Source: Bacilli bacterium (lineage in GTDB: Bacteria; Bacillota_I; Bacilli_A; ML615J-28; CAG-698). From it: a stretch of 64,000 nucleotides of DNA. Every line of letters begins with the position of its first letter. Within the stretch, counting starts at the first letter, position 1. A program made the translations under genes and the position numbers. The stretch is taken from the NCBI GenBank assembly GCA_050953065.1, contig JBMNLZ010000002.1, positions 1 through 64,000 of the forward strand, read 5' to 3'. This document shows positions 1 through 64,000 of this stretch, one piece after another. The notes beneath the pieces are model-generated. The model saw only the letters and a program-made list of their open reading frames with translations. It was not told the origin of the DNA and did no database searches.

Positions 1-26
1 TTTGACAGTTTGATGTTGTTTTTGTT

Positions 27-1547
27 TTAATAGTTGCGTTCTACGGTGTAGGTGATTTTCTTTGAGCTGTCCGCGGGGACGGTTACTTCCCATTCGGCGG
101 TAAAGGCATCTTTTTTCACGTATGGGTCAGAGGTGTTTGTGATTTTCCATTCGCCGTAGAAATGCTCCAGAACCTTCACTTTCTGGGGCTGAGATTTATG
201 GTTTTTGATTTCGGTCTCATAACTCTCTTTCCAGGCGTATTTGGTCAGTCTGTCGTAGTTGGTCCGGGTTCTTTTGCCTGTTACATCAAAAGCATTTCCG
301 ACAAAAACCTCTACCTCTTCATCTTTTGGGGTATGCTCTATCCGGTCTTCCCCGAGGAACTGAAGCTGTCCCTGAGAATCAGCTTTATAAACCCTCATAG
401 TCCCGGCAGGAAGGGGCATTCCAAGACCTCTTTCTTTTGAATTGTTCAGAGTAAGGACTGCCCGGACATCGTTGCTTTTTGTGACATCGAACACGAGTTC
501 CTTTTTTACAGGCACGGCATCGGCAGAGAGCAGAGAAAGCTGTTTTACCTGGTTGTTTTTGAGGGTGGCTGGCCTCTCAAGAGTATAGAGATGGTATTCA
601 AAAAGGGACTCCTCAACAAAACTATCCTTTGCCCCTATAGATTCTTCTGCGACTTCTACCACAGCTTCACCCTCATATAGGGGATATGTGGGCGCGACTA
701 CGCGGTGAACTTCCCCTGCAACAAGTTTCAGCCTGGCATTCTCATAGGTTGTGCCTGCAGAATTATCTATGCTGACCCAACCCTGGATGTCGGCTTTCGT
801 ATCGTCTGCATTTGTTTTTACGATATAATCAGCTTTCCAACTCATACCGCCCGTAAGATAGGAAGTAAGGACATCTCGCTTACCTGCCGCAGGCGAATAG
901 ACCTGCCAGACTAAAGTGGGTTTTGTAAGCAGGTCAGCCGAATCCGGGAATTCAACTTTCGAGACTTCGGAAATCGTTACGACTTTACCATCACTCAACC
1001 TGAGTACTACCACGCCGTCGTAACTCAATAATGTGCCTGTATATGTGTCCCCTTCTTTTTCGGTTACGGTAATTTCCCTGTCCCGGAATTTCTGCAGAAG
1101 CTTTTGCCCGCTTACAAGATCGTATTCGTAGTTCTGTTCCAGCACGGCAGTGTCCTTATTCCTCGTATCCTCAAACATTACTGATGTAGGATCAATAAGG
1201 GCAGCAACATCGGTATACTTGACCGTGTTAACCCCGGAATTGAGCTCAAACTCCCTTCTTTCCTTTACAAGAGCAAGGTTATTGTTATAAACAGTAACCT
1301 CAGTGCCTGAGTCTATTGTCGCAGCATCTGCTTTAAGAATAACCAGAGGGTTTGGATATTCGACCTCAGTAACGATGCTTGAACTGGATTTAATTCCGTT
1401 AACTGCAGTCTCAGACCTATCTGCCTGATCCCTGTCTTCCGTAAAATCAGGATGCAAGGCAAAACCGGGATACACGAAAGCTGCAGACGCGGTTAAAAAA
1501 AGGCTTAATGCCAGAATAAACCAGAGATAACTTTTTTGTCTTTTCAT
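27..1547 (-). CDS. DUF4139 domain-containing secreted protein
   Basis: Signal peptide-like N-terminus from ATG 1547 (ORF track extends to TTG 1595). Motifs VTVYNNNLALVKE, SYLTGGMSWKADY, FEYHLYTL and PLPAG are typical of DUF4140/DUF4139 proteins. Confidence 0.8.
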   Translation of the reverse strand: MKRQKSYLWFILALSLFLTASAAFVYPGFALHPDFTEDRDQADRSETAVNGIKSSSSIVTEVEYPNPLVILKADAATIDSGTEVTVYNNNLALVKERREFELNSGVNTVKYTDVAALIDPTSVMFEDTRNKDTAVLEQNYEYDLVSGQKLLQKFRDREITVTEKEGDTYTGTLLSYDGVVVLRLSDGKVVTISEVSKVEFPDSADLLTKPTLVWQVYSPAAGKRDVLTSYLTGGMSWKADYIVKTNADDTKADIQGWVSIDNSAGTTYENARLKLVAGEVHRVVAPTYPLYEGEAVVEVAEESIGAKDSFVEESLFEYHLYTLERPATLKNNQVKQLSLLSADAVPVKKELVFDVTKSNDVRAVLTLNNSKERGLGMPLPAGTMRVYKADSQGQLQFLGEDRIEHTPKDEEVEVFVGNAFDVTGKRTRTNYDRLTKYAWKESYETEIKNHKSQPQKVKVLEHFYGEWKITNTSDPYVKKDAFTAEWEVTVPADSSKKITYTVERNY

Positions 1548-1944
1548 AAGAGAAGGATATGCAACTGTTTTATTTATACTTGGCTTTGACTGCAAATATA
1601 GTTGAAGTTATCCACCAGGTTTTCTCCTCGATTTTCTATAGGGCTTCCTGTGTAGTGTCCTATCAGATTCCCTACCCTGTTCCTGTTTTTTAGAAGTACT
1701 GTGATCAGGAAATTCTATTTGGAGGTTGAAATAAAAAATAAAAAACAGTTATAATAATATACATCAACACATAATTAATAATTTTAAGCGGTTATAGAAC
1801 ATATTTGGAAGCGAGTGAAATTACAGATAACGTGCCGGAAAACAAATTAAACGGAAATAAGCCGGGAAGAAATCAATAGTAAATATGTGCTAAAAAAGAA
1901 TCAGGTACAAAAAAGACATTAAAAATAATTGTGGATTCATTTCT

Positions 1945-3297
1945 ATGAACATTACCAGGGTTTTCAAGACTAAAAGCAGGATTAAATTGCCTGGCTTTGT
2001 ATCAGGTTTCGCTTTGATTTTTCTGCTTGTCTGGGCGGTTCTCCCCACCTCAGCCGCAGAGATAGAAGCAAGCAGGGAAATCTCTGCCGAAACAGTTTAC
2101 CCAGGCGAGAGTTTTGCGGTAACTGTACATATAAAGGCAGACCACGAGCTTGGAGCCCTGGTACTTGATGAGGATCTCCCTGGCGGGTGGCATGTAAACT
2201 ATTCAGAGAATAATGGGACTATATTTCCGGAAATCAACTTTTTTAAAGCAACCACTCTGGAATGGATATGGATTGAGAACCTCTCAGCCGGAGAAGAAAA
2301 GACAGTTATGTATAATGTGACTGTGCCTTTAAATTCCCAGCCTGGTAACTTTTCAATTACGGGCAGAGTCTCCGCTTACTCCGTTCCAGATGTCCCTGTA
2401 GAAGGGTTTTCAGAAGTAACAATTACTTATCCTCCTTCTGAGGTTGATATCTCTGCAAGTAACGGAGGCGAAGGAAGTGAAGGAGAAAGTAGCGGAAGCA
2501 GAGGAAGTGAAGGAGAAAATAGCGGAAGCGGAGGAAGTGAAGGAGAAAATAGCGGAAGCGGAGGAAGTAGAGGAGGAAGTGGAGGAGGAGGAGGTGCAGG
2601 CTCTCCGGAATCAACCAAGAATATTGAACTAAAGGAAGTTTCGAGTGAACAGGTTTTCAAAGGTACTCACACATGCTTTACTTTTAAAGGCGAGATAAAT
2701 GATATAGCTACTGTAGAATTCGACCCAAAAAAGAACTTCGGAAAAACAACTGCCATTGTAGAGATACTGAAAAACACATCTTCAATCGTTAAGGAACCTG
2801 CACCGGGAGCAGTTTACAGAAACATAAACATCTGGATCGGAAATAGCGGCTTCTCAAGTCCTGAGAATTTTGAAAATGCTAGAATAAATTTCAGAGTGAG
2901 TAAAGCCTGGATTGCCGATCACCGGGTTAGAGAAAATACTGTGAATCTTTACCGGTACGATAAGGGCTTATGGAATCCGCTGTCCACATCCCTCAATGGG
3001 GAAGATGAAAATTACTTCTATTTTACCGCAGAAACTCCAGGCTTTTCTCCTTTTGCAATCTCAGGGATTGAAGAGAAGATCCAATCGGTTGAAATTTCAA
3101 CAGCCAGAACAGGAGAAAACCGGACTCTGAGCAAAGAAGACATTTCTGACGATAAGACAAACTTTGACAAAGAAAAACAGGGAGTCACTGCTTCAGATAT
3201 AGAAAAAAAAGAAAAGAAAAGCTCTCCCGAGCCTGGAGCAACCTTTGCGGTGGCTGAATTACTGATTTTGTATGGTATATTGAAGAAAAAAATGTAA
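1945..3297 (+). CDS. PGF-pre-PGF domain cell-surface protein
   Basis: Signal peptide, Gly/Ser linker, GGGGAGSPES...VEILK...YRNINIWIG...FTAETPGFSPFAI, and a C-terminal PGF-CTERM-like hydrophobic/basic tail. Characteristic of Methanosarcina surface proteins. Confidence 0.85.
   Translation: MNITRVFKTKSRIKLPGFVSGFALIFLLVWAVLPTSAAEIEASREISAETVYPGESFAVTVHIKADHELGALVLDEDLPGGWHVNYSENNGTIFPEINFFKATTLEWIWIENLSAGEEKTVMYNVTVPLNSQPGNFSITGRVSAYSVPDVPVEGFSEVTITYPPSEVDISASNGGEGSEGESSGSRGSEGENSGSGGSEGENSGSGGSRGGSGGGGGAGSPESTKNIELKEVSSEQVFKGTHTCFTFKGEINDIATVEFDPKKNFGKTTAIVEILKNTSSIVKEPAPGAVYRNINIWIGNSGFSSPENFENARINFRVSKAWIADHRVRENTVNLYRYDKGLWNPLSTSLNGEDENYFYFTAETPGFSPFAISGIEEKIQSVEISTARTGENRTLSKEDISDDKTNFDKEKQGVTASDIEKKEKKSSPEPGATFAVAELLILYGILKKKM
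2473..2568 (+). repeat. 30-bp tandem repeat (3 copies plus partial) encoding a GSEGE(S/N)SGS(R/G) linker
   Basis: GGAAGTGAAGGAGAAA(G/A)TAGCGGAAGC(A/G)GA at 2473, 2503 and 2533. Confidence 0.85.
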
Positions 3298-3450
3298 TCC
3301 GAGAAAGGAAAGACAAACAGGGCAAAAACTAAGTTATCAAAGGTCTCTTTTGGGAAGACACTTTTTTGGATTCCATTTGTCTTCTGGCTCGTTCTCTTAC
3401 CCGGAATACACGAGATAAAGTTCAAATCCCTCTAATTGACGTTTTACTCT

Positions 3451-4392
3451 TCAAAGATATCCGCACTTCTCAAGCCAGGTGAGAGATCTTATCCATTCCC
3501 CTTTTGGCTCCCTGGAGGTGCCCACAACAAGCCGCTTGATGTCTCCTACTTCTTCGACAATGCCGCAGGCTTCTATAAGCTCTCCGGGAAGAGCCTGACC
3601 TGCATAGGTATGGGTATATGAGAGCACATGGTCGATCACATCGTGTTCGACTTTGTAGTAAGCAGGGCTGTCAAAAGCGAAATCGGCATTCTTGACCCTG
3701 GCTTCAATTTTCATATTTACGGTATCCTCTCCGCGCAGGAGAGGCTCTTTTATCTGGTCCCATTCCCTCACAAAGAGAAGGTCAAAATAAGTGCCCTCAA
3801 CCATTCCCCGGTTGCCTTTTCTGGACTCATGCAGCATGAACTCATCAAATGAGATGTCTGGGATTCTCTTCCTGTAGATTCTCTGCCACATCTCATCATC
3901 GATTTCTTCAATGGGTCCTTCCTGTCGTTTTGCAGCAGTTATTGCATCTCTTGCCCTGAACCACATGGGGCCGTATACAACAAAGTCAATGTCCGAGTTT
4001 TCATTCTGGAGACCTGCAAGCATTGAGCCCGTAACTCCCATGCTTGTCCTGGGAATGCCTGCCAGATCGAGTGCCTTTACAATTGCCCTTACGCGGTGGT
4101 CAGAGTTAACAAGTTTGGGAATCACGTCGGAAGGACGAAGCACCTGTTTTACCTCGGATTCAGGAACTACATGGACATCCTGCACCCACTCAGGCCTGTG
4201 CTCCCTCATGAATTCGAAAGCCGGGCCAAAGTCATATTTTTTGTATCGTAATCCGTTTAACTCCCTCTCCCCATTTTTATCGGGCACGTAACGGAGTGTA
4301 GCCCGGATTCCATCGGTGCGGAAATAGTCTGAAACTGCAAAAAGCCAGTTATCTTTCGTGACAAGGAAATCCCTCAGGCGTGTTTTGAGCAT
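3451..4392 (-). CDS. Archaeal nucleotidyltransferase (Pol beta-like) domain protein
   Basis: GVTGS...SDIDFVVYG nucleotidyltransferase motif, N-terminal RLRDF, and C-terminal TYAGQA and LVVGTSRE motifs of the conserved methanogen family. Confidence 0.8.
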   Translation of the reverse strand: MLKTRLRDFLVTKDNWLFAVSDYFRTDGIRATLRYVPDKNGERELNGLRYKKYDFGPAFEFMREHRPEWVQDVHVVPESEVKQVLRPSDVIPKLVNSDHRVRAIVKALDLAGIPRTSMGVTGSMLAGLQNENSDIDFVVYGPMWFRARDAITAAKRQEGPIEEIDDEMWQRIYRKRIPDISFDEFMLHESRKGNRGMVEGTYFDLLFVREWDQIKEPLLRGEDTVNMKIEARVKNADFAFDSPAYYKVEHDVIDHVLSYTHTYAGQALPGELIEACGIVEEVGDIKRLVVGTSREPKGEWIRSLTWLEKCGYL

Positions 4393-4767
4393 TTTATATC
4401 ATCCCTGTAGCTTACAAGAGAACCAAAAAGTACCCGGATTTTAAGGAATTTCAACAGCCGGGCTTTATAAGAATTTATAATAAACACAAGGAAATGTATT
4501 GTACAATTCATGTATATAACTATCAGGTTTTTAACAAAAACCTTTTAAAAAAGGCTTTAGCGAAAAGTACGGGATCAAATAGTGTGATAAAGCCAGGTAA
4601 ATAATAAGTCGGAGTAATATACCTGAACTTACAAATATTTAAGGAGAATATACTCAGGAATAAAATAAAACACAAATAAAGTATATTAAAATAGTGCATT
4701 GCAAATTAAAAGATTATTAAGATTACAAACAGTGAGTATTACGGACAGTAAATGTAACCAGAAATAA

Positions 4768-6072
4768 ATGTTACAGACCAGAAACGGAATAGACTGCAGG
4801 TGCAGAACATCCGAGGTAATGCTTTTGAGAGAGAACCCCAGTGCAGAAGAACTTGAAGCCTGGATTATACAGCTCAGGCGCGAATTTCACAGATACCCCG
4901 AACTCAGTTTTGAAGAATACGAAACCCAGAAGCGAATCCTGAAAATACTCGAGGAACTGGGAATAGAAGCCAGAAAAATTGCAGACACAGGCGTACTTGC
5001 AAGCATCAGAGGAACTTTACCCGGTCCCTGTATTGCACTTCGATCCGATATAGATGGGCTGCAGGTGCAGGAAGAATTAACTGAAAAGAATAGCGAATAC
5101 ATATCCAGAAATAAGGGAGTAATGCACGCCTGCGGGCATGACGGGCACATGGCAATGCTTTTCGGAGCTGCGAAGCTATTTCAGGAAAAACGGGATTTTC
5201 CAGGCGAAGTCCGCCTTATCTTCCAGCCTGCTGAAGAGATCCCTCCTGGAGGTGCTGAAAGGGTAATTGCAGAAGGAGGGCTTGAGGGCGTGGATGCGAT
5301 TATGGGGATGCACATCTTCACCAATCACGAATCAGGAAGCGTGGGCTCTCCGTCCAGGACCTTTCATGGCAAGCACCAATCGATTTGAGAGTGACCCTTA
5401 GAGGAAAAGGGGGCCACATCTCACTACCTCAAAAATGCATCGACCCGGTCCGAATGTCAGCGGATTTCATAAACAGCCTTTATCCTGCTCTGGAAAAGCA
5501 GCTTGAACCGGACAGGTATATCATTGGAGTGGGAAGAATTCAGAGGGGGAGCCCAGTTCAATCGAATTCCCGATGCTGTAGAGATCCTTGGAAGTTATCG
5601 GACCTTTGACCGGGAGACTACAGATATCATCGACAGGACAATAGAGGAATGCCTGGAAAAAGTGGTAAAAAGGTATGTAAAGCCTGGAGAAGAATTTTCA
5701 GGCCTCCCTGACTACAAGCTTGATATACTGCACGGTTATCCTGTCCTTGTCAATGACCCGGTGTTTGCAGACGCGGTAAACTCAAAGCTTCAGGAGAATT
5801 TCCCGGAGCTCACAATCTATCCTGAGATCGAAAAAACCTTTGCTGCCGAAGATTTTGCAAGTTACCTGCAGAAAGTTCCAGGAATTTTCCTTTCCCTGGG
5901 TACCCGCAATCCGGAAAAAAATATTGTGGAAATCAACCACTCATGCACATTCGATATTGATGAGACGATACTTATTACGGGCACGGAGATATTTTATACT
6001 ATTTCGCTGGATTTCCTCAATAACCCGGGAAAATATCTCAATCCCGTAACTACTTCAACCCCGAGCCGTTAA
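4768..6072 (+). pseudogene. M20D amidohydrolase broken by three +1 frameshifts (pseudogene or consensus error)
   Basis: Motifs RREFHRYPELS, ALRSDIDGL, MHACGHDGH, FQPAEE, GKGGH, AEDFA and HS..FDIDE are spread over frames 1, 2, 3 and 1, with shifts near 5348, 5390 and 5544. Confidence 0.85.
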
Positions 6073-6134
6073 GAAAAAGCCTGAAAACCGATAAGTGAGA
6101 AATAACGGGACTGCCCTGTTTGCGGAGGAAATAA

Positions 6135-6593
6135 ATGATAATCCAGAGATATGAAGACTCCAGAAAGGAAGAAGTCCGTGAGGTTGTTCTTGAAGTTTTG
6201 CAGGAGCATGGTTTTGAACCCGACAGGCTAAAAGATGCTGACCTTAACGACATAAACGGCTATTACTTCGGAAGCGGTGGCATGTTTTTCGTAGGAATCG
6301 TCGATGACAAAGTTATAGGTACGGCAGGCGTCCGAAAACTCGATGAAAATTGGTGCGAAATCCGCCGTATCTACCTTAAAAAAGCCTTCCGGAGCAAAGG
6401 CAATGGAAAAAAACTCTTCAGGGCTGCTCTCGATTTTGCTGAAAAAAACTGCTCGGCTGTAGTCCTTAAAACCGACTCAACCCTCACGAAAGCAATTGAT
6501 ATGTATCTCAAACACGGCTTCACTTTCCAGAAAGAAGAAACAGGATACCTGTATTTCGAAAAAAAGTTTGATCAAAAACCAAAAATCGTGTGA
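6135..6593 (+). CDS. GNAT family N-acetyltransferase
   Basis: EIRRIYL..FRSKGNGKKL acetyl-CoA motif and AIDMYLKHGF. RBS GGAGG upstream. Confidence 0.85.
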   Translation: MIIQRYEDSRKEEVREVVLEVLQEHGFEPDRLKDADLNDINGYYFGSGGMFFVGIVDDKVIGTAGVRKLDENWCEIRRIYLKKAFRSKGNGKKLFRAALDFAEKNCSAVVLKTDSTLTKAIDMYLKHGFTFQKEETGYLYFEKKFDQKPKIV

Positions 6594-6679
6594 TCAAATT
6601 TTTTATGGATTTTATTTGTGAATATTCAGGACGAGTAATTTTTTCACTGAGCGTTAATGCCCCTCCTGATGCATGTCAA

Positions 6680-7000
6680 TCACCACGGATATCTAGCCAT
6701 TTTTGCTTTTGCCTTTCTCACAGCTTCTGCCAGCCTTTCCATGCTCAGAAAACCATGCTGGCTGAGAACTGCACCGAGATATTCATCATTTTCATTGAAC
6801 ACAGGGTAATGCAATGGATCCATTGTATACCAGCTGACGTTTACTTTTTTCGGATAGCCGGTTCTGTTTATGTTCATTGTTATTGTACCATCAGCAGCGT
6901 TGAAGTAATATTCACGTTCAGGCTCACTGGATAGTATTTCTCCGAGTATTTCTTTTACAGCCTGGTTCCTTCTGCCATTCAATCCGGTTTCATAAATCAT
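6680..7000 (-). CDS. Hypothetical protein
   Basis: 106-aa ORF with plausible composition and no recognised motif. Confidence 0.45.
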   Translation of the reverse strand: MIYETGLNGRRNQAVKEILGEILSSEPEREYYFNAADGTITMNINRTGYPKKVNVSWYTMDPLHYPVFNENDEYLGAVLSQHGFLSMERLAEAVRKAKAKMARYPW

Positions 7001-7125
7001 CCGGTACCAACTCCTGTAGTTTTACGGGCTCAAACAATATCAGCATACTCGAGAGACATGGCAGTTCAATTTCTATTATGTGCATCCTGAGAATGCTTCA
7101 TTGGTTTTTAGTAATCTGAGGGTAA

Positions 7126-7392
7126 TTAACATACCCTTAAGGAACGTAGTATCCGTTCTTTAGACGAGAGGGTTTCATCTTTCAAAATTTCAAGTTTTTT
7201 ATATAATTCTCCCAAATGGATTTTTTTCTCTCTTATGATTTCCATTGTTTCGTCATAATGAGGTCCTTCTGTTATATTTTGGGTAGCTAGATCCTCTGTA
7301 TAGCCTTTAATGTCTTCTTCATCAAGCTCGATCAACGTTTGAATGTTTTTTATCTGACCTTCCAATGCTATTCTATCCATGTCTTCAGTCAT
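7126..7392 (-). CDS. Hypothetical coiled-coil protein
   Basis: 88-aa ORF with a GAGG RBS. The start lies 26 nt downstream of a CRISPR repeat. Confidence 0.6.
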   Translation of the reverse strand: MTEDMDRIALEGQIKNIQTLIELDEEDIKGYTEDLATQNITEGPHYDETMEIIREKKIHLGELYKKLEILKDETLSSKERILRSLRVC

Positions 7393-7418
7393 GTTTTTAT
7401 TCCTCTTCTACAGTCCAG

Positions 7419-7513
7419 GTTTCAATCCCTCTAAGGCCTGATTTTAACTGTTTTATTTTACATTCTTCCAAATCTGAGCAAGTGTTTCACTCCCTCTAAG
7501 GCTTGATTTTAAC
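7419..7513 (-). CRISPR. CRISPR mini-array: two degenerate 30-bp repeats and one 35-bp spacer
   Basis: GTTTCAATCCCTCTAAGGCCTGATTTTAAC (7419-7448) and GTTTCACTCCCTCTAAGGCTTGATTTTAAC (7484-7513). Same family as the copy at 11453. Orientation inferred from the minus-strand ATTGAAAC end. Confidence 0.8.
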
Positions 7514-7618
7514 CCGTCTCTTGCTTTTGTTTTTTCACTTTATCCGACTTTGCATTGTTAGCAATTCGAAATATTTCATTTAGTAATTCATCACTCATGC
7601 TGCCATCTTCTCTAAGAC

Positions 7619-8071
7619 TCATTTAATTTCACTCACTTCTATAACATATCTGTTACTCTTTTCTTCTTTTCTCACATATCCAATTACTGTTACAGCTTTA
7701 CCACTTGAAAAATCAATATCGTTATTCAAGGCTAGATAAACACCTTCTTTTGCGGAATATACTTTATAATTTTCAAAAATCGGAACATAAGTAACATTCG
7801 TGTATGTTGTAGTTGTTGTTCCTGAAGATGTTGTATATGGAATGAATATAGGCATCATAAAACTAAGCTTAGTACCTTCATCTATATGTTCTTGAATTAT
7901 GAGAGTTACACTTACTTTTTGGTTTATGTGATTTCCGACATCGTTAGCGTCTATATTGATTGGAGGTTTCGCATCGGCTATTAGTGCCGAAACTGCCATT
8001 AGTGCCAAAACTATTATACCAACAACTGCCAAGACTACCATTAATCCCATTATTAGCTCATATGAATCCAT
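7619..8071 (-). CDS. Membrane-anchored hypothetical protein, possibly OB-fold-like
   Basis: ATG 8071 with a GAGG RBS (ORF track extends to 8161). N-terminal TM helix, then a beta-rich domain (GKAVTVIGYV). Confidence 0.6.
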   Translation of the reverse strand: MDSYELIMGLMVVLAVVGIIVLALMAVSALIADAKPPINIDANDVGNHINQKVSVTLIIQEHIDEGTKLSFMMPIFIPYTTSSGTTTTTYTNVTYVPIFENYKVYSAKEGVYLALNNDIDFSSGKAVTVIGYVRKEEKSNRYVIEVSEIK

Positions 8072-8459
8072 TTTTACCTCATTTTTAGTGAAAAACGCTT
8101 TCCAACAGAAGTGTTGGAGGCGGTTAGATTTTCTTTTGATTGGTCTTTTCTTGTTGGTCATATTATCACTTCAAAAAAAAGATATGGGGTTAAACCTCAC
8201 GCACACTGACCTTATACCTCCCATTGGGATAATCCACAGTTTTATAGTAATAATCCTCGCCAATATTAATATTCTATACTGGCTATCCGTGACGAGTAGC
8301 CATCCGTATAAATCCGTCACCACAATACAGCGTTATTGCGATATCATCTGTCCTTACTGCAATGAGAAGTCTGGTAGATGGTTAAAGCTGAAAAAATATA
8401 TAGAAAACAATTCATAGGGGCTTAGAGTTGCCTGTGTGGATACCCAACGAGGTTAACAA

Positions 8460-8684
8460 ATGCCAGAAAGAAAAGCTTTAGGGCAAAACGAAGGAGAAAG
8501 AAACTTCTACACCGGGGGATTTGTCAGAACCGGATATAAATTCCGGGGAAAGGTAGAGAAATACATCAAAGGCTACCAGGGCAGGCGTGAAGATGCGTAT
8601 AAGCCTCTTGTAACTGATTATAAGCTTTCAAAACCCACAAAAGTAAGAAATTTATGGAAGAAGGAGGAAGTTAAGGATGTTTGA
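8460..8684 (+). CDS. Small basic hypothetical protein
   Basis: GAGG RBS. Overlaps the next small ORF. Confidence 0.5.
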   Translation: MPERKALGQNEGERNFYTGGFVRTGYKFRGKVEKYIKGYQGRREDAYKPLVTDYKLSKPTKVRNLWKKEEVKDV

Positions 8685-8793
8685 AGAACCTGTTATGGAT
8701 ATTTCAAAAATCGACGAAGAAAAGGCAAAAAAGCAAATGAATAAGGAAATAGCTGATTCAATTAAGTGCAGGTTTCGTGGGGCTCATAGATGA
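8677..8793 (+). CDS. 38-aa hypothetical protein (MFEEPVMDISK...)
   Basis: Read manually. GGAGG RBS at 8663-8667 and ATGA overlap with the next ORF. Confidence 0.4.
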   Translation: MFEEPVMDISKIDEEKAKKQMNKEIADSIKCRFRGAHR

Positions 8794-8927
8794 CGAAGAG
8801 TAAAATTAACTTGCTTAAAACCCCTATAAAGCCATTCTCTGCTATATTTTGGGCTGCTGTTATTGTGGTTATGGCTGTTTTCGGGCTGTTATTGAGAAGG
8901 AAGAAAGCAGACCTGAGAAAAAAGTAA
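8790..8927 (+). CDS. 45-aa single-TM peptide
   Basis: Read manually: MTKSKINLLKTPIKPFSAIFWAAVIVVMAVFGLLLRRKKADLRKK. Translationally coupled through ATGA. Confidence 0.45.
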   Translation: MTKSKINLLKTPIKPFSAIFWAAVIVVMAVFGLLLRRKKADLRKK

Positions 8928-9411
8928 TTTTTGCCTTTCCTTTTTATACAGGATTTTCCTTATTTTTATAAATCGCTTGCTTGCAACTTTGGCGCAAGTT
9001 TCTTTCTTAACTACTCCTCTGCTAATAGCTGTTTTTCCATAGCATATTGTTTTTGCAGGTTCTCGATATCTCTATATACTAATTCTAATAGTCTCGGATC
9101 TTTTTTCCCTGTATGCGCTTTTTCTGGCTCCCGAGCTGGCCTATCTTCTTTTGCCTGGACTTCTGGCTTGACCTCTTCTGTGTTGGCCTCTGATCTTTTG
9201 TAATCCTGGCTTTTGAAATATTATAAAAAATTTAAGTTAACTTTGATCGTCTGAGGGTCTTCCCCTGACGGTTACAAAAAACAAAAAAATAAAAGGGAGA
9301 GTTTTTCGTTTTTAAAAAAGCCTGTCGGAAGCTCCTTTCCAATGGGTAAGGTGAAAGTACCTTTCCTTTCTGATCCCATTATAATGAGCTTGTCTGTAGG
9401 CCTTAGAGATA

Positions 9412-9954
9412 TTAAGCCATTTCAGGATGCTTTTTCTTAAAGTCTTCTATCATTGTTTTATACTCTGCATAGTATTCGTTTCCTCTTATCAGAGATTCTG
9501 CCGCGTCTTCTATTGTGACTTCTGCTAATGCTGTGTTTCCTGCGTTAATATGTTCGAGAGATATGTCTATACGCTTTGCAAAAGCTCCATAAGAGCCCAT
9601 CATATCAGCATATTTCTGTACTGCTGGTTCCAGGTCATCATCATAATAATAAAATGCGCTCTCATAGCTTGATTTGTTTGATTCCGTGATAATGTATGCT
9701 GTAAGAGCTGTTATTTGCGATAGATCTTCTGGATTACTTAGAACAGTTGCAAGTTCGTTTGCAGCACTGGATACATTCTCTGCATCCGAGCTTGTTTTCT
9801 GCATCCATTCCTTGCTCTGGTCTGTGTGCTCCTCTGCAGGGCTGCCTGTGTTGTCCGTTGTCTTTTGGGTTGATGATTGACTAGAACATCCAGCAACAAA
9901 GATCACAGCAGCAATAAGAAGAAGAATTGCTAAAGTTTTCTGAGTTTTATTCAT
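9412..9954 (-). CDS. Putative lipoprotein
   Basis: MNKTQKTLAILLLIAAVIFVAGC lipobox, Ser/Thr linker and helical domain. Purine-rich RBS. Confidence 0.7.
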   Translation of the reverse strand: MNKTQKTLAILLLIAAVIFVAGCSSQSSTQKTTDNTGSPAEEHTDQSKEWMQKTSSDAENVSSAANELATVLSNPEDLSQITALTAYIITESNKSSYESAFYYYDDDLEPAVQKYADMMGSYGAFAKRIDISLEHINAGNTALAEVTIEDAAESLIRGNEYYAEYKTMIEDFKKKHPEMA

Positions 9955-10276
9955 TGTTCTTCCTTCCTTTAGCAAAAAGAAAGAAGATAAGTAATTAAAA
10001 ACCTTTTTATTTTTTTAGTAATGCACTTCCTCAAAGAATCCATCAAAGATCTGGCCTGAACTCTAGAGCCTGAAAATAAAGCTGTTTTTTAAAAAGAATG
10101 AAAACTATTACTGATAATGTTTTTATCAGTCCTTGATGGACTCAAGCAGAGAGCTCTGCTCAGGAATAGGGCATTAAAATGATATTCCAGACTTGCAGGT
10201 CAACCAGGAACCGCACTTCCTCAAGGAGTCCATCAAGGAACACAGAATATGGAGCTCGGCTTCGTGTGTGCAACTC

Positions 10277-10504
10277 TCAGCGTAGTTTAAAAAGACCGCG
10301 TTTAATTCCATCTTCTATAATAGAATTTATTTCAGAAAGACCAAATTCTTTTCCATGATCTGGATATTTCAAAATAAATGCTTGAGCAATTATTAAGGAA
10401 TTTGGAAGATCTCGATAATATGTTTTAGAGATGAAACTAGTAAGGTCATTAAAAACTAAATCGGATATTTTTTGTGGGACCATCATATACCAAAAGTCAA
10501 ACAC
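10277..10504 (-). CDS. Hypothetical protein
   Basis: 75-aa ORF. The start codon is uncertain. Confidence 0.45.
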   Translation of the reverse strand: MFDFWYMMVPQKISDLVFNDLTSFISKTYYRDLPNSLIIAQAFILKYPDHGKEFGLSEINSIIEDGIKRGLFKLR

Positions 10505-11241
10505 TATAACACCATGATGTTTTCCATGATGTGTATAAACCTGGTATACCTAAATTCCAAGCGAAAAAAAGCGTCTAACAATACTAGCATACATCTTATA
10601 TTATATAAATTGATGTATTTTCAATACTGCCAGACATCTTCAATCATTTTTCATGAATCTTTTTTCCTTCCCTTCTCAGATCTTCTGTTCTCTTATCCTT
10701 CTCTTCGAGTAACACTTGAAGCTCTTCAATCTGAGCTCTCAATTATGGGGATATAAGCTATAATTCTCTCTAAATATTGCCTGTGTGTTTCTCATAGTTT
10801 TTTTTCTGTTAACGTATACCTTATCGGCAGGTAAAATATCAAGGTCGAAATATCAAGGCTCTAGCTAACGATTTCTAAAAGTGTGTCTATAGTCTTTGGA
10901 ATGACTTGTGAACAAAACACATAGGTACGTTTAACCGATAGCGTTTATTTTCGTTGAGTGAACAAAACCACTAAATTTTTCAGGTTCAATTTGTCATTTT
11001 TGAAGGATGCCTTAAATTTCAGTTTTCCACAGGAAATGGAGGTTAAAACCAGACATGTATATAAGTACAGTATTACGAATTGTTTAAGATTTCATACTAT
11101 TTTTGTGAAAATGAAAGTTTATTTTTGACAGGCAATTGCAGGAAGAATTTAGAGGATTTTGTAAAGGTGTGTTTCCTATAGAGCCTGTGGAACTCTTGAA
11201 ATCTATATTTTCTTCATTCCTAAATAATTTATCGGTTTTAC

Positions 11242-11355
11242 TTATTCTTTCTGATGTTTGATAAGCTTGTATATCCGCGTCATTATAAGAATAAAAAGAA
11301 GAATTACTAATATGACCAGTATAAGTTCTGCTGTGCTTATAATCGAGACCCCCAT
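11242..11355 (-). CDS. 37-aa single-TM peptide
   Basis: Read manually: MGVSIISTAELILVILVILLFILIMTRIYKLIKHQKE. Confidence 0.4.
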   Translation of the reverse strand: MGVSIISTAELILVILVILLFILIMTRIYKLIKHQKE

Positions 11356-11452
11356 GATTTGTTATTATTATTGATATTATTTTTATTTTTAATATATTAT
11401 TTGCTATCCTTATTTCCTTACATATGTTCCTTCTTCAGCTAAATAGACCCAA

Positions 11453-11482
11453 GTTTCAATCCCTCTAAGGTCTGATTTTAAC
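11453..11482 (-). CRISPR. Solitary 30-bp CRISPR repeat
   Basis: GTTTCAATCCCTCTAAGGTCTGATTTTAAC, with 1 and 3 mismatches to the mini-array repeats. Confidence 0.8.
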
Positions 11483-11635
11483 TATTGCTCTGGAGCATGT
11501 AAGGAAGCATACCGCCGAAAAATGAAAAAAGAAGACATGGTATAAGTTTTGATAATATGATTCCTAACGGTTTTGTTTTTTTGAATATTCTGCGGCAAGT
11601 AATGACAATAAAACAAATATCAATAACCTACTTAG
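11483..11635 (-). promoter_or_regulatory. Putative leader/promoter of the 30-bp repeat locus
   Basis: AT-rich spacer region between the two repeat families. Minus-strand AAAACTTATA near 11541-11550 resembles a BRE/TATA element. Confidence 0.4.
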
Positions 11636-14600
11636 GTTTCAATCCTTGTTTTAATGGATCTTGCTCTCGAATCCTCTGGAAATCTCCGACCCACATATCA
11701 CGGTCTAGTTTCAATCCTTGTTTTAATGGATCTTGCTCTCGAATCTCATACACAAAATACTTCTTTCCTTTGTATTCTGTAGTTTCAATCCTTGTTTTAA
11801 TGGATCTTGCTCTCGAATTATACTTTGCGTGCATAGTATGTATTGTACACGGGGGTTTCAATCCTTGTTTTAATGGATCTTGCTCTCGAATAAAGTTTTC
11901 AAAGGCAAAAAAACAGGACTGCTACCAAAGTTTCAATCCTTGTTTTAATGGATCTTGCTCTCGAATAGGATCACGATAGCTAACAGCCGCAAGAGTGAAC
12001 GCTAGTTTCAATCCTTGTTTTAATGGATCTTGCTCTCGAATAGGCATTTGTGGCCTGTCTGCAATGTCAGCCTGGAGTTTCAATCCTTGTTTTAATGGAT
12101 CTTGCTCTCGAATTTTCTGATTCTATCAACCTGCAATCTGGCAATGACCTGTTTCAATCCTTGTTTTAATGGATCTTGCTCTCGAATTTTTGGCAGCCGG
12201 AGGTATGGTGGTATCATGCGTGATATGTTTCAATCCTTGTTTTAATGGATCTTGCTCTCGAATAGTAATTAAAAAGCATAGAGAGAGTCCGTACACAGAT
12301 GGTTTCAATCCTTGTTTTAATGGATCTTGCTCTCGAATTCTTTGAGAAGGGTTTCTCGATACATACTTTTCGGTTTCAATCCTTGTTTTAATGGATCTTG
12401 CTCTCGAATAGGTATATTTAATACTTTCTATTGTATGATACAATAGAGTTTCAATCCTTGTTTTAATGGATCTTGCTCTCGAATAATCAGTTACACAAGG
12501 CATGTAATAGGCGAATCATTGTTTCAATCCTTGTTTTAATGGATCTTGCTCTCGAATTCGTATCGGATATGTATACTTTGAAGGAAAGAATTTGTTTCAA
12601 TCCTTGTTTTAATGGATCTTGCTCTCGAATTTTTACCCCACCCATGAACATTTTCCCGTAATCGGTTTCAATCCTTGTTTTAATGGATCTTGCTCTCGAA
12701 TCAGAGTCTATAATTAGCTGTTGAGCTAATTCCTTATGTTTCAATCCTTGTTTTAATGGATCTTGCTCTCGAATTCGCTAGTTTCAATCAAGTTAGAATA
12801 CCCTTTCAAGTTTCAATCCTTGTTTTAATGGATCTTGCTCTCGAATGCGGGGCTGCCTGTTTCCGCGTATCAAGGATACGAGAGTTTCAATCCTTGTTTT
12901 AATGGATCTTGCTCTCGAATAAGGTGAAAACACGCCAGAAGAGACAGTCGAGGAGCTGTTTCAATCCTTGTTTTAATGGATCTTGCTCTCGAATCAACTT
13001 TCGCCCTGACATATCGGGCAGCTCTCTGCGTTTCAATCCTTGTTTTAATGGATCTTGCTCTCGAATCAAGATCTCCCTCTTCCAAGTCCATCTCAGTTTG
13101 AGAGGTTTCAATCCTTGTTTTAATGGATCTTGCTCTCGAATTCGTTGAAAACATTTAGAAAAAAAGAAAGATGACGTGTTTCAATCCTTGTTTTAATGGA
13201 TCTTGCTCTCGAATGTAGGATTCCCTCTCGCAGAACATTTTGACAATTCGGTTTCAATCCTTGTTTTAATGGATCTTGCTCTCGAATTATAATCCAGCAG
13301 TTTCAGTTAATTGTCAGTACCAGTTTCAATCCTTGTTTTAATGGATCTTGCTCTCGAATAAGGCGAGTCAGGAGATATTACCTATTCACTGACTCGTTTC
13401 AATCCTTGTTTTAATGGATCTTGCTCTCGAATAAGTTAATATAATAATGAGTGCAACTGTTCTTGATTATACGTTTCAATCCTTGTTTTAATGGATCTTG
13501 CTCTCGAATTTATATAGAGCCTTTTTTCAGGTCTTATATTAATTGTTTCAATCCTTGTTTTAATGGATCTTGCTCTCGAATTTCAACCCATAGCTTACTC
13601 AACATAAGCCCGTTTTTGTTTCAATCCTTGTTTTAATGGATCTTGCTCTCGAATAATTCCGGCACATTGAACTTATCCCAATACTCCTTTCTAGTTTCAA
13701 TCCTTGTTTTAATGGATCTTGCTCTCGAATCCTGCAGTGGAGAGAGAAAGACGGCAAACTAGTGAGTTTCAATCCTTGTTTTAATGGATCTTGCTCTCGA
13801 ATCCGTTAATTGACCAGTTAGTAAACCCTATTAGGTTTCAATCCTTGTTTTAATGGATCTTGCTCTCGAATGGGTTTTCAATAGCTATTCTAGGGATAGG
13901 AGCAGGTTTCAATCCTTGTTTTAATGGATCTTGCTCTCGAATTTCACCTCCTTTTCCAGTTTTTTAGGGTTTTCAGAGGTTTCAATCCTTGTTTTAATGG
14001 ATCTTGCTCTCGAATTGGTATGTAGTCATGTTCTGTCCTCAGTGTCTATAGAGTTTCAATCCTTGTTTTAATGGATCTTGCTCTCGAATACTTACAAATA
14101 TTCCGACATCTCAGCCTCTAGTTTTAAGTTTCAATCCTTGTTTTAATGGATCTTGCTCTCGAATGATAATCGAGTATGGTACAGGCTCAAATCAGAGTAA
14201 GTTTCAATCCTTGTTTTAATGGATCTTGCTCTCGAATCTGAATGTCTACCCTTATCAAGTTCATAGACTGACATTAGTTTCAATCCTTGTTTTAATGGAT
14301 CTTGCTCTCGAATACGGAAACATACAACCCGGATAAGAAAGGAAAATCCGGGTTTCAATCCTTGTTTTAATGGATCTTGCTCTCGAATAAAATGGAAGAA
14401 TTACAAAGACAGTATGATGAATAGTTTCAATCCTTGTTTTAATGGATCTTGCTCTCGAATCTATTGAATCGGCTGCCAGTCGAATAGGACAGGCAAGTTT
14501 CAATCCTTGTTTTAATGGATCTTGCTCTCGAATCGGCAGGTATGGATCTCGGCGAAGCGGCAGATATCGGTTTCAATCCTTGTTTTAATGGATCTTGCTC

Positions 14601-17600
14601 TCGAATAAGCTTAATGGTTGACGTTTGCAAAGAATGTGGAGTGTTTCAATCCTTGTTTTAATGGATCTTGCTCTCGAATTTCTATGGCTTCAGCGTAGAG
14701 TTTATTATCTTGTGGTTTCAATCCTTGTTTTAATGGATCTTGCTCTCGAATCAATATTCTCTGTTTTGAACTGAGTAATTGCACTTTGGTTTCAATCCTT
14801 GTTTTAATGGATCTTGCTCTCGAATATTTCAAGAGCGCAACAAGTTCAGCCGCGAGTTCAATGTTTCAATCCTTGTTTTAATGGATCTTGCTCTCGAATC
14901 AGAGTTGCTTTTCGATTCAGCAACCCCGTTACCGTAAGTTTCAATCCTTGTTTTAATGGATCTTGCTCTCGAATATTTCAAGAGCGCAACAAGTTCAGCC
15001 GCGAGTTCAATGTTTCAATCCTTGTTTTAATGGATCTTGCTCTCGAATCAGAGTTGCTTTTCGATTCAGCAACCCCGTTACCGTAAGTTTCAATCCTTGT
15101 TTTAATGGATCTTGCTCTCGAATAAGTGTATATACACGTATATACGATTTAAAAAAGATAGGTTTCAATCCTTGTTTTAATGGATCTTGCTCTCGAATTG
15201 TCGTCGTCAAAAATCCGGTTCTCGTTTTCTGGATTGGTTTCAATCCTTGTTTTAATGGATCTTGCTCTCGAATACCATACCACTCGACAAAATAGAACCC
15301 TGGCATGAAGGTTTCAATCCTTGTTTTAATGGATCTTGCTCTCGAATAGGGGTCTTCTCGCTGTGCCTCCGCGCTCCCTGAGAGTTTCAATCCTTGTTTT
15401 AATGGATCTTGCTCTCGAATTTAATACTCAGGCTATGAAGAAGGAAGAATTACGGGAGTTTCAATCCTTGTTTTAATGGATCTTGCTCTCGAATCAGATG
15501 CCCTGGTCCGAAAGTAGAGGATCCCCGGATGTTTCAATCCTTGTTTTAATGGATCTTGCTCTCGAATTTTTCCAGTCTACCTTTTTATAGACTGCTGCGA
15601 CGTTTCAATCCTTGTTTTAATGGATCTTGCTCTCGAATCATCTTCAATTCTTTGAAACCTTCAAATTAAAAGTTTCAATCCTTGTTTTAATGGATCTTGC
15701 TCTCGAATAATGTGTAAGGCTGAAATCCAGAAACTCCTTACATTGTTTCAATCCTTGTTTTAATGGATCTTGCTCTCGAATGAGAATACACTTACAGCTA
15801 TCTCCTGGAGTCTCACTAGTTTCAATCCTTGTTTTAATGGATCTTGCTCTCGAATTCTCGCCCGTCGTCTGTCATGCCTGGGCGGTAGGGGAGTTTCAAT
15901 CCTTGTTTTAATGGATCTTGCTCTCGAATGCGTCAAGTTCGGTTTTGACAAGACCGAATTCCGAAGTTTCAATCCTTGTTTTAATGGATCTTGCTCTCGA
16001 ATCCGAAAGCGTTTTTTGTAACTGCAACGCGGGAAAAAGTTTCAATCCTTGTTTTAATGGATCTTGCTCTCGAATCTCTAACAATTTCCTTGATAGCTCC
16101 GAGGTCCGAGATGGTTTCAATCCTTGTTTTAATGGATCTTGCTCTCGAATCAATCGGAGAGAAAGTCGCAGTCGGATTTGAGAGACTGTTTCAATCCTTG
16201 TTTTAATGGATCTTGCTCTCGAATACCCGATTTTGAGGTTGCCGCTCTTGTTCCTGAAAAGTTTCAATCCTTGTTTTAATGGATCTTGCTCTCGAATTTC
16301 TACGAGATCAGCCCTGTGCTGAATATCTTTAGGTTTCAATCCTTGTTTTAATGGATCTTGCTCTCGAATTATTGTTTTTCTATCTCATCTACTCCCAGGT
16401 CAGTTTCAATCCTTGTTTTAATGGATCTTGCTCTCGAATTGACAATACACAAATCATCTGTAAAACTCAATATCAGGTTTCAATCCTTGTTTTAATGGAT
16501 CTTGCTCTCGAATAATTCGGCTTCTCCGTGCCTTCACAGTCTCTGTTTCAATCCTTGTTTTAATGGATCTTGCTCTCGAATTGTAAGACCTGAAACTTTC
16601 AGGCTTAACGAACAGAGTTTCAATCCTTGTTTTAATGGATCTTGCTCTCGAATAGGGTGCAGTTGAGGTTGCAGAAGAAATCACAGAAAGTTTCAATCCT
16701 TGTTTTAATGGATCTTGCTCTCGAATCACCGATCGCCGACCTCGGGCATTTTGAAAGGATAGTTTCAATCCTTGTTTTAATGGATCTTGCTCTCGAATCT
16801 CTTCTTCATCGTCAACCTCTTTGAAAAAATCGGTTTCAATCCTTGTTTTAATGGATCTTGCTCTCGAATGCGAATTGAGGTCAAATCGATGGCAAAAACT
16901 AACGTGTTTCAATCCTTGTTTTAATGGATCTTGCTCTCGAATTCTTAACAAAGGGACAGATATAAGAGCATCACCGTGTTTCAATCCTTGTTTTAATGGA
17001 TCTTGCTCTCGAATCCAAACTAGTCACAGTACATCCACATCTAATAGAAAGGTTTCAATCCTTGTTTTAATGGATCTTGCTCTCGAATATATCCCGATTG
17101 GGGCTTAAGTTCCACACTTCTTTTGTTTCAATCCTTGTTTTAATGGATCTTGCTCTCGAATGATAAGGTTCTTTTATCGTCTTTTCCAACTCTTTTAGTT
17201 TCAATCCTTGTTTTAATGGATCTTGCTCTCGAATGCGTTTTACTAGATTCCTTTACGCAGCCAACATATTGTTTCAATCCTTGTTTTAATGGATCTTGCT
17301 CTCGAATGGGAAAGTGAGGACATCCCCCAACCCGACGGTTCTATGTTTCAATCCTTGTTTTAATGGATCTTGCTCTCGAATTCTACACAACGGAAGACCC
17401 AGGCACAGAGCCGCTTAGTTTCAATCCTTGTTTTAATGGATCTTGCTCTCGAATGCCAATCGTATATATAGTTTATGGCTACTAATAATGTTTCAATCCT
17501 TGTTTTAATGGATCTTGCTCTCGAATATCTTACTACAATATCTATATTGTATCTATTACTAGTTTCAATCCTTGTTTTAATGGATCTTGCTCTCGAATCA

Positions 17601-18752
17601 TGGAACGGATCAGCATATCAAACAACCGGAGTATAGTTTCAATCCTTGTTTTAATGGATCTTGCTCTCGAATCTGACAGTATATTTGTATTTATTTCTTT
17701 ATATTATGTTTCAATCCTTGTTTTAATGGATCTTGCTCTCGAATTTTTTAAGTTTTTTGAGGAAATTTGAAGAAATGTCAGTTTCAATCCTTGTTTTAAT
17801 GGATCTTGCTCTCGAATAAGTCCTCAAGAAGGACATTCTAATCAAAATCAAAGTTTCAATCCTTGTTTTAATGGATCTTGCTCTCGAATAGATTCAAACG
17901 GCCTGAAGAATACCGCCCAAAAGTACGTTTCAATCCTTGTTTTAATGGATCTTGCTCTCGAATTCTTTCTCAATAATTTTTATTACTTCCCCTCTCTAGT
18001 TTCAATCCTTGTTTTAATGGATCTTGCTCTCGAATATCCAAAATTCATTCTCAATGACATTGACGAGCTTCTGTTTCAATCCTTGTTTTAATGGATCTTG
18101 CTCTCGAATACTGTATTTGTTTTTCTGTGAGCTCTTCCCCTACTTGTTTCAATCCTTGTTTTAATGGATCTTGCTCTCGAATAAAAAAGAGAAGTTGCCA
18201 GTAAGTAACTAAGCTTGGTTTCAATCCTTGTTTTAATGGATCTTGCTCTCGAATCAAATACGCAAAGGACCCGACTTTTGCGGAAGTAAGTTTCAATCCT
18301 TGTTTTAATGGATCTTGCTCTCGAATTAGATTCCAGGGATTGAACGCTGTATTTTTTTGAGGTTTCAATCCTTGTTTTAATGGATCTTGCTCTCGAATAT
18401 ATTTGAAGGTTCAGAACCTAAATTGGTAGACGTGTTTCAATCCTTGTTTTAATGGATCTTGCTCTCGAATTATATAAAAGTTTGTATCTGATATATCAGA
18501 AACAACGTTTCAATCCTTGTTTTAATGGATCTTGCTCTCGAATATATCCACTATGGTTGTCTGAGCACCAACCCCTATGGTTTCAATCCTTGTTTTAATG
18601 GATCTTGCTCTCGAATACAAGAGTATAGGATAAGTTGCCCTGCTCGTATTGTGGTTTCAATCCTTGTTTTAATGGATCTTGCTCTCGAATGCCTCTCTGG
18701 TATGTCCCACTTGACAAAAAAGTGTGTTTCAATCCTTGTTTTAATGGATCTT
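11636..18752 (-). CRISPR. CRISPR array, 37-bp repeat, 97 full repeats plus 1 truncated, 97 spacers (about 31-40 bp)
   Basis: GTTTCAATCCTTGTTTTAATGGATCTTGCTCTCGAAT repeated about every 73 bp, a Methanosarcina-type repeat. The minus strand ends in ATTGAAAC (8-nt handle). The last repeat (18726-18752) is cut off after 27 nt. Counted manually. Confidence 0.98.
14789..15086. repeat. Tandem duplication of a two-spacer block (149-bp unit)
   Basis: Spacer 14826-14862 equals 14975-15011, and spacer 14900-14937 equals 15049-15086. Confidence 0.9.
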
Positions 18753-19240
18753 ATGATGATGCAGTACTTCCTGTTAACATCCAAAAGAGGGGACAAGTAA
18801 CCAATGATTTAATCATTGTTATGACTCCTAACGCACGTCCTAAGTCTGGAAGTATTGACGTACAAAATGCTTCATATGCAGAATTAAAGGCAGAAGTGAA
18901 AGCCTTATGTCATGGTAAACACTCTAAAGAAGCACGTGCTCATTTTGGTAATTATACCCAAATGAAAACTGCTGTTATGCGAGATTTACTACGAGAATGG
19001 CAAGCATCTCATGAATCACCAGTAAATACTTTTAAATTTGAAGAAGTACGTTCTAAATTAGAATCTGGAGATTTTGAAGTACTTACTATTGGAATAGATC
19101 GAAATATTTATAACGAAGCATTGAAATATATCTTTCATGGGATAACTTTACTACAAAACAAGGTTATTAATTTGAGTGCTACGAAAGCTCCCACGACAGA
19201 AGAATTGGAAGCTTTAGTAGAAAAATTTACTAGACAATAG
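18753..19240 (+). CDS. 5'-truncated putative ubiquitin-like domain fusion protein
   Basis: The real part of ORF 18635..19240 starts at DDAVLP. DDAVLP...NDLIIVMTPNARPKSG resembles the end of a beta-grasp fold, and it is the first gene of an E2/JAB/E1 operon. Confidence 0.5.
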
Positions 19241-19242
19241 TA

Positions 19243-20463
19243 ATGGATAGCAATGTAATACATAATCTATATTCTATTTATAAGGGAAAATTAGATAGGG
19301 GGGAGTATATTATCCCCCCTTTATATATTATAGAAGATATTATTATAAATAGATATGGTGATGACAGGGTATCTGTTTCTAATAACTCTTTTAATGATTT
19401 TCCACTGGATAATTTTAATAATATAAAAGAGTTTGAATGGTTTAAAAGGTATTTAGAGTATTTAAATATGTACTATGATGGGGATATATATGATATAATA
19501 TCTAATGATAGTTTTTTAGTAGAAAACCGATATATTCCAGTATATGATTTAACTAAAGAATTTATAGTATATTACCCAGAAATAGTAATTACTAATAGTA
19601 CTCAAGAATCACATGTAATTACAGATTTATATGTTAAATTTTCTTTTAATTATTTTGGGAAATTATTTGACTCTTTTAAAATAAACAGGGGCTCTTATTC
19701 TGAGCAAGAATGGTATAGTAATTATAAGCATTCTCATACTAACGGTTCTTTTCCAGATGATATATATTACTTTAATGCGCCTTGTTTAGGAGGAGGTCCT
19801 ATAGTTTCTACTATAGCAGTTTTAAGGAATACAACCTTGGAGAATTTTTCAGAATTAGAAATAGTACAATTTCTTATATTGATGGATGATTTTCTAAAAT
19901 GGGAATCTTTAGAAGGTGTGCCATACAAGTATATCCGAAATATTGGTAACAGCGGGAGCCATACTATAGTTCCAAATAGATCGCCTACAGAGTTAATACA
20001 CTATGAGAAGCGAGTTTTGGAACATATAGTAAAAGAAACTGATTTTTTGGAACATATTAAAGAGCATGCTTTTTTAATACCAACAGTTAAAGATGGTACA
20101 CCTAAATATAGTATATTGTTTGATGAGTGGAAATTACAAAAAATATTATTTTCTTATTATCAAGAAACGATAAATCTTTTTGGTGATACTCTTACTAATT
20201 TGTTAATGTATAAAGATTCTTTAAATAGAGTGTATTATAAAAGAGGGATTACAAATAATTTTATACCTATTGAAAGGTATGAAGGTCTGACTCTATTTAA
20301 TTTTAAAGGACAGGACGTAAAATTAAAAATATATAAGACAACTTCTGAAGAAGTTAAAAATTTTTGTATTAAACCAGAAATACTTTACTACCTAATAAAT
20401 AAGTTGGAAATGCTAATAAATTTAAATAATGCAGAAAACAGTTTTTCAAAATCAGAATTATAA
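19243..20463 (+). CDS. Putative prokaryotic E2-like (UBC-fold) protein
   Basis: Y-K-H163-S-H...P-C181-L-G-G-G-P resembles the E2 HPN/HPH...CL(G) active site. Supported by JAB and ThiF neighbours. Confidence 0.55.
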   Translation: MDSNVIHNLYSIYKGKLDRGEYIIPPLYIIEDIIINRYGDDRVSVSNNSFNDFPLDNFNNIKEFEWFKRYLEYLNMYYDGDIYDIISNDSFLVENRYIPVYDLTKEFIVYYPEIVITNSTQESHVITDLYVKFSFNYFGKLFDSFKINRGSYSEQEWYSNYKHSHTNGSFPDDIYYFNAPCLGGGPIVSTIAVLRNTTLENFSELEIVQFLILMDDFLKWESLEGVPYKYIRNIGNSGSHTIVPNRSPTELIHYEKRVLEHIVKETDFLEHIKEHAFLIPTVKDGTPKYSILFDEWKLQKILFSYYQETINLFGDTLTNLLMYKDSLNRVYYKRGITNNFIPIERYEGLTLFNFKGQDVKLKIYKTTSEEVKNFCIKPEILYYLINKLEMLINLNNAENSFSKSEL

Positions 20464-21697
20464 TAATTTTAAAAACCCTGTTAGGGGTAATGATATATCT
20501 ACAGAAGTAAAACCCAAGGAACTACCAATACCCTTAGTTAATAAAACAGAGGGTAATATTAAATTAACAGTTACCGAGGGTTTGATCAATAAGATAAGAT
20601 ATATTTGTGGGGAATTTCCTACCAAAGAATGGAGTGGGGTGTTATTTTATGATATTAAAGGTTCTTTAAAAAAGCCTAATTTAATAGAAATAAAAGCCTT
20701 TGATTTTTATCCTTTAGACTTGGGTAGTGCTAGTTATACAGAATTTGAATACTCTCCAGATTTTGCAGCTTATATAGCTAGAAATCCATTATTAATGGAT
20801 CATCAAATGGGGTTGATACATTCTCATAATAACATGAGCGTATTTTTTAGTGGAACAGATACTGCAACATTACAGGAACAAGCCCCTTTATATAAGAAGT
20901 TTCTTAGTGTTATTGTTAATAATAGACTGGATATAGTGGCTAAATTAGCAGTATATACTGAATCCGATATAATTAACAATACTGAAATTATTAGTACAAC
21001 TAATTATCAAGATATAGATTATACTAATAAGAAAATTAATAATAGTTCTAAAATAACTAAGACCTTTAAAGAAAAAGAGGTTTGGGTGTATGATTGTGAT
21101 ATTATTAAAGAGGGTAGGGAAATAGTAGATGAAGAATTTAAAGGGTTTGTAGAAGATTTAAAAACAAATGCTACTAAACAATCTTTTAATAATCCAGTAA
21201 TTAATACTACGCAACCTCTTCAAAGGGAACTGTTTAGGGATTCTACCTCTCCTTATGTAGTAAATAATGTAAAACATCCTGATGATAAAGTACAAACTTT
21301 TATATGCTGCTTAGCTTCTCAAAACTTCTTTTATACCCCTGTAAAAACATATAGTCTTAAAGAAAATTTAATGGCTGCCATGAGAGCAGTACCTAAGACT
21401 ATAGATAGGGATTTATATATTAATATGTTAGAGTGTTCTATAGATTTATTGTTGGATTACATGGAAATACATCTAGAAGAAGATATAATAGATATCTTAG
21501 ATTCTGCTTACCAAGGGTTAAAAATTATAGGTATTCATAATAATAAGGATTTAAGTAGTCTTGTATTTGAGGTTATAGAATCCACTCTAAATAGTTACTT
21601 GGAAGATCTTGTAGAGACAGAGGGATTTGTATATGAAGCCCCTCCTGAAGATGCTTATGAATATATTAATATAGTAAAACCACATAAAATAAACTAA
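20429..21697 (+). CDS. JAB/MPN+ (JAMM) metalloprotease domain protein
   Basis: EWSGVLFY plus an exact JAMM motif H-S-H-x7-S-x2-D (HSHNNMSVFFSGTD). Confidence 0.85.
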   Translation: MQKTVFQNQNYNNFKNPVRGNDISTEVKPKELPIPLVNKTEGNIKLTVTEGLINKIRYICGEFPTKEWSGVLFYDIKGSLKKPNLIEIKAFDFYPLDLGSASYTEFEYSPDFAAYIARNPLLMDHQMGLIHSHNNMSVFFSGTDTATLQEQAPLYKKFLSVIVNNRLDIVAKLAVYTESDIINNTEIISTTNYQDIDYTNKKINNSSKITKTFKEKEVWVYDCDIIKEGREIVDEEFKGFVEDLKTNATKQSFNNPVINTTQPLQRELFRDSTSPYVVNNVKHPDDKVQTFICCLASQNFFYTPVKTYSLKENLMAAMRAVPKTIDRDLYINMLECSIDLLLDYMEIHLEEDIIDILDSAYQGLKIIGIHNNKDLSSLVFEVIESTLNSYLEDLVETEGFVYEAPPEDAYEYINIVKPHKIN

Positions 21698-21702
21698 TAG
21701 TT

Positions 21703-22755
21703 ATGGATATTTCAGCATTTGATCCTAATATGCAAGAAGAGCTTCGTAGATTATTTCCACAAGAAATTAATGAAGAAGATAATACTACAGTATCTTATGA
21801 TATAGCAGAACCAGATCTTAATGAACCTAGTATTGAAGATGTTTTAGAAGTAGACAATAATCAAGATATAGAAGAAGCAATATTCGTGGAAGATGGGGAA
21901 GCAATATTAGTAGCAGATGAGGAAGATATAGAGGAGGTTGTTGAAGATGATGATTCCCTAATTAATGCTCTTAATCTTTTAGATATTAATAACGAAGTTC
22001 CTACTGAAACTCCTGTTGAAGAATCTATAGAAGATATTACAGAAGAAACTCAAATATCTGCACAATATAATAGATTCAAGGGAGCTGATTGGTTTGAAAT
22101 TGTACAAGAGCAGAATGTTATTTTAGCAGGATTAGGAGGTATAGGTAGTTGGGTAAGTTTATTTCTCTCCAGATTAGGACCTAAAACAATATCTTTATAT
22201 GATGATGATCGTTTTGAGGAACATAATTTGTCTGGACAAGCTTTTAGAATTAAGAGTTTAGGTAGATATAAAGTAGAAGAAGCTGCCTCAATAGCAACAG
22301 ATTTTAGTAATTATACTAGGTGTTATTCTTTTAGCAGTAAGTACACTGAAAGAAATAGTACTAGTAAAATAATGATATGTGGTTTTGATAACATGGGTGC
22401 TAGAAAATTATTTTATAATAAATGGAAGGAAAATATTATTCAAGAAGAATCTCACGAGTATCTGTTTATTGATGGAAGATTAACAGCAGATATGTTTCAA
22501 TTATTTTGTATACAAGGTAATGATACATATGTTCAAGGTGAGTATGAAAGGAATTGGTTATTTGAAGACGAAGATGCTGATGTTACTGATTGTACTTTTA
22601 GACAAACATCCCACATTGCAGCCATGTTAGGTACTTATATAACTACATATTTTACTAATTTTTGTAGTAATCTATCTCCTGACAATTTTCCAAAGAGAAT
22701 ACCTTGGTTTATGGAGTATAATTCAATAGTTAATACATATGATTTTAAATACTAG
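21703..22755 (+). CDS. ThiF/E1-like adenylyltransferase with acidic N-terminal extension
   Basis: Motifs AGLGGIGS, YDDDRFEEHNLSGQ, K, GFDNMGAR and IDGR. Candidate catalytic Cys in VTDCTFRQT. Confidence 0.9.
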   Translation: MDISAFDPNMQEELRRLFPQEINEEDNTTVSYDIAEPDLNEPSIEDVLEVDNNQDIEEAIFVEDGEAILVADEEDIEEVVEDDDSLINALNLLDINNEVPTETPVEESIEDITEETQISAQYNRFKGADWFEIVQEQNVILAGLGGIGSWVSLFLSRLGPKTISLYDDDRFEEHNLSGQAFRIKSLGRYKVEEAASIATDFSNYTRCYSFSSKYTERNSTSKIMICGFDNMGARKLFYNKWKENIIQEESHEYLFIDGRLTADMFQLFCIQGNDTYVQGEYERNWLFEDEDADVTDCTFRQTSHIAAMLGTYITTYFTNFCSNLSPDNFPKRIPWFMEYNSIVNTYDFKY

Positions 22756-23434
22756 TATTATTGATAATAGTCTTGACCAACTTCCCGTAAATTTACGACC
22801 TTATAGTGTTAGTTATGTTAGAAATTATGGAAATAGAGTACCATCGGGTAAAAATGTAATAGTATTACCAGATATTAAAATACCTATTTTTGTAGATAAG
22901 GAAGTATATCTTACTGATAATGGTATGGAAAAATTTATCATAACAGTATCTAAAGGTACCAACGTGTCTTACAAGACTTTTAGTAAAAAGTTATTAGGCA
23001 CTTTTAAAAATGGCACTGGTAGCTCACCACATTTAACATTATTACAATTAAAAGATTATTACTATTTTATTGGTAAAGGTATTATAACAGATGAGAATTT
23101 TAATCCATTAGTGTTAGTTACTTTTGATAATGTTAGTGATAAATATGATGGGGATAGGAGAAGTAATATTTTAAAAATGGAATGCGTGGATGTGTATTAT
23201 AGTAGAGTTATATTTTCTGAGGATTTCATAAAAAATCAAATCCCCATGTTTAATAATATCACCAAGAAGATAATGCCTTATTTCATGGGATATGCTATAA
23301 AACAGCATATTAAAAATGATTTAAATATTTGGGGAAGGACAATTGTGGATTCTTCAAGAAGCATTGATTCATATAATGATATTATATTAGAAAATTTAGA
23401 TGAGTTTAAAACAGAATTTATTAGGGGATTATAA
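22739..23434 (+). CDS. Hypothetical phage protein
   Basis: 231-aa ORF overlapping both neighbours. Confidence 0.7.
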   Translation: MILNTSIIDNSLDQLPVNLRPYSVSYVRNYGNRVPSGKNVIVLPDIKIPIFVDKEVYLTDNGMEKFIITVSKGTNVSYKTFSKKLLGTFKNGTGSSPHLTLLQLKDYYYFIGKGIITDENFNPLVLVTFDNVSDKYDGDRRSNILKMECVDVYYSRVIFSEDFIKNQIPMFNNITKKIMPYFMGYAIKQHIKNDLNIWGRTIVDSSRSIDSYNDIILENLDEFKTEFIRGL

Positions 23435-24098
23435 TGTATTTATTAAAGATAGTACTTTAATCCCTTTATTAAATATTTTACAAGAAGAATATTCTAATAA
23501 AATAGTATTTCCAGAGAAAAACAATGTATTCAAAGCATTTAAAACAACTTCTTTAAAAGATTTAAAGATAATAGTACTTGGGAAGGATCCATATCCTCAA
23601 AAGGGGTATGCAACAGGGTTGGCCTTTGCCAATCCCCCAGGTGCAAATCCTATAAGCCCTAGTTTAGAAGTTATTAGAGAAAATATATATTTTAACTTCT
23701 ATCAAGAGAATTATTTAGATATGCCATTAGGAGACCCCTATGATTATCAATTTGATTACACTCTTGAAACTTGGGCCAAGCAAGGTGTTTTACTTTTGAA
23801 TAGTGCTTTGACAGTGGTTGAACATCTTCCAGGAAGTCATGGTAATATTTGGTATAATTTCATCAAGGAACTTTTAATAAATATATCAGATACTAATACA
23901 GGTATTATATATTTCTTATTAGGAGGAGATGCTAAACAATTTAAATCTTTTATAGGTAAGTATAATTATATATTTGAATATGAACATCCTGCTTATGCTG
24001 TTAGAAAAGGGATTAATTGGGAGTTTGAGGGTTTTGTAGAAGCTAATCATATATTGAATAAGCTTTACAATACCGAAATTAAATGGTTAAATGAATAA
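23400..24098 (+). CDS. ung: Uracil-DNA glycosylase, family 1
   Basis: Motifs VFKAF, LGKDPYP, ATGLAF, SPSL, WAKQGVLLLNSALTV and HPA. Confidence 0.9.
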   Translation: MSLKQNLLGDYNVFIKDSTLIPLLNILQEEYSNKIVFPEKNNVFKAFKTTSLKDLKIIVLGKDPYPQKGYATGLAFANPPGANPISPSLEVIRENIYFNFYQENYLDMPLGDPYDYQFDYTLETWAKQGVLLLNSALTVVEHLPGSHGNIWYNFIKELLINISDTNTGIIYFLLGGDAKQFKSFIGKYNYIFEYEHPAYAVRKGINWEFEGFVEANHILNKLYNTEIKWLNE

Positions 24099-24108
24099 AA
24101 AGATACAA

Positions 24109-27100
24109 AGGAACTGTAACTGTATATGTTTTAGATTCAGTAATACCAGATTTAGAAATTGTTACTGTATAACTAACAACTGTATCAACAGATGGTCTAG
24201 CAACTACATGACCATAGTTATTAATAACTCCAGGATTACCCGATGAAAAACTAATCGTATAACCACTGTATAATTTTCTGTATTGATATTCTGCTTTAAC
24301 CATTTTAGCAAATACAGGAGTGTAAAGTCCTGATTCTCTTAATTCTTGAGGACAATTCTTACCCATAAAATGATTATGTTGTTTTACTCTATCTGTTGCA
24401 AGTGAATATCTCATTAAGATATCAGCAGTTAATTTAGCAGTCCTATGCCAAGTCATATATAAATCATTGTCTTCATGTTGACACATTTCAATTCCTATTC
24501 CATTCATATTACCACCAGTAATACATGTTACACCGTAAGTAGTATTGTAGTATGTGCTTCCTGCTGCTCTAGTTCCATCTCCTGCATGCCATGCTACACT
24601 TGATTCTTTAACAACACTGTATACAGAATTAGCATCAACACAATAATGGATAGATACATCAGCTGTTGAACAATAACTAGCAGTATTACGAGCACCTGCT
24701 CCTACATTATTATTTCCAGTATGATGGATTACAACATACCAAACCGATGACATTGCTTGATGATATCGCCCATAGAATTCAGTATTAACAGAATGAGTAC
24801 CTGGCCAGAAATATGAAACACTTCCTCTAGTTTCTTCTGTTTTAGTTGTATTACCATATGTTAGAACATTTCTAGATAAAGTCCTACTTACTAAATATTG
24901 TTCTAACCAATTAAATACTGCTGTATGATGAACTACATTTCCTGAACCAACTATAATATAAGCTGTAGCTTGAATTGTTGGATTTGAAATTAGGTTAGCA
25001 GTAATTACTGCTGTACCTGAACCAACTCCAGTAACAAGCCCTGTTGAAGAGATTGTTGCAATTCCTGTATCGCTACTTGTCCATGTAACGTTAGTATCAC
25101 CTGTAGTACTTGAAATTGAAAGTTGAGTAGTACTTCCAACACTAATTACAGACCCACCTGAATATAGAATTGAAATTTCAGCTGAATAGTCTTCATATAC
25201 TTTAATTGCATATGTTCCTCTTTGAGAAGAATCTGTTTTTAATACAGCTGTAATTGTTGCATACCCTACACTCTTTCCATCTACTTTTCCATAATCTCCA
25301 ACTGTAGCTACAGTTGTATTACTACTTGACCAATTATAGTTATATCTACTAGTAGCACCAGTTATTGTTAACTCAATTGATTGGCCTAAAATAATTGAAG
25401 GTGAAGAACCTATTAAAAGTTTTAAGTCCAAAGGTCCTGTTTTAGTTCCAGGAGCTGGATACGTATTAGCTGCTACTGTAATATTAACAGTTGCTTTAAT
25501 AGTAGGATCTGATACTAATGAAACAGTAATTGTTGCAGAACCTATTCCTTTAGCTGTAACTACTCCTGAAGAAGATACTAAAGCAACTGCTGTACTACTT
25601 GTACTATATGTTACTGCATAATTAGTTGTTCCTGTAATTGTTGGAGTAATCTTAGTTTGTTCATCAACAACTAAAGCATTTTTACCAATCGCTAAAGTAA
25701 TAGTTATAGTAGGCGCTGGATTTGTAACTGTTACTGCACATGTTGCTTTTAATGCTGTATTAGCAACTGAAGTTGCTGTAATTGTTGCACTACCAGCTGC
25801 AACTGCTGTTACAACACCACTTGAAGATACTGTTGCTACACTTGTATTACTACTTGTCCAAGTAACTGCTGTATTAGTTAAATTAGAAACTGTAGCAGTT
25901 AATGTTTTTGTTTGGCCCTTTATAATACTGGCTGTTGCATCTGAAATTGTAATTGCAGGTGCATTAACAACTGTTACAACACACACAGCAGTTAAACTAG
26001 TATTACCCGCTGCTGTTGCTGTGATTGTTGCTGTACCTGTTGCTACCGCTGTAACTTTACCACTACTATCAACTGTTGCAACTGCAACATTATTACTTGT
26101 CCAATTAACCGCTGTATTAGTTAGATTTAAAACTGTAGCAGTTAATGTTTTAGTTTCTCCTTTTATAATACTTGCTGTTGCATCTGAGATTGTAATTGTC
26201 GGTGCATTAACAACAGTAATCATATAAGTCGCTGTTACTTGAAAAGCTGCAATTGAAGTTACTGTAATTGTAGTTGTCCCTGCTGCTTTTGCAGTTACAA
26301 GTCCTGTTGCAGAAACTGTTGCAACACCCGTATTACTACTTGTCCAACTAACTGCTTGACTAGCAGTACTTGGGTTAACAGTGGCTGTTAACTGAGTAGT
26401 TGCACCAACTGTAATAGTTTTATTACCAGTTATACTTATTGAAGAAGGCATTCCAATTACTTTTACTGAAACGCTATCAAATATATCAGGGTTACTTACT
26501 AGAGTTACTGTGATTTTAACATTTCCACCAGCAACACCTGTTACCCAACCATTTTGATCAACTGTTGCAATTGTTTGATTTTCTGAACTATATAAAACAG
26601 CCCCTGTTGCATCACTTGGTGTAAATTCATGAGTTAGTTTAATTTTACTTCCAGCCAAAACCTCAGTCGTGCCTGATAATGTAATCCCAGTTACAGAAGT
26701 ATCGCTAGATGAAGTGTCTCTTACAACAATTGTACATTTAGCATAAATTGTAGGATCTGCTTTAAGTGTTGCTACTATATTCACTATTCCAGCAGCTACA
26801 CCTGTTACTTTACCTGTTTGATCAACTGTTGCAACTTCAGTATCTTCACTTGACCAAGTTACAGCAAAATCTAAATTGACATCTGGTGTTACAGTTAATT
26901 GACTTATTTCTCCCACATCTAGTATGAAATCACCAGAAATAGTAAGTGCTGTAATTATCGGAGTAATGCCTGGAGTATCATCTCCTGGATCATCTCCTGG
27001 GTCAGTTCCTGGATCATCATTTGCTGCTACGATAATATTAACTGTTACCATTTTGTTTCCATAAATCGCAACAGCAGTAATACTAGCAGAACCAGCACCA

Positions 27101-27636
27101 ACTGCTACAACTAAACCAGTGTTTGTAACTGTTGCAACACTTGGATTAGTACTAATCCAAGTAACTAGCCCATCATAGTCTTCGTTATTTTCTTTAAATT
27201 GTAATTGAACTACTTCTCCTATTTGATACTCCTTAAGTCCACCTTGAACAACAATAGAATAATCTTTTTCTACGTTTTCACCGTTTCCATCATTACCATC
27301 CCCACCATCGCCAGTGCCTGATGATGGATTAACTATTACTACAACATTAGCCGAAATATTATGGCCAACTAGCGTTGCCTTAATTGAAGTAATACCTTCT
27401 TTTAACGCAACAACTTCTCCTGTTGCACTAACAGTTATTATTGTATCATCATATTCGCTATAACTTATTTGATAGTCAGTAACTCCAACTACCATCGGTA
27501 ATAGCTGATAAGTTTTACCTTCTTCTAACTCAAGATTTGATGAGCCAAAAGAAAGAGAAATATTGCTCATCGTTGGTAAACAACCAACCAAAAACAATAA
27601 ACTAAAACTAAACAAAATTAGAATAATTTTTTTCAT
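24109..27636 (-). CDS. Lipoprotein with Big_2 Ig repeats and C-terminal N-acetylmuramoyl-L-alanine amidase (Amidase_2); 3' end truncated at the junction
   Basis: LVGC lipobox, repeated WxSSNxxVATV, and amidase motifs VIHHTG, IHYCVD, AWHAGDG, GIGIEMC and KQHNHFMGKNCP. The ORF tail LYLFIHLTI (to 24079) is read from the phage segment. Confidence 0.88.
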
Positions 27637-27757
27637 AACTTTTACCCCACTTTTTAATTCTATTAATACCTGTTTACGCTTATATTATATCATATTTATT
27701 TTTTTTAAAAAAGATATTTATATAAAAGCAAAAATCCTTTTATATTAATTAAGGGAT

Positions 27758-27787
27758 AAAAAAGTTGGTGTTTTTACCAACTTTTTT
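27758..27787 (-). terminator. Intrinsic terminator
   Basis: AAAAAAGTTGGT-GTTTTT-ACCAACTTTTTT hairpin after the stop at 27800. Confidence 0.7.
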
Positions 27788-27799
27788 ATGTAACCTTTT

Positions 27800-30700
27800 T
27801 TATAATACTATTTCTGATCTATCCCTTTTACCACTAACAGCTGCTCCTACAGTACCAGGAACTGTAACTCTATAAGTTTTAGATTCAGTTATTCCTGCTT
27901 TAGAAACTTTAATTGTATAACTTACTACTGTATCAGAAGCAGGTTTAGAAATTACATGCCCATAATTATTAATAATTGATGTATTGCCTGATGAGAAAGT
28001 AATTGTAAAAGTATTATATAATGTTCTATATTGATATTCTGCTTTAACCATCTTAGCAAACACTTCAGTATAAAGTCCTGATTCTCTTAATTCTTGAGGA
28101 CAGTTCTTACCTGAGAAATGGTTATGTTGTTTAACTCTACTTGTAGGAAGTGAATATCTTGCTAAAATATCCGCAGTTAATTTAGCTGTTCTATGCCATG
28201 TCATAAATAGGTCATTACCTTGGTCTTGAGTCATTTCAATACCAATTCCATTAGATCCACCACCTGTAATACAAGTTGCACCATATGTAGAGTTATAATA
28301 AGTACTTCCTGCTGGTCGCATTCCATCTCCTGCATGCCATGCTACACTTGATTCTTTAACTCCACTATATACAGATTTAGCATCAACACAATAATGGATA
28401 GATACATCCGCTGTTGAACAATATCTAGCTGTCATACGAGCATCAGCTCCTAAGTTATTATTTCCAGTATGGTGAATTACAACATACCAAACTTTTGTCA
28501 TTGCATTATGATAACGTCCATAATATTCTTTATTAATTGTGTTTGTACCTGGCCAGAAATATGAAACGCTTCCTAGAGTTCTTTCAGTTTTACGTACATT
28601 TCCATAAGTGTAAACATTTCTAGATAATGTTCTAGTAACTAAGTATTGTTCTATCCAACTAAACACTGCACCATAATGAACAACTCCACCTGAACCACTT
28701 GAACCAACTGTTAAAATAATTGTACCTCTTCCCTTTGAAGGATGAGTTACTGTGATTGTTGCAGATCCAGTTGCTAAAGCTGAAATTGTTCCATATGAAG
28801 AAACTGTTGCAATACTACTATTGCTTGATGAGAATGTACATTCAAGTCTTGATACATCATTTCCGCTTGAATCTTTAACATATAATTGATAACCACTTGC
28901 TCCTACTGGTATAGTTCCAGTTGGACTTTGTGTGATTGTCAAAGTTCCTGCAGGAGGAGGTGTTGTGCCACCACCAGATCCAATTGTTAAAACAATTGAG
29001 CCTGTTCCTTTTGAAGGATGAGTTACAGTAATTGTTGCAGTTCCATTTGCTAAAGCTGAAATTGTTCCATATGAAGAAACTGTTGCAACACTAGAATTAC
29101 TTGATGAGAATGTACATTCAAGTCTTGAAATACTAGCTCCACTTGAATCGTTTACATATATTTGATAACCACTTGCTCCTACTGCGATTGTTCCAGTTGG
29201 ACTTTGTGTTATTGTTAAAGAACCACTAGGGGCTGCAGTAACTGTTACTGCACATGTTGCTTTTAATGCTGTATTAGCAACTGAAGTTGCTGTAATTGTT
29301 GCATTACCAGCTGCAACTGCTGTTACAACACCACTTGAAGATACTGTTGCTACACTTGTATTACTACTTGTCCAAGTAACTGCTGTATTAGTTAAATTAG
29401 AAACTGTAGCAGTTAATGTTTTTGTTTGGCCCTTTATAATACTGGCTGTTGCATCTGAAATTGTAATTGCAGGTGCATTAACAACTGTTACTAAACAATT
29501 CGCTTTTAAACTACCATTAGCAGCACTTGTTGCTGTGATTGTTGCAGTGCCTATTGCAACTGCTGTTACTTTACCACTACTATCAACTGTTGCTACACTT
29601 GTATTACTACTTGTCCAATTAACCGCTGTATTAGTTAGATTTAAAACTGTAGCAGTTAATGTTTTTGTTTGACCCTTCACTATACTTGCTGCCCCATCTG
29701 AAATTGTAATTGTAGGCGCACTAACAACTGTAATTGCAAATGAACCTGTTACTTGATTAGATGCAAGCGAAGTTGCTGTTATTACAGCAGTCCCTGTCGC
29801 TTTTGCAGTTACAAGTCCTGTTGCAGAAACTATAGCAACGCTTGTATTACTACTTGTCCAACTAACTGCTTGACTAGCAGTAATTGGATTAACAGTAGCT
29901 GTTAATTGAGCAGTTCCGTTAACTGTAATAGTTGTATTACCAGTTATACCTATTGAAGAAGGCATTCCAATTACTTTTACTGAAACGCTATCAAATATAT
30001 TAGGGTTATTTACTAGGGTAACTGTAATTTTAACAGATCCACCAGCAACACCTGTTACCCAACCATTTTGGTCAACTGTTGCAATTGTTTGATTTTCTGA
30101 ACTATATAAAACAGCTCCTGTTGCTTCACTTGGTGTAAATTCATGAGTTAGTTTAATTTTACTTCTAGCCAAAACTTCAGTCGTACCTGATAATGTTATA
30201 CCAGTCACAACAGTTTCACTTGATGAAGTATCTCTTACAACCATTGTACATTTAGCATAGATAGTAGGATCCGCTTTAAGTGTTGCTACTATATTTACTA
30301 TTCCAGCAGCTACACCTATAACTTTACCATTTATATCTACTGTTGCAACTTCAGTATCTTCGCTTGACCAAGTAACATCAAAATCTAAATTGACATCTGG
30401 TGTTACAGTTAATTGACTTATTTCTCCCACATCTAGTATAAAATCACCAGAAATAGTAAGTGCTGTAATAATTGGAGTAATGATTGGATCACCACCGCCA
30501 GCAACTGTAATATTAACTGTTACCGTTTTGTTCCCATAGATTGCAGTAATGCTACTAGAACCACCGCTAACTGCTAAAATTAAACCAGTGCTTGATACTG
30601 TTACAACATTAGGATTAGTACTAATCCAAGTAACTGCACCATCATAATCTTCGTTGTTTTCTTTAAATTGTAATTGAGCAGTTTCTCCTACTTGATAATC

Positions 30701-31087
30701 TTTAAGTCCACCCTCAACAACAATAGAATAATCTTTTTCGTTGTTACCATCTCCCCCACCAGTACTAGATGCCGGAATAACTGTTACTACAACAATAACA
30801 GAAATATTTTGGCCAACTAGTGTTGCCTTAATTGAAGTAACACCTTCTTTTAATGCAACAACTTCTCCTGTTGTGCTAACAGTTAATATTGCCTCATCAT
30901 AATCGCTATAGCTTATTTGAAAATTACTAAGCCCTGCTACTCTCGGCAATAACTGATAAGTTTTCCCTTCTTCTAACTCAATGTTTGATGAGTCGAAAGT
31001 AAGAGAAACATTTTCCATTGCTATTGGTAAACAACCAACTAAAAACAATAAACTAAAACTAAACAAGATTAAAACAATTTTTTTCAT
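27800..31087 (-). CDS. Lipoprotein with Big_2 repeats and Amidase_2 domain (paralog 2)
   Basis: Lipobox, Ig repeats, IHHTG...AWHAGDG...GIEM...KQHNHFSGKNCP. Confidence 0.9.
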   Translation of the reverse strand: MKKIVLILFSFSLLFLVGCLPIAMENVSLTFDSSNIELEEGKTYQLLPRVAGLSNFQISYSDYDEAILTVSTTGEVVALKEGVTSIKATLVGQNISVIVVVTVIPASSTGGGDGNNEKDYSIVVEGGLKDYQVGETAQLQFKENNEDYDGAVTWISTNPNVVTVSSTGLILAVSGGSSSITAIYGNKTVTVNITVAGGGDPIITPIITALTISGDFILDVGEISQLTVTPDVNLDFDVTWSSEDTEVATVDINGKVIGVAAGIVNIVATLKADPTIYAKCTMVVRDTSSSETVVTGITLSGTTEVLARSKIKLTHEFTPSEATGAVLYSSENQTIATVDQNGWVTGVAGGSVKITVTLVNNPNIFDSVSVKVIGMPSSIGITGNTTITVNGTAQLTATVNPITASQAVSWTSSNTSVAIVSATGLVTAKATGTAVITATSLASNQVTGSFAITVVSAPTITISDGAASIVKGQTKTLTATVLNLTNTAVNWTSSNTSVATVDSSGKVTAVAIGTATITATSAANGSLKANCLVTVVNAPAITISDATASIIKGQTKTLTATVSNLTNTAVTWTSSNTSVATVSSSGVVTAVAAGNATITATSVANTALKATCAVTVTAAPSGSLTITQSPTGTIAVGASGYQIYVNDSSGASISRLECTFSSSNSSVATVSSYGTISALANGTATITVTHPSKGTGSIVLTIGSGGGTTPPPAGTLTITQSPTGTIPVGASGYQLYVKDSSGNDVSRLECTFSSSNSSIATVSSYGTISALATGSATITVTHPSKGRGTIILTVGSSGSGGVVHYGAVFSWIEQYLVTRTLSRNVYTYGNVRKTERTLGSVSYFWPGTNTINKEYYGRYHNAMTKVWYVVIHHTGNNNLGADARMTARYCSTADVSIHYCVDAKSVYSGVKESSVAWHAGDGMRPAGSTYYNSTYGATCITGGGSNGIGIEMTQDQGNDLFMTWHRTAKLTADILARYSLPTSRVKQHNHFSGKNCPQELRESGLYTEVFAKMVKAEYQYRTLYNTFTITFSSGNTSIINNYGHVISKPASDTVVSYTIKVSKAGITESKTYRVTVPGTVGAAVSGKRDRSEIVL

Positions 31088-31135
31088 AATAAACCCTCAC
31101 TTTTTCTTATATTTATTTTTTATATTTTTTTTAAA

Positions 31136-34100
31136 TTATGGTGTAGCAATTGTACTCCAATCATTTTTACCAGTTACAGCTGCGCCAATTGAACTTGGAA
31201 CAGTTGAAGAATACGTTTTAGTATAAGATACTCCACCCTTTGTAATTGTAACTTGAAATTGAACAGTTGTATTACTTGAAGGTCTTGCAATAACTTGACC
31301 CGTATTATCTACAATCGATGTATTAAGTGATTTACCACTAATTCCAAATCCTTTTAATTGGAATTTATTATACCATTCATATTCTGCTTGAACCATCTTA
31401 GAAAATGTTCCAGTCCAAAGTCCACCTTGACGTAATTCTTGAGGACAGTTCTTATAACTAAAACTATAATGTTGTTTAACACAAGATAAATCTGATAGAC
31501 CACTCCATCTTGACATAATCGCTGGGATAAGACCAGCTGTTCTTTGCCAAGTTGTCCATAAGCGCCCACCTCTATTAACACACATTTCAATACCGATTGC
31601 ATAACTGTTACCACTGTATAATCCACTAGTTGTATTTCCTGCATGCCATGCAATACTATTTTCAGGACATACTCTATAAATTGTATTTCCACTATCGATA
31701 CAGTAATGAATTGATGCAACATTTGTTGTTGCTAAATATCTAGCAACTGCATATGCATTAGATGTTGCATAAATTGTTCCAGTACAGTGAATTGTAATAT
31801 ATTTTCTTCCAGGAGCTGTTGAATGCCAACGATAGAATGTTGATGTATCAATATTAGAACCACCAAATCTTAAATAGTTAACACTTCCATAAGTTGCTTG
31901 AGTTTCTGTTGTTTCTCCATAAGTCATAACATATCTACTAAATGTAGTTGCAATTCTATATTTATCAACTAAAGCAAATGCTGCAGCTAATTCAGAAGGA
32001 ATTGAGCCATCTGATGGATTAGTTGAACCCCCAGAAACAACTGTTAAAGTTATTGTTCCACTTCCTTTAGAAGGATGAGTTACAGTAATCTTTGTAGTTC
32101 CCGCTGATAAAGCTGAAATTGTTCCATAAGTTGAAACTGTTGCTACACTACTTGCACTTGATGAGAATGTACATTCAGTTCTTGATACTGCAGTACCCAT
32201 TTGATCTCTAATATATAATTGATAACCGCTTGCTCCTACTTGAATTGTTGAACTTGGATCAGCTGTTATAGTCAACATATTTTCAGGCATCGATCCATCT
32301 CCACTACCACTAACTGTTAGAGTAATTGAACCTGTTCCTTTAGTGTGAGTTACTGTAATTGTTGCAGTGCCAGCTTTTAAAGCTGAAATTGTTCCGTATG
32401 AAGAAACTGTTGCAACGCTAGAGTTACTTGATGAAAATGCACATTCAAGTCTTGAAATACTCGCTCCACTTGAATCATTTACATACAATGTATAACCACT
32501 TGCCCCAACTGCGATTGTTCCAGTTGGACTTTGTGTAATTGTTAGGCTTCCGGTTGGAGCTGCAGTTACTGTTACAGCGCATGTTGCTTTAACTGATGTA
32601 TCAGCAACGCTTGTGGCTGTAATAGTTGTATTACCAACTGCTTTTGCAGTTACAACACCATTAGCAACTGTTGCTATCGCACTATTGCCTGAAGCCCATG
32701 TCACAGTTTTATCACTAGCATTACCTACTGTTGCTGTTAAATTCTTTGTTGCACCAACTATTAAAGATGCCGATGAATCTGATAAAGTAATTGTTGGTTT
32801 TAAAGCAGCAGTTACTGTCACTGTTGCTTGAGCTTGAACAGAATTATCTGCATTAAGTTTTGCAATAATTGTTGCTGTTCCAACTGAAACACCAGTTACT
32901 TTACCTGTATTATCAACTGTTGCAACGCCTGTATTTCCACTTGTCCATATAATTGATTTATCTGTTAGTGATGCTGCAATAACAGTTGCTTGAATTGTTT
33001 GACTAGATCCTGCTACTAAATTCATTGAAGTAGGATTTAGTGTAATTGATTTTTGTTCAGTTACTGTTATATTAAATGTTGCTTGAATTGCTGCACTTAC
33101 AATTGATGTTGCTGTAATCGTTGTACTTCCCATTGCAACACCAGTTACTCTACCATTTGCATCAACGGTTGCAACACTAGTATTATTACTCTTCCAATTT
33201 ACTGCTGCACTAGCACCAGTTGGTAGAGCGGCAATATTTAATGTTATATTTTGACCAACACTTACTGTATTTGATCCAGTAATTAAAATTTCTTTTGTTA
33301 ATGGGATTACTGTAATATGAATTGTTGCACTCTTTTCAGCATCACCATTTAATGTTGCGATTACTTGAGCAGAACCGCCCGCAATTCCTCTTACCCAGCC
33401 GTTTTGATCAACTGTTAAAATTGATTCATTGCTTGATGTGAAAGTAAATGTTGCAGGTTCATTTGATGGTTCCCAACTAGCACTAACTAATACTTTATTT
33501 CCTTCTAACACTTCTGTTGCACCAGAAAGCGTAATTGATGAAATTGGACTGGCTGAAGTTTCAATATCTTTTACTACTAGAGTATATGATCCTTTTACTT
33601 CTGGATAATCAACTAACGTAGCTGTAATTGTAGCAACACCAGCACTAACACCAGTTACAACTCCAAAATCATTTACTGTTGCAATATTCTCATCATCACT
33701 AGTCCATCTATAACTTGAAGTAGTTGCAACATCAGAGTTTGGTGTTAATACAAGTAACCCACCTTTATTCACAAAACTACCACCAGCTATTGTAACTACT
33801 TTTGGTTCTTCTGAAACAGTTGGATTAGATTTTTCTCTAACTATTACATTAATAGTTGCAAAATTATTACCCACTACAGCTGAAACAATTATTGTTCCAG
33901 GTTCTTTTGCTCTTAATGTTCCATCAATATCAATAGTTGCAACGTTAGTATTACTTGACACCCAATTTACTTCACCTAAGAATTCACTACCATCAACTAA
34001 TACTTCTAAACTAACTTCTTCTTCAACTTCAATATTTAAATCTCCATTAGCTATTAATACATGAACATCTTCACTTGGTCCATTAGGTCCAAGATTAATA

Positions 34101-34456
34101 TTAGGATTATCAGTAGTAGGATCAGTAGATGAAGTATCTTCAACTATTGATACAACTATTTTTACTTTAACACCTTCAACATTTAAAAGTTCAATATTCA
34201 AATTGGCGATTCCAATAGAAATTGGTTCAATGACACCATTTTGATTTACTTGAAAAACTCCAACATTGCTTGAACTATAAGATAGTAAAGGGGTTCCTTT
34301 AAAACCTACCACCTGTGGATTAACTACATAAACATCCCCTAAAGCTACTTCAATATTTCTATCTGCTACATCTATACTAATTGAATCAGCATATCTACAT
34401 CCAGTTGTTAAAGTTAACCCAATTATTAAAATTAATAAGGTTAAAACTCTTTTCAT
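31136..34456 (-). CDS. Lipoprotein with Big_2 repeats and Amidase_2 domain (paralog 3)
   Basis: TTGC lipobox, Ig repeats, IHCTG...AWHAG...GIEMC...KQHYSFSYKNCP. Confidence 0.9.
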   Translation of the reverse strand: MKRVLTLLILIIGLTLTTGCRYADSISIDVADRNIEVALGDVYVVNPQVVGFKGTPLLSYSSSNVGVFQVNQNGVIEPISIGIANLNIELLNVEGVKVKIVVSIVEDTSSTDPTTDNPNINLGPNGPSEDVHVLIANGDLNIEVEEEVSLEVLVDGSEFLGEVNWVSSNTNVATIDIDGTLRAKEPGTIIVSAVVGNNFATINVIVREKSNPTVSEEPKVVTIAGGSFVNKGGLLVLTPNSDVATTSSYRWTSDDENIATVNDFGVVTGVSAGVATITATLVDYPEVKGSYTLVVKDIETSASPISSITLSGATEVLEGNKVLVSASWEPSNEPATFTFTSSNESILTVDQNGWVRGIAGGSAQVIATLNGDAEKSATIHITVIPLTKEILITGSNTVSVGQNITLNIAALPTGASAAVNWKSNNTSVATVDANGRVTGVAMGSTTITATSIVSAAIQATFNITVTEQKSITLNPTSMNLVAGSSQTIQATVIAASLTDKSIIWTSGNTGVATVDNTGKVTGVSVGTATIIAKLNADNSVQAQATVTVTAALKPTITLSDSSASLIVGATKNLTATVGNASDKTVTWASGNSAIATVANGVVTAKAVGNTTITATSVADTSVKATCAVTVTAAPTGSLTITQSPTGTIAVGASGYTLYVNDSSGASISRLECAFSSSNSSVATVSSYGTISALKAGTATITVTHTKGTGSITLTVSGSGDGSMPENMLTITADPSSTIQVGASGYQLYIRDQMGTAVSRTECTFSSSASSVATVSTYGTISALSAGTTKITVTHPSKGSGTITLTVVSGGSTNPSDGSIPSELAAAFALVDKYRIATTFSRYVMTYGETTETQATYGSVNYLRFGGSNIDTSTFYRWHSTAPGRKYITIHCTGTIYATSNAYAVARYLATTNVASIHYCIDSGNTIYRVCPENSIAWHAGNTTSGLYSGNSYAIGIEMCVNRGGRLWTTWQRTAGLIPAIMSRWSGLSDLSCVKQHYSFSYKNCPQELRQGGLWTGTFSKMVQAEYEWYNKFQLKGFGISGKSLNTSIVDNTGQVIARPSSNTTVQFQVTITKGGVSYTKTYSSTVPSSIGAAVTGKNDWSTIATP

Positions 34457-34467
34457 TTTAATTCTTT

Positions 34468-34499
34468 TTGTATAATTCTACTAATTATACAATCTCCTT
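34468..34499 (-). promoter_or_regulatory. Palindrome between Shine-Dalgarno and start codon
   Basis: TTGTATAATT-CTACT-AATTATACAA (34468-34492), next to CTCCTT (minus-strand AAGGAG). Confidence 0.6.
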
Positions 34500-34666
34500 C
34501 CTTTAAAACATATCTAAGGATTTTTTATTACTAATTATTCGGTACAAAAAACAGTACCCCACACTATTATATTAACATAAAAGCACATTTCAAAAAAGGG
34601 AAATAATCGTTTTTACATTTAAATCAACATTTTTTTAAGAATGTTTTAAGAATAAACATAAACCAT

Positions 34667-34708
34667 AAAAAAACCCTAAAGTTTTTTTAGAAAAACTCTA
34701 GGGTTTTT
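34667..34708 (-). terminator. Intrinsic terminator
   Basis: AAAAACCCTAAAGTTTTT...AAAAACTCTAGGGTTTTT hairpin after the stop at 34727. Confidence 0.7.
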
Positions 34709-34726
34709 AAACTTTTTATTAGGTTA

Positions 34727-37700
34727 TTATGGTGTAGAAATTGCACTCCAGTCATTTCTACCAGTTACAGCTGCACCAATTGAACTTGGAACAGTTGAAG
34801 TATATGTCTTAGTATAAGCTACACTTCCTTTTGTAATTGTAACTTGGAAGTTAACGTTAGTATTGCTTGAAGGTTTTGCAATTACTTGACCACTATCATC
34901 AACGATTGATGTATTAAGTGATTTACCACTAATTCCAAATCCTTTTACTTGGAATTTATAATACCATTCATATTCAGCTTGAACCATCTTAGAGAATGTA
35001 CCAGTCCATAGACCTGCTTGACGTAACTCTTGAGGACAGTTCTTATAACTGAAGCTGTAGTGTTGTTTAACACATGCTAAACTAGATAATCCACTCCATC
35101 TACTCATAATAATTGGAATAAACGCTGCTGTTCTTTGCCATACAGTCCATAATCTACTTCCTGGGTCAACGCACATTTCAATACCGATTGCATAACTGTT
35201 ACCACTATATAGTCCACTAGTTGTACTTCCTGCATGCCATGCAGTACTGTTTTCAGGACATACTCTATAAATTGTGTTTCCACTATCAATACAGTAGTGA
35301 ATTGATGCACCACTTGAATTTGCTAAAAATCTTGCGTTCATATCCGCATTAGCACCAACGCTATTATTTCCTGTACAGTGAATTGTAATATAATATCTTC
35401 CAGGAGCTGTTGAATGCCAACGATAATATTTTGTTGTATTAACTGAAGAACCACCAAATCTTAAATAGTTAACACTTCCATAAGTTGCTTGAGATTTTGT
35501 TGTATTACCATATGTTATAACATATCTACTAAATGTAGTTGCAATTCTATATTTATCAACCATAGCAAACGCTGCAGCTAATTCAGTAGGAATTGGTCCA
35601 CCTGATGGAGGAGGTGTTCCACCACCGCCATCACTAGTAACTGTTAAAGTAATTGAACCTGTTCCTTTAGCATGAGTTACTGTAATTGTTGCAGAACCCG
35701 CTGATAAAGCTGAAATTGTTCCATATGTTGAAACTGTTGCTACACTACTATTGCTTGATGTAAATGTACATTCAAGACGAGATAGGCTTGTTCCAGCTGA
35801 ATCTCTAACATAGATTTGATATCCACTTGCTCCAACTGACATTGATGCACTTGGATCAGCTGTTACTGTTAAGCCCCCTGTTGGAGGATTAACTGGAGGT
35901 GTTCCACCGCCACCATCACCAATTGTTAATGTAATTGAGCCTGTTCCTTTTGAAGGATGGCTAACTGTTATTTTAACTGTTCCATTCTTTAATGCTGAGA
36001 TTGTTCCATAACTTGAAACTGTTGCAATACTTGCATCAGCTGATGAGAATGTACATTCAAGACGAGATACACTAGCACCACTTGAGTCATTGATGTAAAG
36101 TTGATATCCACTTGCTCCAACTGCAATTGAACCTGTTGGGCTTTGTGTTACTGTTAAAGTTCCTGCTGGAGGAGCTGTTACAGTTACAGCACATGTTGCT
36201 TTAACTGTTGTATCAGCATCTGCTGTTGCTGTAATTGTTGCAGTACCAGCAGCTTTAGCTGTTACAACACCATTTGCAACTGTTGCTACACTAGTATTAC
36301 TTGAAGTCCATGTAACACTTGTGTTAGTTGCATTTCCAACTGTAGCTGTTAAATTCTTAGTTCCACCAACTAATAATGATGCAGATGAATCTGACAATGT
36401 AATTGTTGGTTTTGGAGCAGCAGTTACTGTTACTGTTGCTTGAGCTTGAACGCTATTGTCTGCATTAAGTTTTGCAATAATATTTGCTGTTCCAGCTGAA
36501 ACACCTGTAACTTTACCATTTGCATCAACTGTTGCAACACCTGTATTTCCGCTTGTCCATACAACAGACTTATCTGATAATGAAGCTGCGAATACTGATG
36601 CTACGATTGTTTGGCTAGATCCTGCTACTAAATTTAATGTTGTTGGTGTTAAAGTAATTGATTTTTGATCAGTTACTGTTACACTAAATGTTCCTTTAAT
36701 TTCTGCACTAAGTATAGACGAAGCTGTAATTGTTACAGTTCCTTCTTTTACACCTGTTACTCTACCATTTGCATCTACTGATGCAACAGTAGAATCACTA
36801 GTTGACCAATTTACTGCTGCACTAGAACCAGCTGGTACAGATGTAGCAGTTAATACTACGTTTTGACCAACACTTACAGTATTTGAACCTGTAATTAAGA
36901 TTTCTGTTGGTAATGGAATTACTGTTATATTAAATGTTGCATTCTTTTCAGCATCACCATTTAATGTTGCGATTACTTGAGCAGAACCACCTGCGATTCC
37001 TTTTACCCATCCATTTTGATCAACTGTTAAAATTGATTCATTGCTTGAAGAGAAAGTAAATGTTGCAGGTTCATTTGATGGTTCCCAACTAACATTTATT
37101 AATATTTTATTACCTTGTAACACTTCTGTTGCACCAGCAAGTTTAATTGATGTAATTGGACTAGCTGCAGTTGCTACTTCTTTTACTAAAATAGTAAATG
37201 AACCAGACACTGTTGGATAATCTACTAATGTTGCTGTGATTGTAGCAACACCAGCACTAACACCAATTACTACACCGTTTGCATCTACTGTTGCAACACT
37301 TGGTTTATTACTTGACCAACTAAATTTAGAGCTTGTATTAACATCAGGAGTTGCAGTCAAAGTAGCTATACTTTCTTCATTAACCCAGTTAGGACCTGTT
37401 ACTATAACTGCTTTTGGTTCTGTTACAACGATTGGAGAATCAGCAATTCTAACTGTTACGTTGATAGCTGTAAAACTACCACCTGCTACAGCTGAGATAA
37501 CTGTTGTCCCTGCCGCTTTAGCTGTTAAAGCTCCATCAATGTCAACAGTTGCAACACCTTGATTACTTGATACCCAAATTATTTCTCCTAAGAATTCGCT
37601 TCCTGAAGCTAATAATTGTAAATTAACTGTTTCACCAACAGCAATATTTAAATCTCCATTAGCTATTAATAATTCTGGAAATTCTTCTACATCTCCTGGA

Positions 37701-38095
37701 TCATTTGGTTTTTCAGGATCATTTGGATTTTCAGGATCGTTTGGATTTGTTGGATCAACAGTTGTGTTTGAATTATCAATAACAGTAACTGTTATTTTTA
37801 ATCTCACATCCGCAACGTTCAAAACGTCCACGAATAAATTAGCGATACCAACTGATACTGGCTCGATAACTCCGTTTTGATTTACTTGGAAAATACTTGG
37901 ATCACTTGAACTATATGCTAAGATAGGTGCTTCTGATAATCCAGTTACCTGTGGATTAATTGCATAAAGGTCACCTAAAGCAACTTCAACGTTCCTATTA
38001 TCTACACTAACAGTAACTTGTGTATCCGTAGATAAACACCCAGTTACTAGGAATAGCCCAATGGCTAAAACAAACAAGGTTAAGATTTTTCTCAT
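34727..38095 (-). CDS. Lipoprotein with Big_2 repeats and Amidase_2 domain (paralog 4)
   Basis: VTGC lipobox, Ig repeats, Pro-rich linkers, IHCTG...AWHAG...GIEMC...KQHYSFSYKNCP. Confidence 0.9.
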   Translation of the reverse strand: MRKILTLFVLAIGLFLVTGCLSTDTQVTVSVDNRNVEVALGDLYAINPQVTGLSEAPILAYSSSDPSIFQVNQNGVIEPVSVGIANLFVDVLNVADVRLKITVTVIDNSNTTVDPTNPNDPENPNDPEKPNDPGDVEEFPELLIANGDLNIAVGETVNLQLLASGSEFLGEIIWVSSNQGVATVDIDGALTAKAAGTTVISAVAGGSFTAINVTVRIADSPIVVTEPKAVIVTGPNWVNEESIATLTATPDVNTSSKFSWSSNKPSVATVDANGVVIGVSAGVATITATLVDYPTVSGSFTILVKEVATAASPITSIKLAGATEVLQGNKILINVSWEPSNEPATFTFSSSNESILTVDQNGWVKGIAGGSAQVIATLNGDAEKNATFNITVIPLPTEILITGSNTVSVGQNVVLTATSVPAGSSAAVNWSTSDSTVASVDANGRVTGVKEGTVTITASSILSAEIKGTFSVTVTDQKSITLTPTTLNLVAGSSQTIVASVFAASLSDKSVVWTSGNTGVATVDANGKVTGVSAGTANIIAKLNADNSVQAQATVTVTAAPKPTITLSDSSASLLVGGTKNLTATVGNATNTSVTWTSSNTSVATVANGVVTAKAAGTATITATADADTTVKATCAVTVTAPPAGTLTVTQSPTGSIAVGASGYQLYINDSSGASVSRLECTFSSADASIATVSSYGTISALKNGTVKITVSHPSKGTGSITLTIGDGGGGTPPVNPPTGGLTVTADPSASMSVGASGYQIYVRDSAGTSLSRLECTFTSSNSSVATVSTYGTISALSAGSATITVTHAKGTGSITLTVTSDGGGGTPPPSGGPIPTELAAAFAMVDKYRIATTFSRYVITYGNTTKSQATYGSVNYLRFGGSSVNTTKYYRWHSTAPGRYYITIHCTGNNSVGANADMNARFLANSSGASIHYCIDSGNTIYRVCPENSTAWHAGSTTSGLYSGNSYAIGIEMCVDPGSRLWTVWQRTAAFIPIIMSRWSGLSSLACVKQHYSFSYKNCPQELRQAGLWTGTFSKMVQAEYEWYYKFQVKGFGISGKSLNTSIVDDSGQVIAKPSSNTNVNFQVTITKGSVAYTKTYTSTVPSSIGAAVTGRNDWSAISTP

Positions 38096-38105
38096 TTTCC
38101 ATCTT

Positions 38106-38139
38106 TTTGTATAATTCCCCTAATTATACAAAGCTCCTT
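38106..38139 (-). promoter_or_regulatory. Palindrome between Shine-Dalgarno and start codon
   Basis: TTTGTATAATT-CCCCT-AATTATACAAA (38106-38132), next to CTCCTT. Same arms as the element at 34468. Confidence 0.6.
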
Positions 38140-38223
38140 TCTTTTTTTAAAAACTCTTTTCTTATCGCATTTGCTTTGGGATAAGCAAATTAAAGTATTT
38201 AAATAGTACGGAAAAGCACATTT

Positions 38224-38237
38224 TGAAAGCGCTATCC
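38224..38237. promoter_or_regulatory. cre/LacI-family operator-like site
   Basis: TGAAAGCGCTATCC versus cre consensus TGWAARCGYTWNCW. Lies just downstream of a minus-strand TGnTAGAAT extended -10 (38248-38256). Confidence 0.4.
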
Positions 38238-38325
38238 CCTCATTCTAATTCTACCATAATTTTAAATATTTTTGTATTAATATTCACTCTTTCTTTAAGA
38301 CTCATTTAAGATTTAATTAAAAAAT

Positions 38326-38350
38326 AAAAAAACACGAGTTTCCTCGTGTT
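38326..38350 (-). terminator. Intrinsic terminator of pgk-tpiA
   Basis: AACACGAG-TTTC-CTCGTGTT with a minus-strand U tract. Confidence 0.75.
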
Positions 38351-38358
38351 ATATTTTC

Positions 38359-39120
38359 TTATTTAACAGCTGCTTTTACCATAGTAATGAAATCTTCAGC
38401 ATTCAAACTAGCTCCGCCAATTAAAGCTCCATCAATATGTTCTTGAGCCATAAGTTCAGCAATATTACCTGGTTTTACAGAACCACCATATTGAATTCTT
38501 ACTTTATCAGCTACTTCTTTAGAATAAAGACTAGCTATTGTTTTTCTAATAAAACCACATGTTTCATTAGCTATTTCAGCTGTTGCAGTTTTACCAGTTC
38601 CAATTGCCCAAATAGGTTCATATGCAATTACTAAGCTTTCAACTTCTTCACTAGTTAAACCAGCTAAATCAAGTTTTAATTGATTACCAATAACTTTTTC
38701 AGTCTTTCCTTTTTCTCTTTCTTCTAATTCTTCACCAACACAAAGAATTGGTTTTAATTCTTTTTCAAAAGCAGTTTTTATCTTTTTATTAATCGCTTCA
38801 TCTGTTTCATTAAACATAGCACGTCTTTCACTATGACCAATAATTACATATTCAACATTAATTGAAGTTAGCATAGAAGCTGATACTTCACCTGTAAATG
38901 CTCCATTTTCTGCATAATGCATATTTTGAGCACCAATTCTTAAATTTTCACCTTGTCTTTTAACCAAGCATCTTAAAACTGTAAATGGTGCACAAATTAC
39001 ACTATCTACATCTTCAATTGATGGAACTCTTTCATTTACTGCATAAATGAATTGTAAAGCTTCATCACGCGTTTTAAACATTTTCCAATTTCCAGCAATA
39101 ATAGGTTTTCTCATTATCAT
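38359..39120 (-). CDS. tpiA: Triosephosphate isomerase
   Basis: Motifs [24 protein letters not shown] and YGGSVK. Start at 39120 or 39114 after AAGGAG. Confidence 0.97.
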
Positions 39121-39142
39121 ATATCTCCTTAACTTTTTTACC

Positions 39143-40354
39143 TTAGCATTTACTACAGCCACGGCATTTATCATCAATGATTGCTACGCCTGGTAATTCT
39201 TTACCTTCTAGGTATTCTAAACTAGCTCCACCACCAGTTGAAATGTGAGTGACTTTTTCCTCATATCCTAATTGGATTGCAGCCGCTGCACTATCCCCAC
39301 CACCAATGATTGTAGTAGCATTTTCTAAAGAAGCAATTAGTTTGCAAATTTCTTTTGTTCCATAAGCAAACTTATCCATTTCAAAAACACCAGCAGGGCC
39401 ATTCCAAACAACAGTCTTAGCGCCTTTAATTTCCTTTTTAAAAACTTCAATTGTTTTAGGTCCAATATCTAATCCCATAAAATCACTTGGAATTTTAGAA
39501 CTATCAACAATCATAGATTCAGATGTTTCATTAAACTCTCTTGCTACATGTGTATCAACAGGTAAAATTATCTTACCACCAGCTTTTTCTAATAAGCCCT
39601 TAGCAAAATCAACAAAATCATCTTCACACTTTGATGTTCCAACACCATAGCCTAATGCTTTATAGAAAGTATATGCCATCGCACCACAAATAAAAATCTT
39701 ATCTGCAATGTTAATTAAATTTTCAATAACTGAAATTTTATCACTAACTTTAGCTCCACCTAAAATCGCAACAAATGGTCTTTCAGGATTATCTACTGCT
39801 CCACCGATAAATCTTATTTCTTTTTCCATCAAAAATCCTGCAACACTATCTTTTACATTGCTTGCAATACCAACGTTAGAAGCATGAGCTCTATGAGCAG
39901 TTCCAAATGCATCATTAACAAATACATCACCAAGTGAGGCCCAATATTTACCCAACTCAGGATCATTTTTTGATTCTTTTTTGCCTGGAACATCTTCAAA
40001 TCTTGTATTCTCAAGCATAATTATATCTTTAGCTTTCATCGCCTTTACTGCATCTTCTACAGCTTTTCCTCTAGTTGCAGGAATAAACTTAACATCCTGA
40101 CCTAATAGTTTAGCTAACTCTTTAGCAACTGGCGCTAAGCTTGAAGTAGCTTTATCTGCTTCTTCTTTAACTCTACCTAAATGTGAAAACAAGACAACCT
40201 TAGCATTATTATCTAAAGCATATTTAATCGTTGGTAAAGCTTGTACTATACGGTTATCACTAGTGATAACACCATCTTTCATCGGAACGTTAAAGTCCAC
40301 TCTCATTAAAACAACCTTATTGTCAACATTAATATCACGAATAGTTTTTTTCAT
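39143..40354 (-). CDS. pgk: Phosphoglycerate kinase
   Basis: Motifs [33 protein letters not shown] and [15 protein letters not shown]. Confidence 0.97.
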
Positions 40355-40445
40355 AAAAATTCCTCCTTTTTAATTCGTAAAATTTTCTAACCTAAAATAT
40401 TATACCATAATTTTTAAAGATTGTATATCTAAAAAATTAAAAATT

Positions 40446-40476
40446 AAAAGCTCTACTATCATTTTTAGTAGAGCTT
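40446..40476 (-). terminator. Intrinsic terminator
   Basis: AAGCTCTACTA-TCATTTT-TAGTAGAGCTT hairpin. Confidence 0.7.
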
Positions 40477-40499
40477 CTTAAAACTATTTAATTTCTAAA

Positions 40500-41621
40500 T
40501 TAATTATCTTTAATTCTTAATTCAGTATCAACATCAAAGAAGTGAGCTTTATTCATATTGAAAGCAAGTGATACATCATCATTCATATGAATATCAACTC
40601 TTGCATCAACTTTAGCAACTAAACTTTGACCATTCATTAATGCATAGATTAATGTTTCAGCTCCAAGTAATTCAGCCACATCAACTTTTAAGTCAACTTT
40701 AGCGCCTTTATATTTTTCTAAATCTTCTTCTTTATCATGAATATCTTCTGGTCTAATTCCCATAATAATTGGTTTTTCTAAATATTTTTGTTCCTTTAAC
40801 ATCTTGAATGTTTTTTCAGGAAGTTTTAATCTTGAAACACCAAGTTTATGATCTCCACATTCAAAGAATCCTGCATCAGTAACTTTTCCTTCAATGAAGT
40901 TCATTGGAGGAGTACCAATAAATCCACCAACAAAGATATTAGTTGGATTATCATAGATTTCTTTTGGAGCTCCGATTTGTTGAATTAATCCATCTTTCAT
41001 AACAACAATTCTTGATGCCATTGTCATGGCTTCAATTTGGTCATGCGTAACATAAATTGTAGTAATACCTAATTTTTCAGTAATCTTAATAATCTCAGAT
41101 CTCATTTGAACACGTAGTTTAGCATCTAAGTTTGATAGTGGTTCATCCATTAAGAAAACTTTTGCATCACGTACAATTGCTCTACCTAAAGCAACACGTT
41201 GACGTTGTCCACCTGATAAGGCTTTAGGACGACGATTTAAATAAGGTTTTAATTCTAAGATTTCAGCTGCATTATTTACACGTCTATCAATTTCATCTCT
41301 TGAAAACTTTCTAAGTTTTAAACCAAACGCCATATTATCATAAACAGTCATATGAGGATACAAAGCATAGCTTTGGAAAACCATCGCAATATTACGATCT
41401 TTTGGAGCTACGTCATTCATAACTTCATTATCAATTTTTAATTCACCTGAAGTAATTTCTTCAAGCCCTGCAATCATTCTTAATGTAGTAGTCTTACCAC
41501 ATCCTGATGGACCAACGAATACGATAAATTCTTTATCCTTAACTTGTAAGTTAAAGTCAATTACTGCATGCACATTCCCATCATAAACTTTATTAATATT
41601 TTTTAAACCAACAGTTGCCAT
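40500..41621 (-). CDS. Sugar ABC transporter ATP-binding protein (MsmX/MalK/UgpC family)
   Basis: Motifs GPSGCGKTT, VFQSYALYPHM, LSGGQRQR and DEPLSNLDAKLR, with a TOBE C-terminus. Confidence 0.93.
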   Translation of the reverse strand: MATVGLKNINKVYDGNVHAVIDFNLQVKDKEFIVFVGPSGCGKTTTLRMIAGLEEITSGELKIDNEVMNDVAPKDRNIAMVFQSYALYPHMTVYDNMAFGLKLRKFSRDEIDRRVNNAAEILELKPYLNRRPKALSGGQRQRVALGRAIVRDAKVFLMDEPLSNLDAKLRVQMRSEIIKITEKLGITTIYVTHDQIEAMTMASRIVVMKDGLIQQIGAPKEIYDNPTNIFVGGFIGTPPMNFIEGKVTDAGFFECGDHKLGVSRLKLPEKTFKMLKEQKYLEKPIIMGIRPEDIHDKEEDLEKYKGAKVDLKVDVAELLGAETLIYALMNGQSLVAKVDARVDIHMNDDVSLAFNMNKAHFFDVDTELRIKDN

Positions 41622-41694
41622 TATTTTCCTCCTTAAAACAACTTATTTTTAAAACATACAAAAGTATTATACTAATCAAAAACAAAAAAAACAA

Positions 41695-41709
41695 TGTGCA
41701 AATTGCACA
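41695..41709. promoter_or_regulatory. Palindromic operator upstream of the ABC ATPase promoter
   Basis: TGTGCA-AAT-TGCACA, abutting a minus-strand TTGTTT-17 bp-TATAAT promoter (41694-41666). Confidence 0.55.
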
Positions 41710-41715
41710 ATTGTT

Positions 41716-42492
41716 TTATAAATCCAGTAATATATATAAACTGACAGCATCTTTAAACTTTTGAATATTAAAACCAGTATTCTTTTTAATATATTCTATT
41801 TTATAATTAACAGTATTTCTATGCATATATAAATTACTAGCACTCTTACTAACATTTAAATTATTTTCAATAACTGATTTTATTAGACTAATTAATTGTT
41901 GGTCTATTAAAATTTTATCAAGTAAAAGTTTTTTTAATAATTTAATAAGTTTATAATTTCTTTTATTAATTTCTAAAACTAAATCATTAATTGAATATAA
42001 ATCGTTAATTTTATTTTTAAAATATTCATTCCATAAAAAATATAAAAATACACTATCCCTTATGTTTATAATTTCGCAAGCAAACATTTTAAACTTTATT
42101 CCAAAGTCATAACTTAAAGCTTCATGAATTCTTTTTAATTCAATATCTTCTAATTCTTCATCATAATAAATAAACATTTTATTATTAAAAACAATTACTT
42201 CAATATTATCTAACATCTCTTTTAGAATTGCTAGGATTCTTTCATCTTTAATATCTATAATTAATAATTTTTTCCTTTTATTTTTTTTACCAAAAAAAAC
42301 ATTTTCAATTAAATCTAGATTTGTATAACTATTAATAACTTTACTTAAGTATTCTTTTTTTAGTAATTCTAACTTTTCTTTATTTTTAGTAATTGCTAAA
42401 ACATTATTATCTTCATCAATTAAAAAATAATCTTCATTCAAAAATATCTTTTCTTCTAAATTATTTAGATTAATAAAATATTTATTTTCCAT
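41716..42492 (-). CDS. PucR/CdaR family transcriptional regulator
   Basis: C-terminal NLNVSKSASNLYMHRNTVNYKIEYI HTH motif. Confidence 0.85.
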   Translation of the reverse strand: MENKYFINLNNLEEKIFLNEDYFLIDEDNNVLAITKNKEKLELLKKEYLSKVINSYTNLDLIENVFFGKKNKRKKLLIIDIKDERILAILKEMLDNIEVIVFNNKMFIYYDEELEDIELKRIHEALSYDFGIKFKMFACEIINIRDSVFLYFLWNEYFKNKINDLYSINDLVLEINKRNYKLIKLLKKLLLDKILIDQQLISLIKSVIENNLNVSKSASNLYMHRNTVNYKIEYIKKNTGFNIQKFKDAVSLYILLDL

Positions 42493-42532
42493 AATACTTT
42501 CCTTTTTTAAAAATAGTGATTATTTTTAATCA

Positions 42533-42721
42533 CTATTTTGGATTTTTTATTTTTTTAATAAGTTCAATTCGAGGTAACATTATAATTCTTTCACAAGTAA
42601 CGCACTGAAGTTTATAATCCACACCACTTCTTAAAACCTTCCACGTAGTCCCCCCACATGGATGAGGCTTTTTAAACTCTAAAATTTCTCCTACTTCATA
42701 ATTAATTACTGTTGTCTGCAT
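42533..42721 (-). CDS. DUF951 family protein
   Basis: KKPHPCGGTTW...LQCVTCERIIMLPR. Confidence 0.9.
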   Translation of the reverse strand: MQTTVINYEVGEILEFKKPHPCGGTTWKVLRSGVDYKLQCVTCERIIMLPRIELIKKIKNPK

Positions 42722-43520
42722 TATGTATTACCACCTGATTATGTGGGATTTCAATTCCATTAATATCTAGTATTTCTTTAATTCTTTTTCTTAATGCTCT
42801 TTCAACTGCATAATGTTGAGCAGGTTCTGTTTTTACAGTAACTCTTAAAGTTATACCATTATTTTCTAACTTTGTTACTCCTAAAACATTCGGCCCCTCA
42901 ATTATTTCTGGATAATTTTCATGAAAACTTTCTAGGGCTTCACGTAATATTTTAATTACTTCTTCAACATTCTCTTTTAAAGCAATTTCAACTTCAACTA
43001 CACCAACACTTGGAAATCTTGAATAATTTAGAACTGTATTAATTTGACCATTCGCAAAAATTTTCAATTCGCCTTTCCAATTAAGAAGTCTTGTTGTTTT
43101 AAGACCAATCTCAGTAACATTGCCAGTGAAACCATTTATCTCAACTAAATCACCAACATCAAAAAAGTTTTCAAAAACAATATTGATTCCTCCAAGAAAA
43201 TCTTTAATCAAGTCTTGTGCCCCAAGACCAATTATTAATCCAGCAATTCCAGCCCCAGCAACTAGCGGCATAATATTAATTCCCCAAATTCCTAAGAAAG
43301 AAATAATAGCAATAATATAAACAATATATCTAATCATACTTTGAACCAATTTAGAAATTGTTGCAATACGCTTAATATTCTTTTTATTTCTTTTTACAAT
43401 ATTCCCCATTACTACTTTTAAAACTATTAAAAAGATAATAACTAAGCCGATTACAACTGCAGTATAAATTACTCTCGTTAAATTCTCTATAAAAAAATCT
43501 TTAATATCACTGAATGGCAT
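42702..43520 (-). CDS. Small-conductance mechanosensitive channel (MscS/YkuT family)
   Basis: Three TM helices and motifs AGAGIAGLIIGLGAQDLIKD and VGDLVEINGFTGNVTEIGLKTT. Confidence 0.9.
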   Translation of the reverse strand: MPFSDIKDFFIENLTRVIYTAVVIGLVIIFLIVLKVVMGNIVKRNKKNIKRIATISKLVQSMIRYIVYIIAIISFLGIWGINIMPLVAGAGIAGLIIGLGAQDLIKDFLGGINIVFENFFDVGDLVEINGFTGNVTEIGLKTTRLLNWKGELKIFANGQINTVLNYSRFPSVGVVEVEIALKENVEEVIKILREALESFHENYPEIIEGPNVLGVTKLENNGITLRVTVKTEPAQHYAVERALRKRIKEILDINGIEIPHNQVVIHNADNSN

Positions 43521-44301
43521 CTGCTTTTACCTCATTGTTTTCAATTATTTCTTTTGCTAGAGCACGGTATTCTTTACTGCCTCTAGAATTATATGCAGTC
43601 TTAATTACACTTTTTCCTTGCATTGCTGCTGCTTGAATATGACTTGATCTATAAATCATTGTTGAGAAAGTTTTAGTTGGAAACATTTGTTTAACTTGAT
43701 CTACAATATCATAACTATAAACACTTCTATTATCTAGTTGAGTAATTAAAACTCCTTCAATTATTAAATGCATTCCTTTTTTCTTTTTCTTTTGTTGAAG
43801 TTGATTAATCTTATTAACCATTTGAGTTAAAGCATCATAAGCAAAAAAACCACACTCAACAGGAATAATTACTGAATCACTTGCAAATAGTGCATTCTCT
43901 ACAACAAGCCCAAGTGAAGGCGGACAATCAAGTAAGATATAATCATATTTATCTTTAATATATTGTAGCTTTTCATAAAGCAATAATTCTTTATTCTCAA
44001 CACCATGTAATTCTTCTTCAATGGTAGCTAACTTATTAGAGGCAGGGATTATATCTAATCCATTATCAAATAACGAATAGATTGCTGTTTCAATCGGACT
44101 TTTTTTAGTAAGCACCTCAAAAGTAGTTTGATTAAGATCATCCCTTATCAAACCTAAACCTATTGAAGCATTAGCTTGTTCATCTAGGTCAACTAGCAAT
44201 ACTTTTTGACCGTGATTAACTAAACCTGCTCCTAAATTAATAGCTGTGGTAGTTTTACCTACCCCACCTTTTTGATTCGCAATCGCGATAATTTTTCCCA
44301 T
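43507..44301 (-). CDS. soj: ParA/Soj family ATPase
   Basis: Motifs ANQKGGVGKTTT, DLDEQAN and DCPPSLG. Confidence 0.88.
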   Translation of the reverse strand: MGKIIAIANQKGGVGKTTTAINLGAGLVNHGQKVLLVDLDEQANASIGLGLIRDDLNQTTFEVLTKKSPIETAIYSLFDNGLDIIPASNKLATIEEELHGVENKELLLYEKLQYIKDKYDYILLDCPPSLGLVVENALFASDSVIIPVECGFFAYDALTQMVNKINQLQQKKKKKGMHLIIEGVLITQLDNRSVYSYDIVDQVKQMFPTKTFSTMIYRSSHIQAAAMQGKSVIKTAYNSRGSKEYRALAKEIIENNEVKADAIQ

Positions 44302-44345
44302 TATCTTTCTCCCTAGTACTCTAATTTTACCACTTTAAAATAATA

Positions 44346-45026
44346 TTACAATGTTTTTTTCTTTATCATAGAAAACTTTCTTGGATATAATTTATCTGTG
44401 GTTTTTGTTTTTTTAATAAATACTAAACTTCTCTTCCCCATTTCAAGAGGTAAATCATATTTAATAGTTTCTCTTAAAGTACAATTTAACACTTTTAATG
44501 CATTATTAATTTCTTTTATTTCACTATCTATGTTTGAACCTTTTAAAGCAATAAATAAACCATTCACTTTTAAAAATGGAATTGTTATTTCAAGTAAAAT
44601 ATTTAAATGTGAAACAGCTCGTGCTAAAGCAATATCAAACTCTTCTTTATTATTTAAATCTTCTGCTCTTTTATTGATAATATAAACATCTTTTAAATTT
44701 AATGCTTCAACTAGACGCTCTAAAAATAAACACCTTTTCAAAGTTGGTTCTATTAAATAAAGTTTTAAATTAGGATAAATTATCTTTAAAGGTATTCCAG
44801 GAAAACCAGCTCCCGTGCCAATGTCTGCTACTTTTAAAGAGATAGAAAAATCTATATATTTAGAAACAATAATACTATCATAAAAATGCTTAATATAAAT
44901 TTCATCTTCTTTAGTAATAGCAGTTAAATTAATTTTTTTATTTTCTTCTATTAAAAAAGAAGTATATATTTCAAACTGTTTTTTCATCTCATCTGTTAGA
45001 TGAAAATCATTTAAATAATTAACCAT
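44346..45026 (-). CDS. rsmG: 16S rRNA m7G527 methyltransferase
   Basis: Motifs [24 protein letters not shown] and ARAV. Directly downstream of mnmG. Confidence 0.95.
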
Positions 45027-46887
45027 TCTTTTTTCCTTCTAAATAAACAAGTAAGACTGCGATATCACTTGGATTAACTCCACTAATTCTTGAGGCTTGT
45101 CCTAAAGTTAGGGGTCTTACCTTATTTAGTTTTTCTTTTGCTTCTTTAGCAATATTAACTATTTTTTCATAATCAAAATCAAGAGGGATTTTTCTATTTT
45201 CCATTTGAATTAATTTCTTAGCTTCTTTATAAGCTTTTTCAATATAACCTTGATACTTAATTTCCATAATGATTTCTTCGCTTTTATCTTTATCTAAAGG
45301 ATTTTTTATACCAGTTAAATTAAAAATATCTTCTAAAGAAATTTCAGGTCTTTTTAAAAACTCATATAAAGAAATTTTTTTGTTTAAAATGTTTTTATTA
45401 TTTTCTTCTAAATAATTATTTATCTCTTGTTTTGGACTAATAAAGGTTTCTTTTAATAAATTTAGGAATTCTATTTTAGATGCTTCTTTTTCTTTAAACC
45501 TCTGGTATCTATCAGCCTTGATTAAATTAACAAGCCTACCATATTCAATTAATCTTGTTTCAGCATTATCATGACGAAGTAATAATCTAAACTCAGCGCG
45601 TGATGTTAAAAGACGATATGGATCCCTAACTCCTTTAGTAATTAAGTCATCAATTAAAACACCTATATATGCTTCATCTCGCCTTAGAATTAAAGGTTCT
45701 TTATTATCCATTTTTAAACAAGCATTAATTGAAGCGATTAAACCTTGACAAGCAGCCTCTTCATAACCACTTGTTCCATTTATCTGTCCTGCAAAATATA
45801 AGTTTTCAATATTTTTTGATTCTAAAGTCGATAAAAGACCCCTTGCATCAATTGCATCATATTCTATCGCATAAGCATATTTTTTTATTATAGCATTTTC
45901 TAATCCAGGCAAACTCTTAATCATTAAATCCTGTACATCCTCAGGCATACTAGTAGAAAACCCTTGAAGATAAACCTCATTTAAATGTTTGCTTTCTGGT
46001 TCTAAAAAAACTTGATGAAAATCTTTATCAGCAAACTTAACAATCTTATCTTCAAATGAAGGACAATATCTTGGTCCAACCCCTTCAACAAGTCCTGAGT
46101 ACATACTTGAGCGACTCAAATTTTCTTTAACTATTTTTTTAGTCTCATCAGTTGTATAAATAAGATAACATAATTCTTGTTTTTCTAAAGGTAAAACATC
46201 TTCTTCTTTAGTTTCAAAACTAAAGTGCCAAGGCCTATCATCCCCAGGCTGAGGAATCATGTTTTCATAATTAATTGAAGACTTGACAATCCTTGCAGGA
46301 GTTCCTGTTTTTAATCTAATTAATTCAAAACCATGTTCTTTTAAAGAACAAGAGATTCCGGTTGTTGTTTTTTCATTATTTGGACCCTTACTATAAGTTT
46401 TACTTCCCATTAGGATTCTAGAATTAAGATAAGTCCCAGTTGCTAAAATTACTGCTTTAGCAAAATACTTTTCTTTATTTTCTAAAACAACACCCTTTAT
46501 CTTTTTATCTTCAATTATTAAAGATTCAACATAGGCTTCTTCCACATCTAAATTAGGAGTATTTAAAACAACATGCCTCATATAGTTAGAATATTCTATC
46601 TTATCAATTTGAGCTCTTAAGACTCTTACGGCTGGTCCTTTTGAAATATTCAACATTTTTATTTGAAGTAAGGTCTTATCAATTGCTTTAGCCATTTCGC
46701 CACCTAAGGCATCGATTTCTCTAATAACGATTCCTTTAGCCGATCCTCCCATTGAAGGATTACACGGTGTATTAGCAATATATTCTAAACTACCTAAAAA
46801 TAGTTTAGTTTTTTTATTTAATCTAGCACTAGCCAAAGCTGCTTCAACACCAGCATGTCCACCGCCAATGACTATCACATCATACAT
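45019..46887 (-). CDS. mnmG: tRNA uridine 5-carboxymethylaminomethyl modification enzyme
   Basis: Motifs [33 protein letters not shown] and [14 protein letters not shown]. Confidence 0.97.
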
Positions 46888-46889
46888 AC

Positions 46890-47678
46890 TTATTTTCCTT
46901 TTCCTAACTCCTTAGCTCTTTTACTACAAGCAATACTTGCTTCATCAATTATTCTTAATAATTCATTTTCTTCTAATACTTCAAGCCCTGCAATAGTAGT
47001 ACCTTTAGGACTACAAACATCTTTAATTAATTCCTCAATTGTTTTAGGATTTTCTAAAACCATATTAGCAGAACTAATTAAAGTATGAGCAACAATTTCG
47101 CGTGCTAAGTTATAATCAATTCCTCTTAAAACTGCACTATCAATAAATGCTTTCATAAAGTAATATACATAAGCTGGCATACTACCATTTAGTGGAGTTA
47201 AATCATCAATTTGGTCTTCTATAACTTGATAAGTAACTCCGATTGCATTAAAAATCTTTAAAGCAATCTTCATATCTTTCATCGTGACATTATCATCTGC
47301 AGCGATTACACTAACAGCTTTATTTATTAAAGCACCGGTATTTGGCATAACTCTAATATATAAATTTTCTCCAAAAAATTCTTTTAACTTTTCAATACTA
47401 ATTCCAGCTGCAATACTAATTATTAATTTATTAGTATCTTTTATTTTTAACTCTGTAAAGTTTTGAGGTTTGATGGCAAGAAGAATTGTTTCAGCCTCAT
47501 TAAATACTTCTTCAATTGTTTCTGCAATCTCAAAATCCTCTTCTTCAAGCAAAGCACATTTTTCTTTATCAACATCATAAATAATGATTTCTTTTTCTTT
47601 AAAAACTTTTTTATTAATGATGCCTCTTAAAATGCTTTCACCCATTTTACCAACACCAATAATACCTAATTCTTTCAT
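46890..47678 (-). CDS. proC: Pyrroline-5-carboxylate reductase
   Basis: Motifs GVGKMG, AIKPQ, SIAAG, RVMPN and VCSPKGTT. Confidence 0.95.
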
Positions 47679-48908
47679 TTATCTAATTTGTCCTTTACCA
47701 TATATTTTATATTTATAAGTAGTCATTTCAACTAAAGCCATCGGTCCTCTAGCATGGAGTTTTTGAGTACTAATTCCAAGTTCAGCTCCAAACCCAAAAC
47801 AACCTCCATCAGTAAATCTAGTTGAAGCATTATGATAAACACAAGCACTATCAATTAAATTTAAGAAATTACTCGCAACATCCTCATTTTCTGTAATGAT
47901 TGCATCAGAGTGTTTTGTTGAAAAAGTTAAAATATGATTAACAGCCTCATCAAAACCTTTGACAACCTTTACATTTACAATTAAATCTAAGTGTTCTGTT
48001 GCAAAGTCTTTTTCTAATGCTTCCTCACACTCAATTATTTCTTGAGTTTTTTTACAGCCTTTAATTATAACATTTGATTTTGTAAAAAGATCTTTTAATT
48101 GTGGTAAAAATTCTTTTGAAATTGCTTCATCTATTAAAATAGTTTCAACTGCATTACAAACTGAAGGTCTACTTGTTTTAGCATTATGAACTATCTTTAA
48201 TGCTTGACAAAGGTCAGCTTCTTTTTCAACATAGATATGACAAATCCCTGCTCCTGTTTCAATCACTGGAACAAGTGAGTTTGCTACTACAAAATTAATT
48301 AAGTTTTCACCACCACGTGGTACTACTAAATCAAGATATTCTTTTGCTTTAATTAATTCTAAAACTTTATCTCTATTTGTATCGTCAATAAAAGTAATAA
48401 CTCCAATTGGTAAAATATCTTTAATTGCTTTATGCATTACTTCTACTATTGCTTTATTAGAATTTAGTGCTTCACTTCCACCCTTTAAAACACAAGCATT
48501 TTTTGTTTTTAAACAAAGTACTGCAATATCAACACTAACATTAGGACGTGCTTCATAGATTGCTCCAATTACACCAAATGGTACTCTTACCTTTTCAATT
48601 AAAAGGCCTTCTTTAGTATTAAACGTTTCTAAAACCTTATCAACATCAAAATTAATTTCTCTTATTTTTAAAACATCTTTACTAATACTTTCAATTCTAT
48701 CTTTTGTTAGTAAAAGTCTATCAATCATTGCTTTAGAAATACCTCTTTCTTGAGCAGCTAAGATATCTTTTTCATTTGCTTTTAAAATATAATCAATATT
48801 ATTAATTAATTCTTGAGAAATATTTTCTAATGCTTTGTTTATTTTAGAAGGTGCCGTTATTCCTAAAACTTTACTAGCTTCTTTAGCACTTTTTAATTTT
48901 TCAATCAT
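47679..48908 (-). CDS. proA: Gamma-glutamyl phosphate reductase
   Basis: Motifs IYEARPNV, PSVCNAVE and NASTRFTDG...GISTQKLHARGPM. Confidence 0.97.
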   Translation of the reverse strand: MIEKLKSAKEASKVLGITAPSKINKALENISQELINNIDYILKANEKDILAAQERGISKAMIDRLLLTKDRIESISKDVLKIREINFDVDKVLETFNTKEGLLIEKVRVPFGVIGAIYEARPNVSVDIAVLCLKTKNACVLKGGSEALNSNKAIVEVMHKAIKDILPIGVITFIDDTNRDKVLELIKAKEYLDLVVPRGGENLINFVVANSLVPVIETGAGICHIYVEKEADLCQALKIVHNAKTSRPSVCNAVETILIDEAISKEFLPQLKDLFTKSNVIIKGCKKTQEIIECEEALEKDFATEHLDLIVNVKVVKGFDEAVNHILTFSTKHSDAIITENEDVASNFLNLIDSACVYHNASTRFTDGGCFGFGAELGISTQKLHARGPMALVEMTTYKYKIYGKGQIR

Positions 48909-50035
48909 TTATCTTCACCCTTATTTATTACTAAATCATTCGCATGAATTATTTCTTCTTTAGATTTATAACCTAAAATATTAGCAAATTCATTTGAATC
49001 TTTTCCTTTCAATAATCTTGTTTCCTCACTACTATAACTAATCACTCCTCTAGCACAAACCTTAGAGTTTTTATCTTTAATTTCTACAACGCTTCCTGCT
49101 AAGAAACTACCAACTACATCTATAATGCCTTTTGCTAGAACGCTTTTTCTTTTCTTACAAACAGCATTAATTGCTCCATCATCTAAAATAATTGCTCCTT
49201 TTGGTTCGCTATTATAAATTAACCAATGAGCCTTAGCTTGCAAGCGATTATTTTCATGACCATTAAACCAAGTACCAATATTTTCTTTATTTAAAGCTTT
49301 AATAATATTATCTAAATTATTACCATTTAAAATCAAAGTAGAGCATCCTGCATCTTGAGCCATTTTAGCAGCATGGATTTTTGTATACATCCCACCACTG
49401 CCAACCTTAGAACTACTTCCTCCTGCCATTTGATAAATCTCATCACTAATGCAATCAACACAAGAAATTAATTTTGCATCTTTATGAACACTAGGATTCT
49501 TATCATAAAGCCCGTCAATATCAGTTACTAAAACTAATAGATCAGCTGAGATTGTAGCTGCAACTAAAGCTGATAATTTATCATTATCACCCATTTTAAT
49601 TTCTTCAACTGCTAAAGCATCATTTTCATTAATAATTGGAACTACATTAAAATTAAGTAAATTATCTAAAGTATTTTTTAAATTAGTTACTCTAGATCTA
49701 ATTTCTAAATCATCATGTGTTAATAACAATTGAGCACATTTTAAATTATGTGCTTTAAAAGATTCTTCATAAATTTGAATTAACCCAGATTGTCCAACAG
49801 CAGCACATGTTTGTTTTAAATTAATTGTTTTAGGTCTTTCTTTTAATTCTAACTTACTAGCACCAACTGCAACAGCACCTGATGTTACTAAAATAACTTC
49901 ATATTTTTCTTTTAAAGTTGAAATTACTTTAGCTATCTCTTTTATCTTTGCTTCATTTAATTTTAACTTTGCATCAAGCAAAGTTGAAGAACCAATCTTT
50001 ATTACAATTTTTTTAATTTTATTAATTTCTCTCAT
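48905..50035 (-). CDS. proB: Glutamate 5-kinase
   Basis: Motifs KIGSS, VTSGAV, PIINEND, GDNDKL and GGMYTK, with a PUA domain. ATG 50035 has an AGGTGG RBS (ORF track extends to 50059). Confidence 0.96.
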   Translation of the reverse strand: MREINKIKKIVIKIGSSTLLDAKLKLNEAKIKEIAKVISTLKEKYEVILVTSGAVAVGASKLELKERPKTINLKQTCAAVGQSGLIQIYEESFKAHNLKCAQLLLTHDDLEIRSRVTNLKNTLDNLLNFNVVPIINENDALAVEEIKMGDNDKLSALVAATISADLLVLVTDIDGLYDKNPSVHKDAKLISCVDCISDEIYQMAGGSSSKVGSGGMYTKIHAAKMAQDAGCSTLILNGNNLDNIIKALNKENIGTWFNGHENNRLQAKAHWLIYNSEPKGAIILDDGAINAVCKKRKSVLAKGIIDVVGSFLAGSVVEIKDKNSKVCARGVISYSSEETRLLKGKDSNEFANILGYKSKEEIIHANDLVINKGEDK

Positions 50036-50151
50036 ATCTGTCCACCTTGTAGCATACATTATAACATTTTTATTTATATTTGTTAAGACAAAAAGAATTG
50101 GTATAAAAAGGACACTTTTTTAAGTGCCCTTAAGTTAAGTCATTACTTTTT

Positions 50152-51513
50152 TTAATCCCAAGATAAAGGTTGAATTCTAAACGTAGCTGAAATACTTGGA
50201 TAAGCAACAGATGTTGCTGTAATAATAGTATCAAAATATACATTTACTCTTGTTACAAGTCCATTCTCATCAACTGTTGCAGCATTTATATTGCTTGAAA
50301 CCCATGTTACAGATTTATCTATTGACGCCTCATCAACTCCAGGTGCAAAAGTCATCGTTGCAACAAGTTGTAAAGTACCTCCATTTTCAGTTGGATAATT
50401 TCCAGTAAATGTAACAGTCATTCCTGTTGCTTCTGGAATGTCATTAATTGTATAAGTTGCTTTAATATTTGCATCATCAACAGACACAGCTGTAATTGTA
50501 ACATCGCCATAACTTACAAGTGTCACAAGTCCTGCTTCAGATACTGTTGCAATACTTTCATCACTTGTTGACCAAGTAACTACTTGACTAGCTGATGATG
50601 GTAGAACTGTTGCTTTTAATTTAACAGTTGAACCAATTTTTTTAACATATTCTCCAGCCTCAATACTCATTGATTCTGGTGCATGATATTTAACAATAAT
50701 ATTATATGTTCCTCTAATAGTTGGATCGTATGGATCTTTAGCAATAACAGTAACTGTTCCTGCTGTTATTCCACTTAAAACTCCTTCTTCTGTAATTGTT
50801 GCAGTTCCAGAATCTGCACCACTACCAACAGACCAAATAGGTGTAGGTGAAGCATTATCTGGTTCAATACTACAAGTCATTTGTAAAGGTGTACCAACAT
50901 AAATTTCAGTATCTGTATTTGTAATTGTGATATTTGTTGCAGTTGCATAATTATTAACTTTAATATTGTATTTAGCCACTAAAGTAGTATCAGCCACACT
51001 TGTTGCACTAATAGTTACATTTCCTTCTGCAACCCCTGTAACTTTACCTGATGCATTAACTGTTGCAACTTCTTCATTGCTACTTAACCAAGTCACTTCT
51101 TGACTTGAATAAGAAGGAACAACTAAGGCTGTTAATTCTAATACTTCATCTTTTACTAATACATTACCATTAGCATTAATTCTAATTGAAGTTCCCGCTA
51201 AAGGAGTTACAACAATTTCTACTGTATCAAAAATAGTTTTATCTTCTTTAAAATAAGCCGTTACCGTTGCACTTCCTTCAGCTACTCCTGTAACAACATC
51301 TTCTAAAACACTTACTATTTCTTCATCGTCGCTTTCAAAAACTAAAGTTCCACTACCTCCATAAATTGAAGGAATTAATCTTAACTCTTGACCTATAGCA
51401 ATTTCTTCTGTTTGATTAGTAAACATTATTTGTACTCTTGTAACACTTCGTTTACATCCCGTAACAAATATTAATATTCCTAGTACTGCTAGTAAAAACC
51501 AATTTCTTTTCAT
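50152..51513 (-). CDS. Lipoprotein of Big_2 Ig-like repeats (no catalytic domain)
   Basis: VTGC lipobox and about 5 WxSSxxxxATV repeats. Confidence 0.85.
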   Translation of the reverse strand: MKRNWFLLAVLGILIFVTGCKRSVTRVQIMFTNQTEEIAIGQELRLIPSIYGGSGTLVFESDDEEIVSVLEDVVTGVAEGSATVTAYFKEDKTIFDTVEIVVTPLAGTSIRINANGNVLVKDEVLELTALVVPSYSSQEVTWLSSNEEVATVNASGKVTGVAEGNVTISATSVADTTLVAKYNIKVNNYATATNITITNTDTEIYVGTPLQMTCSIEPDNASPTPIWSVGSGADSGTATITEEGVLSGITAGTVTVIAKDPYDPTIRGTYNIIVKYHAPESMSIEAGEYVKKIGSTVKLKATVLPSSASQVVTWSTSDESIATVSEAGLVTLVSYGDVTITAVSVDDANIKATYTINDIPEATGMTVTFTGNYPTENGGTLQLVATMTFAPGVDEASIDKSVTWVSSNINAATVDENGLVTRVNVYFDTIITATSVAYPSISATFRIQPLSWD

Positions 51514-51690
51514 AAAGTATCCTTTCTAACTGTTTAATTCTGTCTACTATTGTATCATAAGTTTTTAAACTTGTTAAGATTTTTTTAAATTTTATATTTT
51601 TTATTAATTCTTATTTTAAATTTAAAACAAGTTTTAATTTATATTTGCAGTTTTATATGCTTTATCATATAATTATTATGGTGAAGAAAA

Positions 51691-52452
51691 ATGGAAGAAA
51701 ATAAATTAATAACCTCTAGTGAGTTTAATGAAGAAGAACATACCTTTAAAACTATTAAAGCTAGAAAAGTTACTTTAAAAAAGAATTATAAGTTTATTAA
51801 AACAAATATCTTTTATTTAATTTATAGTGATATCTTTGTTGGAGTAATGTTGTTTTTAACAACAATCTACACTAAACTTATTTTAGGTTCTAAAATAGTT
51901 AATAAATACTATAAAAAAGAAATTAATAAATCTGGTGGTGTGATTATTGCTAACCACATCCACCCTTTAGATGTTTCAATTATTGGTAGAAGTTTTTATC
52001 CAAGAAGAGTTTATCCTTTAACTTTAAAATCTAACTTTGGTCTACCTATTATTGGTTTTATGCAAAAATCAGCCAGAGCAATTCCAATACCAGATAATAT
52101 AGCACAATTAAAAAAATTTGACTCTGAAATAATTGAAGCCTTAAATAAAAAGAAAAAGATTTTAATTTATCCAGAAGGAAGTCTCTCTCTTTATGATAAA
52201 ACTTTAAGAAAATTTAAAACAGGTGCTTTTAGATATAGTGCACTTACAAACAAACCAATCCTACCAATTATTACTACCTTTAGAAAAGCAAAAGGATTAA
52301 GAAAACTTTTTAGAAAAAACAAACCTCTTTTTACAACAACTTTTTTAAAACCAATTTATCCAGATGAATCTTTAAAAGAAAGAGAAAACATAATCTATCT
52401 TCATAATAAAGCAAGAGAAGTTATGCAAGATTTTATAGATAAAGCTTATTAA
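51691..52452 (+). CDS. Lysophospholipid acyltransferase (PlsC family)
   Basis: NHIHPLD (HxxxxD), IYPEG and FKTGAF motifs. Confidence 0.88.
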   Translation: MEENKLITSSEFNEEEHTFKTIKARKVTLKKNYKFIKTNIFYLIYSDIFVGVMLFLTTIYTKLILGSKIVNKYYKKEINKSGGVIIANHIHPLDVSIIGRSFYPRRVYPLTLKSNFGLPIIGFMQKSARAIPIPDNIAQLKKFDSEIIEALNKKKKILIYPEGSLSLYDKTLRKFKTGAFRYSALTNKPILPIITTFRKAKGLRKLFRKNKPLFTTTFLKPIYPDESLKERENIIYLHNKAREVMQDFIDKAY

Positions 52453-52483
52453 AAAAAGTACAAAAATTTTTGTACTTTTTTTT
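52452..52483. terminator. Bidirectional terminator between convergent genes
   Basis: AAAAAAAGTACAAAA-AT-TTTTGTACTTTTTTT. Confidence 0.75.
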
Positions 52484-52502
52484 AATACTTTAATTTATTT
52501 TT

Positions 52503-53579
52503 TTATTCTCCTTTATAACCCCAATACACTGGACGATTATAACAATTCCACTCTTCATCCCATCCTTCTGGTTGACTTTTACTTCTAGCTTTAATTTTTA
52601 CTTTGGCTGTAAATGAAAAAACGGAATAACCAACATATTTAACACTTTCTGGTATTATTAAAGATTCTAAATCCCAGCATTCTTGAAATGCCCGCGATTC
52701 TATTCGCTCAACTCCTTCAGGAATATTTATTCTTATCAAATCATGTAAATTGTTGAATGCACGCCCTGCAATCCTTTTAACACTATATCCTTCTATTATA
52801 TTTGGAATGCTTATAGATGTATCTTTATCTTTCCCTTGTACATATCCTACTATACTAGCAAAATATTCATCATTTATTTTTGAAATTCCATATTCAAATT
52901 TATCTTCGGTAACTCCATAACTTATAAATCCTAATATTGTTGTATATATACCATTGCTATATGCGTTCCCCCAACCTTCTGGAATTGTTTCAGTTTTAAC
53001 ACAAATTGTTACTTTTGAGCTATCTCTAAACGCATTTGAGAATAAAGTTTCAACGCTTGTTGGAATTATAACTGTCTCTAAATTTGTACACTCAGCAAAT
53101 GTATATCCATAAATGGTTTTTACTCCTTCAGGTATTATAATATTTTTTAAATTTTCACACTTCCGGAAAACACCTTCACCTAAACTTACATTTTCAGGTA
53201 AATCAACATTTAATAGATTAATGCATTTATAAAATGCATAATAATTAATACTTACAACACTTTTGGGTATAACTATCGCTTGTAGACCACTACACTCAGC
53301 AAATGCTAAGTTCTCTATAACCTTAACGCTTTCAGGAATTGTAACCCATCTTAAACTTTGGTTAGATCTAAAAGCTGATACACCTATACTTGTTACTTCT
53401 TTTCCTTTATAACTTGAAGGTATTATAAGTTCTTTCCCATATTCTACTTCCCCTATATATTTATCTATTTCATAAGTACCATCTTCTTTTAATTCAAAAG
53501 TATAATCTTCATACTTATTGCAAGCAGTAAGTGTTAAAAAGATAACCAAAATTATTAATACACTAAATACTTTTTTCAT
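52503..53579 (-). CDS. BspA-type leucine-rich repeat lipoprotein
   Basis: LTAC lipobox and repeated IPESVxxIxxxAFxxC units. Confidence 0.88.
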   Translation of the reverse strand: MKKVFSVLIILVIFLTLTACNKYEDYTFELKEDGTYEIDKYIGEVEYGKELIIPSSYKGKEVTSIGVSAFRSNQSLRWVTIPESVKVIENLAFAECSGLQAIVIPKSVVSINYYAFYKCINLLNVDLPENVSLGEGVFRKCENLKNIIIPEGVKTIYGYTFAECTNLETVIIPTSVETLFSNAFRDSSKVTICVKTETIPEGWGNAYSNGIYTTILGFISYGVTEDKFEYGISKINDEYFASIVGYVQGKDKDTSISIPNIIEGYSVKRIAGRAFNNLHDLIRINIPEGVERIESRAFQECWDLESLIIPESVKYVGYSVFSFTAKVKIKARSKSQPEGWDEEWNCYNRPVYWGYKGE

Positions 53580-53740
53580 TTACTTTCTCCTTCATTTATA
53601 ATTTAATTGTCTATTGTAATAGTAAACTCAACTTTCATTACTAGTAATTATTCTATCATATATAATTTATATATACAAATATTTATATTTTTAATTATAC
53701 TTTTTAAAAAAACTAATTTATCTAAATACTTCTTATAAAG

Positions 53741-53788
53741 AAAATTAAAGGCTTGAGATTCCAAATAGAATTTCAAGCCTTTTAATTT
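53741..53788 (-). terminator. Intrinsic terminator
   Basis: AAAGGCTTGAGATTC-CAAATA-GAATTTCAAGCCTTT hairpin. Confidence 0.65.
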
Positions 53789-53839
53789 TAAATCGTTTTA
53801 ATAATTGTTGAATTCTTCTTTTTTAAAAGTCAACTTTTA

Positions 53840-56800
53840 TTATTCCGCTACAACAGGTATAGGAAAACCATCTTCTCCATAAATCCAACCAGTTCCATAA
53901 TTATAATAATATGGAATAGGATCTTGAGTAGAATCAGTATGATAATTCCAATCTCCTTCCCAATCAATAATTATTCCAGATTCATCTGCATCTCTAGCTA
54001 CATAAACTGTTAGTGCATAGCAGCCATCAAATACATATGAAGACACATAGTCAATTGTTTCAGGAATTACAACATGAGTTAAACTACTACAATTACTAAA
54101 TACACCTGATAATATCATATTAAATTCTAGGCTAGTACCTGTTATTTCAACAAATACTAATGAGGTAGGAATATAGTATGAAATTGTCTCGTTTCTTACC
54201 GCTTCATAACTACCAGTATATTGAACTGATCCAAATATAAAACCAAAATCACACTCATTATTCGTTGCTATTGAAGATTTACCAGTAAATGGTATTTTAA
54301 GAGTAACTAGTCCACTCATTCCTTTTAGAGCACCTTCTTCAATTATTTGAATTTTAGAACTAGATAGATCAAGATGTTCTACACTTGTAATTCCATCAAA
54401 AGCATTTGAACTAATAGTAAAACTACTAGCACTTCCTGCACCAACTTTTATAGTTTTAAGATTTGTTGGAATATAAAAGACACCTGCTTCGCCTGTAGGA
54501 ACTGTATAACTATAAGAATATTCATCTGTACCAAATATGAAACCAAACCTAGTCTCCAAACCAGATGTACCTACTTCTCTTCCAATATATGGTAAAGTAA
54601 TTTCTTCTAATCCATAACAGCCCTTAAAAGCACCTTCATCTATATACCAAACATTTAAACCTTCTCCATCTTGTCCAATAGATAATGATTTAATACTATG
54701 ACAGTTTTCAAAAGCATATGAATTAATTTCTATTTGCTTGTTATTTTTAATTATAACATTTTGTAAAGATGATGGAATATAGTAGTTTATTCCGCCTGTA
54801 TTTGAAGGAACTTCATAACTGCCACCATATGAAACAGTTCCAAAAATATCACCAAATCTACTACTAGCAATAAACGGTAAGTTAAGGTTAACTAAAGCAC
54901 TCATACCCTTTAGAGCACCCGTTTGAATAGTTACGACTTGAGAAGAAGCTAAATCAAGACTTTCTACACTCTTAAGTCCATCAAAATCATTTGTTAGAAT
55001 GTCAATTGGATGTGCAAGATAACTATCTGTCTCTACTCCAATTTTTATAGATTTAAGACTGTTAGGAATATAATAATAATATCCTGCACCTTTACTTGAA
55101 GGGATTTCATAACTATCTTGGTATTCGCTAAAACCAAATACATAACCAAACTGAGACTGTGGACCAGTTGACCCTATGATAGACCCAACATATGGTAAGG
55201 CAATTTCTTCTAAGCCATAACATCCCTTAAAAGCACCTTCTGATATATAATCAAACGCATAGTCGGCATTTATTTTTTCAACTACTATCGATTTAATACT
55301 ATAACAATTTTCAAAAGCCTTTGAAGCAATTATTAAATATGCAGTTGGATCAACTACTATTTCTACAGTTTGTAAAGTTGATGGAATATAGAAATTTATT
55401 CCAACCTCTCCTGAAGGAACGTCATAGCTTCCCTCATAAAAGACAGTTCCAAAGATATAACCAAATCTAGATTCTCTACCTCCTGCTCCGTATGTTTCAC
55501 CAACAAATGGTACTTTAATATGTTCTAAAGCAATACATCCTTTAAACGCACCTTCTTCAATGGTCCACAATGAAGATGGAGCTATAAATGAAGTAAGACC
55601 ACAATCTTGAAATGCACTTGTCTTTATTAAATTTAACTTTGAACCTTCTGTAAATGTTACAATAGTAAGATTTGTACAACTTCCAAAAGCAAAACCATGA
55701 ATTTCTTCTACCAATTCAGGAATTTGGATTGATACTAAAGCAGTACAGCCCTCAAATACATTTTCTCCAATCTTTTTTGTATTTCTTGGAAGTATCATAG
55801 TCTCAAGAGCAGTACATCCTGCAAATGCATAATTATAAATCAAAGTATCACTTATTTCAGCTTCAAACACTATACTAACAAACGATATACAATCTTTAAA
55901 TGCATTGTTTCGAACTTTAGTTTCACCAGTAATTGTAACACTAGTTAAGCTAAGTGGTAGATAAAAACCATTTGCAGAATAAGTTGTAGTACCCACTGAA
56001 CCATAACTTGATTTACCAAAGATGTAACCAAATCTTGATTCATCTGGATCTGTTGTAGTTTTGTTTTTACCAACAAACGGCACACTGATTTCTTCTAAGC
56101 CATAGCATCCTTTTAAAGCACCTTCACCGATAGAAGTAACTGTATAAGTTAAATTTCTATTTCTAATAGTTAATGACTTAATACTATAACAATCTTCAAA
56201 AGCAACACCTGCAATTGTAATATTTTGTATGCCAGTCTCAATTACAACAGTTTCTAAAACTGATGGAATACAAAATGTCGTTATACCTTCTCCTGCAGGA
56301 ATAGAATAACCTCCAGTATATTGATCAGTTCCAAAGATATATCCAAACCTAGATTCTTGATTTGTTGCTGAAGCAGATTTACCAACAAATGGTAATTTAA
56401 TATATTCTAAAGCAGCACATCCACTAAATACAGCTTGTTCAATAATTGCCACTGTAGACGGGCACTCAAATGAAGCAAAAGCGCAATTTTTAAACGCATT
56501 TTCTCGTATCATACCCAATGTTGAAGTTTCTCTAAATGTTACAGTAGTAAGATTTGTACAACCTTCAAAGGCTGAACTACCAATTTCTTCCAAACTATCA
56601 GGGAATGAAATTGATGCTAAAGCAATACATCCTTTAAATGCACTAGGTCTAATTATATTTACTGTAGAACTCTCTGCAAATGTTATAGAATCAAGAGTTG
56701 AACATCCTTCAAAAGCTGACATATTAATACTTTCTACACTCTTAGGAATTGTAATTGCCCCTAAAGCAATACAATCCTTAAACGCTGAACTTCCAATTGT

Positions 56801-59800
56801 ATTTACTTTAGAAACATCTACAAACGTTACAGTAGCAAGAATTGAACATCCTTCAAAAGCTGATATGCCAATCCCCATTACACTATTAGGAATTATAATT
56901 GATGTTAAATCAACACATTCCTTAAATGCGTAGTCTCCAATAACGCCTATTTTTGAATCTTCTGCAAATGTTACAGTAGTAAGGTTTGAACACCCCTCAA
57001 ATAGACTTGCAGATATACCAGTTACTTTTTTAGGAATATAAATTTCTTCTAAAGCAGTTGCACCCATAAACACTTTATTACCTATTGTAGTTGTTGTTTC
57101 TGGTAATGTAATATCCGTTAATAGAATACAACCCATAAATGCTTCATTCCAAATTGCTGTAAAGCATATATTGTTAGAATCAAATTTTATTTGTGTTAAT
57201 GATATACAATTTTTAAACGAACTATTACCAATTGTTTCGAGAAGACTTGGGAATTCAAATGGTACTGTACCTAATAGAGTACAATCCATAAATACACCAG
57301 CACCAATTTCTACTACATTGCTTGGGAATGCAAAAGTTGGAAGATTACTACAACCACTAAATGCAAAATTACCAATTAAAGTATTCAGTAAATCTTCATT
57401 AAATACTATACTAGTTAAAGATGTACAGTCTGTAAAAGCATAAGCAGGAATTCTAGATGTACCAATGATTGTAACATTAGTTAAACTAGTAGGAATATAG
57501 AAGTCATTTGCTAAATAAGCCTCACCTTCTTCCCCATAACTTGTTTTACCAAAGATATAACCAAATCTTGTTTCATCTGGATCACTTGTATCATTATTTT
57601 TACCTACAAATGGTAAAGAAAGTTTAGTTAAACCAACACATCCCTTAAATGCTTCAGCACCCATTGTATTAACACCATCATTAATACTTACTTCTTCAAG
57701 TGATTTAACGCCATTAAATGCTGATTCAGCAATTTTTTGAGCATTGGTAACATCAATTTTCTTTAATGATGATGGATAATATATATCACCAACTTGATAA
57801 GACCCATTAAACCAAACTGTACCAAAGAAATATCCTAACGTATAATCAAAGCCTGATATTCCGCCAGTTGAATCTTTGCCAATAAAAGGAGTTGTAATAC
57901 TTTCTAATGTTGAACAACTTCCAAAAGCAGCTAGTCCTATCGCAGTTACACTATCACTTATTACTATAGAAGATAATGCCTCACAACCATAGAAAGCACT
58001 TCCTCCAATTTCATCTAAGGAAGAATTATCTGATAGATCAATATTTGTTAATTTTTTACAATTAGCAAATGCTTCACCACCAATTCCTTCTAATAGTGAC
58101 ACACTTCCAAAAGTAACAGTTGTTAAATTGATAGCATTATAAAAAGCTTTTTGATTAATAGTTTGAACACTAGAAGGAATAGTTATTCTTTCAAGCCCAT
58201 TACATCCAGCAAACTGATTTGCAGCAATTTCAGTAGTACCACCTGCTAAAACAAGCATTGCATTTTTCATTGGATTTTGTGTTAATGTTTTATTAATAAT
58301 AGTTCCACCAGTAGAATATACAATCGTCATATTAGCAGGAACATTATCAATATTTCCACCAAAATAATAAGCCAGTGGATGAGCTAGTTCACTAGATAAT
58401 TGAAATTCCATTAAAGAGGTACTTCCTGCCAAGATTGAATAACCGATTTCTTTAGTCTTATTTGAAAATTCTATTGTTTTTAAATTAGGCATATTAGCAA
58501 AAGCATTATTACCAACTTTTTTAATTTCTTCAGGTAAAATTAAAGTTTCTAATGTTGTATTATTCTTAAAAGCATTATCAGCAATTTTAGTAATGTATTC
58601 ACCGCCAACATCTAAAGGTACTGTAAAATTGTTTTGAGTGCCCCCATATTTAGTTACAGTTATTCCATCACTAGGTGCCTCATCTAAAAGAATCATCCCA
58701 GACAATTCCATAGTCCAAAGAGCTAATAACATAACATTTTTATCATATTCATATCTAAATGGCGCTTGAACAATTTGTGAATTGTAACTCCAACCAACAA
58801 AAGTCCAGCCACCATCTCTTGTTGGTGTTTCTAAACTTTCTATGTAATCAAATCTTCTAACTACTTGTGATGCAACTGCACTTTCACCATCATTATTAGG
58901 ATCAAAACTTAAAACAAAGTCTTGTTCTACAGCCCATTGTGCAACTAAAGTTGCATTATTTAAAACTGTATAATTTTCTAAAGCTTCATAATAATACAAA
59001 CCACATTTCCAATAAACAAATGTATAGCCTTCTTTAACTGGTAAAGGTAATTCATATACAGTACCATGAGATAGATTCACCTCATTTATTGGATCTCCTA
59101 AATCATCATAAACCACTCCACCATTAGTATTATAAGTAATTGTATAACTCTTAATTGTATAAGTTGCTTTGATTTCTTTTGAAGCTGTAATATTTTTATA
59201 ATCAATCTCTTGCCAACCATCAAAGTTATAGCCATCTCTAACTGGAGCAGCTGGTGGAGTTGCATCCTCACCATGCTCAACCATTTCTTCTTTAATGATG
59301 TAGTTGTTATAATCTTTAAATTGAACTAAATATTCATTGATTCTAAACTGAGCAACCACCATATTAAGATCACTAGTAACAAAACTAAAATCATAATCCC
59401 AACCAGTAAATGTATAACCATCTCTTTCAGAAACACTTGGAGCTGTAGCTGATGCTCCATGATCTACTGTTTCTACTTTTAATGGGTCGCCTAAATTCCA
59501 ATTATAGAATTTAACTGTATAACTTTTAATTGTATAAGTTGCTTTGATTTCTTTTGAAGCTGTAATATTCTTATAATCAGTCTCTTTCCAGCCATCAAAG
59601 TTATAACCTTCTTTATTTAAATTCAAAGGAGGATTAGCATCATTCCCATGAGCGACCATTTCTTCTTTAATAATATAATCATTATAATCTTTAAATATTA
59701 CTTTATAAACATTTACATCAAATGCAGCATCAACTCTACCACTAGCTTTAACATTAGTATAAGCTCCAGTCCAACCAGTAAATGTTTTACCTGCTACAGC

Positions 59801-60877
59801 TTCTACTACTGGAGGAATTGCATCTTCTCCATAATTAACTTTTTGAGTTTCGCCTTCTTTAACACCATCAATGTAAAAATCAATATCATACTTAATAATA
59901 TTATAAGTTGCTTTAACTTCTAAATCATCTTCAATATTATCAAAGTCTTGATCCCAACCTTTCCAAGTATGTCCTTCTTTTGTTGGGATAGTTGGTGCTG
60001 TTGCACTAGCACCATATAAAACAAATTCAACTTTTAAGATTGTTCCATTATCATCTTTAAATGTTACTTGATATTTATTAATTTGAAATTCTGCTTTTAC
60101 ACTTGTATTAGCAGTTATCTTTTTATAATTTGACCAACCAACAAAAGTATAACCATCTTTAACTGGTTCATCAGGTAAAGTAGCATCTTCTCCGTGAGTT
60201 ATAGTTTGAGGAATTCCATATATATCTTCATCAACATAAAACGTTACTTTATATGATTTAGGATTATATTTTGCAATAACTACTAAATCACTAGTAATAT
60301 TGTTAAATGTTTTACTCCAACCATCAAAGTCATATCCTTCCCTTGTAGGTTCATCTGGAGCAATCGCTGCTTCTCCGTGTCTAACATATGATTCTTGAAT
60401 AGTATAACCATTAAAATCTTTAAACACTACTTTATAAACATTAATATCAAAAGCTGCTTCAATATCAGCTGCTTTTGTAACGTTAGTATAATCTCCTACC
60501 CAACCAGTAAAAGTACAACCTTCTTTAACTGGAGCATCAGGCAAAATAGCACTCTCCCTATATGCTACTTTTTGAGTTTCACCTACTTGAACTCCGTCTA
60601 CAAAAAAATTAATAGCGTATTTTTTAACTTCGTATTCTGCCTTAACTTCTAAATTGCCAGTTACGTTATTAAAATCTACGCTCCATCCAACAAAATCATA
60701 CCCATCTCTAACTGGGTCTTCTGGTGCTTCTGCATTCAAACCACTTTTTACAGATGTAGTTTTTAAGATTGCACCACTGTAATCTTTAAACACTACTTCG
60801 TATTTGCTATCTAAGCAACCCGTTAAAAAAAATAATGCTAATACAAAAGCAATTCCTAAATAAAACTTTCTTATCAT
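53840..60877 (-). CDS. Giant lipoprotein with InlB B-repeat (Flg_new) stalk and BspA-type LRRs
   Basis: LTGC lipobox after ATG 60877 (AGGAG RBS; ORF track extends to 60907). About 10 P.R/KEGYxFxGW repeats, then many IGxxAFxGCxxL repeats. Confidence 0.9.
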   Translation of the reverse strand: MIRKFYLGIAFVLALFFLTGCLDSKYEVVFKDYSGAILKTTSVKSGLNAEAPEDPVRDGYDFVGWSVDFNNVTGNLEVKAEYEVKKYAINFFVDGVQVGETQKVAYRESAILPDAPVKEGCTFTGWVGDYTNVTKAADIEAAFDINVYKVVFKDFNGYTIQESYVRHGEAAIAPDEPTREGYDFDGWSKTFNNITSDLVVIAKYNPKSYKVTFYVDEDIYGIPQTITHGEDATLPDEPVKDGYTFVGWSNYKKITANTSVKAEFQINKYQVTFKDDNGTILKVEFVLYGASATAPTIPTKEGHTWKGWDQDFDNIEDDLEVKATYNIIKYDIDFYIDGVKEGETQKVNYGEDAIPPVVEAVAGKTFTGWTGAYTNVKASGRVDAAFDVNVYKVIFKDYNDYIIKEEMVAHGNDANPPLNLNKEGYNFDGWKETDYKNITASKEIKATYTIKSYTVKFYNWNLGDPLKVETVDHGASATAPSVSERDGYTFTGWDYDFSFVTSDLNMVVAQFRINEYLVQFKDYNNYIIKEEMVEHGEDATPPAAPVRDGYNFDGWQEIDYKNITASKEIKATYTIKSYTITYNTNGGVVYDDLGDPINEVNLSHGTVYELPLPVKEGYTFVYWKCGLYYYEALENYTVLNNATLVAQWAVEQDFVLSFDPNNDGESAVASQVVRRFDYIESLETPTRDGGWTFVGWSYNSQIVQAPFRYEYDKNVMLLALWTMELSGMILLDEAPSDGITVTKYGGTQNNFTVPLDVGGEYITKIADNAFKNNTTLETLILPEEIKKVGNNAFANMPNLKTIEFSNKTKEIGYSILAGSTSLMEFQLSSELAHPLAYYFGGNIDNVPANMTIVYSTGGTIINKTLTQNPMKNAMLVLAGGTTEIAANQFAGCNGLERITIPSSVQTINQKAFYNAINLTTVTFGSVSLLEGIGGEAFANCKKLTNIDLSDNSSLDEIGGSAFYGCEALSSIVISDSVTAIGLAAFGSCSTLESITTPFIGKDSTGGISGFDYTLGYFFGTVWFNGSYQVGDIYYPSSLKKIDVTNAQKIAESAFNGVKSLEEVSINDGVNTMGAEAFKGCVGLTKLSLPFVGKNNDTSDPDETRFGYIFGKTSYGEEGEAYLANDFYIPTSLTNVTIIGTSRIPAYAFTDCTSLTSIVFNEDLLNTLIGNFAFSGCSNLPTFAFPSNVVEIGAGVFMDCTLLGTVPFEFPSLLETIGNSSFKNCISLTQIKFDSNNICFTAIWNEAFMGCILLTDITLPETTTTIGNKVFMGATALEEIYIPKKVTGISASLFEGCSNLTTVTFAEDSKIGVIGDYAFKECVDLTSIIIPNSVMGIGISAFEGCSILATVTFVDVSKVNTIGSSAFKDCIALGAITIPKSVESINMSAFEGCSTLDSITFAESSTVNIIRPSAFKGCIALASISFPDSLEEIGSSAFEGCTNLTTVTFRETSTLGMIRENAFKNCAFASFECPSTVAIIEQAVFSGCAALEYIKLPFVGKSASATNQESRFGYIFGTDQYTGGYSIPAGEGITTFCIPSVLETVVIETGIQNITIAGVAFEDCYSIKSLTIRNRNLTYTVTSIGEGALKGCYGLEEISVPFVGKNKTTTDPDESRFGYIFGKSSYGSVGTTTYSANGFYLPLSLTSVTITGETKVRNNAFKDCISFVSIVFEAEISDTLIYNYAFAGCTALETMILPRNTKKIGENVFEGCTALVSIQIPELVEEIHGFAFGSCTNLTIVTFTEGSKLNLIKTSAFQDCGLTSFIAPSSLWTIEEGAFKGCIALEHIKVPFVGETYGAGGRESRFGYIFGTVFYEGSYDVPSGEVGINFYIPSTLQTVEIVVDPTAYLIIASKAFENCYSIKSIVVEKINADYAFDYISEGAFKGCYGLEEIALPYVGSIIGSTGPQSQFGYVFGFSEYQDSYEIPSSKGAGYYYYIPNSLKSIKIGVETDSYLAHPIDILTNDFDGLKSVESLDLASSQVVTIQTGALKGMSALVNLNLPFIASSRFGDIFGTVSYGGSYEVPSNTGGINYYIPSSLQNVIIKNNKQIEINSYAFENCHSIKSLSIGQDGEGLNVWYIDEGAFKGCYGLEEITLPYIGREVGTSGLETRFGFIFGTDEYSYSYTVPTGEAGVFYIPTNLKTIKVGAGSASSFTISSNAFDGITSVEHLDLSSSKIQIIEEGALKGMSGLVTLKIPFTGKSSIATNNECDFGFIFGSVQYTGSYEAVRNETISYYIPTSLVFVEITGTSLEFNMILSGVFSNCSSLTHVVIPETIDYVSSYVFDGCYALTVYVARDADESGIIIDWEGDWNYHTDSTQDPIPYYYNYGTGWIYGEDGFPIPVVAE

Positions 60878-60974
60878 ACTATTTTCTCCTTTCAGTTTAT
60901 TTTTCAATAAACAGTTAGCATGTCTCTATTTTAAAATTTTTACCTTTAAAAGTCAATGTTTTTTATCTTTCCCA

Positions 60975-61009
60975 AAAAAATAAACGCTAGTTATTTAGCG
61001 TTTATTTTT
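60975..61009 (-). terminator. Intrinsic terminator
   Basis: AAAAAATAAACGCTA-GTTAT-TTAGCGTTTATTTTTT hairpin overlapping the stop codon. Confidence 0.65.
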
Positions 61010-61754
61010 TGATATATTTAATAATTTCAATTATCCCAAAGATTATTGTGATAACTAAAAGATATATTAATCCTAATAAAATAGAATTAATAAAACTCCA
61101 TTTTAAAACATTCATTACCACAAAATAAATTAATCCTACACCTACTACATTAACAAAAGCTTCAATATGTATTTGATGGTCTAATAACTTATTAGCATTA
61201 ACAAAACTCCACCTTGCAACATTCGCACAAAATCCAAAAGCAATATAACTAAGCATCAAACCAATATATGCAATAACACTACTATCTAAAAAATTATTAC
61301 CAATTGAAAGTCCCGTTAATAAAACAAAAATTCCAGTAAACAAATAAATAAAGCCTTCTTTAATTTTATGTTTATTTAAATATAAATAACCTTCTTTAAA
61401 GCAATAAAATAAATAATACTTTTCTTCATCTGTTAACATTAAAGCAATTTCTTCAGCTTCTTTTTGACTAAAAACTTCAGTTAATGATTCAATGTAATTA
61501 ATGATAGCTCTCTTACCTTGATATTCAAGAGTTAAGACAGCTTTATTATTACAAACAATGCAATGTTTATTAACTCCACTTTTCTTACATTTATAACAAT
61601 AATATTTTAACAGTGAAGTTTCATCAAGTCTATCTTCTAATTGATAATTATATTTAATAAATTTATCTTTGCTTTTAAATAAATCATGCCCACAAAAAAC
61701 ACATTTCTCAAAACCCTCTTGACATAAAAACCCACAAAATTCACACTTTTTCAT
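61002..61754 (-). CDS. Zn-ribbon membrane protein
   Basis: Four CxxC motifs in the N-terminus and four C-terminal TM helices. Confidence 0.7.
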   Translation of the reverse strand: MKKCEFCGFLCQEGFEKCVFCGHDLFKSKDKFIKYNYQLEDRLDETSLLKYYCYKCKKSGVNKHCIVCNNKAVLTLEYQGKRAIINYIESLTEVFSQKEAEEIALMLTDEEKYYLFYCFKEGYLYLNKHKIKEGFIYLFTGIFVLLTGLSIGNNFLDSSVIAYIGLMLSYIAFGFCANVARWSFVNANKLLDHQIHIEAFVNVVGVGLIYFVVMNVLKWSFINSILLGLIYLLVITIIFGIIEIIKYIKK

Positions 61755-61766
61755 CTTTACTCCAAT

Positions 61767-62285
61767 TTATGAACTTAACTGACTTTTTAAAACATTTTCA
61801 ATTCCTTGCTTATTTTCAGCTACTAAATGACTTTCTTTTAAACCGGTCTCAGTATTTAAAGTAATACTAATTAAAGAAGGAACATTAGAAATATATAAAT
61901 TATCCCAAGAAGTTATTCCGTTAACTTTATAGTTTCCTTTTTCATCTCCTACCCCATGAGATGTTTCTCCTTCAAAAACTCTAAAGATACCATATTCTGT
62001 TTCACCATTATCAAACATATTTTCACTATCTGATAAATCAAAACCATAAACTGACCTTTTATTTAAGTTGCTCTTTTCTTCTAAAGCTTTTAAATAATCT
62101 AGAATAATAGGTTTTGTTAGATCACAATACCCACAATTATCTTTATAAAAATAAACAAAATATCTATCTTCTTCTTGTGTATATATTTCATTTTGAATTA
62201 AAGATTTAATCTCTACATTTTTATCTTTACAGCCAGTTAAGATTCCAATTAAGATTATTAAAAGAATAATATTAATTCTTTTCAT
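61767..62285 (-). CDS. Thioredoxin-fold lipoprotein
   Basis: LTGC lipobox, YFVYFYKDNCGYC and cis-Pro-like NVPSL. Confidence 0.75.
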   Translation of the reverse strand: MKRINIILLIILIGILTGCKDKNVEIKSLIQNEIYTQEEDRYFVYFYKDNCGYCDLTKPIILDYLKALEEKSNLNKRSVYGFDLSDSENMFDNGETEYGIFRVFEGETSHGVGDEKGNYKVNGITSWDNLYISNVPSLISITLNTETGLKESHLVAENKQGIENVLKSQLSS

Positions 62286-63381
62286 TTGTTTCTTTTCCAC
62301 CTAAAGGATAAGAATATCCAATAACGTGTCTTAAAACACCACCACTCATTAAATCAGCATCTTTTTTAGTATTTCTTAAAAATCCACATTTTTCTAAAAC
62401 TTTTCCAGAATAAATATTTTCTTCTAAACGAGTTGCATAAATATCTGTTTTACCAGATTTAATTAACCACCTAACAAAAGCACTAACTGCCTCTGGAGTA
62501 TATCCTTTACCCCAATATTTTTCACCAACAGCATAAATTATTTGAGCAGATTTTGGATCTTTTTCAATCTTACTTAATCCAACATATCCAATTACTTTAT
62601 CAGTCTCTCTTAAAACAATCGCAAATTTAGTAGATTTTCTGGCCATATAATCTTTAATTAAATTATCAATATCTTCTATTGCATCAGTTCTATCTTTTAA
62701 AGCTTTTGTAAATAAAAATCTATGAACATTTTCATTTCTAAATAACTCATAATAACTCTCTATATCATTATCATTAAATTCTCTAATAGTTAATCTTTTA
62801 CTTTCCAGTGGTCTAAAAGAAAAATATGCACCTTCGTTATATAAATTGTCTTTTAAATATCTATAAGTTACTTTATCTAAAAATTGAAATTTAAATTCAT
62901 TCTCATCAAAATATTTAATTACTTTATAATCTTTATAAACAAAATAGATTGTAATTAAAATACTAATAATTTGAATTGCAATTGCAAAATACATCAATGC
63001 ATTAGTAACCTCATTAGGTAGGACTGTAACAGCAAGCTTTATAATAATCGCAACTATCAAAACAAAAACCGCTAAAAGCAAAGCACCAATACAAGGTAAA
63101 AAAATCTTTAAAAATGTATTTTTTTTAATATTTTGAAGTACATATTTATGCAAATATTGCCTACTAAATTCAAATTCATTTACTCTATAATAAACTCTAT
63201 TATCGCTTAAGCCAATTAATTTATCAACCTCTTCTTCATATGCTTTTTTTGTATAGCCTAAATTTTTATAAAGTAAATTATTCTTTTCTTCAAAAAGAAT
63301 TTTTTCACTACCACACCTAATACACTTATCCATTTTCTCAGTGTTTACTTTTAAACATTCTACACATTGAAATTTTTTCAT
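62272..63381 (-). CDS. Zn-ribbon / 2-TM / RimJ-RimL type GNAT acetyltransferase fusion
   Basis: Two CxxC, two TM helices, then LESKRLTIREF, YWGKGYTPEA and NIYSGKVLEKCGF. Confidence 0.8.
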   Translation of the reverse strand: MKKFQCVECLKVNTEKMDKCIRCGSEKILFEEKNNLLYKNLGYTKKAYEEEVDKLIGLSDNRVYYRVNEFEFSRQYLHKYVLQNIKKNTFLKIFLPCIGALLLAVFVLIVAIIIKLAVTVLPNEVTNALMYFAIAIQIISILITIYFVYKDYKVIKYFDENEFKFQFLDKVTYRYLKDNLYNEGAYFSFRPLESKRLTIREFNDNDIESYYELFRNENVHRFLFTKALKDRTDAIEDIDNLIKDYMARKSTKFAIVLRETDKVIGYVGLSKIEKDPKSAQIIYAVGEKYWGKGYTPEAVSAFVRWLIKSGKTDIYATRLEENIYSGKVLEKCGFLRNTKKDADLMSGGVLRHVIGYSYPLGGKETNEKN

Positions 63382-63411
63382 TTTTACCACCTTACTTAAA
63401 TCCTTTATTTA

Positions 63412-63437
63412 GAAAAAGTTAGGCCTTTACCTAACTT
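63412..63437 (-). terminator. Intrinsic terminator of fba
   Basis: AAAGTTAGG-CCTTTA-CCTAACTTT. Confidence 0.7.
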
Positions 63438-63445
63438 TATTTTTT

Positions 63446-64000
63446 TTACCATTTAACAGCTTTATTAGCCGAACCAAAAACACCAATCTTTTCTTTAACA
63501 GCCGCAGTAATTCCTTTTGCAGCAGGGCCTAAGATTTTTCTTGGATCATATACTTTAGAATCATTAGCAAGTAATGCTCTTAATTCGCGAGCAAACGCTA
63601 ATTGGCATTCAGTGTTAACATTAATTTTGCATGTTCCACAAGCAATAGCTTTTTTAATTTTTTCATCAGGAATACCAGTTCCACCATGTAATACTAAAGG
63701 AAGACGAGTAGCATTCATAATTTGTTCCATTTCTTTAAAACCTAAAACAGGTTCACCTTTATAAGGACCATGAACACTTCCTAAAGCTGGAGCTAAAGTA
63801 TCAATACCAGTTTCTTGAACTAACTTAACGCATTCATTAACATCAGCATATTTAATTCCATCACCAACAACATCATCTTCTTGTCCCCCAACAGTACCAA
63901 GTTCAGCCTCAACTGTAACTCCTCTGTTATGTGCATAATCAACAACTTCTTTTGTAATTCTAATATTTTCTGCTAATGGATGTTGAGATGCATCAATCAT
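63446..64000 (-). CDS. fba: Class II fructose-1,6-bisphosphate aldolase (5' part outside the window)
   Basis: Motifs [31 protein letters not shown] and YDPRK. Confidence 0.95.

What the first reader, a model, noticed from the sequence alone, without database searches (positions are those of the whole stretch)
7419..11482. Second CRISPR repeat family split by about 3.9 kb of gene-bearing, foreign-looking DNA
Seen: one 30-bp repeat next to a leader-like region (11453-11482), then 3939 bp of small orphan ORFs and gene remnants, then a degenerate repeat-spacer-repeat (7419-7513) in the same orientation. A short ORF (MSDELLNEIFRIANNAK..., ATG near 7598) runs into the 7513 repeat and stops inside it, as if cut at the junction. 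Inference: either an array whose interior was replaced by mobile DNA (spacer-protospacer recombination, or integration at a repeat, giving a giant spacer), or a decayed provirus carrying its own mini-array and solitary repeat. Mini-arrays are known in archaeal viruses.
Basis: partly seen in the sequence, partly recalled or inferred. Interest (0 to 1): 0.7.

Follow-up and report, generated by a model that had tools for sequence, protein, structure and literature searches.

The report
Fossil repeats at a CRISPR tail
Three leftover repeats of an older CRISPR type sit at the old end of a working Methanosarcina CRISPR array, split by 3.9 kb of ordinary accessory DNA rather than a virus: a tidy example of array decay, not a new system.

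Summary
Three same-strand copies of a 30-nt repeat (R30) lie at 7419-7448, 7484-7513 and 11453-11482, with 3939 bp between the last two. R30 is a genuine Methanosarcinales CRISPR repeat that forms arrays of up to 113 copies elsewhere.

Relatives G084 and G096 keep the same trailer flank (the 88-aa ORF plus 26 nt). There a 37-nt repeat (R37) array runs uninterrupted to the exact position of the repeat at 7419. So 7419-18753 is one CRISPR locus, read on the minus strand: the oldest units are R30 and the younger 97 are R37. It is interrupted by 3939 bp and by 153 bp.

- **Not a leader:** 11483-11635 does not match the conserved R30 leader.
- **Orphan repeats:** the Cas8b1/Cst1 gene that accompanies R30 arrays was not found in the two complete genomes holding this locus.
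- **The insert:** a patchwork of orphan ORFs, a gene remnant, a lipoprotein gene and multi-copy Methanosarcina elements. No phage, plasmid, transposase or spacer match was found.
- **Not unique:** kb-sized gene-bearing gaps between isolated repeats also occur at array tails in three other Methanosarcina species.
- **Assembly:** window 1-18753 is Methanosarcina DNA chimerically joined to a low-GC methanogen assembly. The locus itself stands in independent assemblies.

The parts
7126..7392 (-). 88-aa ORF. With the 26 nt upstream of it, this is the conserved trailer flank of the CRISPR locus.
   Evidence: Homologs in 13 of 59 Methanosarcina genomes. In G084 and G096 the ORF plus flank aligns at 87% up to the first bases of the terminal repeat.
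7419..7448 (-). R30 copy 1 (C19 variant), at the position of the array's terminal repeat
   Evidence: Alignment A2 puts it in register with the terminal R37 repeat of G096 and G084.
7449..7483 (-). 35-nt relic spacer
   Evidence: No protospacer with up to 3 mismatches in 59 Methanosarcina genomes other than itself. No exact match of its central 24-mer in IMG/VR.
7484..7513 (-). R30 copy 2, degenerate (A7C and C20T relative to copy 1)
7514..11452 (.). 3939-bp interruption ('giant spacer'): a patchwork of accessory DNA
   Evidence: Only G070 and G118 of 59 genomes hold it whole; parts match scattered places in 46 others. No phage or plasmid DNA match.
7509..7622 (-). 37-aa ORF ending inside R30 copy 2
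   Evidence: No PHROG hit.
7619..8161 (-). 180-aa orphan ORF with a weak match (below Pfam's cut-off) to an N-terminal membrane-segment model
   Evidence: Found in G070 and G118 (both 100%), plus one weak 52-residue hit in G207 (E 9.3e-4), among 284 Methanosarcinales genomes. Pfam hits are only weak ones below cut-off, the best being OppC_N, an N-terminal TM domain, at residues 44-81. No NCBIfam or PHROG family. No IMG/VR relative.
9014..9220 (-). Gene remnant: the C-terminal part of a small protein that is an 81-aa ORF in G109
   Evidence: No ORF of 40 aa or more with a start codon is listed here.
9412..9975 (-). 187-aa lipoprotein-like gene with chromosomal homologs outside CRISPR loci
   Evidence: 71-91% DNA identity in G065, G064, G076, G086, G073 and G114. 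No repeats on the G065 contig; its context is. Lipoprotein signal-type hits only.
10277..10504 (-). 75-aa member of a small multi-copy Methanosarcina protein family
   Evidence: two copies in G102:C73, one in G072
10760..11113 (.). About 330 nt of a multi-copy non-coding Methanosarcina element
   Evidence: up to 5 copies in G103. Alignment A1 has 79% mean column identity. No convincing structure.
11453..11482 (-). R30 copy 3, identical to the canonical family consensus (T19)
   Evidence: In Z-7115 and KYL-1 the same repeat sits one spacer beyond the last R37 repeat.
11483..11635 (.). 153-nt gap. It is not a leader. 11540-11625 is an 86-nt remnant.
   Evidence: No match to R30 leaders. 92% match to G061:C22, where it overlaps small ORFs and no CRISPR repeat is nearby.
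11636..18753 (-). R37 array: 97 full repeats and a 98th cut at base 27 by the assembly join. 11636 is the trailer end.
   Evidence: Only the three spacers at the 11636 end are shared with G070. In G070 the cas genes and leader lie on the far side. Rfam CRISPR-DR7 matches on the minus strand.
6680..7000 (-). 106-aa accessory ORF, absent from the orthologous G084 locus
   Evidence: Homologs in 7 of 59 genomes. In G071 it lies 69 nt from an isolated R37 repeat.

Best explanation
Window 7419-18753 is one composite CRISPR locus of a Methanosarcina strain, transcribed on the minus strand from a leader that lies beyond the window's Methanosarcina part.

Its youngest 97 units carry the 37-nt repeat (R37) used by the neighbouring type I-B adaptation genes. 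Its oldest units are three fossil copies of a different 30-nt repeat (R30). Elsewhere in Methanosarcinales, R30 forms large arrays beside a Cst-type I-B system that these genomes appear to lack.

The fossils persist because trailer ends are rarely deleted. They may also now lie in the upstream region of the 88-aa gene.

The fossil part is broken by 3939 bp and by 153 bp of non-CRISPR DNA. This DNA came in by one or more insertion or illegitimate-recombination events, from the Methanosarcina accessory gene pool rather than from a recognisable virus. It is tolerated because nothing downstream of it is needed for immunity.

- **Shown:** repeat identity, orientation, the conserved trailer flank, uninterrupted relatives, the patchwork make-up of the insert, and the lack of viral or transposon marks.
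- **Inferred:** the order of events (R30 first, R37 takeover), the neutrality of the insert, and the way the DNA entered.
For: 1. R30 is a real CRISPR repeat. 30 genome stretches hold exact copies, with arrays of up to 113 repeats. In G061 its array lies between cas6-cas4-cas1-cas2 and cas8b1/cst1-cst2-cas5t-cas3.

2. Orientation. In 12 loci the leftmost copy (GTTTCAAT orientation) carries more mismatches than the rightmost; the reverse holds in 2. A conserved CAAG... leader lies on the right and was also seen as loose ends in runs X2 and X16. In G070 the R37 array has cas4-cas1...cas8b and the leader on the right. The window and G070 share only the 3 spacers at the 11636 end, out of 96 and 36.

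3. One locus. In G084 the whole left flank is syntenic: window 1021-6625 at 78-83% and 7027-7430 at 87%. A 50-repeat R37 array starts where R30 copy 1 starts. G096 shows the same junction.

4. R30 at the R37 tail elsewhere. It sits 36 nt beyond the last R37 in Z-7115 and 35 nt in KYL-1, and on the trailer side of a degenerate R37 in G081.

5. Orphan status. Each of G070 and G118 has only 3 R30 copies. TIGR01908 (Cst1) was found in 0 of G070, G118 and G062, but in G061. No Cst-type cas remnant appears in window 1-11700 by tblastn.

6. Patchwork insert.

7. Kb-sized gaps at trailer ends in other species. Z-7115 has 721, 1484 and 482 nt, the 1484-nt gap holding a 354-aa ORF that I read, without a family search, as a cation antiporter. 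G096 has 2734 and 519 nt. G071 has 3719, 1107 and 1360 nt, holding ORFs I read, again without family searches, as a GNAT and a RelE/ParE-like pair.
Against: - No genome holds an intermediate: a contiguous R30 run at this flank, or the same locus without the 3.9 kb but with R30. So it is not shown that the three R30 copies were ever contiguous, nor whether one event or several built the insert.
- Copy 3 is the T19 variant, while copies 1 and 2 are C19-derived. The two parts could therefore come from different R30 arrays.
- The 4 nt on each side of copies 1 and 3 are alike (CCAG..TGTT against CCAA..TATT). Plain decay does not explain this.
- G118 has a Cst2/DevR-type Cas7 and a Cas5t-like gene beside its R37 array, so 'the cognate system is lost' rests on Cst1 and on array absence only.
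- The loci compared for trailer gaps were found through R30 hits or flank homologs. They are not a random sample.
- G070 and G118 are 99.6-100% identical over window 5501-10000, against 84-97% in the flank. The block was therefore recently exchanged, which also fits mobility.
Confidence: 0.7

Rival explanations
1. A single circular mobile element (a decayed provirus or plasmid), possibly carrying its own R30-like solitary repeat, integrated by recombination with an R30 repeat of the array. It has since lost its replication and integration genes.
For: - The insert is flanked by two complete direct R30 copies.
- The 180-aa ORF is an orphan found essentially only in this lineage, in 284 Methanosarcinales genomes.
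- The block is 99.6-100% identical between two species whose flanks are 84-97% identical.
- Repeat-mediated integration of viruses carrying solitary repeat units has been proposed (passage seen in PMC8616872).
Against: - No integrase, transposase, capsid or replication gene turned up in Pfam, NCBIfam or PHROGs.
- No phage, plasmid or IMG/VR relatives.
- None of 897 spacers targets it.
- Its middle (9105-10132) matches ordinary chromosomal neighbourhoods of G065 and G064 that have no repeats.
- The near-identical tract begins at about 5300, inside the amidohydrolase gene, and fades at about 10500. It is not bounded by the repeats.
Confidence: 0.12
2. The adaptation machinery (Cas1-Cas2) itself integrated kb-long DNA as aberrant 'giant spacers', duplicating a repeat each time. 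These units have since drifted to the trailer end as new spacers were added.
For: - Full-length repeats flank the long gaps in the window, and the gaps in G071 lie between single near-consensus repeats: three consecutive gaps of 3719, 1107 and 1360 nt.
- All long gaps seen lie at the old end.
Against: - No direct evidence.
- From recall, Cas1-Cas2 complexes measure spacer length tightly.
- The insert is a mosaic with a gene remnant and multi-copy elements, which suggests several events.
- The trailer-only position is equally expected if interruptions are merely tolerated there.
Confidence: 0.05
3. There are two unrelated relics. Copy 3 belongs to the tail of the R37 array, and the repeat-spacer-repeat at 7419-7513 is a separate mini-array. 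Rearrangement brought them near each other and they were never one R30 array.
For: - Copy 3 is the T19 variant and copies 1-2 are the C19 type. Whole arrays of each variant exist in different genomes.
- A solitary R30 next to R37 tails occurs without a second R30 piece in KYL-1.
Against: - Same orientation.
- Copy 1 occupies the array's conserved terminal position.
- Z-7115 shows the same R30 - gap - R30 layout at its R37 tail.
Confidence: 0.1
4. Misassembly: the two repeat loci are joined only in this assembly.
For: The contig is chimeric further on, at 18753.
Against: The same structure occurs in G070, G118 and a 272-kb metagenome contig, and contigs from other runs bridge it.
Confidence: 0.01

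Closest known systems
Orphan or degenerate CRISPR arrays left after loss of their cas genes (for example the E. coli I-F 'CRISPR4' remnants; Almendros et al. 2016, as cited in PMC8616872, passage seen)
   Same: A few repeats of a family whose Cas8b1/Cst1 marker gene was not found in the genome. They are degenerate and leaderless, and are kept at a fixed chromosomal place in related strains.
   Different: Here the remnant is not a free-standing array. It is the oldest part of a locus whose younger part uses another repeat family. Its single spacer shows no anti-cas or any other target.
Stable, polymorphic trailer ends of CRISPR arrays (review PMC8047081, passages seen)
   Same: The old end is conserved between strains while the leader-side spacers turn over. 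Terminal repeats are mutated.
   Different: The terminal units belong to a different repeat family and are separated by kb-sized non-CRISPR DNA.
Virus-borne mini-arrays and solitary repeat units, with proposed repeat-mediated integration into host arrays (PMC8616872, passage seen; primary papers recalled, not read)
   Same: A repeat-spacer-repeat and a lone repeat flank foreign-looking DNA.
   Different: No viral gene, viral contig match or spacer target was found. The terminal repeat position is chromosomal and conserved.
Methanosarcina mazei Go1 type I-B locus (csa3-like MM_0565, cas8b ... cas6b, cas1, cas2, cas4, leader, array on the minus strand; PMC7465815, passages seen)
   Same: G070 has the same gene order and array polarity next to the R37 array.
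   Different: The passages I read do not mention R30 relics or interrupted tails. I could not open the primary paper on the repeats (PMC3737336 is not held).

Membership tests
CRISPR array | Direct repeats of one family at regular spacer-sized intervals | tested here: met
   Met only for 7419-7513 (30-35-30 nt) and for the R37 part. Copy 3 is 3939 bp away.
CRISPR array | The repeat belongs to a family that forms long arrays beside cas genes | tested here: met
CRISPR array | A leader adjacent to the first repeat | tested here: not met
   11483-11635 has no similarity to R30 leaders and holds an unrelated 86-nt remnant.
CRISPR array | Cognate cas genes in the genome | tested here: not met
   Cst1 (TIGR01908) was not found in G070 or G118. 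G118 has a single cas1, beside the R37 array. Caveat: G118 has Cst2-type Cas7.
CRISPR array | Transcription and processing into crRNA | tested here: inconclusive
   Contigs of one RNA library (X15) span 7211-7597 and 11332-11665. These are contigs only, give no strand or ends, and DNA carry-over is possible.
Orphan or decayed array remnant | Few copies, degenerate, same place in related genomes, no array of that family elsewhere in the genome | tested here: met
Virus or plasmid mini-array / solitary repeat unit | Lies within a recognisable mobile element | tested here: not met
Virus or plasmid mini-array / solitary repeat unit | The spacer targets a related element | tested here: not met
IS or transposon insertion in an array | Transposase gene, terminal inverted repeats, target-site duplication | tested here: not met
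   No transposase family. No terminal inverted repeat at the insert ends among 60 pairs found, 25 shown.
Spacer-protospacer recombination product | A known spacer sequence continues into the inserted DNA at a junction | tested here: inconclusive
   None of 897 unique spacers from held arrays matches 6600-11635 beyond 17 nt, but no spacer database was at hand and no ancestral array is known.

The most novel reading that the evidence does not exclude
Trailer ends of Methanosarcina type I-B arrays act as recurrent capture sites. Kb-long gene-bearing DNA is taken up between full repeats as 'giant spacers', either by the adaptation integrase or by repeat-mediated recombination. CRISPR tails would then become small gene-cassette stores that are exchanged between species. 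The window's 3.9-kb block, nearly identical in two species, would be one such cassette.
Probability: 0.1. Interest if true: 0.7.

Novelty: new member of a known kind. Interest (0 to 1): 0.35.

Why it matters
In itself this is array decay, which is a known process. It still has three uses.

First, it is a clean, datable example of succession of repeat families within one CRISPR locus. The same trailer flank carries R30 units in one lineage and R37 units in others. The interference genes also differ between two close genomes (Csh-type in G070, Cst2/DevR-type in G118). This documents module replacement at a fixed chromosomal site.

Second, kb-sized gene-bearing gaps between isolated repeats recur at array tails in at least four Methanosarcina lineages. 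This hints that tails are tolerated or preferred landing sites, and that could be tested.

Third, array-calling software would split or miss such loci, so spacer-based strain typing would misread them.

Practically, the report also flags that the first 18.75 kb of this contig does not belong to the low-GC genome it is filed with.

Tried and rejected
- **Provirus or plasmid origin.**
  - blastn of the 3939 bp against 50,697 phage and 72,556 plasmid records gave no match.
  - IMG/VR scans with the 180-aa and 187-aa proteins gave no confirmed relative.
  - PHROGs gave only signal-peptide-type hits.
- **Anti-cas or self-targeting spacer.**
  - The 35-nt relic spacer has no match with up to 3 mismatches in 59 Methanosarcina genomes apart from itself.
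  - Its central 24-mer has no exact match in IMG/VR.
- **Spacers against the insert.** None of 897 unique spacers taken from all held arrays hits it.
- **Remnants of Cst-type cas genes in window 1-11700.** tblastn with nine G061 proteins gave nothing below E 0.2.
- **Further decayed repeats inside the insert.** None found.
- **Terminal inverted repeats or target duplications at the insert ends.** None convincing.
- **RNA family or structure.**
  - Rfam at E up to 1 gave only CRISPR-DR hits and one chance snoRNA hit.
  - The 330-nt element has no supported consensus fold.
  - The repeats fold weakly.
- **Un-inserted variant in metagenomes.** The only contig holding the relic spacer has the same structure.
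- **Reads.** Parts of the stretch without RNA-contig cover are not evidence of silence.
- **Literature.** Four full-text searches and passages of four papers turned up no description of R30 relics or kb-sized gene-bearing gaps at Methanosarcina array tails. This is not proof that none exists. Supplements are closed, and the primary paper on M. mazei repeats is not held.
- **Not used.** The search for homologous proteins, the search of protein representatives, structure prediction and complex prediction, because the ORFs' functions would not change the reading.

Full report
**What is there**

The window holds three same-strand copies of a 30-nt repeat (R30). They lie at 7419-7448, 7484-7513 (2 mismatches) and 11453-11482 (1 mismatch). 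None of 100 shuffles gave a match. The whole 1.55-Mb assembly has no further copy with up to 6 substitutions.

The first two copies are 35 nt apart. The second and third are 3939 bp apart. From 11636 a second family, a 37-nt repeat (R37), runs for 97 full copies.

**Where the DNA comes from**

The assembly is 29-30% GC. Window 1-19000 is 33-45% GC. The R37 array ends at 18753, 27 bases into a repeat, and 28% GC DNA follows. The end of contig C3 repeats window 24108 onwards at 100% identity. Relatives of the assembly match only the low-GC part. Another contig starts with 20 kb at 53-65% GC.

Window 1-11891 is 99.3% identical to a complete 3.28-Mb Methanosarcina genome, G070. The first 18.75 kb is therefore Methanosarcina DNA joined chimerically to a low-GC methanogen assembly.

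The finding itself is untouched by this:
- The three repeats and the 3939 bp occur at 100% identity in G070 and 99% in the 3.13-Mb genome G118.
- They occur at 99.1% in a 272-kb metagenome contig.
- 14 run rows from 7 studies hold half or more of the sampled words of this stretch; one of these rows, and its study, may be the window's own source sample.
- Contigs of two unrelated runs bridge 6527-8697 and 7406-8247.

**What R30 is**

Exact copies occur in 30 stretches of species-representative genomes. These are Methanosarcina, Methanolobus, Methanoperedens and other Methanosarcinales MAGs, plus one MAG labelled Thermoplasmata. Arrays reach 113 repeats.

Among 59 Methanosarcina species genomes, 19 have R30 with up to 3 mismatches: 8 carry 22-85 copies and 11 carry 1-6 copies.

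In G061 the R30 array lies between cas6-cas4-cas1-cas2 plus a leader on one side and cas8b1/cst1-cst2-cas5t-cas3 on the other.

In the GTTTCAAT orientation, the leftmost copy carries more mismatches than the rightmost in 12 loci and the reverse holds in 2. A conserved leader beginning CAAG(G/C).ATTTT... follows the rightmost copy. The same leader appeared as loose ends in two runs. R30 is therefore read on the window's minus strand, and its RNA would end in ATTGAAAC. I recall that sequence as the usual 8-nt handle; I did not test it.

**Polarity of the R37 array**

In G070 the array is followed on the right by cas4, cas1, a 226-aa ORF, cas3, cas5h, csh2 and csh1/cas8b, all on the minus strand, and by a csa3-like gene. 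The window and G070 share only the three spacers at the 11636 end, out of 96 and 36. G118 shares none. So 11636 is the old (trailer) end.

The 153 nt between R30 copy 3 and the first R37 repeat is not a leader. It has no similarity to R30 leaders. It also holds an 86-nt stretch that is 92% identical to a place in G061 that overlaps small ORFs and has no CRISPR repeat nearby.

**The key comparison**

The 88-aa ORF (7126-7392, minus strand) has homologs in 13 of 59 Methanosarcina genomes.

- **G084.** The whole left flank is syntenic: window 1021-6625 at 78-83% and 7027-7430 at 87%. A 50-repeat R37 array begins where R30 copy 1 begins.
- **G096.** Window 7018-7427 aligns at 87%, and the next bases start the terminal R37 repeat.

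Alignment A2 shows the shared flank ...ACAGTCC(A)G followed by the terminal repeat in all three. That repeat is R30 in the window and R37, somewhat mutated, in the other two.

Hence 7419 is the terminal repeat position of the same locus, and 7419-18753 is one CRISPR locus.

**R30 at R37 tails elsewhere**

- In Methanosarcina sp. Z-7115, a canonical R30 lies 36 nt beyond the last (mutated) R37. A mutated R30 lies 1484 bp further on.
- In KYL-1, a canonical R30 lies 35 nt from a decayed R37-like unit.
- In G081, a mutated R30 lies 1063 nt on the trailer side of a mutated R37.

The simplest reading is that R30 units are the older layer and R37 took over at the leader side. This order is inferred, not shown.

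Locus remodelling is visible directly. G070 and G118 share cas1, cas4 and R37 but have different interference genes. G070 has Csh1/Csh2/Cas5h. G118 has a 585-aa unknown protein, Cst2/DevR-type Cas7 and a Cas5t-like gene.

**Orphan status**

G070 and G118 each hold only the three R30 copies. Cst1 (TIGR01908) was not found in G070, G118 or Z-7115, but was found in G061 and in the M. acetivorans control. G118 has a single cas1. tblastn with nine G061 Cas proteins found nothing in window 1-11700.

**The 3939 bp**

It holds:
- the 37-aa ORF;
- a 180-aa orphan found in G070 and G118, plus one weak partial hit, among 284 Methanosarcinales genomes;
- small ORFs at 8460-8684 and 8790-8927;
- a start-less remnant at 9014-9220 of a protein that is an 81-aa ORF in G109;
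- a lipoprotein-like gene at 9412-9975 with 71-91% homologs in six other species, outside CRISPR contexts where I looked;
- a 75-aa member of a multi-copy small-protein family;
- a 330-nt multi-copy non-coding element.

No family search gave a transposase, integrase or viral hallmark. No phage, plasmid or IMG/VR relatives were found. No spacer from 897 held spacers targets it. No terminal inverted repeats were seen.

DNA that is absent from other species also begins left of the repeats, at about 6600.

Against G118, window 5501-10000 is 99.6-100% identical, while 1-5000 is 84-97%. This recent recombination tract starts inside the amidohydrolase gene and fades near 10500, so it is not bounded by the repeats.

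**Not a one-off**

With the trailer on the left, the repeat maps read as follows:
- window, G070 and G118: R30x2 - 3939 - R30 - 153 - R37xN;
- Z-7115: R37 - 721 - R30 - 1484 - R30 - 36 - R37x2 - 482 - R37x58;
- G096: R37 - 2734 - R37x2 - 519 - R37x20;
- G071: R37 - 3719 - R37 - 1107 - R37 - 1360 - R37x12;
- G084: R37x50, with no gap.

The gaps hold ordinary accessory genes. In Z-7115 there is a 354-aa ORF that I read, from its hydrophobic sequence and without a family search, as a cation antiporter. In G071 there are ORFs that I read, again without family searches, as a GNAT and a RelE/ParE-like pair. These loci were reached through R30 hits or flank homologs, so the frequency is not an unbiased estimate.

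**Reading**

This is a composite CRISPR locus whose oldest, orphan R30 units survive at the tail. It is interrupted by accessory DNA that entered in one or more steps and is tolerated because nothing downstream is needed.

Contigs of one RNA library span 7211-7597 and 11332-11665. This fits read-through across the fossils into the 88-aa gene, but it is weak evidence.

Three things remain unexplained:
- the like flanks of copies 1 and 3;
- the T19/C19 difference between the two parts;
- how the DNA entered.

Noticed in passing
window 18727-18760, and the contig ends of the assembly: The contig is chimeric. Methanosarcina DNA (about 40% GC) ends 27 bases into a 37-nt repeat at 18753 and 28% GC DNA follows. 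The end of contig C3 (565545-570852) duplicates window 24108 onwards at 100%. Contig C1 starts with 20 kb at 53-65% GC.
   Followed up: partly
window 4768-6072: An M20-type amidohydrolase gene is split into at least two ORFs (4768-5388 and 5503-6072). This is exactly where the window departs from G070 (93-97% identity against 100% elsewhere) and approaches G118.
   Followed up: partly
window about 5300-10500, against G118: A tract 99.6-100% identical between two species-level genomes whose neighbouring DNA is 84-97% identical. This points to recent recombination next to the CRISPR locus.
   Followed up: partly
L062 (G070) 3641-12944 and L065 (G118) 1389-9747: The same R37 array and the same cas1 and cas4, but different interference modules. 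G070 has Csh1/Csh2/Cas5h. G118 has a 585-aa unknown protein, Cst2/DevR Cas7 and a Cas5t-like gene.
   Followed up: partly
window 10760-11113: A conserved non-coding element of about 330 nt, present in many Methanosarcina genomes (up to 5 copies in G103), with invariant blocks. It has no Rfam hit and no supported fold.
   Followed up: partly
window 14789-15086: A perfect tandem duplication of 149 nt (two repeat-spacer units) inside the R37 array (family D5).
   Followed up: no
L096 (G071:C1:2792000-2806000) 6813-13110: Three isolated near-perfect R37 repeats are separated by 3719, 1107 and 1360 nt before the array proper. The gaps hold ORFs that I read, without family searches, as a GNAT, a SnoaL-like ORF, a RelE/ParE-like pair and a membrane protein.
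   Followed up: partly
window 7415-7452 and 11449-11486: The 4 nt on either side of R30 copies 1 and 3 are alike (CCAG..TGTT and CCAA..TATT). This is unexplained.
   Followed up: no
window 24900-37600 and 50200-51100: In the low-GC part there are long minus-strand repeat families with periods of about 243-276 nt and about 3.3 kb, suggesting large repetitive surface-protein genes (D4-D15).
   Followed up: no

Follow-up and report, generated by a model that had tools for sequence, protein, structure and literature searches.

The block of genes at positions 18753-24106 of the 64,000-nucleotide stretch analyzed here (the window, positions 1 to 64,000 of contig JBMNLZ010000002.1) is a 5.35-kb piece of a crAss-like phage genome. 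The phage family to which it belongs carries a ubiquitin-like protein (Ubl), a UBC-like protein with an invariant Cys, a JAMM peptidase, a ThiF-type E1, a conserved protein at the position of gp75 and a uracil-DNA glycosylase (UDG). Judging from the sequences, the block apparently serves to attach a small ubiquitin-like tag to proteins. In the window the block is truncated and was most likely placed there by the assembly, giving a chimeric contig tip. Taken together, a phage fragment in a chimeric contig and a Ubl-conjugation mechanism are probably the best explanation of the data. The features are listed in Table 1.

Table 1. Features of the phage fragment and its two junctions (positions in the window)
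Feature	Positions	Strand	Basis
Left junction, partial CRISPR repeat fused directly to phage DNA	18727..18752		sequence reading
Ubl-precursor gene remnant (crAss001 gp79 family), residues 66-226 of 226	18755..19240	+	homology to phage proteins
E2-like protein (gp78 family, 406 aa)	19243..20463	+	alignment, model, phrog_15310
JAB/MPN+ metallopeptidase (gp77 family, 422 aa)	20429..21697	+	invariant JAMM residues, profile matches
ThiF-type E1 (gp76 family, 350 aa)	21703..22755	+	Pfam ThiF, invariant motifs
Conserved protein (gp75 position, 231 aa)	22739..23434	+	80/82 phage loci after profile iteration
Family-1 uracil-DNA glycosylase (gp74 family)	23400..24098	+	Pfam UDG, NCBIfam ung, phrog_12143
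Right junction, phage fragment to bacterial piece	24106..24107		contig alignment, amidase gene comparison

Origin of the fragment and of its joints

The fragment is collinear with gp79-gp78-gp77-gp76-gp75-gp74 of crAss001, and likewise with Steigviridae records, and both the content and the order of its genes are those of a crAss-like replication module. No capsid, portal or terminase genes were found between 18753 and 24106. The matches to phage records and the collinearity with crAss001 supported the phage origin, and the guess at a crAss-like source, made in the original prediction. Its reading of the DNA as a phage contig failed, since the sequence from 24107 onwards is bacterial chromosome with tpiA, pgk, parA, gidAB and proCAB. 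The predicted arrangement of four co-directional, abutting or overlapping genes was found for the second to fourth ORFs, and continues through the gp75-position gene to the UDG gene; the first gene, however, is only a remnant. Because the window holds only a broken Ubl gene, the set present there is not the complete conjugation system that had been proposed.

Searches with the E1 (ORF4) and with the E2-like protein (ORF2) each matched the same kind of set, 74 of 50,697 phage records, comprising 29 Bacteroides crAss-like phages, 29 Flavobacterium phages, 12 uncultured phages and 4 others. Cultured gut crAss phages, including crAss001 and DAC15, are among the carriers of the cassette. In 82 phage loci the Ubl, E2-like, JAB, E1, gp75 and UDG families were present in 74, 76, 80, 82, 80 and 73, respectively, always in the same order. 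Conservation of gene order, one of the checks set for the prediction, was thus observed, and the location in a DNA-metabolism module next to ung holds for the phages, both in the order of crAss001 and across the 82 loci.

Within the combined reading given above, the fragment probably derives from an uncultured crAss-like phage from anaerobic digesters and formed part of its replication-gene module, and the assembly would seem to have placed it between the actual beginning of the bacterial chromosome contig and a CRISPR-array piece that comes from a third organism. One feature is cut in each of the three pieces at the joints, namely the CRISPR repeat, the Ubl gene and the amidase gene. The CRISPR array at 11636-18752 belongs to the neighbouring piece and not to the cassette; its 97 full repeats do not differ from one another, and a 98th, incomplete one keeps about 26-27 of 37 bases. 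Its repeat differs from that of the genome's own Cas1-linked array, and the GC content of the left piece is 36-43% against 29.5% for the genome. In other runs, contigs match the window only from 18753, and block-bearing contigs from two other studies carry 471 and 780 letters upstream of this position that do not resemble it. At the other end, the phage fragment stops 8 bases past the UDG stop codon, and the bacterial piece starts within the 3' end of a minus-strand Big_2/amidase gene, the last 18 codons of which are replaced by 9 read-through codons. Joining by assembly is considered most likely because another contig of the same assembly (C1) also starts with foreign DNA, its first 19 kb having 50-66% GC (about 60%) with a drop to about 30% within 200 bases. 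If the phage fragment was concatenated by assembly, the block does not represent a prophage or a defence island, and the first 24.1 kb of the contig (C2) should not be taken as the bacterium's own.

The block could instead be truly integrated, in which case the bacterium's chromosome would have acquired a piece of phage DNA recently, next to a CRISPR array, and might retain it for defence or as a decoy. The similar depth of block contigs and bacterial-flank contigs in sequencing run X1 (about 3-5), which also fits one molecule, and the GC content of the block (28-33%), near that of the genome, are in line with this. On the other hand, the flank contigs of the same run showed 0 differing letters in 1461 whereas the block contigs showed 24 in about 4700, and a search of 105 other genomes of the order did not find the E2-like gene. 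Together with the features cut at the joints and the foreign start of C1, these results make true integration quite improbable.

Properties of the encoded proteins

In the window the Ubl gene lacks its first 65 codons, and about two thirds of the beta-grasp domain are gone. The remnant consists of the last 32 beta-grasp residues up to P-K-S-G, with the Gly codon at 18848-18850, followed by the C-terminal extension. In the P-K-S-G frame, homology to phage proteins starts only at the D encoded at 18755, and upstream of it the frame runs through CRISPR repeats; past the junction this frame has a single ATG, at 18821. In metagenomes, near-identical proteins have 225-227 aa, as do 29 of the 42 relatives found. 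Proteins of the phage family have an N-terminal beta-grasp domain with an invariant Ser-Gly at its end and then a C-terminal extension of about 130 residues, and the Gly is invariant (24/24 sequences). The AF2 model of the family reached pLDDT 93-97 across residues 1-80, and Foldseek matched it to ubiquitin, SUMO, NEDD8 and the bacterial Ubl 8tyx_A at probability 1.00; searches of Pfam and NCBIfam gave no family for the Ubl proteins. A first gene with a beta-grasp domain ending in P-K-S-G, as originally predicted, is therefore found in the phage family, where the domain ends in K-S-G, but the window copy is truncated and the ATG at 18753 lies in a different frame. Since the Gly is internal in the precursor, activation would require cleavage.

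The E2-like protein matches phrog_15310 and has a UBC-like core at residues 98-238 (19534-19956), the family of which comprised 3143 representative clusters at E ≤ 0.001. Among 26 E2-like sequences Y161, S164, H165, C181, G183 and G185 are invariant and H163 is present in at least 90%, so the H163/C181 pair noticed in the H-S-H and P-C-L-G motifs is conserved. Cys181 (codon 19783-19785) lies in a conserved P-C-x-G-x-G-P motif (26/26), and a Y-x-H-S-H motif (19723-19737) replaces the classical HPN. The model has pLDDT 85-94 over residues 100-222, with a confident core of a helix, four strands and helices (helix 26-38, strands 104-118, 123-136 and 146-149/151-153, helices 186-195 and 204-219), and places C181 in the loop between strand 151-153 and helix 186-195. 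In a fold search that did not use Foldseek, 19 of the 50 matches listed named E2, UEV or RWD domains, and those listed included Cap2 (chain residues 9-157) and a Bub complex, at Z of 4.4-5.7, which is middling according to the tool, a Z below 8 being compatible with a common arrangement.

The modelled core of the gp78 family thus appears to have a UBC-like fold, in which helices follow an N-terminal helix and a four-stranded antiparallel meander, at middling Z values not above 5.7. The fold expected of the 406-aa protein was indicated by this search, but Foldseek against the PDB returned nothing at E ≤ 0.001. No Pfam or NCBIfam family matched the E2-like proteins, none of the 26 members matched the UQ_con or Prok-E2_A to E models at E ≤ 1, and comparison of the family profile with one Prok-E2_D protein gave a probability of 0.1%. 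The sole lead to an E2 family was an Atlas cluster (score 0.76), 15% of whose members carry Prok-E2_D.

The JAB protein contains the metal-site pattern E ... H-x-H-x7-S-x2-D, with E67 (codon 20627-20629) and H131-S-H133, S141 and D144 (H-S-H-x7-S-x2-D at 20819-20860) invariant in 26 of 26 aligned homologues, so that the exact JAMM motif noticed in the third gene proved to be a family property. A C-terminal helical region is also present. The window protein scored 17.3 bits with Pfam Prok-JAB (cut-off 25), and the profile matched CSN5 (E 0.032) and archaeal JAMM1 (E 0.27).

In the E1, an adenylation domain follows an N-terminal tail (residues 1 to about 115) that is acidic and variable. Its identification as a ThiF/E1 protein with GxGGxG, an ATP motif and a Cys was substantiated by a Pfam ThiF score of 58.6 bits (cut-off 28.1) and by motifs invariant in 26 of 26 sequences: G143-x-G-G-x-G148 (22129-22146), D167/D169, N175..Q179, K190, D229-N230 and R234. 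Two Cys residues are invariant, C226 (codon 22378-22380) and C297 (codon 22591-22593), and we infer that C297 is the candidate catalytic Cys. The E1 profile retrieved 55 PDB sequences at E ≤ 0.001, with UBA5 the best (3.9e-11), and also matched Cap2 (2e-5) and BubCD (6e-4). Of the two neighbours, the UDG matched Pfam UDG at 42.9 bits (cut-off 24.3), NCBIfam ung models at E 6e-42 and phrog_12143; the gp75-position protein had no Pfam, PHROG, NCBIfam, PADLOC, PDB or Atlas match.

Relation to known Ubl systems

By its sequences, the cassette is a variant of the known prokaryotic Ubl-E1-E2-JAB type, new in its Ubl and E2-like families and with a predicted function. The class 6d operons of this type were later named PRTRC in NCBIfam. 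In 2006, Iyer, Burroughs and Aravind described class 6d as prokaryotic operons with Ub-like, JAB, E1-like and E2-like genes (PMC1779556); as presented there, these share with the phage cassette the four-part gene set, the location on mobile DNA and a predicted relay of the Ubl to E1 and then E2, together with a JAB protein. In contrast to PRTRC, the phage cassette has no ParB (no ParB domain was found in the six block proteins), its Ubl is a precursor with a 130-aa extension, its E2-like core is embedded in a protein of about 400 aa, and its place is among the replication-module genes of lytic crAss-like phages. The window E1 scored 25 bits with the PRTRC ThiF model TIGR03736 (cut-off 144.75) and the window JAB 11.8 bits with PRTRC_A (TIGR03735; cut-off 101.8). 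PRTRC_A matched 16 of 26 JAB members weakly and in the H-S-H region only (best E 0.0025), and no PRTRC model (TIGR03734-03742) matched any of 26 E2-like or 24 Ubl members at E ≤ 1, PRTRC_ThiF and PRTRC_A being the sole models of the set with matches at this threshold.

The Bil anti-phage defence system combines the same four activities as those predicted here (BilA Ubl, BilB E2, BilC JAB and BilD E1), and 8tyx_A, matched by the phage Ubl model, is the Ubl chain of a solved bacterial Ubl-deubiquitinase complex. However, Bil is host-encoded, and reportedly tags phage tail proteins, whereas the cassette is phage-encoded. Of the four proteins only the E1 matched a Bil model, weakly (PADLOC BilD, 20.1 bits, E 5.3e-5); the PADLOC scan of the Ubl remnant and the E2-like protein gave no match of any kind, hence no BilA or BilB, and the JAB protein matched only the generic JAB model PDLC00890 (E 0.0093).

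The best PADLOC matches of the phage E1 were the E1-E2 models of type II CBASS (to 6e-9), and Cap2 turned up in sequence and fold searches alike. The alignments to these fusion models covered the E1 part alone, for example profile positions 368-463 of 602. Type II CBASS has a Cap2 E1-E2 fusion and a Cap3 JAB, and the conjugated part is the cyclase's own tail; in the phage cassette, by contrast, the E1 and E2-like proteins are separate, a dedicated beta-grasp Ubl is encoded, and the block contains no CD-NTase/cyclase.

The tail-assembly proteins TAPI of phages lambda and T1 resemble the phage Ubl in that their Ub-like domain closes with a conserved Gly and is followed by a further domain, and their JAB partner TAPK is predicted to cut TAPI at this Gly (PMC1779556). 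TAPI and TAPK lie in a tail gene cluster without E1 or E2, whereas the cassette has both, among replication genes.

Predicted function and alternatives

According to the mechanism proposed, the JAB peptidase would cleave the Ubl precursor after Ser-Gly, the E1 would adenylate the exposed Gly and load the Ubl on a Cys, for which C297 is the candidate, and the Ubl would then be transferred to Cys181 of the E2-like protein and passed on to lysines of putative targets. The JAB peptidase may also strip the tag. Linkage to primase, helicase and UDG is maintained in two phage groups, which points to phage proteins of replication or repair, or else to host factors encountered early in infection, as the targets. 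We tentatively propose that crAss-like phages, crAss001 and DAC15 among them, may use a novel type of E2 encoded within their replication module to run their own Ubl conjugation on replication or repair proteins, with UDG and the gp75-position neighbour as candidates, or on host defence proteins.

The crAss-like phages are among the most abundant human gut viruses, and most genes of their replication module are unnamed. In public records of crAss001, gp79, gp78 and gp75 are annotated as "hypothetical", gp77 as "metalloprotease domain" and gp76 as "thiamine biosynthesis ThiF". Reading gp79 to gp76 as Ubl, E2, JAB and E1 gives four of these genes a testable function, in a phage-host pair amenable to culture. 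If true, the cassette would be a viral counterpart of the control of DNA repair by SUMO and ubiquitin. The bacterial relatives of Ubl-conjugation chemistry are anti-phage defences, and a kit on the phage side might act as a weapon or a shield, or might regulate the replication of phage DNA.

The Ubl could alternatively be a sulfur carrier, a ThiS/MoaD-like beta-grasp protein trimmed by the JAB peptidase and adenylated by the E1 to give a thiocarboxylate, with the sulfur going to phage nucleotide or DNA modification. JAB trimming of sulfur carriers occurs in the pairs CysO/Mec+ and QbsE/QbsD, the best NCBIfam matches of the E1 were ThiF models (9e-15, far under their cut-offs), and the genes lie amid DNA-metabolism genes. 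The triad of Ubl, JAB and E1 is also known from sulfur pathways (PMC1779556). However, the block always contains a protein that is dispensable for sulfur pathways, with a UBC-like core and an invariant Cys, and the tail is Ser-Gly and not Gly-Gly. The absence of sulfur-transfer genes claimed in the original prediction was also seen for the block, in which Pfam and NCBIfam domain searches found no rhodanese, cysteine desulfurase or sulfurtransferase domain. A sulfur carrier therefore seems rather unlikely.

It is also improbable that the E1 only adenylates a peptide or nucleotide, as MccB, PaaA and TcdA do, with the protein of about 400 aa as a non-catalytic UEV/RWD-like adaptor: MccB (5.5e-11), PaaA and TcdA do stand beside UBA5 as the leading PDB matches of the E1 profile, and many fold matches of the E2-like protein are catalytically dead UEV and RWD domains, but the invariance of Cys181 in its motif, as read from the alignment, argues for catalysis, and the beta-grasp protein with its invariant Gly and the JAMM peptidase always co-occur.

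Layout and phage relatives of the gene block

The gene block at 18753-24106 of the window had been described in the original prediction as a candidate complete operon for ubiquitin-like (Ubl) conjugation, with the order Ubl, E2, JAB and E1. Translation upheld this observation in part. ORF2, ORF3 and ORF4 are co-directional and abut or overlap, and ORF5 and a uracil-DNA glycosylase (UDG) ORF complete the same run. The motifs reported for the three proteins are present, at coordinates confirmed by translation: E67 and H131-S-H133-x7-S141-x2-D144 (JAMM) in the JAB protein, G143-x-G-G-x-G148, N175..Q179, D229-N230 and Cys226/Cys297 in the E1, and Y161-x-H163-S-H165 with C181 in the E2-like protein. 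The first gene did not stand, since the ATG at 18753 does not share the frame encoding P-K-S-G and meets a stop 15 codons on; the P-K-S-G frame itself extends upstream as far as a TTG at 18635 solely by read-through of CRISPR repeats. The interpretation as a conjugation operon was likewise supported only in part, and the feature present in the window is a truncated, probably misplaced fragment.

ORF4 and ORF2 each matched 74 of 50,697 phage records (Bacteroides 29, Flavobacterium 29, uncultured 12, others 4), with identities of 38-43% and 25-34%, respectively. The gene order in crAss001, a cultured crAss-like phage, is gp79 (hypothetical), gp78 (hypothetical), gp77 ('metalloprotease domain'), gp76 ('ThiF'), gp75 (hypothetical) and gp74 (UDG), with primase and helicase genes upstream of the block and resolvase, exonuclease and ribonucleotide reductase genes downstream; two further phage records revealed the same arrangement. 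A scan of IMG/VR showed a relative of ORF4 encoded at 258 loci, 80 of which were retained. Among 82 loci analyzed by profile iteration, the six families were present in 74, 76, 80, 82, 80 and 73, always in the same order and on one strand, many of these loci being cut by contig ends. Public runs with the block number 18; they belong to 9 studies, which cover digesters, manure, biogas fermenters and wastewater. Public labels for its genes are hypothetical, 'metalloprotease' and 'ThiF', with 'E1 enzyme family protein' in one record. In Flavobacterium phage Fpv1 an ORF2-like gene, ThiF and UDG also adjoin, in a different order, with UDG upstream and a gene on the opposite strand in between.

Features of the window, with piece A and piece B denoting the DNA to the left and right of the gene block
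Feature	Position	Strand	Length	Description
Piece A	1-18752			GC 36-43% in first 10 kb; ends in CRISPR array
Split M20 peptidase gene	4768-6072			ORFs 4768-5388 and 5503-6072
Region of short ORFs	6.9-11.6 kb			Short ORFs only, without family matches
CRISPR array	11636-18752			97 identical 37-base repeats; spacers of 31-40 bases
Duplication in array	14789-15124		149 bases	Perfect; two spacers each present twice
ORF2	19243-20463		406 aa	E2-like
ORF3	20429-21697		422 aa	JAB
ORF4	21703-22755		350 aa	E1
N-terminal tail of ORF4	21703-22050			Asp/Glu-rich, acidic (same region in loci L003-L082)
ORF5	22739-23434		231 aa	
UDG ORF	23400-24098		232 aa	Uracil-DNA glycosylase
Piece B	from 24107			Four Big_2/amidase lipoprotein genes, tpiA, pgk, ABC ATPase, mscS, parA, gidB, gidA, proC, proA, proB, fba
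Four tandem paralogues	24079-38095	minus	1095-1185 aa	Each with lipoprotein-like signal peptide, about eight Big_2 and Amidase_2; GC 34%, somewhat above neighbouring genes
BspA-LRR protein	52503-53579	minus	358 aa	Adjoins the 2355-aa surface protein
Surface protein	53840-60907	minus	2355 aa	12 BspA-type LRR stretches and 8 Listeria-Bacteroides repeats

Joints between the block and its flanks

The assembly comprises 1.55 Mb in 3 contigs (29.5% GC, completeness 93.9%), and contig C2 begins with the window. The repeat of the array in piece A ends, on the minus strand, in an 8-base handle typical of type I/III repeats, and a degenerate repeat lies to the left of the array; the leader is therefore expected on the right. 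At this right end a 98th repeat stops prematurely after approximately 27 bases, so that the presumed leader side is the one cut inside a repeat. No cas genes were found in the 11.6 kb beside the array. In the genome's own CRISPR-Cas locus (contig C3, 498396-503134), Cas1 adjoins an array whose repeat differs from that of piece A, being AT-rich and approximately 30 bases long. None of the 96 spacers of the array in piece A matched the block or the phage loci, and the rest of the genome gave only chance matches of 17-19 bases, indicating that a spacer-protospacer link does not explain the joint. Piece B is ordinary low-GC bacterial chromosome and opens with a truncated gene: its nearest paralogue has 18 more residues past T-V-P, and the copy at the joint runs for 9 codons into phage DNA and then reaches a stop.

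The joints were further analyzed with contigs of four public metagenome runs (X1, X2, X3 and X10) aligned on 16500-26500, several short 'joints' with sides of about 21 bases being disregarded. Among the contigs listed, those with a block end align from exactly 18753 or to exactly 24106. None of those listed bridges 18752/18753 or 24106/24107. X2, X3 and X10 had no or almost no cover to the right of 24182, which counts as no evidence under the rule of the tool. Contigs of X10 (5825 bases) and X2 (999 bases) carry 471 and 780 letters upstream of 18753 that are unlike the window. The X1 flank contigs (24323-25753) had 0 other letters, and six X1 block contigs had 24 other letters in approximately 4700. 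Of the 106 genomes searched in the order, only the present one yielded the E2-like family. Contig C1 begins with 19 kb of 50-66% GC; close to 19.0 kb the value falls, over 200 bases at most, to about 30%, which suggests a second contig tip of foreign origin. Both joints most likely arose as artefacts, and a real, recent insertion or capture of the block into the bacterial chromosome is an improbable explanation of these data. A prophage or defence island is out, there being no integrase and no attachment repeats, and the genes being cut at both ends.

Proteins of the cassette

The gp79 family alignment revealed an N-terminal domain of approximately 88 residues ending in K-x-x-S-G, the Gly of which is invariant (24/24 sequences), followed by about 130 further residues. 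The full-length Ubl of locus L018 was modelled by AF2 with pLDDT 93-97 over residues 1-80, in the order strand-strand-helix-strand-strand; a floppy tail and then a helical domain come next. Foldseek against the PDB matched this model at probability 1.00, with TM scores up to 0.73 on target length, to ubiquitin, SUMO1, NEDD8, DIX and FERM F1 domains and also to 8tyx_A, which is the Ubl in a solved structure of a bacterial complex with a deubiquitinase, so that the beta-grasp originally proposed for the first gene holds for the phage family. The window copy starts at residue 66; 29 of the 42 relatives retrieved with the remnant are 225-227 aa long (identity 74-96%), and their N-termini provide the strands and the helix absent from it. 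Metagenome contigs encoding proteins of this identity range reach lengths of 49.8 and 58.7 kb. Protein P0210 aligned with the Ubl family profile at a probability of 99.4%. None of the 24 gp79-family members matched Ubl families of Pfam or NCBIfam.

The JAMM residues of the JAB protein are invariant in 26/26 sequences, and its matches to curated models were weak (Prok-JAB 17.3 bits against a cut-off of 25; CSN5 E 0.032). The E1 scored above the Pfam ThiF cut-off and kept all nucleotide-binding positions; profile matches included UBA5, MccB, PaaA, TcdA, Uba1/6/7, ThiF, the NAE1 partner, Cap2, MoeB and BubCD. A sulfur-carrier pathway, as an alternative to conjugation, is unlikely. Neither a second catalytic-Cys domain nor a ubiquitin-fold domain was seen in the E1, and C297, 68 residues C-terminal of the D-N motif, is its candidate thioester Cys. 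Modelling of the E1 adenylation domain in complex with Ubl residues 1-89 (both of L018) gave a score of 0.30, with the mark at 0.32, and weighs neither for nor against the pair. The length of the acidic E1 tail varies between phages (L003-L082) from almost nothing to >150 residues. ORF5 had no matches in Pfam, PHROG, NCBIfam, PADLOC, PDB or Atlas.

C181 of ORF2, likened earlier to an E2 active site, is among twelve invariant columns in 26 sequences, together with Y161, S164, H165, G183 and G185. The AF2 model is confident in its core only (pLDDT 85-94, residues 100-222); along the chain, a helix at 26-38 and an insert of low confidence precede four strands, which are followed by the loop bearing the His motif and C181 and by two helices. 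Foldseek with the whole model found nothing in the PDB at E <= 0.001. A fold search without Foldseek named an E2, UEV or RWD domain in 19 of 50 listed rows, at Z = 4.4-5.7, rated middling by the tool; these included Ubc9, Tsg101, Ubc13, Ube2K, UbcH7, UbcH5b, Ube2W and GCN2 RWD, among others. Cap2 (chain residues 9-157) and the BubCD-BubB-BubA complex were also among the rows, with several further complexes that contain E2/UEV/RWD-type domains. Taken jointly, the enrichment of such fold matches, the succession of helices and strands and the location of the Cys lend moderate support to the view that ORF2 is a putative E2-like enzyme.

Sequence searches with ORF2 gave one chance-level row against PDB sequences (profile), agreement of 0/26 family members with curated E2 models, no precomputed Pfam domains in 57 relatives of a second collection, and only leads, all scoring below 0.9, in Atlas. 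Prok-E2_D had one match in 400 genomes of the phylum, and the ORF2 core profile did not match that protein. The core family comprises 3143 representative clusters at E <= 0.001 (the best 150 listed), 772 of them at 1e-30 or better. A module confined to adenylation, with ORF2 as a dead UEV-like partner, has a distinctly low probability.

Proposed function and related systems

The most economical reading of the folds, motifs, conservation and gene linkage documented here is a Ubl conjugation relay, which would start with cleavage of the Ubl precursor by the JAB protein and would involve thioesters and transfer to targets. Bacterial systems characterised from 2023 are Bil, CBASS Cap2/Cap3 and Bub. 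The cassette falls below the PRTRC cut-offs, and a weak BilD match is its only one to Bil. It is a separate variant with its own Ubl and E2 families, a precursor Ubl, a JAB and a constant position next to UDG in crAss phages of the Steigviridae type. The JAB-first cleavage parallels the prediction of Iyer and co-authors for the lambda TAPI/TAPK pair, and Ubl, JAB, E1 and E2 on mobile DNA are a kind known since 2006 (both PMC1779556). No paper describing a ubiquitin-like system in crAss-like phages was found in the literature outside subscription journals. Behind the fragment stands a phage Ubl system that is widespread, has no name and lends itself to testing.

In a bacterium of the same class (locus L089, 1456-3372) a Prok-E2_D gene adjoins a gene for 298 aa and an ORF with an E1-type D-N..R motif; these genes may be another mobile E1/E2 module.
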